From Sphaeroforma arctica JP610 (lineage: Eukaryota), in contig NW_014040382.1 of assembly GCF_001186125.1 (NCBI RefSeq), forward strand, positions 35,643-81,473: 45,831 nt of DNA, given 5' to 3'. The position numbers and the translations under genes are program-made. Each line of letters starts with the position of its first letter. Positions within the stretch are counted from its first letter, which is position 1. The notes below the pieces were generated by a model. It worked only from the letters and a program-made list of their open reading frames with translations. It was not told the origin of the DNA and did no database searches. Shown in pieces: positions 1 through 45,831 of this stretch.

Positions 1-36
<36 letters not shown>

Positions 37-40
37 ATAT
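1..40. repeat. (AT)n/(GT)n microsatellite
   Basis: Direct reading of the sequence. Confidence 0.95.
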
Positions 41-247
41 ACATGCGTTTATTTTATTATTCTTTGTTCTAAATTTACATAGTTTCATCGATAGGTTCAT
101 TGATGTCGTATGTTGCACTTTGATGTAGAGCATCATTTCTGACGACAGAAACGATTGTACCTTGATTGATCAAACCTATCACTGCCACTTTTATTTTTTT
201 GTCATTGTCGTCGTAACATAGAGCATTATACACGCTGCATCTCCAAT

Positions 248-586
248 CTATAGATGCTCATTTATATCCGTAAAGGAGTCCACAGATCCTATGCACCCCA
301 CACGAGTATACCAGTCGAAGCAATCAGCTACATGGTATCGCCGATTACCTTTATAGACATCTACAGCAACGTAGTAGTCTTTGGGCAGACTGACTATGTT
401 TTCATCCGTACATAATAGTCCGACAGATTGACTCATAAATGTATCCATTAGACTCGGATCGTAATTCCTGTCAATAGGGGGATATCGCAATATAGCCTGC
501 CATACCTTTGGACGATTGTTGAGAATATTGAGCATTTCTGGCGTATATGGTCTCCGCTTTGGAAAAAGATTACGTTTACTGGCCAT
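248..586 (-). CDS. Hypothetical protein, possibly frameshifted and continuing to a stop at 75-77
   Basis: 112-aa ATG ORF with globular-looking composition; an alternative frame continues ASIDWRCSVYNALCYDDNDKKIKVAVIGLINQG...DETM*; no recognisable motif. Confidence 0.3.
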   Translation of the reverse strand: MASKRNLFPKRRPYTPEMLNILNNRPKVWQAILRYPPIDRNYDPSLMDTFMSQSVGLLCTDENIVSLPKDYYVAVDVYKGNRRYHVADCFDWYTRVGCIGSVDSFTDINEHL

Positions 587-1420
587 GTTATTTACTTGTC
601 CTACTTGTTCGTTGTGGATAGTTGTTGATCTATACCGAGAAAAGCTTTTAAAGTTGTGGTCTGTTATAGCTGTAGGCCTGTATACTGTAGGATGTAAATA
701 TACGAATATATGAATATATACATTTTCTCCATTTGATTGGGCGCCAAATAATAAATGTTTAAGAAATATGAAAGCTATCTTACTTAAAATATGTCGACCA
801 TTATTAAGAAATCAAATTGAAACCGAAAACTGGCTTAATTAAGAAAAAATAAGTATGCATTAGGAATTTATTATTAAGAACCACCGCTTTGACAAGAATA
901 CTATCTTATTCTTAATTAATAATCACGCTAGGAAAAAAATGGGATTAAGTTTTGGATTCTGCCAATTTGGGGTTAAGTATTAATAGAAATTGGGTTCACA
1001 TTCTTAATTATTATAAATATTTATGTGCTTTTACAAAATGCAATAAGAAAACATACAGATCGATACATAAAAGTGACATGGTAGCTCTGGTCACAGCCAG
1101 TCAGCCACAGCCCAGATTCTAACCTTATAGCGTTAAGCATGTTTGATTTATACGTTTAACTTTTAACTTTTAACGTGTTTTTTGCAACATTTTTATGTAT
1201 AGAATTGAGCCCAATTTTTTTTCCGCTAAAAGTGCCTATATAGTGCAGTGCACCTTATGTAACAAATCTGGCTACGAAACGCAGTATAGCCAATGAAATG
1301 CTCTCAAAAAGTGATAGCCGTTGTACGATTTTATAATTGAGAGTGATTTCAGAGTTGAAAATAGTGGCAAAACATCTCACAATTTGCGTTCAAAGGCTAG
1401 CCGTCAGCGGTTAGACGCTA

Positions 1421-2200
1421 TGTAAAAGTCGGTCTCCTCTAGGCTGACTATACGATACCAAGACGTTTACGTTAATAAGACAAAACGTTACAACGTTAAA
1501 ATGCAAAATGTTAAAAATAAGTTTAGCTTCAGCCCTTGGTAGTGAGCAAAAGATTAGGGGATTTTAGACTGAGACTATTGTCTATATGCTCCGCTCTAAT
1601 CACTCACTACTTCGGTCTAGATTTAAGTATGTTTTAGTTACTAAGACTAGATATCATTTTATTGGACGCATATTTTACATTTCACGCCTCGAAACAATTA
1701 TCTACTCAAAATAACCAATAAAATATCTCTAAGTCTAACTTAAGAAAATAAAAAATAAAATCAAAACACCAAGCTGGTGCAGTATATATCTGCACCTAAC
1801 CCCCATCACTTGGTACCTAGCTCCCCGTCCCATTTAAGGCATAGACGGGCACATCTAGTTGANNNNNNNNNNNNNNNNNNNNTGGTACTCCTGTTAATTA
1901 GAGACTTCCCCAAGTGTCTATTTTCAGGTGTCAGATTTGTATCATTCCAGTATTAAGTACAATTTTAATTTCAATGGAAAAAAAACAATCTATATTTGAA
2001 AAACCACCTAATTGTCCACAGTAGAGTCCCATACTCTACTGAGTACTATCACATGTTCAGAATCTTGAATATCTCAATTCTTGTTCATGTCCAATACGTT
2101 AAACGTATTCCAGTATTATAAGTATAACCGTTAATACGTTAATACGTTTAAAATATACGTTAACTGTGCAACTACTATTAGGAACCCGCTATTTTTTGAG
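1421..2200 (-). mobile_element. Diverged LTR of Gypsy family C (solo or orphan), interrupted by an assembly gap
   Basis: Colinear similarity to 18939-19810 (e.g. AAGTTTAGCTTCAGCCCTTGGTA...CCGCTCTAATCACTCA...TTCGGTCTAGATTTA and AGGAACCCGCT); TGTAAAAGTC terminus at 1421; the right end is degenerate. Confidence 0.8.
1863..1882. other. Assembly gap (20 N)
   Basis: N run. Confidence 1.
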
Positions 2201-3699
2201 AGAAGTCAGAAAGTGCATATTATTATTATTTTTGTGCTGTGTGCACAATACTTTATAATATTATGTATGAAATATACTACAGCTAATATGGTCTATAGGG
2301 ATAATTCCTATAGGGATAATATTATTTATTTCAAAAATGATAAGTTATAATGTATGCATGTTACAATGTATGAACATATGGTATGGCCTCTCATAGCTGT
2401 TGTAGTGGTTCGGGAAAGATTGATGGGAAGAGGTGGTCAGGAAATTCCCGTTTGAAGCTTGGGTCAAGTGAATCGACGATGGAGGATATGCGCTGAGTTA
2501 ATTCGGGCTGGTACTGACAAAACACTGATACCATCGAATGTGTCATGTATTCGCTTGCTGACCTACTAAGTAGCGTACCCCCCTCTGTGGTACGGGTCGA
2601 GTCTGCGCCGTGTAGTGCCGTGAAATGGGTTAGTGCAGAATACGAAATACCGTGTAGGACCAGGCCATTCGTCATAGGAGCGAGGATGGGGATGAGCCAA
2701 TGCCACACAAGACCACGGATGCATTCGGTATGTGCTGGCTGGCCTGGATCGGAAGTATCATAGACGGGACCAACAAACGCGATGATTTGGTTTGAACCGA
2801 AATTTGGAAGTAGTGCTTCAACAGCGTGATTAGCCGGGGTATGGGAAACATCTGTTGATGTGTCAGAGACGGGTGAGGGTCCGGTGGTTCTTCTACATGC
2901 TGGATAAAAGATCCAAGGTGTTCGTGGAGGGTCCAGATACCGCGGAAGTCGTGGCACTCCTGTAATTGCTGGAGGAGGTCAGGGCCAATGGGCGGCAGTT
3001 TCGGGCCTACCAGGATGCGTCGAATCAGTTGTTGGATGCAGGTAAAGTGGCTGGTGGTGAACTTGTGGCTAGGGTTGGTGTAGGATCGAGGCAGCGGTTG
3101 AAGCAGTCGTATCTGGCTGTGTCTCGGTTTGAGGTTGGCGGTCTACCCATAACCAGTTGGTAGTAGTATTGGCGCCGGGCCATTGCCGCGATCTCCTTGT
3201 TGGACCAGCGTTTTGTTGAGTTCTTCCTGATATCGTCACAGCGTTGGCGGATGGCTACATGGCCGGGTGTACGCCCGCCCGTGGTTTTGTGTACAGTTTT
3301 CAGGTGAGCATAGATACTGTACGGGAAGCGCAGTGATGGTTTGTCGTGGGCCCAGGCGGGTTGCGTCAGAGGGGTGAGTGGATTTGTGCTGGCTATTGAG
3401 TCGAGTTGTATTCCCAGGCAACCTCCGGGGTAGTCCGCGAATGGTCGCGCGGGGAGCAGGCCACAAAAGTGGAGTAAGTTTGTTTGATGTTTTGGAAACC
3501 GAGGGTATTTAGTGCCCGTGATGATGACTGCTGCTTGGATGAGTGCTGAGTTAAAGCGCTCGAACAGGGGGTCCGACGCATCCTTCCATACAGGGGAAGC
3601 CCAGGCAATAATGTTCAGACCATATGTAGCCGTGGATAGGATGAATGTTTTGAACATCACCAGTCGGTTGCGGGGGTGTCGCCAGCTGAAGCCATGGAA

Positions 3700-4800
3700 G
3701 CCATAAGCGCGGAAAGATGCGATACCCAGAGATAATGCTGCAACCAGGGATTCCATATGTCTGGCGAGGTTGATCCCTGGTATTCCGTGCGAGAGTGGGA
3801 ACCCCAGATATTTAGAGCGTTTCGGTTTGGCATGTGTGAGCGCCATCTTCAGGGGGAGGAAACGTGTGTTCCAAGGTGTGTCTGCAAGCGTCGGCGTGAT
3901 AAGCTCACGATTTATACGGAGGGTTGGCGCCTCGTGTCGCAAGTCGGTAGATCGTACTCGGGGTTTAATAACACCCTGTTCGAGGCCAGATTTGCGTCCC
4001 CATGCATCAATGTCATCTAAAAAGAGCTGGATCGGAACCGATTGAGGGGCTTGGATCCGTGTGTCATCGACAAATAAATAAGAGCGGTGGAGCTTGGGCC
4101 GAAATTGTGCTAGCGTGACAGCTAATGAATTCATTGTGTAGAAAATAGAGTGCTGGGGGCCGACGATTGAGCCTTGTAGGATGCCATTCGTTCTATGGAA
4201 TAGAGGCGAGAGCGTGTCGCGGTATGTCACTCGGGTAGGGACCCTCTCAAATAGCGCGCGGGGGCAGTTGATCCAGTTTTTGGGCATTCCAGCCTGACGC
4301 AGGAGTACCCATACGCGTGGGAGAGCGACCTTGTCTTATGCCTTGGTAATGTCCAGACAGACGTCGTGCCACTCCTCTTCTGACTGTGTCTCAGATTCCA
4401 TGGCGACAAGTGCTGGGATATGACAGGAGTACCGTGATTTAAAGCCAGCTTGGGTAGCATGGGTAGCAGAGCCGGGGTGGTTCGTAATCAGATTAAGAAA
4501 GCACTTTTCAAAGATGCGTCTGACTATTTGCGTAAGCGTGATGGGGCGAAAGTCGGCGGAGGAGGTGATATCTGCGTCGGCTTTCCTTGGGTGTGCTGTC
4601 AGGAGGATGCAGTTCAGGGCTGCAGGGAAGGTACCCCTCTTCAATAGCTCAGTGAATGCTTCGGCAAGGAGTCTAATCAGTGGGCTATTGGCGTCGGGGC
4701 GTCCTAATGTCCGGCTTTTGGTGGAGCGCTCCACTGCTGCCTTCAGGAGGAGGATGTGGATCCCATCGGGGCCAGGTCTCTTATTTGGATAGCGTAGTAT
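3700..4800 (-). pseudogene. Non-LTR reverse transcriptase domain
   Basis: KRPGPDGI, DFRPITL..IVRRIFEK, QAGF, CLDITKA*D, GILQGSIVGP, LFVDD, KYLG; in-frame stop at 4336. Confidence 0.93.
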
Positions 4801-5374
4801 AGCCTCCATTACATCGTCGGGGCGTATGGTGGAAGTGACATCGGGAGAGGGTTCGGTATCCGGTGGAACCACGTAATAGTTTGTAGAGTTAATAGGTCCT
4901 CAAAGTAGCCAGCGAGGGTGGCGACTGTGTCATCGGTACCCGGTATGCAGGGTTGGTGCGGAGACCGTCGTTGGTGCGCAATATCTTTGAGCATTTGAGC
5001 ATTGCTTTGGGCGGTCAGACGTGGACGGAACGAGTGGTTTGGCAGCCGCTGAACCCAGGGCCTGTTTAAGTCACAATATAACCCCCCGAAGATATGTGGG
5101 TTAGCGGCATAGCGCCAGATGCGGTCGAGTATTCGTGGCAGCCCTTCCGCTGGTCCGTGCAAAGTGAGATACGACCGTAGTAGGTTCTGATGCGCCCGGA
5201 TTTCGGCTTGGAATAGTCGCGCGCGGGATTTATTGCGTAGGTGATACAGTCGATGGCGATATCGGTTATATCCATGGGAGGGGAGGCGTTGGTCTAGAGG
5301 CGGCGGCATTGTTGGCATTTGTTGGGGCCGATGGATTTGATTCGTGGGAAGTATCTGGAGATCGAGTCCAAAGG

Positions 5375-6017
5375 TGTGGTCACCACCGATACCGTAGTCC
5401 GTCAGCTTATAAGTCTGGAGGGAGGCGGGGGTGGTAGGCCGATGTTATGCATGTTCTGTTCTAGTTGAATCGCCAGCATAGAGGTAGTCCAAGTGCCACG
5501 AATTACGCAGAGTAGTCTCAATCGTTTTCATACGTATTCCATGATCTGTAGATGAGTGGCCATACTTCCGGGCTTTGAAGTTGAAATCTCCCCACACGAC
5601 ATCTGGTTGGAGATCGCCAATCTCAGGGGAATTTATGTATCGCCCGACGTCTTCTTCAGTAAGTGCTTTGCGTGGAAGGTAGAACACGGCCATATGAACG
5701 CCAAAGCAAAGAAAGAACACCGCGTACAGTGAAGAGTGTACAAGTTGAAAATTCGATGGATGGTGTTTGGAAAGGATACCAACACCACAGTGTGAAGGGT
5801 GTAAAATATTATGCCGTGTAGTGTGATGTAGAATATGGTAGTGTGTGTTCGAGCGTATATGATTAAGAAATGTGGTGTTATGCCAGGTTTCAACCACACT
5901 CATAACATCAACCTGACTTAAAATTGATGTAACGTTCAAACACTTATATGTATGTGCTGCGTTGTCCATGTTCAGTCCTTGTGGGTTGAAGAGCGTCATC
6001 CTCATGGGTCCTAACAT
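5375..6017 (-). pseudogene. Apurinic/apyrimidinic-type (EEP) endonuclease domain of the LINE
   Basis: MTLFNPQGLN, DVMSVVETW, GVGILSK, AVFYLP, VWGDFN, HLDYL, then GGDH after an in-frame stop at 5445. Confidence 0.88.
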
Positions 6018-6022
6018 TGCTC

Positions 6023-6846
6023 GTTCACATTGCTCGACTACCGCACCGATGGCTGTCTCTGCCCTTTCTGTCCGGGTAGCCACAAGTTCACCACCAGCCA
6101 CTTTACCTGCATCCAACAACTGATTCGACGCATCCTGGTAGGCCCGAAACTGCCGCCCATTGGCCCTGACCTCCTCCAGCAATTACAGGAGTGCCACGAC
6201 TTCCGCGGTATCTGGACCCTCCACGAACACCTTGGATCTTTTATCCAGCATGTAGAAGAACCACCGGACCCTCACCCGTCTCTGACACATCAACAGATGT
6301 TTCCCATACCCCGGCTAATCACGCTGTTGAAGCACTACTTCCAAATTTCGGTTCAAACCAAATCATCGCGTTTGTTGGTCCCGCCTATGATACTTCCGAT
6401 TCAGGCCAGCCAGCACATACTGAATGCATCCGTGGTCTTGTGTGGCATTGGCTCACCCCCATCCTCGCTCCTCGACCGAATTATGACGGATAAATTGGTC
6501 CTACACAGTATTTCGTACTCTGCACTAACCCATTCCGCGGCACTACACGGCGCAGACTCGACCCGTACCACAGAGGTGGGTACGCTACTTAGTAGGTCAG
6601 CAAGTAAATACATGGCACATTCGATGGTATCAGTTGTTTGTCAGCACCGGCCATAAATAGGTCAGCGCATATCCTCCATCGTCGACTCACTTGGCCCAAG
6701 CTTCAAACGGGAATTTCCTGACCACCTCTTCCCATCAATCTTTCCCGAACCACTACAACAGCTATGAGAGGCCATACCATATGTTCATACATTGTAACAT
6801 ACATACATTATAGCTTATCTTTTTTCTTGAAAGAAATATTATTATC
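6023..6846 (+). mobile_element. 5'-truncated 3' portion of the same LINE, inverted relative to 2315-6017
   Basis: 6077-6846 is the near-identical reverse complement of 2315-3071; retains the CLCPFCPGSHKFTTSHFTC zinc-knuckle-like motif. Confidence 0.92.
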
Positions 6847-6927
6847 ACTTTGGTGGTACACATATACAATATGGTGGTGATCGCACGTATTCATACAACT
6901 AGAAATGACACTCATAATCGAGGCTAG

Positions 6928-7041
6928 TTTTCACTTCCCCATTTATATTTTTCACTTCCCCATATTTATTTTTCACTTCCCCATATTTATTTTTCAATCT
7001 TCCCCATATTTATTTTCCACTTTCCCATATTTATTTTTCAC
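6928..7041. repeat. ~22-bp minisatellite, ~5 copies
   Basis: Repeated TTTCACTTCCCCATATTTATTT. Confidence 0.9.
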
Positions 7042-7432
7042 GACGGACCTTTGACCCACATTTCCGTCTCCGAAACGTAAATATTGGTGACCTGCAGGTC
7101 ACCAGTGCATAACTGACTACCCAATTTCAAAAGACCCCACCATTAAGTCACATACTAGACCTGGAATGTAGATTTTATTTTTGTTATAAATAAAAAAATC
7201 CAGTTGAGACACACAGCCACAAATGTTGGGCCAGGCCAAACCCCCAACTAAGACGTTCGTCACCAAAGACTCTTTGCCCAATGACCAATGAAATTGAACT
7301 TACAAAATTCTATCACAGACCTCTCTGCCCAGGTCAATACTCTACAGGCCAATCTCGACCAAGAGGACCGCCTCTACCAAACCCGAACAATGATGGACCC
7401 ATTTCCAAGAAGCCTCTAGCTGACGATACCCG

Positions 7433-7906
7433 ATGCCGGAGAAAACTCTCCACGAAATGGATGACGTAACTCCGGTATGGCTCTTCTTTCGGGCAATTTT
7501 TCCTAACGGCAAGCCTCCATCCCAATCAGAATTTGAAAATTACTGGCACGCCCAACCGCTCCTCAATCGCCATCACTTCCTTTAATATCTCCCGTCCAAA
7601 CCGATTTCTCAACTAAATCGCCACAGGAGTTCCACCAGTTTCGTCCGCCTTTGTGTTCCTAGTGACGCTGTTGCCCAGGTGAAACGACATGCAACACTTA
7701 CGTGGAAATGGCAGTTTGATAAAACTATGGACCCACGCTCCAAAAATTATCCCGACTCTACGAAAGCAGCTTTAATCCACCGTCTTCGTACCAAGCGGGA
7801 GGCTCGCTGCACACATGAACGAGCGCCAAAAGTTCTTGTCCGCAGCATGGATGCTCTATTAAACCCCCTTGTCAACTCCACTTGTAACTTATCTCTTTTG
7901 AAATAA
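7433..7906 (+). pseudogene. Unknown degenerate ORF
   Basis: A single frame MPEKTLHEMDDVTPVWLFFRAIF...HHFL*YLPSK...VKRHATLTWKWQFDK...LSLLK* with only one internal stop (7583); GC-richer than its flanks. Confidence 0.35.
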
Positions 7907-8744
7907 ATAATTTTATCCCTAAGAGTACATGAATTAACAACACTATAGGACAGTTTGAATATTAGTTAATTTTAGGCCGTTGCTAGTGATAACAATAGGT
8001 CAGTGTAAATAGATAGCTCACAGTGCGCATATACAGATAAATAAGTATAAATAGATAACTCATAGTGAATTTGTACTTCAAAAAAGAAAAAGAAAACAAA
8101 GATGTGTATATAAGTAGTTATGGATCTGAATACAAACAAGTTTAGAATGTAACTTTTGATGGCCAACGTGTAAATACTATGGTGTAGAAAAGTCAAATAA
8201 AGACAAGTTATCCTTATATATTGTGTTAAAAGTATGGTTTTAATAGTATGGTTTATATGAATAGTGTTCACAGACCAAGTATTTATAAAATGTTTTGCAA
8301 TTGAATGTGTGCATGCATCGTTCTTAAACATACTTGCAAATTCTTATATATTTATTAGTGTTACGAAGAACAAAACTATCATCACAGCTCAGAAATATTC
8401 GGTACGGCAGACACTAACAAAAAGTCCTTAGAACAAATTTGGGAAATATCACAATTTTTATATATTTGTGTCACTTGACGCGACGGCACCTCGACTGGCG
8501 GCGGGGTAGAGACTGGCGGTGACGTGTAAGGTTTGTTCATGACGACATTACCTATGTGTAGGTTGACTGCAGTTATTACACTTTGAAATATTGTCTGTCA
8601 ATTACAGGCCTTCCAATCTTCCGAAAGAGGAGTACGGATACTCTCAGTATTGCTTACACAATGTGCTAGCATATACGACGTGCGATCATCTGAGTGACAA
8701 TGATTAATTATGCTGCAGGCGGCACGGCTGGTTGCATGGTTCAC

Positions 8745-8761
8745 TACACACACACATATAT

Positions 8762-8805
<44 letters not shown>
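8745..8805. repeat. (CA)n/(TA)n microsatellite
   Basis: Direct reading. Confidence 0.95.
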
Positions 8806-8810
<5 letters not shown>

Positions 8811-10350
8811 GAGGTGGCGCATACGTATAAATGGCTTGACTGGTGTCGTAGACAACTGCTTATGATTTGTTCGCGAACACAGCCTCTACACTACTAACAA
8901 TACAGCTAGTCATTTATGTTGTCGACGGAGCTGCTGTATATCTTTCGCGTAGATAAAAGATATATATTATACGTATTTTATATTTACAAAATATGGCACA
9001 CAAACATAGTACGAATATTTTTAAGGATATGTCCTTGTTTGGTGCGGATTTTTTTTTCCAGAAAATGTCAAACACTCGCAAAGGGGTGATTTGTGAGTAC
9101 TGGTACATGCCTGGGTAGAGAGACCACTGTCGATCAACTCTGGTATACTATGACCAGGAGACATGTGGGTAGGACAAGATGTAGGTACCGCACTGGGTGA
9201 CATAGTTTCAAGTATATGTGCGGAGAAAAGTTACTTACAGTAGACAGAATAGACAAGGTATGACACACATGACGGGGAAACGTTATTGTGCAGCGAATAA
9301 TTCTGCTATGGACACAAGTGTTCAACAAGGGTGTTTTTTTTTACCCAGAGGATTTTACGTACACAGAGCTCTTTACTTGGTGCTCACGCCAATACAAGAG
9401 TACAAATACATTTTAGGTGTCGGATTGGTGACACAGACGATAAGATATCCAGTAGCCACGGCTAGTGTTCCTATGCTGAGAAGACACTATGAGGAGGTTG
9501 TGTCACTGGGGACATCAATCAGTTACAATCGAAATCTTTACTGTGCGCTGACGAATATAACGCAAACAATCATGAGGCAGTGTGAAGGTGACCAGGACGT
9601 TTTCATAAGATGCTACAGCTAAAGTTGGACGACAACGTGATGTGGCTTGACGATGGGTCGACAATTGACTGCCGAGCGGTGGCGTTACCGGGGGAGGATT
9701 TGCTATGGCTTGATGAGGAATCACTGTTTTGCTAAGGGACTTTGGTGCTGCTGCGGAAGAAACTGCTGTGGATCGTTTCTTTGCTAATGGGATTGGGTGC
9801 TGCCGCGGGAGAAACTGCTGTGGCCGGAAGAAGGAGTGATACTGGGATACTACGCTGGGGAGTTACCGCTAGAGAAGTTGTCGAGACTGGAAGCGGAGTG
9901 CAACGGCGAGATGGCGTTGCGCATCGCCAAGGAACGGCGGGGCGACAATCACAAATGGAAATAGATGCTATTGTTGGTGGCGCAAGCGAACTACTAGTTG
10001 ATTACGTCTTCAGGAATACACGGGATACAGTCGATTGCAAGACCAGAGAATTTAAGGTAAGAGCTGTATACCAAGGCGGCGACATTACGCAATCGCGTGT
10101 TTAAGTTCACATACAAGAGTATTGTGTATGTAAATAGAATCGACAGCACAGAAAGTTGCGGGTGTGGATTACAGGTATGCGCGTGTCAAGAACAGATGTT
10201 TAAATAGACTCTATATTATCAAGTGTATAGGATATTTACATATACACACACTCGGTACATTCTCAATAAAACAGGGCAACACATACAATTATTATTATGT
10301 TATTAAATAGACTACATTTATTTTGATTAAGTTGTTATAACAGAGACACG

Positions 10351-10555
10351 ACATACATAAAACATACACACTATCTGACTCACCGCTGGTAGACATATAC
10401 AGAACATCAATCATGCAAAGGCATAGCTTATCGTAGCAGAACACTACGCGGTAATACAACATACATAAAGCATACACACTATCTGACTCACCGCTGGTAG
10501 ACATATACAGGACATTAATCATGCAAAGGCATGGCTTATCGTAGAAAAACACACG
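10351..10555. repeat. ~108-bp tandem duplication
   Basis: CATACACACTATCTGACTCACCGCTGGTAGACATATACAG...ATCATGCAAAGGCAT occurs twice. Confidence 0.9.
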
Positions 10556-10794
10556 TGATAATGCAAATAATATTAACATATACACAAGTATATGGTGCTG
10601 TGCGTCACACATAATACAAACGATTGAAAATGATCAAACATTACAAGACCGGCACTATTGCCCAGCGCGGAAGGTCAAGAGAAACCCGTCCATGAGTGGT
10701 GATTCCAGTGTAGAAGGTTCAGGAAACTCTACCCAAGAGTGGATCGTGGGGTCTAGTTGCACGAGTGCTGGTTGTGTGTGGCAAGTATATCTAT

Positions 10795-11100
10795 ATGCTT
10801 AGAGTACAGGCGAGCACCCTGGTGACTCTAACTCAGTGGCGAGCAACCCTGAGTACACGGCGCATTGAACTTTGCGTAGGCACTTTGAAGTCAGTGAGCA
10901 ACCACAGCCTCACTAGCGTGTTGCATGGCACTACCACAGTCGACAAAATAGAACGAATGTTTATTTAGATGCTGCGAGTACAGGCGAGCACCCTGTTGAC
11001 TCTTACTCCGAGGTGACCATCCGTGAGGACACGCCGCATTGAACTTTGCGCGAAAACTTGAGAGTCGGTAGGAATCCGCAGCCTCAAGCGTGTTGCATAG
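10795..11100. repeat. ~174-bp diverged tandem duplication
   Basis: GAGTACAGGCGAGCACCCTG...CGCATTGAACTTTGCG...GCGTGTTGCAT in units starting near 10795 and 10969. Confidence 0.85.
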
Positions 11101-11160
11101 TCGCTGTGAGTGGTGTTGAGTTGGATAACATTAGTACGTACCAAACGAGACCATAGGTAG

Positions 11161-11315
11161 CATTATTACATAGAACACGGAACGTGTACAACATTATTAC
11201 GCAGCAGGCGGAACATGTGCAACATTGTTACGCTGGCGGCGGTACGGTTGAGACATTATTACGTAAAAGACGGAACATGCGTAACTCTATTGGCGTGGCA
11301 GGCGGCACATGTATG
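11161..11315. repeat. Degenerate 31-bp minisatellite, 5 units
   Basis: CATTATTAC...CGGAACATG units at 11161, 11192, 11223, 11254 and 11285. Confidence 0.75.
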
Positions 11316-13689
11316 GCGCTGTGACGGAGTCACAAAGAGCGTGCCCTTCTCGAGTATGCTCATGAGGACACCGCGCCACACTCCCACACAATCAATATCT
11401 CATTAAGACTTTACAACTTTATTTAAACACGAGAAGATAATCGTCCAATGCCTATGGACGGGTTGGTTAGGTACGGCATGTAAAGGCCACCTATACCCAT
11501 CAATGACTGCTAACACGGGCGTTTATATGCTTTATCAAGCCAATGTTTGATAACACGGGCAATAATATGCTTCATCGAACCTGTGATAAAAGGGAAAGGA
11601 AGACAGTATACTTACATTAGAATAGTTACCCAGTATACTGCTAGACATCCGCACCTTCGGCGGCAAACACGCGAATAGTTTTGCTATTTTTCATAACGTT
11701 TTTCTTTTAGTCACATGCGTTTTACGCTTCTAGTCATATGCGTTTACGTATATTTAGAGACAAAACGGGATCTGAAAATGGTCATATTTTTCACTTTTTA
11801 TAGATAAATAAATAAAACGTTTACAGTAATACGTTTACGTTTTGTGGTATACGTTCAGCGTCTAATATAAACGTTACCATACATAACCATGTAATAATCA
11901 ACATAGAACATATACAAACACGTATATCTCAGGAACTAAGCATGCTACAGCATTCATATTTTCACACATAATAACGGAGGTCATGTGCGTAACAACTACA
12001 TGGCTTCCGCATACTACACACTAAGACATTCGCAAGCACGAGTAACGGCAATGGTGAAATCGCATTCAATCGCATGCGATCACAATCAATAGAGTGAACA
12101 CATTTAAATGGGTAGATATAGTGACTATGCGTTATTATAACATAGGTCCGAGGATTCAATGTAGAACAAATAATTATACAATAGTTGTTATTCACACGAA
12201 TACATATATATAAGTAAATTAAATATATTTACCCATTGCATGCTCACATTTCACATAATTCACGCACACACATTACTAATAGTACTACTAAACTATCCTT
12301 ACTCTAGCTGCGTGTGGAAACACAATCGACAACACAAGGTTAACTATATATACATAAACAATGTATTAAAACATGGGTGTGATCAACAACAATTAACTAA
12401 TTGGTAGCAATCAATGGAATGGCCACATAGATCTTTAGACAGGGATACAAACATATATGATATACAATATAACACCTCATATCACACCAGATATGAACAG
12501 GCACGTATGATTTATCGTGCAATAATTAATGTATATACATAAATATTCAACAACACGTACACTAAGTTTCTACAAGAGAATGAATGTGACATATTTTATA
12601 ACACGAAGATCTCACGGTAGACATGGTTTACAAAGTTACTGTAACTACAATATATGTCACAAATCTGTAATATTCACTTTAATAAATGGCGATAGGCAAT
12701 AATATATTATACAATATATATATAAAGTTAACAGATCATCTATAGAATATCTTATTTGTGTACGGATTGGAGCCTCCCACCATTTCACAATTCAACAGGT
12801 CAAAATAAATACGAGTACAAAGCAAAAATTTATATGCAACAGAGTTAATATAACAAGATATCATTTATAATATTAGTACAACAGATAAGTATAATGTTTC
12901 ATAGGCTATAACATCTATATGATAGAGGTTACCAAGGATAGTAGTACAGGTGTACTTCTCAAGACACTTGTTAAATTCAGACACGCAACTACATAGGCAA
13001 GGATATACCTCGACATAATATATATACTAGTACACACACGTAGATACATATTATAATATAAAACAGTTCATATAGAAAATCTTAAGAATGATTCAATGAC
13101 TAATCTGCTCAAATATATAAGATACTTACAAGATTATCAGACATCAACTAAATGGATAATACTACATAGATTACTCGACCGATAGATACCAGTCCATGTA
13201 TATAATATTTATAGTATAAGTTAGATGCAACCCAAAAGGATACTATAGAATACATCAATATTATTAATCTACATTTTGACCGAAACCACAGGAGATTGGG
13301 TTCGTCAGTAAATCATACATATCGACCACAATATATTGACAATTCTGCTTGTGACAACAAACAATCATTTATCATACTAATCAATTCTTAAACATGAGGA
13401 TACAAATAGATACGACAATATAGATATAAAACTACAACAGCATATACTGGCCTACAATAGATCATATTGGCAATCACGATTACATACAAGATGCTACAAA
13501 GTGCGTATAAGACAACAAGTCTTGGACATTGTACAAACGAAAACACCATAACAATACATGTATGACACCACTAGTCACTAAATACAACTAGGTAATACAT
13601 ACATATGATACAATCGCATTCAGGTTCAGATTACGACGCACAACTAGCCGACATGTTAACACCACAGTAATACATGATCTGCCAAACAA

Positions 13690-13771
13690 CATTACATCGC
13701 CCATCATTGCACTTACAAATACTGAGGTCTCATTACATCGCCCATCATTGCACTCACAAATACTGAGATCC
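13690..13771. repeat. 41-bp tandem duplication
   Basis: CATTACATCGCCCATCATTGCACTYACAAATACTGAG x2. Confidence 0.9.
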
Positions 13772-14259
13772 TCCACAAAAGCGATAGGGTATGTTGGTCT
13801 GTTTCACACAGGGCAGTATATCCGCCTCACACGCGATTCACTCGTAATCCATAGTGTATAGGATAAGGCCACATATTGGTATCTTGAACAGGACTAAATA
13901 CACATACATAGGGATACGGCCAACGCATATATTAACGATCGCTTGCACATATTGTACACAATTACAGTCATCGTTCATCACTCTCCTCCATGCAAGGAAT
14001 ATATAATAAACGCTAAAACGGTTACAAACGCCACACGTACAAGTGTTAATTGATTCATAGGTTGCGAATGATTAAACAGGTGAACGTTTTAACGTAATCC
14101 TGCGTAGTACAATAGTTAACATATAAACGTTGACAGGCAATGGTAAACATTGGTATAGTAGATATGCCCTAATTTTCATGATATATGAAAATCTCATCCC
14201 AGATGATATATATGGTCAACGAGCCATATTCGATCGTATTATAGTCAATTGCATAACGG

Positions 14260-14408
<149 letters not shown>

Positions 14409-15399
14409 AACAGACTGTTGATGACTATTTGGCATATAAGTTTAGAAAATCGGGATTTTTGACATAGGAATGGTATGGTTAAGTTAAATTTGGTATACGA
14501 AATTGTATATTCATGATATTTATCTGGAACAACCGTATGATTCCATTAACAGTGGATTACAAAATAATGGTTTTAGAAATGTCAATTTACTTCCTTATTT
14601 TATAAAAAGGAAAAGGAAATTCAACCAATGGGTTATTCCATTATATTTGGTCGGGGACAAAAGCAATTAAGATTTTGGAAATTGGACAGGGGATTTTACG
14701 GTTTTATTAGAATAGGAATAAGAATTCATATATATTTGGAATAGTACAAGGATGTTCCCGCGGTTTTGGACTTCAATTTTAAAATTCGTGACAGTAGGCC
14801 TAAAAAGGAGTATTGTAAAATTATTAGGAGCAATTATATTTACAAACTCCAAACTCCAAAGTAAATAACTAAGCGAAATGGATAAATACGCATATAATGC
14901 TATTTATTTTTGTCAATATACGTATACATGATACACACCCTACACACAAGGTCATAGCTAACGAATATTGAAAATGTAGTTACGTATTTTAGTTCATTTA
15001 TTTAATTTATTTAAAAATAGAAATAAAAATTAAAAACAACTAATATTAATGAGTGATTTCACAAGCATCCTTGTTCTTTTTAGGAGGCTATGCTGATTTT
15101 GACTGTATTTATTTATTTCTGTTTTACTATTGTTTCATTGCAATTGTTTTTTTTAATTGTATTTTATAAAAATGAGAGTACTTTTGTCTGTTTTTACAGT
15201 TGAAGTATGGGTTTTCCCAGTGAACATTGTGGATTTTAAGACTTCTCGGATAATTTTAAAATTATGTAACTTTTATTTGCGACGATGCAGTAACCCCACG
15301 GTTGGATACTTCCCTTGTATTTTATTTATATATTTTTAAAATCAGAAATGTCGATATTACACAGGTTCATTGGAAGACCAGACTCCAAATTGGCGGTGT

Positions 15400-15608
15400 T
15401 GTGGACAAAGTACCCTAGGCGGATATTTAGGACCGGGCTTGAGGACCGGACCAGAGGACCAGACCTAGGAGTTATTTGAGGAACGGACCAGAGCACCGGA
15501 TCGATTAGTGGAATAGAGAATTTAATGAGATAGAAGTGATGACTCATACGAAACCATAGAGACGGGTATTATCACATAACCCGATGGCGGAGAAAGTCTC
15601 GTTCCACA
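15400..15608 (+). mobile_element. LTR of Gypsy family B (~209 bp)
   Basis: TGTGGAC...GTTCCACA termini; related copies start at 15901 and 29821; internal GGACC repeats. Confidence 0.7.
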
Positions 15609-16269
15609 TAGGATCGTATTAATAAATATAGCAGGCGCGCCATTCCCAATGGCACTTCTGACTGAGTTCACTTATTTCAGACTTCACACTCTTTATTAAG
15701 TGTTACTTGGTTTTGACCTGACCCGGAGTGCACTAACCGGAGGGGTTTGACCCGGACAGGTTTGCCGTTGAACTCAATAGGGGCAGAGCCGTTTCTATGG
15801 GATAACTCATAACGCTGTCAGGTATGCTATTGGCTCTGAGCACGTATGGTCCGAATAGAGGTCGCATTGCCTTTGTAGTTCGACCTTCAGCACGTACCAT
15901 TGTGGACAAAGTACCCTAGACGGACATTTAGGACGGGACCACAGGACTTGATCTTACCCGTTGTTAGAGAAAATCCCGTTCTACACAGGAACGTAATAAT
16001 AAAACAGCAGACGCGCCGATCATAACGGCACTTCTGACTGAGTTCACTTATTTCAGACTTGACACTCTTTACTAAGTGTCACTTGGTTTTGACCATATTT
16101 TTAAGTAGCCAAACTACTGTATTTATTATACTACGTTCTTTGAAGACTAAATCAACTAAGAAGCAACTCAGTTTAGTTTACTGTTCTTTACAATAATGAC
16201 GGGATCCAATGCTAAACCATTGCCCAAGGTAGGTAAACAAGCTTGTGACTGACTGCCGAAACAGTTGCT

Positions 16270-18240
16270 TGAGGATGACAAGAAGGCAAAATTTAATTTG
16301 GAATCGACCCGTTTGGTTTCGGAGGCCCAATACTCGATTAAAACCTTGGGTAAGCTTAGAAAATCGCCAAACTGATTTTCTTATCAAGAAGGACAGTTGA
16401 ATACGATGATGCATGTGCAGGAGGCCACAGAAAATTTCAATATCATTCACGAGCAACTCCGCCAACTCCGGGAATTGTCTTTGGCGGATACTGACACGTC
16501 TATGCCCTATGATACGGTCCAGGCAACAGTGGATGATGATTTTTCTTAGACTCAGGCCACACCAACAGTGCAACAACGTTGAGCTCCTCAATACTCAACG
16601 CAGACTTGATCGACACCAATCGACCAGTTGCCTGACAGCGGGACTAACAACATGAAGCAAATTAGCGCGGTAAAACGCAGAATTGGCCGCACGAAGCCGG
16701 TACCTCAAGTGGCTCCGTACGATAATGTGCATATTTCTCGTAGAGATCGAATATTGCAAAACGCTCAAAAATGGGCAAAAGAAATCCCGACACCGGAGGG
16801 GATGTCATCTGACTTTGGGGAGCTGGCTCCGTACGATACTGTACACGCTTCTCGTAGAGGACAGATGCTGAACTACACTCGAAATCGATCACAAGCAATT
16901 CCGACACCAGAAGTGACGCCTATCGACTTCGGGCATTTTAATCGTAATCAGGAGTCGTCAGCTATAGTGATATCTCCGGGTGGATTTTTTTTGGACCCAG
17001 CGGACTTGCATTTGAACATGGCTACCCCTCAAAATTTGTCATCATCGGCGAAGCAGTCCATTGATGCATTTTGCAGAGTGATGGAATCTCCACACCAACA
17101 GCCTACTAACGGTCAAGTGGTAGAGAATTTATTTCGGGACAAGTTACAACATCGTCGTCGTCCACAGTCGATAATGCAAATGTACCTATCGATACGCTTG
17201 CATATCGCAAACACTTCCATGTTCATAATCGAGGACCCGCAGGATGTGAAACGATGTAAGATGTCACCACCTACGGAGGCGTGCATCACTGAATCTACCG
17301 CGGCAGAGATGAAAACGTAAGTATTCCTTCTTACCCAACGTATGATACAAGCAGAAGCTGAGGGGCGCACAGAGTACGCCCGTTCGTTGCAGGGTTTAAT
17401 TCGCACATCTAATGAGACGTTGGAGACTTGCACAATATATGTATATATATATATATATATAAGGTAGACAAACGAACGCCCATGGAATGGCCACCTAACC
17501 CACAGGGCAGCTATTATTTGAATAACCCGCAGAAGATACAGCTGCATGCGTTCATCTTAAATTGGCATGAGGATGCAAAATTTCACGAATTAGACCCGAT
17601 TCATATGCAGATGGACATAGGGCACTCCAGAAAGAAAGAGCATACAAGGTGTTATTAGAATTTAACGTGGAGAACGAACAAAAATTGCAGCCCATGTCGT
17701 TTCAGGACGCCACTGCTCATATTGTACGCACACACGAACAAGATCAGGATAATAACGCATACAAAAATATATTGGCTTGCATGAAGTTAAACCCTTCGGT
17801 GCCGCTAGAGACACAACTTCAGAATTTTGAACGCAAAGTAGACTTTATGGAGATGGACAATATGAAAATCCGTTTTACAAATATACCGCAACCATGGTAT
17901 GCTCAACCTAATCAGTTAAGCTGCGGGGGAGCATATTACTGTGATACTCTTCGTATGCATCCTTTCTGGCGAGAATATTCCGCGACACAAATACGTGATG
18001 TATTTCGGGTGAATATTGACAAGGCAGAAGAACACCGTCGGGTCAGCCTTTCTCGACCGCTGCAAATTCCGGGGGGATCACGTTCACGCACACGAATGCG
18101 TGTGGATGCGAACACACGAGCTAACCCGCATGCACCGCCAACATCAAACCCTAGGGCTCGTTGTCGGTCATGTGAGTAGAATATACCTCCTGGCCCAGCA
18201 TACGCATCACGCTGTCCTAAGTTACTGGGAGTACCAACAT
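16270..18240 (+). pseudogene. gag: gag-like ORF of family B, interrupted
   Basis: Successive ORFs 16628-17320, 17428-17658 and 17649-18179, ending in a knuckle-like CRSCE*...ASRC; lies upstream of the protease; homologous remnant at 31900-32727. Confidence 0.6.
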
Positions 18241-18525
18241 CAACCAACACGGGCAGCCATACACAACAGGGGGGTGCGCCACCACACCGTGCATCGGCTG
18301 TGGGAACATCCACGCGTACACAACAGGCGCCGGGTATTAACTTCCGCCCTCGAGTTAATCTCATGGATGGGGTGATCAGATGCCTGATCCGACGCCAGCA
18401 GAGGTAGGAAAGGTGATGCATATTCATGATTTGGTCGACAAGTCATATGTAGACACGAAGATGAGTTGATGGAGGCCGAGCAAGGGCCAGCCAGTTGGGA
18501 AAAGGAGCTAAGCTCAAATTGAGAT

Positions 18526-18938
18526 GTGGGGGTGTCTGAGTTGTACCTGTGCGTGACGTTTGGTCGTACGACGTCAAGAATATTTGCAGTAAAAGATAAA
18601 TTGTTCCCTACCGACAACCGTGTATATGTTACGTTACAAGTAAACGGACATGCGATGCGCACACTCATTGACACGGGAGCGAACCGCTCCATTATTACTC
18701 AGGCATCCGCAGCAGCGGTGCAACTATCTAATACACCACCAGCTAAAGATAGTTTTCTGTACTTGGCGGACAAAGTTTTCCGCACACCGCTCTTCGGCAA
18801 AACAAACGCCACGACGGTTCAATATTGTACAAAGTCTGCTGCAGGTTTTACGTTTGAACTTATGAATTTACCCAATAATATTGATGTATTTCTGGGAATG
18901 GATATTAGGGGCGAATTGGGATTAGGTCTTACCGGATT
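18526..18938 (+). pseudogene. pol: Retropepsin (aspartic protease), truncated by an LTR insertion
   Basis: VTLQVNGHAMRTLIDTGANRSII...DVFLGMDI. Confidence 0.9.
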
Positions 18939-19810
18939 TGTAAAAGTCAGACTAACCAGGCCGACTATAGATGTCAATAAGTTAACGTAAAAGAAAGTAC
19001 GATTTTAAAGTAAATTTGCACAATGTAATTCAAGTTTAGCTTCAGCCCTTGGTAATGAGCTAAAAGATTAGGGGATTTAAAACTGAGACTATTGTCTTTA
19101 TAGTTCCGCTCTAATCACTCAATACTTCGGTCTAGATTTACTTGGTGTCAGTAACTAAGATCAGATTTCATTTCATTGGATGCATGATATTTCATTCTAT
19201 ATCATTTCATGCTTCGAAACAATCTTCCTATCGCAATTACTAATAAAATAACTAAGTCTAACTTAAAAAAATAAAAATAAAATAAAATACACCATGTTAT
19301 TACAGTTAAATGTCTGTACCTATATCCCATCACATGGTATCTAGCTCTCTATCCCATTGAGGGCATAGACGGGCACATTTAGTCGGCTGGCTAGAGGGGA
19401 TCATTTTCATGTCCCATTTGTCAATGGGTTATCTCGCGCTAAGAGTATTCGGTAATATAACATGTGTCATCAAGTGTCAATTTTACCTGAGACTCTCCCA
19501 ACTATTATATCCCAATATTCTGATGGAAAACATATCGTTATAGAAAAACCATCATATCAATATCAATAGAGTCTCCGGCCTCTATTGTATACAATTATAT
19601 TTCAAATATCCAAAAATGGATTATTTGTTTGTTTGTTTTCTGCAAATTCAATATATCTAAATTTAGATTATTTGATTATTATACAGATACAAATATCTAC
19701 AATTGCGTTTCAACGGTTACCAGGTTTTATAACCGTTTGCGTTAACCGTTATCACGGTTATAATACACGTTTAACATGTGCTTCTACTATAGGAACCCGC
19801 TGATTTTACA
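18939..19810 (-). mobile_element. 3' LTR of chromodomain Gypsy family C (~872 bp)
   Basis: On the minus strand TGTAAAATCAG...CTGACTTTTACA (TG..CA with terminal inverted repeats), preceded by a PPT; homologous to 1421-2200. Confidence 0.88.
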
Positions 19811-19813
19811 CAG

Positions 19814-19824
19814 CCCCCCCCCTC
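19814..19824 (-). other. Polypurine tract of family C
   Basis: GAGGGGGGGGG, 3 nt upstream of the LTR on the minus strand. Confidence 0.85.
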
Positions 19825-19987
19825 AGTTTGAAAATTACAATGTTGGCTTATATGTGGTTTGAAGCACATAGACTCAAAAAGCTCACATGAATTGTACAAG
19901 CGAAAAGAAGAAACGGGGTTCGATCATATAATAGCCTCAATGCTTATATTATATTCTCTTAGACGAAGTATACTTAGACTTTATAAG

Positions 19988-20602
19988 TTACTCAGTAACT
20001 CTACTACGTTTGAGTTGAGGTCCTTGAGGTCCCCGATGGTGGATGGGACGTTTCTTGGTGCCATTAGGAGGTACGTACATTCCATGCTCTTGGAAGCTTG
20101 GAATGAATAAAGTCTGTGGATAAACCGTAACTACATCGGGACGTTTGTTTGTATGCAAGACTGCCTCTGCGTCTGCCTTGTTCTTATGTAGGCGTTTGCG
20201 AAACTTCTTATTAAAAGCCTTCAATACGTCTGGATCATCAAATACCGATGGGAGTAGATCGTATTGTGCACCATCTGCAAACTCTGTTGTGTAGTAAGTC
20301 ATGTTCTCATGTTTGTACTTCCCCAGAATTTTCTTAAACTCGTAAGACATAAGAGGTGTAGCAGCTTCACGTGTGCGACGAAGGATGATTTCTGTCGTCG
20401 GAATTCGATGTGATCCGATTCTAATAGCACTTGAACCGTCAACATTGTTAACTTCGTAAGTTCCGCTCTTCTTATCGGACACTGAAATCTTGAACGGTCC
20501 AATGTAATTAGCCGTAAGCACAGTTGAGTCGGAGTTGCGAGCCATAATGTTAACAATGTCGCCCACCTCAAACTCGACTGGTTTTAATCTTCTTAAAATC
20601 AT
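19988..20602 (-). pseudogene. pol: Integrase C-terminus: GPF/Y module plus chromodomain-like region
   Basis: FEVGDIV...YIGPFKI; YEFKKILGKYKHENMTYYTTEFADG...FDDPDVLKAF. Confidence 0.8.
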
Positions 20603-20643
20603 TACATCGCTTTTGTCTCTTCTTGAGTGCGATGTCTTTCATC

Positions 20644-21458
20644 TCAAGGAAAGACGGCATCTCTGGTACGACGCATCTTCTCTAACCATGGTAACACATA
20701 ATCGTCCTGAGAATCCTTGTTGAAAGGTACTTGTAGTTCACTATAACGGCCCATGAAATAGTGAGCGGGTGTTATACCAGTGACCGAATCCGGTATCTCG
20801 TTCATTTGTGTCTGTACCCAGTTAATTGAGTATGGCCACATGTCAGCATCGTCTAGCAATGTTCCAGGCATGAACTCCTTCATCTTTATGTGTCGTACCT
20901 CGTTTGCACCTTGTGTCTGAGGCTTGTAAGGTACACCCATATTGTGGCATGATCCCGTAACAAGTAACAGTGTCGTCATGAAACCTCCTGTAAACTCACT
21001 ACCGTTGTCGGTATATACAATAGCTGGCCAGCCGAAATCTGCGAAACATTTATATTTATGCACTCAGCCACAGTTTGTGTTGATTTATCTTTCAGAAGAT
21101 ATAGCATGTTATATCTTGAAGCAACATCAAACACGCGGCAGATATACTTCCCTTTCGTGTGTTTGGACGTGGGTAGCTCAACCAAATCAATGATAACCTT
21201 GTGCCACGGCTCGTCTTCTGATGCACTCCACAATAAGGCATATCCACGTTTGATCCGATTAACTTCGCAGTCGTTGCATTCGTGATACACCTGAGATATA
21301 TTTTGCTTAAGCTTTGGGTGTACAATCCCGTACCCCTTACAATCTTTCTCAGTCCTAGCTTTATCCATTTTATGAGGTGCATGATTTTGCCTTAACCACG
21401 TCAGAATGTCGTCCTCCGATGAACTTGCTGTGTCAAAGTCTGGACGTGAGGATTCCAC
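20644..21458 (-). pseudogene. pol: Gypsy integrase (HHCC and DDE core) of family C, frameshifted
   Basis: NHAPH...ECNDC, PWHKVIIDLVELP, FDVASRY, FGWPAIVYTDNGSEF, PYKPQTQGANE. Confidence 0.92.
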
Positions 21459-21539
21459 TACTACATCACTTGGACTTGAAGATTCGTCTGGTCCAATCTC
21501 GCCTGAGAGATCGGCCGTGTGAATTCTACTATTGTTGCC

Positions 21540-22450
21540 CTCCCTGCATACTATTTTTTATGGTCCGCCATTCGGTGCTGTTAACTTATTCATTTCACCT
21601 TGATAGCGGACCATGACAAGGTCCCCCTCTTGAAAGTTTACATACTTCTTTTTGTATTTTCGATTGTATGCTGCGCGCATCTTTTCTTGATACTGTGCAA
21701 CATTATTAGCTAGTTATGGCCTGATGGCTACTTCTAGATTTTGCAGTCGCTCTTTCCAAGATACTGTTGTACTGGGTGCGGTTTCTGGCTCGTTGGAGTC
21801 CGTGAGTTGATTCTGTCTGCGACCAAAGTAAACATTAAGGCGCGGTGACTTGTGTCTTCGAGATTGTGGCCCATCTGTACGAATGGAAGTTGTGAACACC
21901 AGATACCTGGATTCTGTTCAACGAATTTCCGTAGCAGTGACATGAGGTCTCTGTGTGATCGTTCGTTTGCGCCTAAGACTTTAGGTTGATACGGCCGAGA
22001 GACTAAGTGTTGCATTGGCGCTTGTTCAACAACTTTTGCAAGTATGTCGTTAACATATTCAGTGCCTTGGTCCGTTTGTATGGTTTGTGGGAATCCATGT
22101 TCACACATGATTGGTACCAGCATGCGTGCTATGGTAGCCGCCGATTTGTCATCATTGGAGGTAAAATGACGTACTAGGAATATATATCAAGCCGTACTAT
22201 CAAGCCGTACTAACACATGTGTGTGTCCTCTATTGGAATCCAATAGTGGCCCAATGGTGTCCACTTGGACTCTGTCGCTTGGATATGCTGCTGTGATTGA
22301 TTGTAAGGGATGAAATCCCTTTTTGTGTATCTTATTTTTGAGACATGGTGTGCATCCGTCAATGAACTTGTGTACATGTTGTTGGATATCAGTCCAATCA
22401 TGTCCATCTACTTGCACCTTGTGGTTTCCTCAAGAGTGTAATGTCTCAGG
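21540..22450 (-). pseudogene. pol: Gypsy DDE integrase of family A
   Basis: YHNLRHY...FIDGCTPC, DRVQVDTIGPL, GFPQTIQTDQGTEY, PYQPKVLGANERSH, then FQEGDLVMVR...GP*KIV. Confidence 0.92.
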
Positions 22451-22589
22451 TTGTGGTATTGCTCGATGATGTTTACCCGTGTCTCATAATCTGTTGCCTG
22501 TGGTGCATCCCCAGAGTGAACTGGTTCTGATGCTGCAACGTGTATAGCAGGTTGTTTCCATTTTGGGTCAATGTATGGAGACTTTACCC

Positions 22590-22981
22590 ATATCTTTGCG
22601 ACTAACGTGACGCCCCACGGGGACTTGCCACAAGTCTTCTGTCCTTCTTTTAGGAAAGTATTGTTTGTGTTTTCCACCAGCATCGGATCTTCTTCTAGTA
22701 AAGACAAGAACTTTGGAACCCACGTTGCGTTAGGGTAGTAGGGTGCACTTATCGTGATGCTGGCTGCCTCTTCTATGACTTTGTCAAAGACATCAGGTAT
22801 GAGTTCCCATGGTGGATTCGTCCATGCATTCACTTCTTGCGCCCACTTTTGTTGTAGCGCATTCTGTTATTTGGTGTAGTATTTATCTGTGTGTGCATTG
22901 TGTGCCGATGCAAACAGATCTACTGTGAACTTCCCAAATCTTCGTTCCGTTTCTTGGTAGAATCTGGGATGTACTCCAGTC
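22590..22981 (-). pseudogene. DNA N6-adenine methyltransferase domain (phage Dam/DIRS-MT type) inside the Gypsy pol
   Basis: DW/VHPRFYQETERRFGKFTVDLFASAHNAHTDKYYTK*QNALQQKWAQEVNAWTNPPWELIPDVFDKVIEEAASITISAPYYPNATW; DLFAS at 22906-22920, NPPW at 22807-22818. Confidence 0.88.
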
Positions 22982-23812
22982 TATAGCCGAGATGGTTATG
23001 GGCATGTTCGTTTCCAAGATGGTGTACTCTTGGCTATTATGTGTTGCCTCATTCGCCTGTTGTAATACTTTTGACTCTTTGGTACTAAAAGTATCTTCAT
23101 GTAGACGTGACAACATATCTGCCATCTGGTTGTCCTTGCCTGAGACATGTATGATAGAGAAATGGTGGTGGAACGTTTTTGCAATCCAGTTGGCTAGCAT
23201 TGGATGTAACGTCTGTTGATTGTTGGGGTGTTAGTGGATTATTAATAAAGACTCTGGATATGTTTTGTGCGAAAGCGCGCGCTTCACCCCCGCCTCGTCT
23301 TTAGTAATAACTCGTATAAAATAATTAAAATTTGGATATATTTTACTTACTATTATATTGTTGTTGCTTTGCTGCACTTCCGCGGGAAGTGTTTACCGTG
23401 CTGTATGGCCCGGTAGCTTGTTGCTTTGTTCCCTGTATTTATGAGGGTTGAAAACGGTGTTTGTTAGTCACGTGTGACGTCGCTTGTACTTATTCCGTTG
23501 CGTGAGAACTTATTGTCACCTGTGCTTATTTCGTCATGTGAGGATTTAGTTTCTCGTATGAGATCTCAATGATATGTTCGGTCCTAGTGACGTCACTGAT
23601 AAAGTTCGGTCTTGTTGACATCACCATGTGGGTTCAGTTTTGTCCCTTATTTGTTGTAGTGACAGATTTGAAATATTGTATTGTACCGAACTTCCGTGAT
23701 GTGTATGTTACCACTGTGTCTGTTGTATCCATATTGTTACCACTGTGTCTGTTGTACCAAATTCATTCGTGTTTCTTCGACTTACTGTTGTTGTAACGTA
23801 TTGGACCTTGCT

Positions 23813-24120
23813 TGCCTCTTGTGTGCTTTGACTCTATGTTCTCACCTTGTGTCTGTAAGCGTGCTTGCCTGCGATTTCGGTGTCTGATCGAATGGTAATT
23901 TGTACTTGCTTTGCTCGTCTCTCGTTTGTGCGATCTGTGTTAAACCGTAACTTTGTTGCCTCTTGTGTGCTGTGACTCTATGCTCTCACCTTGTGTCCGT
24001 AAGCGTGCTTGCCTGCGATTTCGGTGCCTGATCGAACGGTAGTTTGTGCTTGCTTTGCTCGACTCTCGTTTGTGATTGCTTTGCTCGACTCTCGTTTGTG
24101 CGATCTGTGTTAAACCGTAA
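23813..24120. repeat. ~144-bp tandem duplication within the family A leader
   Basis: TGCCTCTTGTGTGCT...GATCTGTGTTAAACCGTAACT units starting at ~23813 and ~23957. Confidence 0.85.
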
Positions 24121-25953
24121 CTTCGTGAGTTTCTTTGGTTAACTGTATATTTGCTTTGTTCTTGGTTGGTTGCCCCTTTGATGTACTGCTTCACTATGTA
24201 TATGTATGAGCTGTTTGGCTCTCGTGTGTATGGGCTGTTTGACTTTGGTGTGTGCTTGTGTATACGTATCGATCTGAATGACATGTTTACACCCTGTATA
24301 CGTTACTTGTACTTTGAGCAATTGCTGGTTCTCTTATTTGGGACTATACCCTTGTTTTGCTCTCTTGCTTATTTGATCAGAAAATATGTGTGCTCTGAAT
24401 TGAGCGTTTTTCTGATTTGGCTGTGGATTCCTTTATTGATCTTCTTGAGCCACTCTATGTGGTCGATCGGAATATTTGTGTGTTACAGGTTGAACCGAAT
24501 AGAAGTCTCCACATGCTAGTATGTGTGCTTCGGTTGAGTATATTCTACGTCGTGACTGTACATCTAATCCGTATCAGTCGTTGTTTCTGTGTGTATACTA
24601 TGTGTGTTCTGTAGATTTCAATGTCTGGTTGCATGTTCTGTGTTTCCTAGACGTGTATTCTACTGGTCTCGATATGCCATACAGTATCTATGCTTGGATG
24701 GTTATATTGCCCTCCCTAGATTACTATACAGTATCTATGCTTGGGATAGTGTTTTTGCCCGCCCTAGATTACTTGAGCATTCGGAAGATCTCTCTCAATT
24801 TCACGTGCTCGTGATTCTTTTGAACTGTTTGTTCTAAGTGTGAAGACCCTTGTGTATTTACAGTTATGTTATGTGTATTTATCACAGGTTGTACCTCTGT
24901 AATATACTTGGTAGCGTGCTTGAAATGACCTATATTACTTGTGCATTCTTAAGATCTCTCTCAATTTTACATTCTCTTGCTTGTTTCTATTATTTGTTGT
25001 GCGTTATACTATTGACTAGGGTTATGTGTGTTTATCACAGGCTGTACCCCTGTAGTATATATGGTTCCGTGCTTGGAGTGTCCTAGATTACTTATGCATT
25101 CTTCAGATCTCTTTCAATTTCACGTGCTCGTGATGCTTCTAAGATTTCTTGTGCTCTATACTAAGATCAGTCAGTGATTTGTCTAATGCATGCTCTGTGT
25201 GTGCCTGCGATCTGATGATCTTTATGACACATCTTTTTCTGGTGTTTGCTATTATGTTACCCTTATTACTCGTATACTAATGGGCGGTCTTCAATTTTTA
25301 ATGATTCTGATCTTATGTGATCGATCGTGCTGTCTTATTGTTCTAACCTAGTGTTACTTGCCCCTTGTGAGTTGTTGTACTGCACAGTAAGCCACCTTTT
25401 TGTTTGCCCGTAATTGCGGTTTTAGCTATTAACTATCAAACCCTTATTGTTGAATGGTTCTATAAACTTGTACCATCGTAAGCCTATGTTGTGTGTGTTT
25501 GTAAGTGTCTTATCTCGTGTTGTTTCTTAGGGCCCCTGATATCAGTGCATTTTCTTGTTCGATAATCCCCAACATTGATAAATTAATCACCTTGACACCT
25601 AATATTCTTTTACACGTTAATATCACTGTTCACTTATTAAGATAACTGTTGCACTTCTGTAACGTATCCAGCTTACTTCTGGAGCACGTTGTTATCTACC
25701 TCAGTTGTAGCTCTGAAGTCCTGCTGTTCTCTGTTTCCTTCTCATGTCTTCTACAGTCTCTGTTGTTGGCTTTTGCGTCTCCTGATGACCTTCTTGCTTG
25801 TTCCAGCCTCCACTTCTTTGACACAGGTTACTTTAAATCTCTAGAGTTTGTATAAAATAGTAATAAAGGCCATAGCTCTCACACTTACAGTCTTTTCTTC
25901 TTTAGTGTGTTAGGCTTATTGATGACTTATCTATAAGGATATTGTAAAAAAAA

Positions 25954-26247
25954 TGTAGAGTATGGAGAGTAGCTGAAAGGTACGAGACAAAATGATACAA
26001 TAGACCTCTTCTTAAGTACGGTTATCTCAGCTAGGAAAAGTCCCTGGTCTGCGAGAACCGAACTGAGTCTTTATTTGTGTTTTCACTAGCACGCGGGAGT
26101 TCCGGTATAGCTTAACGATTCTACCGCTGATATTTCTGATGACTCTAATATCAGAAATATTCCAATGCTAATTTCAAAACTCAGTATTTGATTATTCTGG
26201 GTTTTGGGATTTGTATTGACTTTTTGATAATCTGGTCCCTAGATACA
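25954..26247 (-). mobile_element. Family A LTR with small deletions
   Basis: On the minus strand TGTATCTAGGGACC...CCATACTCTACA; homologous to 28182-28506, 32728-33052 and 39260-39583. Confidence 0.88.
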
Positions 26248-28506
26248 ATATTATACCGAACTGTGTCTTGTGTGAACATCACTTGATATTAGATTGTTGC
26301 TTAGTAAAATTTTATTTCTACACCTCGTGACTCACTCGTGCACGTTGTAACCTCTGGGCTTCGTGATGCTGCTGTGAATTAATTGCAATCTTGTAAGTCT
26401 ACAACCCCTTCGCCCTTGTTGGCATATCTTGGTTCTTATAAACTATACTTTTGTTGTCTGTCCTATATTTGTTCGAGCATGCTTGTTTTTATTTCATGAT
26501 CAGACCTTGTGAAAAGAAATGGAGATGACTTGTTGTGTGATTACAGGGTGTTTTTGTGCCACACTACCACCTTTGATATCATGTGTGTCTATGCTAGACT
26601 GTGTGGGTACTAATTGTAACCTTATCTTATGCGTCACTTTACCTTAGCCAACTACTGAGCTTTGGTGATTTGTTTGTACATGTCTGAGATTTGACACGTT
26701 TCTTTGTGTGACGATCGTGCCTGGTGTATGTTCCAGTCGTCTTTGTATTTTTCACTTAATGCTCATGTGTGAGATGTGGTCGGTGTGTATCGTAATTGTT
26801 ATTGGTACAGATCATGTGTTGTTGTTTTTCAAGTACTGAATCGTTTTGACTTCCTCAATCGCTATTTGATGCTATGCGCGTCTCGATTGATTCTGTGGGT
26901 TGTCTGATTAAAAAAATAATTTTTTTTTGCGGTTGTAATTGTTTGGCACTTCACTTCTTAATACCTGCTGTTGTGTGCTTATTGTACTTTGTGTCTAGGT
27001 TATGTATTGCCTATGTAGTCTCGTGGCTGGCTTAACCTATCACTTTGATGTTGTCAATCTTAAACTGTTCCTAATTTTCGAGTCTTTGTGCGTGTGTTAT
27101 GCCATTTCCCGTGAATTGCATCTTTGTGAGTGTCTTGTATACCATTAGTTGTGTGTGTCTTGTTTCAGGTTTGTGTTCATTTGACTGGAAACTGGTCTTA
27201 GCATTTGATCGTGAATTGATCTATTGTTTGTTCAGTTATCTTCTTGAATGACTAGTAGAATGACTAGTTGTTTTATTGTTCTTTCGTCTATTAAGCATGT
27301 GCATGCTCTGTTGGTTCCTGGTAGTGGAGATTGTTATACTTCTCCTTGGTGTCTATGCTCATGTCTGACCGAAATGCTTCGAAATGGAGATTTGATGTTT
27401 GTAAATCCTACGATCTCTGTGAGTTTTAATATATGTGGTTACGTTTAATGAGGTGTAACTGATTTGTTATTGTCTTTGTGTACCTCTATTGTCTTGTGCT
27501 TGTCTTCTTGTGTTTCTGCATGCACAGATGTTCTGATCTGATTCTCTTGTGTCACGTGCATTTTGCTATTGTTTTCTAGGATAGCTGAGTGAAGTGATAT
27601 GGTGTCTTTTTTTTATCATGACATCAGGATATTTTCTTGTTCGAAAACACAGAAAATCCCCAACATTGATGAAATGATCATTGTGACAGCTCTTCTCTTT
27701 TTCCACTGGTTTAACCCCCTTACTTAACCAATTTCCACTGAAACACATTATTGAGCAATTTTATGACAACTCACTGTGTCAATATAACAATATATATGGT
27801 TATGGACACGTTACTTGCACCTGTGTGTTTTAGAACACCACGTTCACCTATGTTACAAATGAGCACCCACTTTGGATACCTTGTTACTTGTCGTTTCTCA
27901 AGCTGTTGGGATAACTTCTTTCTTGGTTTTCTTTGTGCCCACTTTGCTGCTGACACCTGGTCGTTGAGAGTCTTCTATCCTCTTCCCTTTTGCGGTCCGA
28001 GTCTTTCTGGTCTCTTCGTTGACACCTCTTCTGGTCTGGGTCTCTCTTCTTAGTGGTTGGAACTACTTTAATAAGGTTTATATCTTTCTAAGTCACCTAG
28101 TGTGTTACTTCACTTCTATTTTCTTCTTGGTTGTAGAGTTGTAAGTTGTTAGACTTACCTAAGTAAGGATATTGTAAAAAATGTAGAGTATGGAGAGTAG
28201 CTGAAAGGAGCGAGACAATAGTATACAATAGACCTTTTCTCAAGTACGGTTATCTTAGCTAGGAGAAATCCCTGGTCTGAGAGAACCAAACTGAGTCTTT
28301 ATTTGTGTTTTCACCAGACTCAGGATTTACTTGAGTGTTTCTCTCACAAGTGGGAGTCCCAGTATAGCTTACCGGTTCTACCGCTAATATTTCTGATGAC
28401 TGTAATATCAGAAATATTTCAATGCTAATTCCAAAACTCAGTATTTGATTCTTATGTGTTTGGGATTTGGATTGGCTTTTTGATAATCTGGTCCCTAGAT
28501 GCTACA
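26248..28506 (-). mobile_element. Second family A 5' end: LTR (28182-28506) plus truncated non-coding leader
   Basis: TGTAGCATCTAGGGACC...ACTCTACA followed by TTTTTTACAATATCCTTA; leader blocks match 39584-41250. Confidence 0.85.
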
Positions 28507-28787
28507 ATCGAGACTGTGAAACTACAGCTATGTCACTGTATCTATAACTTACATACGTATCTAATAACTTTTTTTCCAATTCCATGCACATCAGATTTTA
28601 CATAACTACATGACCAAATTCGTGTGTACACAAGCGCATATTACGTACTCCATATGTTCACACATATATTGATACTTACACAACCACACCTAGTTTCATA
28701 CACTACCTCATCGTCTTTGTACCTTATCACACCTAGTACCCCATATCATTGTTTCACTCTGACCCCTTACTAGCATTCCGGTCCCAG

Positions 28788-29216
28788 CTAGATTGAATTC
28801 CTCTTAAATCCGTGTGTGTGTGTATGGTTTGTTTCTCCTGTCGACCTCCTCTGGATGGGGCTAGTCGGTTGGGTTCTTTTAACCCTAAAGTGTCTTGTTG
28901 CCCCTGTGTACCTCAATTCCTCGAGTTGATCCTGGTTCCAGCTAGTATCGTCAATGTAGAAGAGTGTATTAAGTCTAGTAGGCTGGTCTTCTCTCAACAC
29001 CCCACCTTCCATGACTCGTGTTTGATCAAGACTGATTATCCCTTCTTCACGTTTTGTAGTAGGCTGATATGCTTGGTCTGAATCGCTACTGGTAGCACTA
29101 CTGCTACCCCATAGTATCGTCGGCATATCGCTGTCAGTCTTACTGCTACTAAAACCACTGTCTGAGCTTTGGTGGCTGTCAATGTTAGGCGTTTCCCCGA
29201 TTGCACCTCTCGACAT
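28788..29216 (-). CDS. Hypothetical protein with a Ser-rich N-terminus
   Basis: 142-aa ATG ORF in a good context (CACCATG) after an AT-rich upstream region; no recognisable motif. Confidence 0.3.
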   Translation of the reverse strand: MSRGAIGETPNIDSHQSSDSGFSSSKTDSDMPTILWGSSSATSSDSDQAYQPTTKREEGIISLDQTRVMEGGVLREDQPTRLNTLFYIDDTSWNQDQLEELRYTGATRHFRVKRTQPTSPIQRRSTGETNHTHTHGFKRNSI

Positions 29217-29455
29217 GGTGTTCCGTAGGTTTCTTTCTATACTGAAATTTCTATTTAAAATTTTCTAGTACGTATGTTGTATTTCTAATCGAATAATCGC
29301 AACTACACTATGCTAGTTAAAAATGTAGTAAGTCACGCTCAAATAACTATATCTGAACGTTCTCCTCGAATCATCAGCGAGTCGTTGCGTCTTTATTAGA
29401 TTATTGAATATAACTAACTAGGACTCTAGTGAGTCATGTGTTCAGTCTCGAACAT

Positions 29456-29566
29456 AAACTAGGTTTATCAGATTATATGATCTGATAACCACAAACTAAG
29501 TTTTTCGGATCCTATGATCTGATGAATACAGACTAAGCTTATCAGATCCTAGGATCTAATAATTCT
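29456..29566. repeat. Three tandem 37-bp units, each with a palindromic core
   Basis: Units at 29456, 29493 and 29530; consensus core TTATCAGATCCTAGGATCTGATAA. Confidence 0.85.
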
Positions 29567-29820
29567 GGTTAAACTAGGGTTTATTTTTCTATATGGTATT
29601 ACGACCACACGTTGCTTGATCTGTTCAGCTTTTACAATTGACCTTAGTGTCGTCTTGAGTATCACTGTGACGATCGATCTACTATTCAATATGCCAAAAA
29701 TTGGCAAAAAGAACAACAACAACAACAAGAATATGGACGAAATATTCTGTGGATACTACGCCCTAACGATGAAACACACATTTATTCTTGGGCCAAGCGT
29801 GTACTCAGTTACATGACAGA

Positions 29821-30000
29821 TGTGGACAAAGTGCCCTGGACGGACATTTAGGACCGGACCAGAGGACCGGACCAGAGGACCGGACCTAAGGAGATTAGTT
29901 CAGGGACCGGACCAGATTTTGGAGTAGAAGATTCGGTGACAGAAGGATGACTCGTCGGATGTCATAATAATTTAGTAGCTAGGAGACGGGTTAACTCTCC
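29821..30000 (+). mobile_element. Family B LTR, 5' part; LTR-like sequence resumes at ~31598-31661 after the LINE
   Basis: TGTGGACAAAGTGCCCTGGACGGACATTTAGGACC; the tail ...GAGAAAATCTCGTCCCACA matches 15590-15608. Confidence 0.75.
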
Positions 30001-31513
30001 AAATATCTGAAGTTTCCACTCTACCACGGAATACTAGGGATCAACCTCGCCAGACATATGGAATCCCTGGTTGCAGCATTGTCCCTGAGTATCGCCTCTT
30101 TCCGCGCTTATGGCTTCCATGGTTTCAGCTGGGGACACCCCCGCAACTGACTGCTGCTGTTCAAAATATTCACTCTATCCACACGGCTACATATGGCCTG
30201 AATATTATTGCCTGGGCTCCGTCTATATAGAAGGATGCGCTGGACCCCCTGTTTGGGCGCTATAGGTCAGCACTCATCCAAGCAGCAGCCACCATCATGG
30301 GCACTAAATACTCTAGGTTTATCCCAAACATCAAACAAACTTACTCCACTTTTGTGGCCTGTTCCCCGTGCAACCATTAGCGGACTACCTCTGGAGGATA
30401 TGTGGGAAAACAACCCGACTCAATGGCCAGTACAACCCCACTCACCCCACTGACGCAACCCGCCTGGGCCCACGACAAACCATCACTGTGCTTCCCGTAC
30501 AGTATCTATGCCCACCTGGAAACTGTATACGAAACCGGCCATGTAGCTCTCCGCCGACGCTGTGACGACATTAGAAATAACTCAACGAAACGCTGGTCTA
30601 ACAAGGAGAACGCGGCAATGGCCCGGCGCCAATACTACTACCAACTGGTCATGGGCAAACCACCAACCTCAAATCGGTCCAAAGCCAGACAGTTTCAACC
30701 ACTGCTTCGAGCCTACACCAATCTGGCTCTGTGCTTTGATTGTAATGAATACGTACATGTTCACATTGCTCGAATACCGCACCGAGGGCTGCCTCTGCCC
30801 TGTTTGCCCCGGTGGCCACAAATTTACCACCAGCCGCTTTACCTGCATCCAACAAGTGATCCGACACATCCTGACGGCCCGAAACTGCATCCCTTTGGCT
30901 CTGTCCACCTCTAGCAATTACAAGAGCGCAACGACTTCCACAGTATCTGGACCCGAACACCTTGGATACTTTTTCCAGCATGTAGAACAACCCCCGTACC
31001 CACACCCGTCTCTGACACATCAACAGATGTTCCCTTTCCCCAGCGAATCACGTTGGTGAAGTACTACTGATTCCAAATTTTGGTCCAAACCAAGTCATCG
31101 CCTTTGTTGGTTCTGCCTATGATACTTCCGATTCAGGCCAACCAGCACATACCGAGTGCATCCGTGGTCTGGTGCGGCATCGGTTCACCCCTAACCTCGC
31201 TCCTCCACCGAATTATAACGGATAACCTGATCCTACTCGGCTTTTCGTACTCTGCACTAACACATTCCACGGTACTACACGGTGCAGACCCGATCCGTAC
31301 CACAGTGGTGGGTACGCCACTTGGTAAGTCAGCAAGCAAATATGTGTACGTGGCACATTCGATGGTGTCAGTTTTTTGTCTGCATCGGCCTGAATTGACC
31401 CAGCGCATATCTTCCATCGTCGACTCACTTGGCCCAAGCTTCAAAGGGGAATGTACTGACCACTTCTTCCCATCGATCTTCCCCGAACCACTACAACGGC
31501 TATGAGAGCCATA

Positions 31514-31552
<39 letters not shown>

Positions 31553-31592
31553 CATTGTAACTTATCTCCTTTGAAATAAGCAATACTATCCC
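30001..31592 (+). mobile_element. 5'-truncated, more diverged copy of the APE-RT LINE
   Basis: Begins at the KYL motif (GINLARHMESLVAALS), carries CLCPVCPGGHKFTTSRFTC, and ends SIFPEPLQRL plus the same 3' tail. Confidence 0.92.
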
Positions 31593-31899
31593 TTAAAGAC
31601 GAAAACAATAGATACGGGTATTTTAACAATTGCCCGTTGTTAGAGAAAATCTCGTCCCACATGCATTCCCAGTGGCACTTCTGACTGAGTTCACTTATTT
31701 CAGACTTAACACTCTTTACTACACGGCTTCAAGAGGTTTTTAGGGTATGAAGGGACCTAGTACTACACTGGTACCTCAGGTAGGCAGGCAATCTTGTATC
31801 CGGTTTTTGAAACGGTTGCTTGGAGTTCATTGTCGATTGCATTCAGTCCGTGAAAAGGTGGCGACAGCTTTTTCTATAGATACGACACCGGATAACGAA

Positions 31900-32727
31900 G
31901 AGAAGGCAGCAATTCACGTGATTTCTACGCTGGATCTAAACAGCATCCAGAATAGGTTTCTGATCGGGATGGCCATTTGAAAACGCCGACGCATGTGCAG
32001 AAGGCCACGGCAATTATTCATCTCATTCGTAGACAACTCAGCCAACTACGTGAATTTTCAATGGCGAGTTTTTACTTGTCTATCGCCAATGACACGATCC
32101 CGGCGTCGTCGGGAGTGTAATCTCTTGAGCAACAGGTAGCGCCTACATCGCAATCACAATTTGGCTCCTCTGTATCTAAAGCAGGTATGGACGACACCAA
32201 CTAATCAGTTACCTAACAGTGTGATGGACTAGATAAAGCAAATTAGCACCGTGAAATGCAAAATTGGCCGTACGAAGTCGATTCTTCAAACAACATCTTA
32301 CGATAGTGTACACGTTTCTCGTAGAGAGCGGGTGTTGAAACAAGCTCAAAATCGAGCACAAGAAATCAGATACGGGAGAAGATGCTACAGCTGTGGTGAA
32401 ATCGCCAGGTAGATATATTTTGCAACCGGTGGATTTACATTTGGCAATGGAAACTTCCCAGAATCTGTCGTCGTCGGCTAAGTGTTCTTTTGATTCCATT
32501 TCGCAGAGTGACATAATCTCCACGACAACAGCCTAATTAAGGACAAGTAGCAGTGCATTTATTTCGTGACAACCTACAACGCCATCATCGTCCACGCTTA
32601 TCCGTGCCAGGATAATACAAATGTTCCTATTGATACGGTTGCATATCGCATGCACTTCCCTAGTCATCACGATCGCTACTTAAAGGACCCACAAGATGTG
32701 AAACAATGTAAGATATCAACACTCACG
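31900..32727 (+). pseudogene. gag: Remnant of family B gag
   Basis: Colinear with ~16330-17275 (e.g. GCATGTGCAGAAGGCCAC, AATTGGCCGTACGAAG, GGACCCACAAGATGTGAAAC). Confidence 0.75.
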
Positions 32728-33052
32728 TGTAGCATCTAGAGACCAGATTATCAAAAAGCCAATCCAAATCCCAAAACCCAGGATCATCAAAAATTGAGTT
32801 TTGGAGTTAAGATTGCAATATTTCTGATATTAGAGTCATCAGAAATATTAGCGGTAGGACCGGTAAGCTATACCGAGACTCCCGCGTGTGAGAGAAACAC
32901 TCAAGTAAATTCTGAGTCTGGTGAAAGCACATATAAAGACTCAGTTCGGTTCTCTCAGACTAGAGACTTTTCTTAGCTGAGATAACCGTACTTAAGAAGA
33001 GGTCTATTGTATTCCTTGGCTTGTACCTCTCAGCTACTCTCCATACTCTACA
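32728..33052 (+). mobile_element. Isolated family A LTR (325 bp) without TSD
   Basis: TGTAGCATC...ACTCTACA; flanks TCACG and AGTCT do not match. Confidence 0.88.
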
Positions 33053-33078
33053 AGTCTCTTTGATCTCGCGCTATCAAT

Positions 33079-36000
33079 ATGCCTACTGTGAGCTCTAAGG
33101 ATATTAAGATCACCACTATTATCGAATCGAAAGGTCGACTGGCTTCCTGGAAAAACTCAGACCATTCTACCCGTGAATTGCAAAGGAATCCCAACAATAT
33201 TGACCGATCCGACTCCGTCTAGAGGCAACCGATGGACACCCAAGGAAATCGCTGAGGCATATCGGATTATCAACCGCACCTTATCTCCACTGCTGCAGAC
33301 GGAGATCAACCAATTCATTGATAAGCCTTGAGAAGCTTTTGCCGCACTGAAACGCAAGTTTGAAGCCCTGACCGAAGATGATGTCCAGACATTAAAAGGG
33401 AAACTGAACCGCATCACGCAAGATCGGAACGAATCTTACGCCAGTCTTATCAGTCGTCTCAACACGGCATTTGTGAAAGCCGGAGGTTCGAAGTCCTAAC
33501 AACAGACTATGCGCTATTATACGGCAGGCTGTAAACGACGATAATCAGACTCTTAAGATTGCGTTGAAGACACCCGCTATGATGGTCATGTCGTATGATG
33601 AGCTCACCACGTATCTCATCGCGTTGGATCCAGACGAAAGTTACCCATTGACCATTGTGCAAGGTGCACATGCAGCTATATCGACAGGAATTTGTGCATT
33701 CTGCAACAATCGTGGTCATTCTATCGTACAATGCCGTAAGCTACAAGCGTAAATCAAATCATATGTTGCTGGTAACTCACATAATCAGGGTCGTGACCAA
33801 GACGGTCGTAAACCTTACTATTGACGGATTGACAAGTCTGGTCCTCGTCAAGACAAGATAGATTACATATACATGTCGAAGAATAATGACAGATCTGATT
33901 TAAATCGTAGCTACCGTACATGTGCTGAACGTTTCACCAGAAACAACCGCTATCAATACTGCCACGCAAATCACGATGATCATGACAGACAGGACTAATG
34001 AGTAAATACAATCGACGCGACTACGATGATGGTAGATATTTTCGAGATACTCGACATTCACAAGACAGTGACAGAAAATACCGATCCCAGAGCAAAAAGG
34101 CAGACAGGACAAAGCAATGTCAGCACAAGTATCCGATGACCAGGTATCTGCTAGCAGACAGATTGCATTCTCCACAATTGACCCTACAATAGACAACAAG
34201 GAAGTGAACGATCAGTCAGACAGAGATTCCAGAGGTGGGTACTGACTAGCTTGCGATAGTTGCGCCACCATTCTCGTACTTCCCTGTAAGTATCACAAGC
34301 ATCATCTCATCCGCAACGTGCGCATTAATGACTAGTATTCGCACGAAGTAACTGATGGTACAATCATTTATCCGAAGTATGTAGCTCAGCTAGGAAACTT
34401 GGAGGACGTACTCATCGACATGGCATTCAAAACTGCACTACTAAGTATCAGTCTACTCTCAGCGCGACACTACTCATTTGAATTCACCAACAACATAATG
34501 TACATATTGCTACCAAGCTTTGGAACCATAACAGTACATGAAAAGCACAGAATATGCTGCGTACACATCGACAACATAGCTATGACTACAGTGGAACCAT
34601 CGCTGGAGAAAGCCAACCCGATTTTTTTGGCACAACAGGCTCGCGTACCCCAGCTAAAGTCTTCGCGGACATAATAGGACCGTTCGCAACATCAATAGGA
34701 TCCAATATACACTCTGTATCAATTATAGGCGACTTTTCTAGCATGGCCAAAGAGTATCCGATCCGCGATCTGAAAGCAACAACAATTCTGGATGCTATGT
34801 TACACACATTCGATGAACGGTATATTTTAACTCATCGCCGAGTTCAGTGCATATAAATGGATCGAGGCCCACAGTTTACAGCAAACGTAACATGCTTGCG
34901 TATTTGGGATACTGCTCAAGGTACGCAGCTACGGCCACGCCACAATACCATGGCAAGGTAGAGAGACTGCAGGCTACACTGGTCCCAAGAATGCTTGCAA
35001 ACTGAAGTATGCACGTCTACCGACTACTATGTGAGCTGAATCACTGATTCAAACTACCAACATATACAATGCTATACCCGCTAACGAGAAGAGCTCATCC
35101 TCATACGAAAAATTTACAGGATACGCATTTCCGATAGATATGTTCAGAACATTCGGGTGTCACATCGCATACAAGAACCGGGATCCAGACGGCGAACTCG
35201 ACGATAAAGCACGAGATGGTATTCTCCTTGCGCAACCCTTGGACACAACACCGGACTTGTATCGTATATACTCACCTCTGACCAAGCGTATAATACAGAG
35301 CCGAGACGTCTATATTCGAAGACGAATTCTTTGTAGAACCGCTATCGCACCACCAGACACTACGAACAGCAGTACACTCCTACAAATCGAGAATAGCGAT
35401 TTCCAAACAGGCGCAAGGACAACATCGACTACGGAAGATATGCTTAGCCAACGAGCCCAGCCAACTGTGACACAAAAAGTCGAGCAACTCAAAACAACTA
35501 CAAATAACTTCATCGTCAACTCAACCAGCTGAAAGCGAAGTACATACCGTTGAGTCAAAGGCTCCTGCAGCGACTACCAAAACACAATACGATCTCGAAG
35601 CAACTATAGCTAGAAGAACGGCAGAAGGCCGTCAAGTCTCTCGAGAACTGCGAGAAGAGACGATCTCCTAGCACTACACACACTGTTAATTCAGCAACTG
35701 CAGCAATGGAACCGAAAACATACAGGTATATATGAGATGTCAAACACAGCCGATTGGGAGGAATCAGCACGTTGGAGATGGAGAGCTTGGTGATACATCG
35801 CAAGGCATTCACTCTAGTTGACAACAAACCACAAGAGAAGTCATTTCCCCTTCCCTCGATGGGTATTCAAGGCCAAAACGGAGGAATCAGGACAAGTCAC
35901 ACGACCCAAATTGCGTCTGAACGTAGCAGCATTCAATGCAGAGCAGGGAGTCGATTACGTTGAAAGCTATGCCCCAGTAGTAGGCAAGGAAACACTCAGG

Positions 36001-37335
36001 ATTTGTCTAGCTCTAATGGCACACTATGACATGGACATTCGACAATACGATACACCCTCGGCCTACCTCACTCAAAAACTGGATATCTTTAGCTACATGC
36101 GAGTGCCGAAAGGATACGATCTCATCGAACAGCTACTGGACCCGTCTGAGAGACAATTATTCGAAAGGCACAAACAAGGAGACACGAAGCTCAAGCTCGT
36201 ATGTCGAGTTGACCGCTGCGTATACGGTCTACCACCTAGCGGACACTACTGGTTTAAAGCTATCCATCGGTTTGCTATACAACACAGTTATGAACAAGCA
36301 CAATCGGATGGAGCGCTGTTCATCAAACAAACGCACAGACTTGCTTCATTGTTGTACACGTAGATGACAAAATTGCAGCATGCCAGAGTAAGACTGACGG
36401 ACAGAAACTAGCTGACGCAATGAAAGGCGAATCGAACACTGTTGAATTGGGCATACCGTCGTGGTTTCTCAAGTGCCAAGTGGGAATATACCCTGGAAGT
36501 ACGTCTTCATCAACGACAATACCAAAGAGAAATATTGCAGGAATATGGATTGATAGACTGTAAACCAGCATGGGTGCCAATTCTAGAATCGGACTATGAA
36601 GTAGCAGACAAACACGCCATTCTCCCTAAAAAACCGGCCAGTTCAGACGTCCCAACAATCACACAATACAAGAAGCGAGTGGATCAGCTACGTTACCTTG
36701 TAGGTCGAACACGAGTGAATATATGCCTTGCTGTTTCGATCATAAGTCGCTATCTGATAGCACCGCAGTACCACCACTTCTGAGGTGCCAAGCGCTGTAT
36801 GAAGTATCTCGCTGGTACTCAAGACTTAGGACTCGAATACACGAACAAAGAACTATGTATTCCCTATCTGAGTGCAGACAGTAGCTTCGCTAGCGATGAC
36901 AACGAGACGATCCACCACCGGGCGAGTGAGCATTATAGCAGGTGCACCCTTCATGTGGAGAACAAACTTGCAACGGCTAGTAACGTCTACAGCAGAGGCA
37001 TAATACGTCGCACAGTCTGATACAGCCAAAGACGCAGTATGGGCTAGGAATCTTTTCACGGAATTCGGCATTCAGCTCGTAGAACTCACCACCATAAAAC
37101 ATGACAACATGTCAGCAATACTGACGGGAAATAGTATCACGAAATCAAACCGTACGAAGTATGTCGATCTACGATATAATCGCATCAGAGAACTCACATC
37201 GAACAACACCATCAAGCTAAAATAAATACCATAAGAACAGCTACTCAGCGATTTCTTCACGAAGCTTCTCAGCCGAGAGAAGTTTACCGACATACGCGAC
37301 CGACTAATGACTCGGATGCCAGTATCAACTTAGTT
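33079..37335 (+). pseudogene. pol: Copia gag-pol polyprotein remnants
   Basis: Knuckle CAFCNNRGHSIVQC; ACDSCAT protease-like motif; KVFADIIGPF and QYHGKVER (IN); WVFKAK, QGVDYVESYAPV, VYGLPPSG, HVDD (RT); SADSSFA, DNMSAI, TKYVDLRY, DFFTK (RH). Confidence 0.9.
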
Positions 37336-37532
37336 CAATTTATAATGAAGGTAAGTATTCTAAGATAAGCAGGTGCCAAATGCTTTGTGTTTTTATTTCT
37401 GACTGCAAACTATACAGATATATCGTACCTTGTAAAAAGAGTGTGTACAAACCGTGTGTATTATATGTAAAAAAGAAATTATAAATAATGTACACACAAT
37501 ATATAGCCTTTTACTATAAAATTGAGGGCGAG

Positions 37533-37997
37533 TGAGAGCCTACAGGTCTCAGGCCAGATTTTACAGCAAGAAACCCTCTTTGATTTATGGAAGTCAACAG
37601 AGATAGCTCACTCCCGAGAGCTAATCAAGTTGCTTAAACTAATCTCGAGAATTGAGTCAATACTCATAAGGTTTTTCAACGAACTCCCGAGAGTGGATTA
37701 AGTCTGCCAACCGCGACATTCTATTAATAGCTGTTGTTCTATACGAGTCGCAATCTATGCAGAAAGACGTCATGTGATCAGCGTGAGATTTTGTTGCAGA
37801 GAAGTTGAAATAAAATAGCATCGAAGTGTTAAAGTGTTCTGCATAAAAGTTCTCATACTGACCATATGAGCATTTGCCCTGGCCAGCCTAAGCGGCTGAA
37901 CACAAGCACAAACACCTAGAGCATAAAACCAAAGGTGAGGTCAGGAATAAATACATACACTTGTACTTTTTAAAGTCTACTGCATTGCACTCTAACA
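37533..37997 (+). mobile_element. Copia 3' LTR (~465 bp)
   Basis: TGAGAG...CTCTAACA directly after the PPT; unrelated Gypsy RT sequence begins at 37998. Confidence 0.75.
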
Positions 37998-39259
37998 TCA
38001 ACATACACTTGCACCCCTTTGATGTCTATGAGCAGGTTTGCCATGACTCTCTGGAACTATGCTGTGAGAAAATGTAGTCCAAACGAAGCTGACTTGAATA
38101 AGTACTGCGCTCCTCTCCACGAGAATGTGAAGAAGTGTTGGCTTGCTTCGTCTACTAGGTAGTGGTGGAACCTTCCTGTGTGATCTAACATTGAAAATAA
38201 CTGTACTCATTGTAGGTTGTATAGTCCTTCCTTTAATTTCGGAAACACAGACTTATCTTGTTCGTACCGGTAATTGATCTCTCGTAAGTTTAGACAAGCT
38301 CCTACTTTCTTGACGAGACCTGGTTGGTCATCTTCACCTGTTGATCACAACGGTATATTCACTGTTGCTGGTGTAGTTCGTTTGTATATGTGCCCATCTG
38401 TAAGCCACTTCCCTAAATTTTCGTCTGTTTCCGGAATATACTTGCGAGGTACAAAATTGACTTTAGCGTGCCTCATTTGTCTGACATTAATTTCATTTGC
38501 AGGTACTGTGACTGCGGAGCCTGGTAGGTTGCAATGTACGTCAGGAGTTAGGTTCGCATTTGTGTCTAAGAGGTCTGCCAGTGACTCTCCGAAACCTTCT
38601 ATTCCTATTTTGCATCTGTTGGTACAAGTGGATTGATTAATCCTGCTATGTATATGCCTATGTATGATAGAATGTCCATACTGAGAAGTATTGGTGCCTT
38701 CTCATCTGGGAGGTCCAACACTTCAAAAATTGGGAGGTATTCCTTCCTCCGCAATTAATGTCCCATACTTGGGTTGACCCTGTGCGTTGTATTCTTGCAT
38801 CTGTTTGTGCTAATTGTATAGAACCCGGTTGCGCTCTAACCGAGAAATAAAGATCAGTTACAACACTCTTGTCCATACATGAGCGTTGTGCGCCCCAGTC
38901 TACTAATGCATTGTATGTATTGCCATTAATTTGTATGTCAATATGTATTCGTTGGTCTCGTGGTACGGGGAGTGAGGATAAAGGTTGGGAATTTATATCA
39001 TTTGCATATGTTAACAACGCTTCTTCATGTCGCTTCTGACGCTCTCTTAGCAACCGATCTCCTTGCACTTTGGCTGCCGTTCTTATGCTTGCTTCAGTAG
39101 GAGAGTGAAACACCAATGCGCTCAGTGCACACCTCGATGTCGTTCAGTGTCTTGTTCTGCATGTCACTGAGAAACTTCTCTAACAGATAGTCTACTGGGT
39201 GATGTCCGAGTCTGTCAATAATGGGTCTGTTGAATTGTTCAGGATCCTTGGAGTGCTTG
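37998..39259 (-). pseudogene. pol: Family A fragment (partial gag, protease, RT up to YVD)
   Basis: Homologous, with deletions, to 42499-44270; ALVDWGAQRS protease; ends at GVQVYVD. Confidence 0.88.
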
Positions 39260-41792
39260 TGTAGCATCTAGGGACCAGATTATCAAAAAGCCAATCCAAA
39301 ACCCAAAACCCAGGATCATTAAATATTGAGTTTTGGAATTAAGATTGCAATGTTTCTGATATTAGAGTTATCAGAAATATTAGCGGTAGAACAGATCAGC
39401 TATACCGGGACTCCGCGTGTGAAAGAAACACTCAAGTTAATCCCGAGTCTAGTGAAAACACACAAAAAGACCCAGTTCAGTTCTCTCAGACCAGGGACTT
39501 TTCCTAGCTGAGACAACCGTACTTGAGCAGAGGTCTATTGTACCCCTTAGCCGGTATCGTTCAGCTACTCTCTATACTCTATATTTTTTACAATATCCTT
39601 ACTAAAAGTCAAGTAGCTTACACTCAACAAACACACAGAAGAGAAACGAGGGACTGCTAGTATATATTAGAAGTCTCGAAGAACTTTCTTTATAAGAAGA
39701 AGACGAGACGAGGCCCCAACAGAGGAACAAAGTCGCTCTAACCACCACGGAAGGGAATAAATAGAAGGAGGTTAGAAGTGGAAAGGCAGCAGGAGAACAG
39801 TTGAAGAGGTGAAGAAAACTTTGTTCTCTGTCCACCAAGAAAAACAAGCAGGTAATTATATCGTGTTCCTGTGCAGGGTCCAAAAGGATCGAGGTAAAAG
39901 TATTGTGTACAGTGTGAGACTCTTAAAAACAAGTATTCAGGAATAGAGAGAAGGACAGAAAGTATCAAGGTCAAGGTGGGACGAAAAGGTGTGAGCGAGT
40001 TAAAAAAAATAAGCTGTCACATTGATAAAATCATCAATGTTGGGGTTTCTCGAACAAGAAAAACACACTGACGTCAACACTTAGAAAAGACATTGCCCCT
40101 CAACCATAGACTCTATACAAAAGAACAATAGACTCTCTATACAAAAGAGACATACATCAGCACACAAAATAACATGGTCACAGTGGTACAGAGTAAACAA
40201 ACATGCGAACATCGAATGCACAAAGGCGTTTAGGCAAGTAATGTCATGAAAGCTTAACATTGTCAAATACAAAGAACCTCATTATCATAGACTAACAAAT
40301 AAGAAGGCCGCAGTCTCAATCGCTCATAGAAGCACAGTCCGAACAATTAGATCAAGGGCATCAGCTTTAAATTGAGATCGAAAAGGAGACAAGACACACA
40401 TGCAACAGCAAGAGTGAACTTTATTTAGTCAAGTATCCTAACTTTAGATTAAGAGATCTTACACAACATAAAGAAGGATTTAACCCACCTGATTCACATG
40501 TAACACACACAAACATCTGATGAAGATCAGAAATCGTGTACCAGCAAAATATGCACACAATCAAGACACAATCTGGCACATATCGCTTGCACACAACATA
40601 GTATCGCCACACAACAGTGGTATATCCAGAGTAACGAACTGAACCCAGTTTGATCAGGTATCAACCATACTAAAGAAAAGGATCACAACGAGATTGAGGA
40701 CAGAACTCGAAGGCACATATCTAAGAAACAGACATCAGCTATAGAGATAATATGGACGCATCATAACATATAATATAAACACATAATCGCAACATATGAT
40801 CAATCAGATCAAGCAATCAAGCAAACAACAAACGTCCACTCTGAAGAGATTGAGATCGCACTTTAAGATCAAAGATCAAATAGTAAGCAATCCAGCAGCT
40901 ATACAAATACTACCAATGCACGGAGAAATCACACGATCAATCAAGCCAGCATCCACAAGATTGACTAAACATAAAACAGATCAAGTGAACGCACATAAAT
41001 AAGTGAATAAAGCGAATATCGATTGAGATGCACATGGCCATCACAGACAAATAAGTGAATGGGAACCTAGCAAAAGTACTTGAGTAGTACTGACTATTAG
41101 CGCACAAAACGATTACAGGCAAGCAGGTTAATACATACCAGTATACAACAATCACCAGACAATTAGTCTGGGTGGTAACAAGAAGGGTGAGTAACACTGC
41201 GCACTTATCTCATCACACATTGAACCTGACATCGGAGGTGAGACCTGCACACAAAATCACACACAAGTGCCAAGGGAATCATAGGTGGGAAGCATTCATG
41301 TATATAATACATAGAACACGCCAAGTGACACCACACACACAACAGTTCGGTACACACACAACGTACAAGGTACAGTAACTAGGACCGAACATCAAGGGGT
41401 GACGTCAGTAGGACCGAACATCAAGGGGTGCCGTCACTAGAACAGAACATCTCAATGAGATATCACGTGAGAAAATAATTTCTCACATGACGAAATAATC
41501 ACAAGTAAGTCCACGCGTGACGAAATAAGCTTGACTAACAAACACCGTTTAACCCCTCATAAACACAGGGAACAAAGCAAAAAGCTACCGTACCATACAT
41601 AACGGTAAACACTTCCCGGGGAAGTGCAGCGAAGCAACAACACTATAATAGTAAGTAAAAAAACTTCGAAAATTATTTATTTCATACGAATTAATACTAA
41701 AGACAAGGGGGTGAAGCGCGCATCGCACAAAATATGGCAACAGTCTTTATTAATAACCTGCAATACCCACACACAATCACAGATATCTCAAG

Positions 41793-43130
41793 ATGCCAAC
41801 GGCAACCAGAGCAAGCGTGTATGGTGGTGAAGAAGGGAGTGTGGGCACGGATAGTGCAAGTGCCAACCCAATGGGGGGGGGGGGGGGGGACAAGCCCAGG
41901 CAGTGGCTCCGGCCAGCCTACACCGGCTGGGGTACCCATACTAATTTCAGCTATGCGTCAAGAAATAAACAAAAGAATTTGCCAAGGCAACATTTCCTGG
42001 TTAGTAGGTTTGTTTCCAAATAGGAACAACCAACAGCAGTGCCTATACCGACTCTACACATGATGAGAGTAGGCATTCATGACCAACAGCCAGAACGACG
42101 TATGCCACTCGTGAATGCGGAGCTCAGACGAAGATATGATTTAGCTATCAATGATTGTGGAGACGAAGATGAGGATGAATCCATTCAAATAAGTCAATAC
42201 ATTAATGAGTTAGAGCTCATGCGTTCACGCTTAGGCGACCAGACAAACGAACCACCTCTCGCAAAACTACTAAGACATCATAATTTCCTAAACTCCCTGA
42301 AGATAGTGACTTTAGAATGGAAAATTGCGAAGACATCATAGAGTTCACTACGCGGCGATGTAGTGACCTATTCCTAACAAAGTCCATGCCACTGTGTCAG
42401 TACTCCGCACTAGTAAGAAACCCATTAGATTCCACTGATGTAGCGGAGAAGACCAAGTCAGTACTCAATAACTTGAGAGATTCTGAGACGCATACAACCA
42501 AGCACTTCAAGGAACCTAAGCAATTCAATAGAATCATTATTGGCAGACTCAGGCCTCACCCAGTAGACTATCTGTTATAGAAGCTTCTCAATGACATGCA
42601 GAACAAGAAGCTGAACGTCGAAGTGCGCACAGAGCGTGCACATAAGACTATGGCGATGTTAGAGGAGCGGTACCGCAACTCAAACAAGGAACCCATACAC
42701 TTCCAACTCCTTAAAGTACAAAGATACCAAGCACTTATGTACTACGGACAACAAGCACAGGTGGATGCTCTCATCAAGGCAGACAAGCAACCTGATGGAA
42801 GTGAGGGGCACTTATCAGATATAGAACACACTAAGTTTCATACTATGACTGAGGCAAGCATAAGAGCGGAGTCCAAGGTGCAAAGAGACCGAATGCCAAG
42901 GGAACAGTTGCGAGTGCAGAACAAGCGTCAAAACACGCAGACAACCAACCACGCTGAGAGTAGTACACTACCGCTACTAACAAAAGGCATAAACCAGATA
43001 ACGGTGCACCCAATCAAACCAAACCAATAGGACAAGCCCAAGAGAAGAAAGGGGAACGCGAGGAGCGCGCATGTCCTTATTGTAAGGTGATGCCAGCCCC
43101 ACATCGCTTCAGTCAATGTCCCATGAAGGC
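41793..43130 (+). pseudogene. gag: Family A gag, frameshifted (including at the G-run 41873-41889)
   Basis: Chain of ORFs 41793-43030, then the knuckle CPYCKVMPAPHRFSQC near 43072-43120. Confidence 0.7.
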
Positions 43131-43266
43131 GTCGAATCAGACCACGCAGGCTGAGGAGCGTGTTTGAAATGATGTGCAAGTAGCACGACTGTTCATTACC
43201 TCCGGTAAAGTAAAAGACATCACAGATGGTGATGAGCACTGAGATAACTAGTGGGCGGAAGCGAAC

Positions 43267-43605
43267 ATGATTGATCTGGCTGACAGTCTAAATGTAAATG
43301 CAGATGAAGTGACGTTGTTAATAAATTTAAATGATATAAATTACCAACCTTTGGACCAACGAATACACATTGACATACAAATTAATGGCAATACATACAA
43401 TACACTAGTAGACTCGGGTGCACAACGCTTATGTATGGATAGGATTGTAGTAACTAATCTTTATTTCTCGGTTAGAGCGCGACCGGGTTCTATACAATTA
43501 GCACAAACAGATGCAAGAATACAACGCACAGGGTCAACCCAAGTATGGGACATTAATTGCGGAGGAAGAAAAACCTCTCAATGTTTTGAAGTGTTGGACC
43601 TTTAG
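43267..43605 (+). pseudogene. pol: Retropepsin of family A
   Basis: IDIQINGNTYNTLVDSGAQRLCM. Confidence 0.9.
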
Positions 43606-43702
43606 ACAAGTAGGCACCCATACTTCTCAGTATTGACATTCTACCATACATCGGCATATACATAGCAGGATTAATCAATCCAATTGTACCAACAGATGCA
43701 AA

Positions 43703-45120
43703 ATGGGAATAGAAGGTTTCGGAGAGTCACTGGCAGACCTCTTAGACACAAATGCGAACCTACCTCCTGACGTACATTGCAATCTACCAGGCTGCACAGC
43801 CACAGTGCCTGCAAACGAAATTAATGTCAAACGAATGAGGCACGCTAAAGTCAATTTTGTACCTAACAATTATATTCCGCAAATGAACGAAAATGTACAA
43901 AAGTGGCATACAGATGGGCACATATACAAACGAACCACACCAACAGCAGTGAATCTACCGTTGTTATCAACAAGTGAACATGTCCAAACCCAATAGTTTT
44001 TGCTACCAAAATTAAAGGAAGGACTATACAACCTACAATGAGTACAGTTATTTTCAATGTTAGATCACACAGGAAGGTTCCACCACTACCTAGTAGACGA
44101 AGCAAGCCAACACTTCTTCACATTCTCGTGGATAGGAGCGCAATACTCATCCAAGTCAGCGCCGTTTGGACTACACTCACTCACAGCGCAGTTCCAGAGA
44201 GTCATGGCAGTTCCAGAGAGTCATGGCAAACCTGCCCATATACATCAAAGGTATGCAAGTGTATGTAGATGACAATCATTGCGAGTCTTACAGAATAATA
44301 ACACCGCAAGACAGTTCGCGAAGTAATCAAGCGACTGAATGGAGCAAACTTCGGACTTAATCACAACAAGTGTGCATTCGCGGTCAAAGTGGTCAACATT
44401 CTAGGGGTGAAAGTCGCCACCTAGGGACTCAAAGCGGATCCTGAGAAACAAAAAAGGTTGATGGACTGGTCACTACACAGAACAAAAAGAGATCTGCACA
44501 AAGCGGCGGGACTCGCAAACTATATGCGTGACCATGTCACCAACTTTTCCCACACAACGAAACACTTCCGGAAATAATGCAGGGAAAATGAACCAGAACA
44601 TATCCATGTTATGGACTCCGGAACTCAAAACGAAGTGTAAGAACTCAAAAACCCCATCGCATGTTCGGCGACACTAGCATACCCTGTTGATGGGGTACCA
44701 TTTCAAATAGTGAACGATGCTAGTGACTATGGCAAAGAAGTATGTTTTATTTCAAGTCATCGATGGGGTTGGGAGACACATTCTCTACTTCTCAAAAGGC
44801 TTGAATCCAGTACAACAACGTTATGGCATAAAAACTAAGGAGCTACTAGCACTAAGGAGCCACTAGCACTAAGAAGCTACTAGCACCAAGGAGCTACTAG
44901 CACTGGTATACAGCCTGGAACATTTATCCGAATACATCAAAGGAAGGGACATAATACTGTGGACAGATCATAAAGCACTCACGCAAAAGAACAGTCAACA
45001 GACTTTACACCCAATGCTAACCAAATGGATAGCAAAAATATTCCATCACCATTTCTCCATCATATACGTCCCAGGCAAAGACGACCATAGGGTAGATGTG
45101 GTGTCGCGTCTACACGAAGA
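43703..45120 (+). pseudogene. pol: Gypsy RT and RNase H of family A
   Basis: LDHTGRFHHY, APFGL, QFQRVM, VYVDD, KCAF..V..LG; VNDASDYG, KELLAL, WTDHKAL, YVPGKDDHRVDVVSR. Confidence 0.9.
44834..44901 (+). repeat. 17-bp tandem repeat x4 inside RNase H
   Basis: ACTAAGGAGCTACTAGC units at 44834, 44851, 44868 and 44885. Confidence 0.92.
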
Positions 45121-45232
45121 CACGTTTAATACTAAAACGTCCGAGGTATTACAAGACGCGAACAAAACAACACATAACAGCCAAGAGTACACAACATTGG
45201 AAACTAACATGCCCATAAGCACATCAGTTATA

Positions 45233-45587
45233 GACTGGATATTACACTCCAGATTATACAAAGAAGCTGAAAGACGGTGTGGGAAATTCACAGTAGATCT
45301 GATTGCGTCGGCACACAATGCACGCCCAACCCAACCAGGAAGCGAAGGCATGGGCGAACCCGTCATGGGAACTCATACCTGATGTCCTTGACAAAGTCAA
45401 CGAAGAGGCAACCAGCATCACGATATGTGTACCATATTACCCCAGTGCAACGTGGTTTCCAACATTCTTGACTTTACTAGAAGAAGATATGATGCTAGTG
45501 GAAAACACAAACAAAAATTTTCTCGAAGCAGACAAGAAAGCATGTGGGAAGACCCCGTGGGGCGTCCCATTAGTAGCAAAGATATGA
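45233..45587 (+). pseudogene. Second copy of the Dam/DIRS-type N6-adenine methyltransferase domain
   Basis: DWILHSRLYKEAERRCGKFTVDLIASAHNA / AWANPSWELIPDVLDKVNEEATSITICVPYYPSATWF; internal deletion and frameshift between the two blocks. Confidence 0.85.
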
Positions 45588-45831
45588 GTGAAGGCTCTAT
45601 ACTTCAGCTCAAAGCGGGAACAACCTGCCATACATGTTGCAGCATCATATCCAGTTCTATCTGGAGATGCACCACAGGCAACAAAATACGAGACACGCGT
45701 CAACATCATCGAGCAATACCACAACTTGGGACATTACACTCCCGAGAAAACGGTAACCAAGTTTGTAGTAAAAGTCCGCGGGTAAACTCTTATTGAAGGA
45801 TACGCCTTGCTTGAATCTCGGCCCGAGTTGG

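What the first reader, a model, noticed from the sequence alone, without database searches (positions are those of the whole stretch)
22590..22981. Ty3/Gypsy LTR retrotransposon encoding a DNA N6-adenine methyltransferase between RNase H and a DDE integrase
Seen: on the minus strand the RNase H tail (HVSGKDNQMADMLSR) is followed by DW..HPRFY...FGKFTVDLFASAHNA...YYT..NAL.QKW...AWTNPPWELI..V..K...APYYPNATW. Directly after it come an HHCC zinc finger, a DDE core and a GPY/F module. Established: DLFAS...NPPW is the SAM-binding/catalytic signature of phage Dam-like amino-methyltransferases and of the MT domain that DIRS1-type tyrosine-recombinase elements carry after RH. Canonical Gypsy pol is PR-RT-RH-IN with no MTase. 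This family has a retropepsin, TG..CA LTRs and a DDE integrase, and I see no tyrosine recombinase in the window. Inference: a Gypsy lineage captured an adenine MTase into its polyprotein and might mark its own cDNA or integration sites with 6mA (or 4mC), for example for self-recognition or to evade silencing. I cannot confirm novelty without a literature search.
Basis: partly seen in the sequence, partly recalled or inferred. Interest (0 to 1): 0.92.

Follow-up and report, generated by a model that had tools for sequence, protein, structure and literature searches.

The report
Decayed methylase-carrying Gypsy retrotransposon
This is a broken copy of a Gypsy-type jumping gene that carries an adenine-methyltransferase domain between its RNase H and integrase; the design is real and intact in relatives, and the domain likely marks the element's own new copies, but this same lineage was described in a 2026 preprint.

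Summary
Window 22981-22591 (minus strand) encodes a Pfam Dam domain (54.1 bits, cut-off 28.1) between an RNase H tail and an HHCC/DDE integrase. This copy is dead: one stop, one frame break, and gag-RT deleted. A second broken copy lies at 39260-45831. Intact 1288-aa relatives carry PR-RT-RH-Dam-IN in one frame; Ty3 is their best solved match. The closest named proteins are from Sphaeroforma arctica, with relatives in Abeoforma. That is the 'Ichthyosporean DAM-LTR lineage' of bioRxiv 10.64898/2026.05.21.726589, so it is already known; this scan also noted the kind in other genomes. Three small additions. (1) The predicted fold matches phage Dam models best and, among solved structures, the RNA cap methylase PCIF1/CAPAM, which the preprint's main text does not mention. 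(2) Intact relatives end in a diverged chromodomain, which the preprint says the lineage lacks. (3) The apparent second integrase downstream is a join with a second Gypsy family whose closest intact relative also carries Dam. Substrate and activity are untested here.

The parts
22591..22981 (-). Dam-like (PF05869) amino-methyltransferase domain; DLFA from 22920, NPPW 22818-22807; broken by a frame change between 22976 and 22971 and a stop at 22869-22867
23105..23224 (-). 3' tail of RNase H (family A)
   Evidence: P0007 600-680 aligns to 23224-22973 at 73%
22982..23104 (-). RH-Dam linker
21812..22480 (-). Integrase of family A: HHCC zinc finger and DDE core, with stops and frame breaks (bounds approximate)
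   Evidence: P0007 866-1065 aligns to 22420-21812 at 67%
21537..21811 (-). Integrase post-core region and GPY/F module of family A, cut off at the join
21531..21541 (.). In-frame join between family A and a second Gypsy family (B); other copies of each family leave the window sequence here; one contig bridges the join without differences
19990..21536 (-). 3' part of pol of family B: linker, HHCC, DDE core, GPY/F, weak chromo-like end; closest intact relative P0012 is RT-RH-Dam-IN
19805..19826 (-). Polypurine tract followed by TG, the likely start of family B's 3' LTR (its extent was not determined)
   Evidence: sequence directly; no second copy of this start in the window
23212..23232 (-). Deletion join: gag start fused to the RH tail, about 3.2 kb missing relative to the plus-strand copy
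23260..25923 (-). Long A-rich 5' leader; its last 420 bp and a short upstream piece match the plus-strand copy's leader
25924..26244 (-). Likely 5' LTR of the minus-strand copy (decayed start, short internal deletion)
28152..28506 (-). Further LTR copy with a leader fragment, in tandem upstream
39260..39592 (+). TG...CA LTR (333 bp) at the 5' end of the second family A copy
41735..45110 (+). Second family A copy: gag with a CCHC-like knuckle, retropepsin, RT, RNase H, all with stops and frame breaks (bounds approximate)
45225..45584 (+). Dam domain of the second copy; about 35 bp deleted and the catalytic motif reads NPSW

Best explanation
This is a decayed, internally deleted copy of an ichthyosporean Ty3/Gypsy 'DAM-LTR' retrotransposon, whose intact relatives encode protease, reverse transcriptase, RNase H, a Dam-like methyltransferase-fold domain and a DDE integrase in one frame; the domain likely adds N6-methyl groups to adenines of the element's own cDNA or RNA:DNA intermediate. 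Shown: the domain, its position, its fold prediction, its conservation across divergent families, and that both window copies are broken. Inferred: the host is Sphaeroforma or a close relative. Inferred mechanism, also the preprint's model: Pol is packaged in the virus-like particle; the domain binds SAM through the DxFA region and uses NPP[W/F] to methylate adenine on the nucleic acid being reverse-transcribed; the marked copy integrates, and host AMT1 would then maintain 6mA, so that the insertion looks like active chromatin and is transcribed. Odds: identity as a DAM-LTR about 0.95; this mechanism about 0.5.
For: Pfam Dam 54.1 bits. P0007 and P0008 are uninterrupted PR-RT-RH-Dam-H2C2-rve proteins, 57-77% identical to the window pieces over most aligned segments. 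Best solved match of P0007 is Ty3 Gag-Pol, E 1.8e-65, then Ty3 RT/RH, E 1.9e-51. Named neighbours are S. arctica SARC_00333 (80%), SARC_09892, SARC_05614 and SARC_12119; A. whisleri P0047 has Dam before its integrase and P0060 has RH-Dam-IN. D21, A24, N28, W53, N55, P56 and P57 are invariant in 11 of 11 aligned sequences that are 27-80% identical to the window domain. Dam identity of P0007 to four other polyproteins is 80/47/42/34%, against RT 94/43/42/41% and flanking linkers 79/9/21/12% and 44/12/6/21%. dN/dS between the two window copies is 0.34 over 112 Dam codons. The model (pLDDT 87.9) matches phage N6-adenine DNA methyltransferase models at E down to 1.4e-09 among named rows. The preprint reports more 6mA and more transcription on DAM-LTRs than on other LTRs in S. 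arctica and A. whisleri (text only, figures not seen). PCIF1, the nearest solved fold, also methylates RNA/DNA hybrids and ssDNA in vitro (abstract of PMC9178792).
Against: No activity was shown here or in the preprint: eukaryotic DAMs expressed in dam-minus E. coli did not raise 6mA. The 6mA enrichment is a correlation and could follow from transcription plus AMT1. Iyer et al. call DIRS1 MTase domains likely inactive (PMC4738411). The best solved structural match and the next six VIA rows act on RNA. A Pirum gemmata polyprotein (P0018) sits inside the Dam-bearing RT clade but has no Dam, so the domain can be dispensed with. dN/dS of 0.34 is not lower than in neighbouring regions (0.13-0.34). 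The window is tied to the preprint's lineage by host names only; I could not see its sequences, figures or supplements.
Confidence: 0.6

Rival explanations
1. Same element, but the domain methylates RNA: the element's own transcript (cap-adjacent or internal adenosine) or its primer, in the manner of PCIF1/CAPAM, to steady or translate the RNA.
For: The six Foldseek hits at E<=0.001 in the PDB are all PCIF1/CAPAM. VIA-align ranks zebrafish CAPAM first (Z 10.8, rmsd 2.6, 125 aligned), ahead of DIMT1/Erm/KsgA (Z 9.6-8.5) and T4 Dam (Z 8.4, rmsd 2.4, 101 aligned). Iyer et al. place DIRS MTases in the PCIF1 clade. It would explain the negative E. coli DNA assay.
Against: Predicted phage Dam structures score better (E 1e-09 to 1e-06) than viral PCIF1-like proteins (E 3.8e-05 and weaker). 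No PDB sequence matched the domain at E<=10, so PCIF1 may lead only because the phage family has no solved structure. CAPAM needs a helical domain for cap binding (PMC8287941 passages), and the 135-aa retroelement domain has no room for one. A shared fold shows no function.
Confidence: 0.2
2. The domain is kept as a non-catalytic nucleic-acid- or SAM-binding module of Pol; the 6mA on these elements comes from host AMT1 because they are transcribed.
For: Iyer et al. 2016 judge DIRS MTases likely inactive. The E. coli assay was negative. Earlier scan notes report DAM-LTR families with an altered catalytic motif but a conserved domain (unchecked).
Against: NPP and DxxA are invariant in 11 of 11 aligned sequences across divergent families, which is what a working active site would give.
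Confidence: 0.17
3. A DIRS fragment (RH-MT) joined by chance or by misassembly to a Gypsy integrase.
For: The locus is a nest of broken elements and does contain one real chimeric join at 21534-21536 and one deletion join.
Against: Uninterrupted RH-Dam-IN proteins exist in several divergent families (P0007, P0008, P0012, P0020, P0060, P0062). The second window copy has the same order. A contig with no differences spans 22364-22675, from Dam into the zinc finger.
Confidence: 0.02
4. The family has two integrases in tandem, because the first integrase's GPY/F module runs in frame into a second HHCC/DDE integrase.
For: The frame is continuous across the join apart from two stops, and one contig bridges it.
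Against: Intact P0007 and P0008 have one integrase and continue differently after GPY/F. Contigs of both families leave the window sequence at 21531-21536 in all four runs laid. None of the 19 relatives scanned had two rve stretches. S. arctica P0010 and the intact P0012 show a linker, not an integrase, upstream of the second zinc finger.
Confidence: 0.03

Closest known systems
Ichthyosporean DAM-LTR lineage (Fernandez-Moreno et al., bioRxiv 10.64898/2026.05.21.726589; whole main text read, figures and supplements not seen)
   Same: Ty3/Gypsy-type pol with a Dam domain and NPP catalytic triplet; hosts named there (S. arctica, A. whisleri, P. gemmata) are the hosts of my named neighbours; the same cDNA-marking model is proposed.
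   Different: The preprint says this lineage lacks chromodomains; intact relatives found here end in a diverged chromo-like domain that falls under the Pfam cut-off. Its main text never mentions PCIF1/CAPAM (0 occurrences). It compares the domain with T4/E. coli Dam and finds it partial, whereas phage matches of the PF05869 type cover up to 72-90% of the domain.
DIRS1-like retrotransposon MT domain (PMC3266345, passages; PMC4738411, section 9)
   Same: Methyltransferase domain placed directly after RNase H in pol; function unknown.
   Different: DIRS use a tyrosine recombinase and inverted repeats. This element has a retropepsin, a DDE integrase and a TG..CA repeat.
Phage Dam family PF05869 / phrog_111
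   Same: Best sequence and predicted-structure matches; same order of SAM-binding and NPP[Y/F/W] motifs; similar small size.
   Different: Stand-alone phage genes, 25-40% identical in the 20 rows listed; target sequence of the retroelement domain unknown.
PCIF1/CAPAM cap-specific m6Am methyltransferase (PDB 6IRV, 6IRX)
   Same: Nearest solved fold (Z 10.8, rmsd 2.6 A over 125 residues); NPPF versus NPPW.
   Different: About 15% identity; no WW or helical cap-binding domain in the retroelement.
Chromoviruses (Ty3/Gypsy with an integrase C-terminal chromodomain; definition recalled and as given in the preprint)
   Same: Chromo-like domain after GPY/F in intact relatives.
   Different: The domain is diverged; by eye it lacks the first and third aromatic cage positions (alignment; cage positions recalled). 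RT placement among reference chromoviruses was not tested.

Membership tests
Ty3/Gypsy LTR retrotransposon | pol order PR-RT-RH-IN with a DDE integrase | tested here: met
   Intact P0007/P0008; window pieces colinear with them
Ty3/Gypsy LTR retrotransposon | RT/RH of Ty3/Gypsy type rather than DIRS type | tested here: inconclusive
   Best solved match is Ty3 and Pfam RT_RNaseH families pass, but my RT tree held no DIRS or named reference sequences
Ty3/Gypsy LTR retrotransposon | Paired direct TG..CA LTRs with target-site duplication | tested here: inconclusive
   A 333-bp TG..CA repeat lies upstream of the plus copy and decayed copies upstream of the minus copy; neither copy has its own 3' LTR inside the window
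DAM-LTR (Fernandez-Moreno 2026) | Dam domain (hmmsearch E<1e-5) in an integrase-type LTR element | tested here: met
   PF05869 E 2e-14 in the window, 4.4e-15 and 2.4e-14 in intact relatives
DAM-LTR (Fernandez-Moreno 2026) | NPP catalytic triplet followed by an aromatic residue | tested here: met
   NPPW in the minus copy; NPP invariant in 11 of 11; the plus copy has decayed to NPSW
Ichthyosporean DAM-LTR lineage | Host among Ichthyosporea (S. arctica, A. whisleri, P. gemmata) | tested here: met
   All named close proteins are S. arctica; further Dam-bearing relatives are A. whisleri. The window's own host is inferred from these
Ichthyosporean DAM-LTR lineage | Dam falls in the preprint's ichthyosporean clade | not testable with these tools
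   The preprint's sequences and trees were not available
Ichthyosporean DAM-LTR lineage | No chromodomain (as described in the preprint) | tested here: not met
   P0007 C-terminus: Pfam Chromo 15.6 bits, E 0.015, under the cut-off of 25.1, none listed for P0008; ESM Atlas 27 of 30 hits in the chromo set, best 0.92; leave-out HMM 26.4 and 22.3 bits against a best of 3.3 in 200 shuffles. At the preprint's E 1e-5 threshold it would be missed, so this reads as a correction to the description, not as non-membership
DAM-LTR (Fernandez-Moreno 2026) | Raised 6mA on insertions; host AMT1 present | not testable with these tools
   No methylation data or genome held
DIRS1-like element | Tyrosine recombinase ORF | tested here: not met
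   0 of 63 stop-free pieces hit a recombinase family (weak in decayed DNA); intact relatives carry rve instead
PCIF1/CAPAM family | WW and helical cap-binding domains; PCIF1 profile match | tested here: not met
   No PCIF1 Pfam family listed at E<=1; the 135-aa domain is flanked by RH and IN; only the fold matches
Active N6-adenine methyltransferase | SAM-dependent methyl transfer | not testable with these tools
   Needs an assay; both window copies are broken

The most novel reading that the evidence does not exclude
Ichthyosporean DAM-LTRs are chromodomain-bearing Gypsy elements whose methyltransferase is a PCIF1-like enzyme for single-stranded or hybrid nucleic acid: it methylates the element's RNA or RNA:DNA intermediate inside the particle, not duplex DNA, while the diverged chromodomain steers integration. 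This would explain the published negative E. coli assay and give the DIRS/LTR 'MT' domain, of unknown function since its description, a testable substrate.
Probability: 0.25. Interest if true: 0.6.

Novelty: already known. Interest (0 to 1): 0.2.

Why it matters
As a discovery it matters little: the kind of element, and very probably this lineage in this genus, was reported in May 2026, and the window holds only dead copies. What remains useful is practical. Natural intact polyproteins (P0007, P0008, P0012) are at hand for an assay. The structural match to PCIF1 suggests testing RNA, hybrids and ssDNA, which the published E. coli test did not cover. The diverged chromodomain corrects the published description. 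If a retrotransposon does pre-mark its cDNA with the host's 'active' mark, that is a way of escaping silencing worth knowing, but the credit for that idea lies with the preprint.

Tried and rejected
No genome is held for this window, so copy number, full-length insertions, target-site duplications and AMT1 could not be checked. The first fold, on 8 close sequences, failed (pLDDT 43.4) and was not searched; the second, on 11 more divergent sequences, worked. Sequence searches of the PDB with the domain found nothing at E<=10; with alignments they returned integrase and RT chains among the rows shown. A scan of viral contigs found no relative among 196 pattern matches. Sequencing runs: no RNA holder listed, so nothing can be said on expression. 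Contig depth looked higher over family B than over family A but is not a copy number and was not used. The tandem-integrase idea was tested and rejected. A first chromo HMM built from six canonical domains was inconclusive for family A (9.9 and 8.7 bits against a best shuffle of 10.0); only the broader leave-out HMM separated them, and I chose five of its eleven seed segments from the Dam-related proteins. Family B's chromo-like end stays doubtful (window 13.0 bits, P0012 1.6 bits), and the Atlas did not answer for it. A Dam-domain tree failed in the script and was not repeated. The RT tree used 26 of 37 RT-RH hits (those with more than 300 aligned residues), all fetched by integrase likeness, midpoint-rooted, without DIRS. 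Literature searches: 'retrotransposon + adenine methyltransferase + Gypsy + integrase' 7 papers; 'LTR retrotransposon + two integrase' 1 unrelated; DIRS terms 39; 'PCIF1 + DIRS + methyltransferase' 2, one relevant; 'Sphaeroforma + retrotransposon + 6mA' only the preprint; 'Caulimoviridae + adenine methyltransferase' 1, not read. The library lacks most subscription papers.

Full report
Observation. An RNase H tail ends near 23105. After a 40-codon linker comes DW at 22981-22976, and in another frame HPRFY, DLFA (22920), a stop (22869-22867), NPPW (22818-22807) and the domain end near 22591. Read with X at the stop, the piece scores Pfam Dam PF05869 at 54.1 bits, E 2e-14, cut-off 28.1, and phrog_111 at E 3.8e-16. 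It matches 408 of 50,697 phage records at E<=0.01. An HHCC zinc finger, an rve core and a GPY/F-like module follow.

Anatomy of the locus. Self-comparison shows a second copy on the plus strand: LTR 39260-39592 (TG..CA), a 2-kb A-rich leader, gag, retropepsin, RT, RNase H, Dam and the start of the zinc finger, where the window ends. It is 78% identical to the minus copy over RH-Dam-ZF. Its Dam has lost about 35 bp and reads NPSW. The minus copy has its own decayed 5' LTR (26244-25924) and leader, but about 3.2 kb from the gag start to the RH tail is deleted at about 23224. Both copies are dead. No tyrosine recombinase family was hit by any of 63 stop-free pieces in the two spans, a weak test in decayed DNA.

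Family. Three proteins of similar length matched the domain, all S. arctica, 56-70% identical (3 of 8 candidates). Among longer proteins, 3 of 133 candidates matched: S. arctica SARC_00333 (80%) and two unnamed 1288-aa proteins, P0007 and P0008, 85% identical to each other. These are uninterrupted PR-RT-RH-Dam-H2C2-rve polyproteins, and Ty3 Gag-Pol is the best solved match of P0007 (E 1.8e-65). A search with the integrase region returned 76 proteins; a local Dam profile found the domain in P0012, P0020, P0021, P0047, P0060 and P0062 among them, confirmed by Pfam (P0012 at 26.2 bits is just under the cut-off). P0047 and P0060 are from Abeoforma whisleri. In an RT-RH tree of 26 of 37 hits, the five Dam-bearing proteins and one Dam-less Pirum gemmata protein form one clade with support 1.00; the tree has no DIRS or named references and does not test Gypsy against DIRS. 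The domain is about as conserved as RT and far more than its linkers in the distant families, and D21, A24, N28, W53, N55, P56 and P57 are invariant in 11 of 11 sequences. dN/dS between the window copies is 0.34 over 112 Dam codons, not lower than neighbouring regions (0.13-0.34).

Fold. A model on 11 sequences reached pLDDT 87.9; a first try on 8 close sequences failed. Among predicted viral structures the best named matches are phage DNA N6-adenine methyltransferases (E 1.4e-09 onward), ahead of viral PCIF1-like proteins (E 3.8e-05). Among solved structures all six hits at E<=0.001 are PCIF1/CAPAM, and VIA-align ranks CAPAM first (Z 10.8, rmsd 2.6, 125 aligned), then rRNA adenine methylases (Z 9.6-8.5) and T4 Dam (Z 8.4, rmsd 2.4, 101 aligned). 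This agrees with Iyer et al., who placed DIRS MTases in the PCIF1 clade and thought them inactive (PMC4738411, passages and section 9). The fold fixes the chemistry class, amino-methylation, but not the substrate.

The second integrase. The first integrase's GPY/F module runs in frame into another HHCC/DDE integrase. This is a join, not a design. Intact family A proteins continue differently. Contigs of each family leave the window sequence at 21531-21536 in all four runs laid: on the family A side 6, 7, 3 and 1 contigs in X1, X6, X16 and X2; on the family B side 3, 4, 1 and 1 among the rows shown. One contig of X2 bridges the join with no differences, so it exists as DNA, though that run may be the window's source. 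The downstream part is closest to P0012, a single-integrase RT-RH-Dam-IN protein.

Chromodomain. The intact family A proteins end in a chromo-like domain: Pfam Chromo 15.6 bits in P0007, under the cut-off, and not listed for P0008; ESM Atlas 27 of 30 hits in the chromo set, best 0.92; a profile that left family A out scored 26.4 and 22.3 bits against a best of 3.3 in 200 shuffles, while a narrower profile was inconclusive. This part is not in the window, because the join removed it.

What is known. Fernandez-Moreno et al. (bioRxiv 10.64898/2026.05.21.726589; whole main text read; figures and supplements not seen) report Dam domains in Ty3/Gypsy elements for the first time, define five lineages, and name an ichthyosporean one in P. 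gemmata, A. whisleri and S. arctica. They find more 6mA and more transcription on these elements, no activity in E. coli, and propose marking of RNA-DNA intermediates followed by AMT1 maintenance. I found this paper before consulting earlier scan notes, 23 of which hold the same words in at least 3 other genomes, the 8 shown reaching the same verdict. The MT after RH in DIRS1 is described in PMC3266345 (passages). PMC6338049 (passages) mentions DAM in DIRS and loosely in 'Ty3/Gypsy and DIRS clades'. PCIF1 facts come from PMC8287941 (passages) and PMC9178792 (abstract). The preprint's supplements could hold these very sequences, their domain order and any note on chromodomains.

Mechanism and verdict. 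I commit to the element-borne marking model at about 0.5: the domain travels in Pol, methylates adenine on the cDNA or hybrid during reverse transcription, and the host would maintain the mark after integration. RNA methylation (0.2) and a non-catalytic role (0.17) are the live rivals. Only the domain, its place, its conservation and its predicted fold are shown; every step of activity is inferred. The finding is real and already known. The additions are a PCIF1 pointer for substrate choice, a missed chromodomain, and signs of two DAM-LTR families in one genome. Interest 0.2.

Noticed in passing
window 21531-21541: In-frame join of two Gypsy families within the GPY/F module, giving a false two-integrase look; bridged without differences by one 359-nt contig of run X2, which may be the window's own source.
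   Followed up: yes
window 19990-21536 (-): Second family (B): 40-52% identical to the intact RT-RH-Dam-IN protein P0012, which is only 29-35% identical to family A pieces, so the genome likely holds two old DAM-LTR families; family B's own Dam is not in the window.
   Followed up: partly
protein P0018 (Pirum gemmata): Falls inside the Dam-bearing RT clade (FastTree support 1.00) but goes from RNase H to the zinc finger without Dam: a likely secondary loss.
   Followed up: partly
proteins P0020, P0021, P0062: Unnamed Dam-integrase polyproteins from JGI and ENA assemblies; P0062 has a full-score Pfam chromodomain (34.4 bits) together with RH-Dam-IN. Hosts unknown.
   Followed up: partly
window 23260-25923 (-), 26245-28150 (-), 39593-41730 (+): Unusually long (2-2.6 kb), strongly A-rich leaders with short internal repeats and no Pfam-matching ORF.
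   Followed up: no
window 25924-26244, 28152-28506, 39260-39592: Three LTR copies are followed by the same short motif after the terminal CA, a possible primer-binding site; the primer was not identified.
   Followed up: no
window 33157-37000 (+): Decayed Ty1/Copia element (RVT_2 E 8.8e-20, SH3_retrovirus E 3.9e-09), just downstream of a cut LTR copy at 32727-33050.
   Followed up: no
window 2312-6849 and 29993-31593: Decayed LINE-like element (endonuclease E 1e-04, weak RT hits) with partial copies in both orientations.
   Followed up: no
window 37996-39259 (-): Third family A fragment (gag piece, protease, RT start), 84-88% identical to the plus copy and head-to-head with its LTR.
   Followed up: no
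window 17571-18990 (+): gag-protease remnant of another Gypsy family (gag-asp_proteas E 2.6e-08).
   Followed up: no
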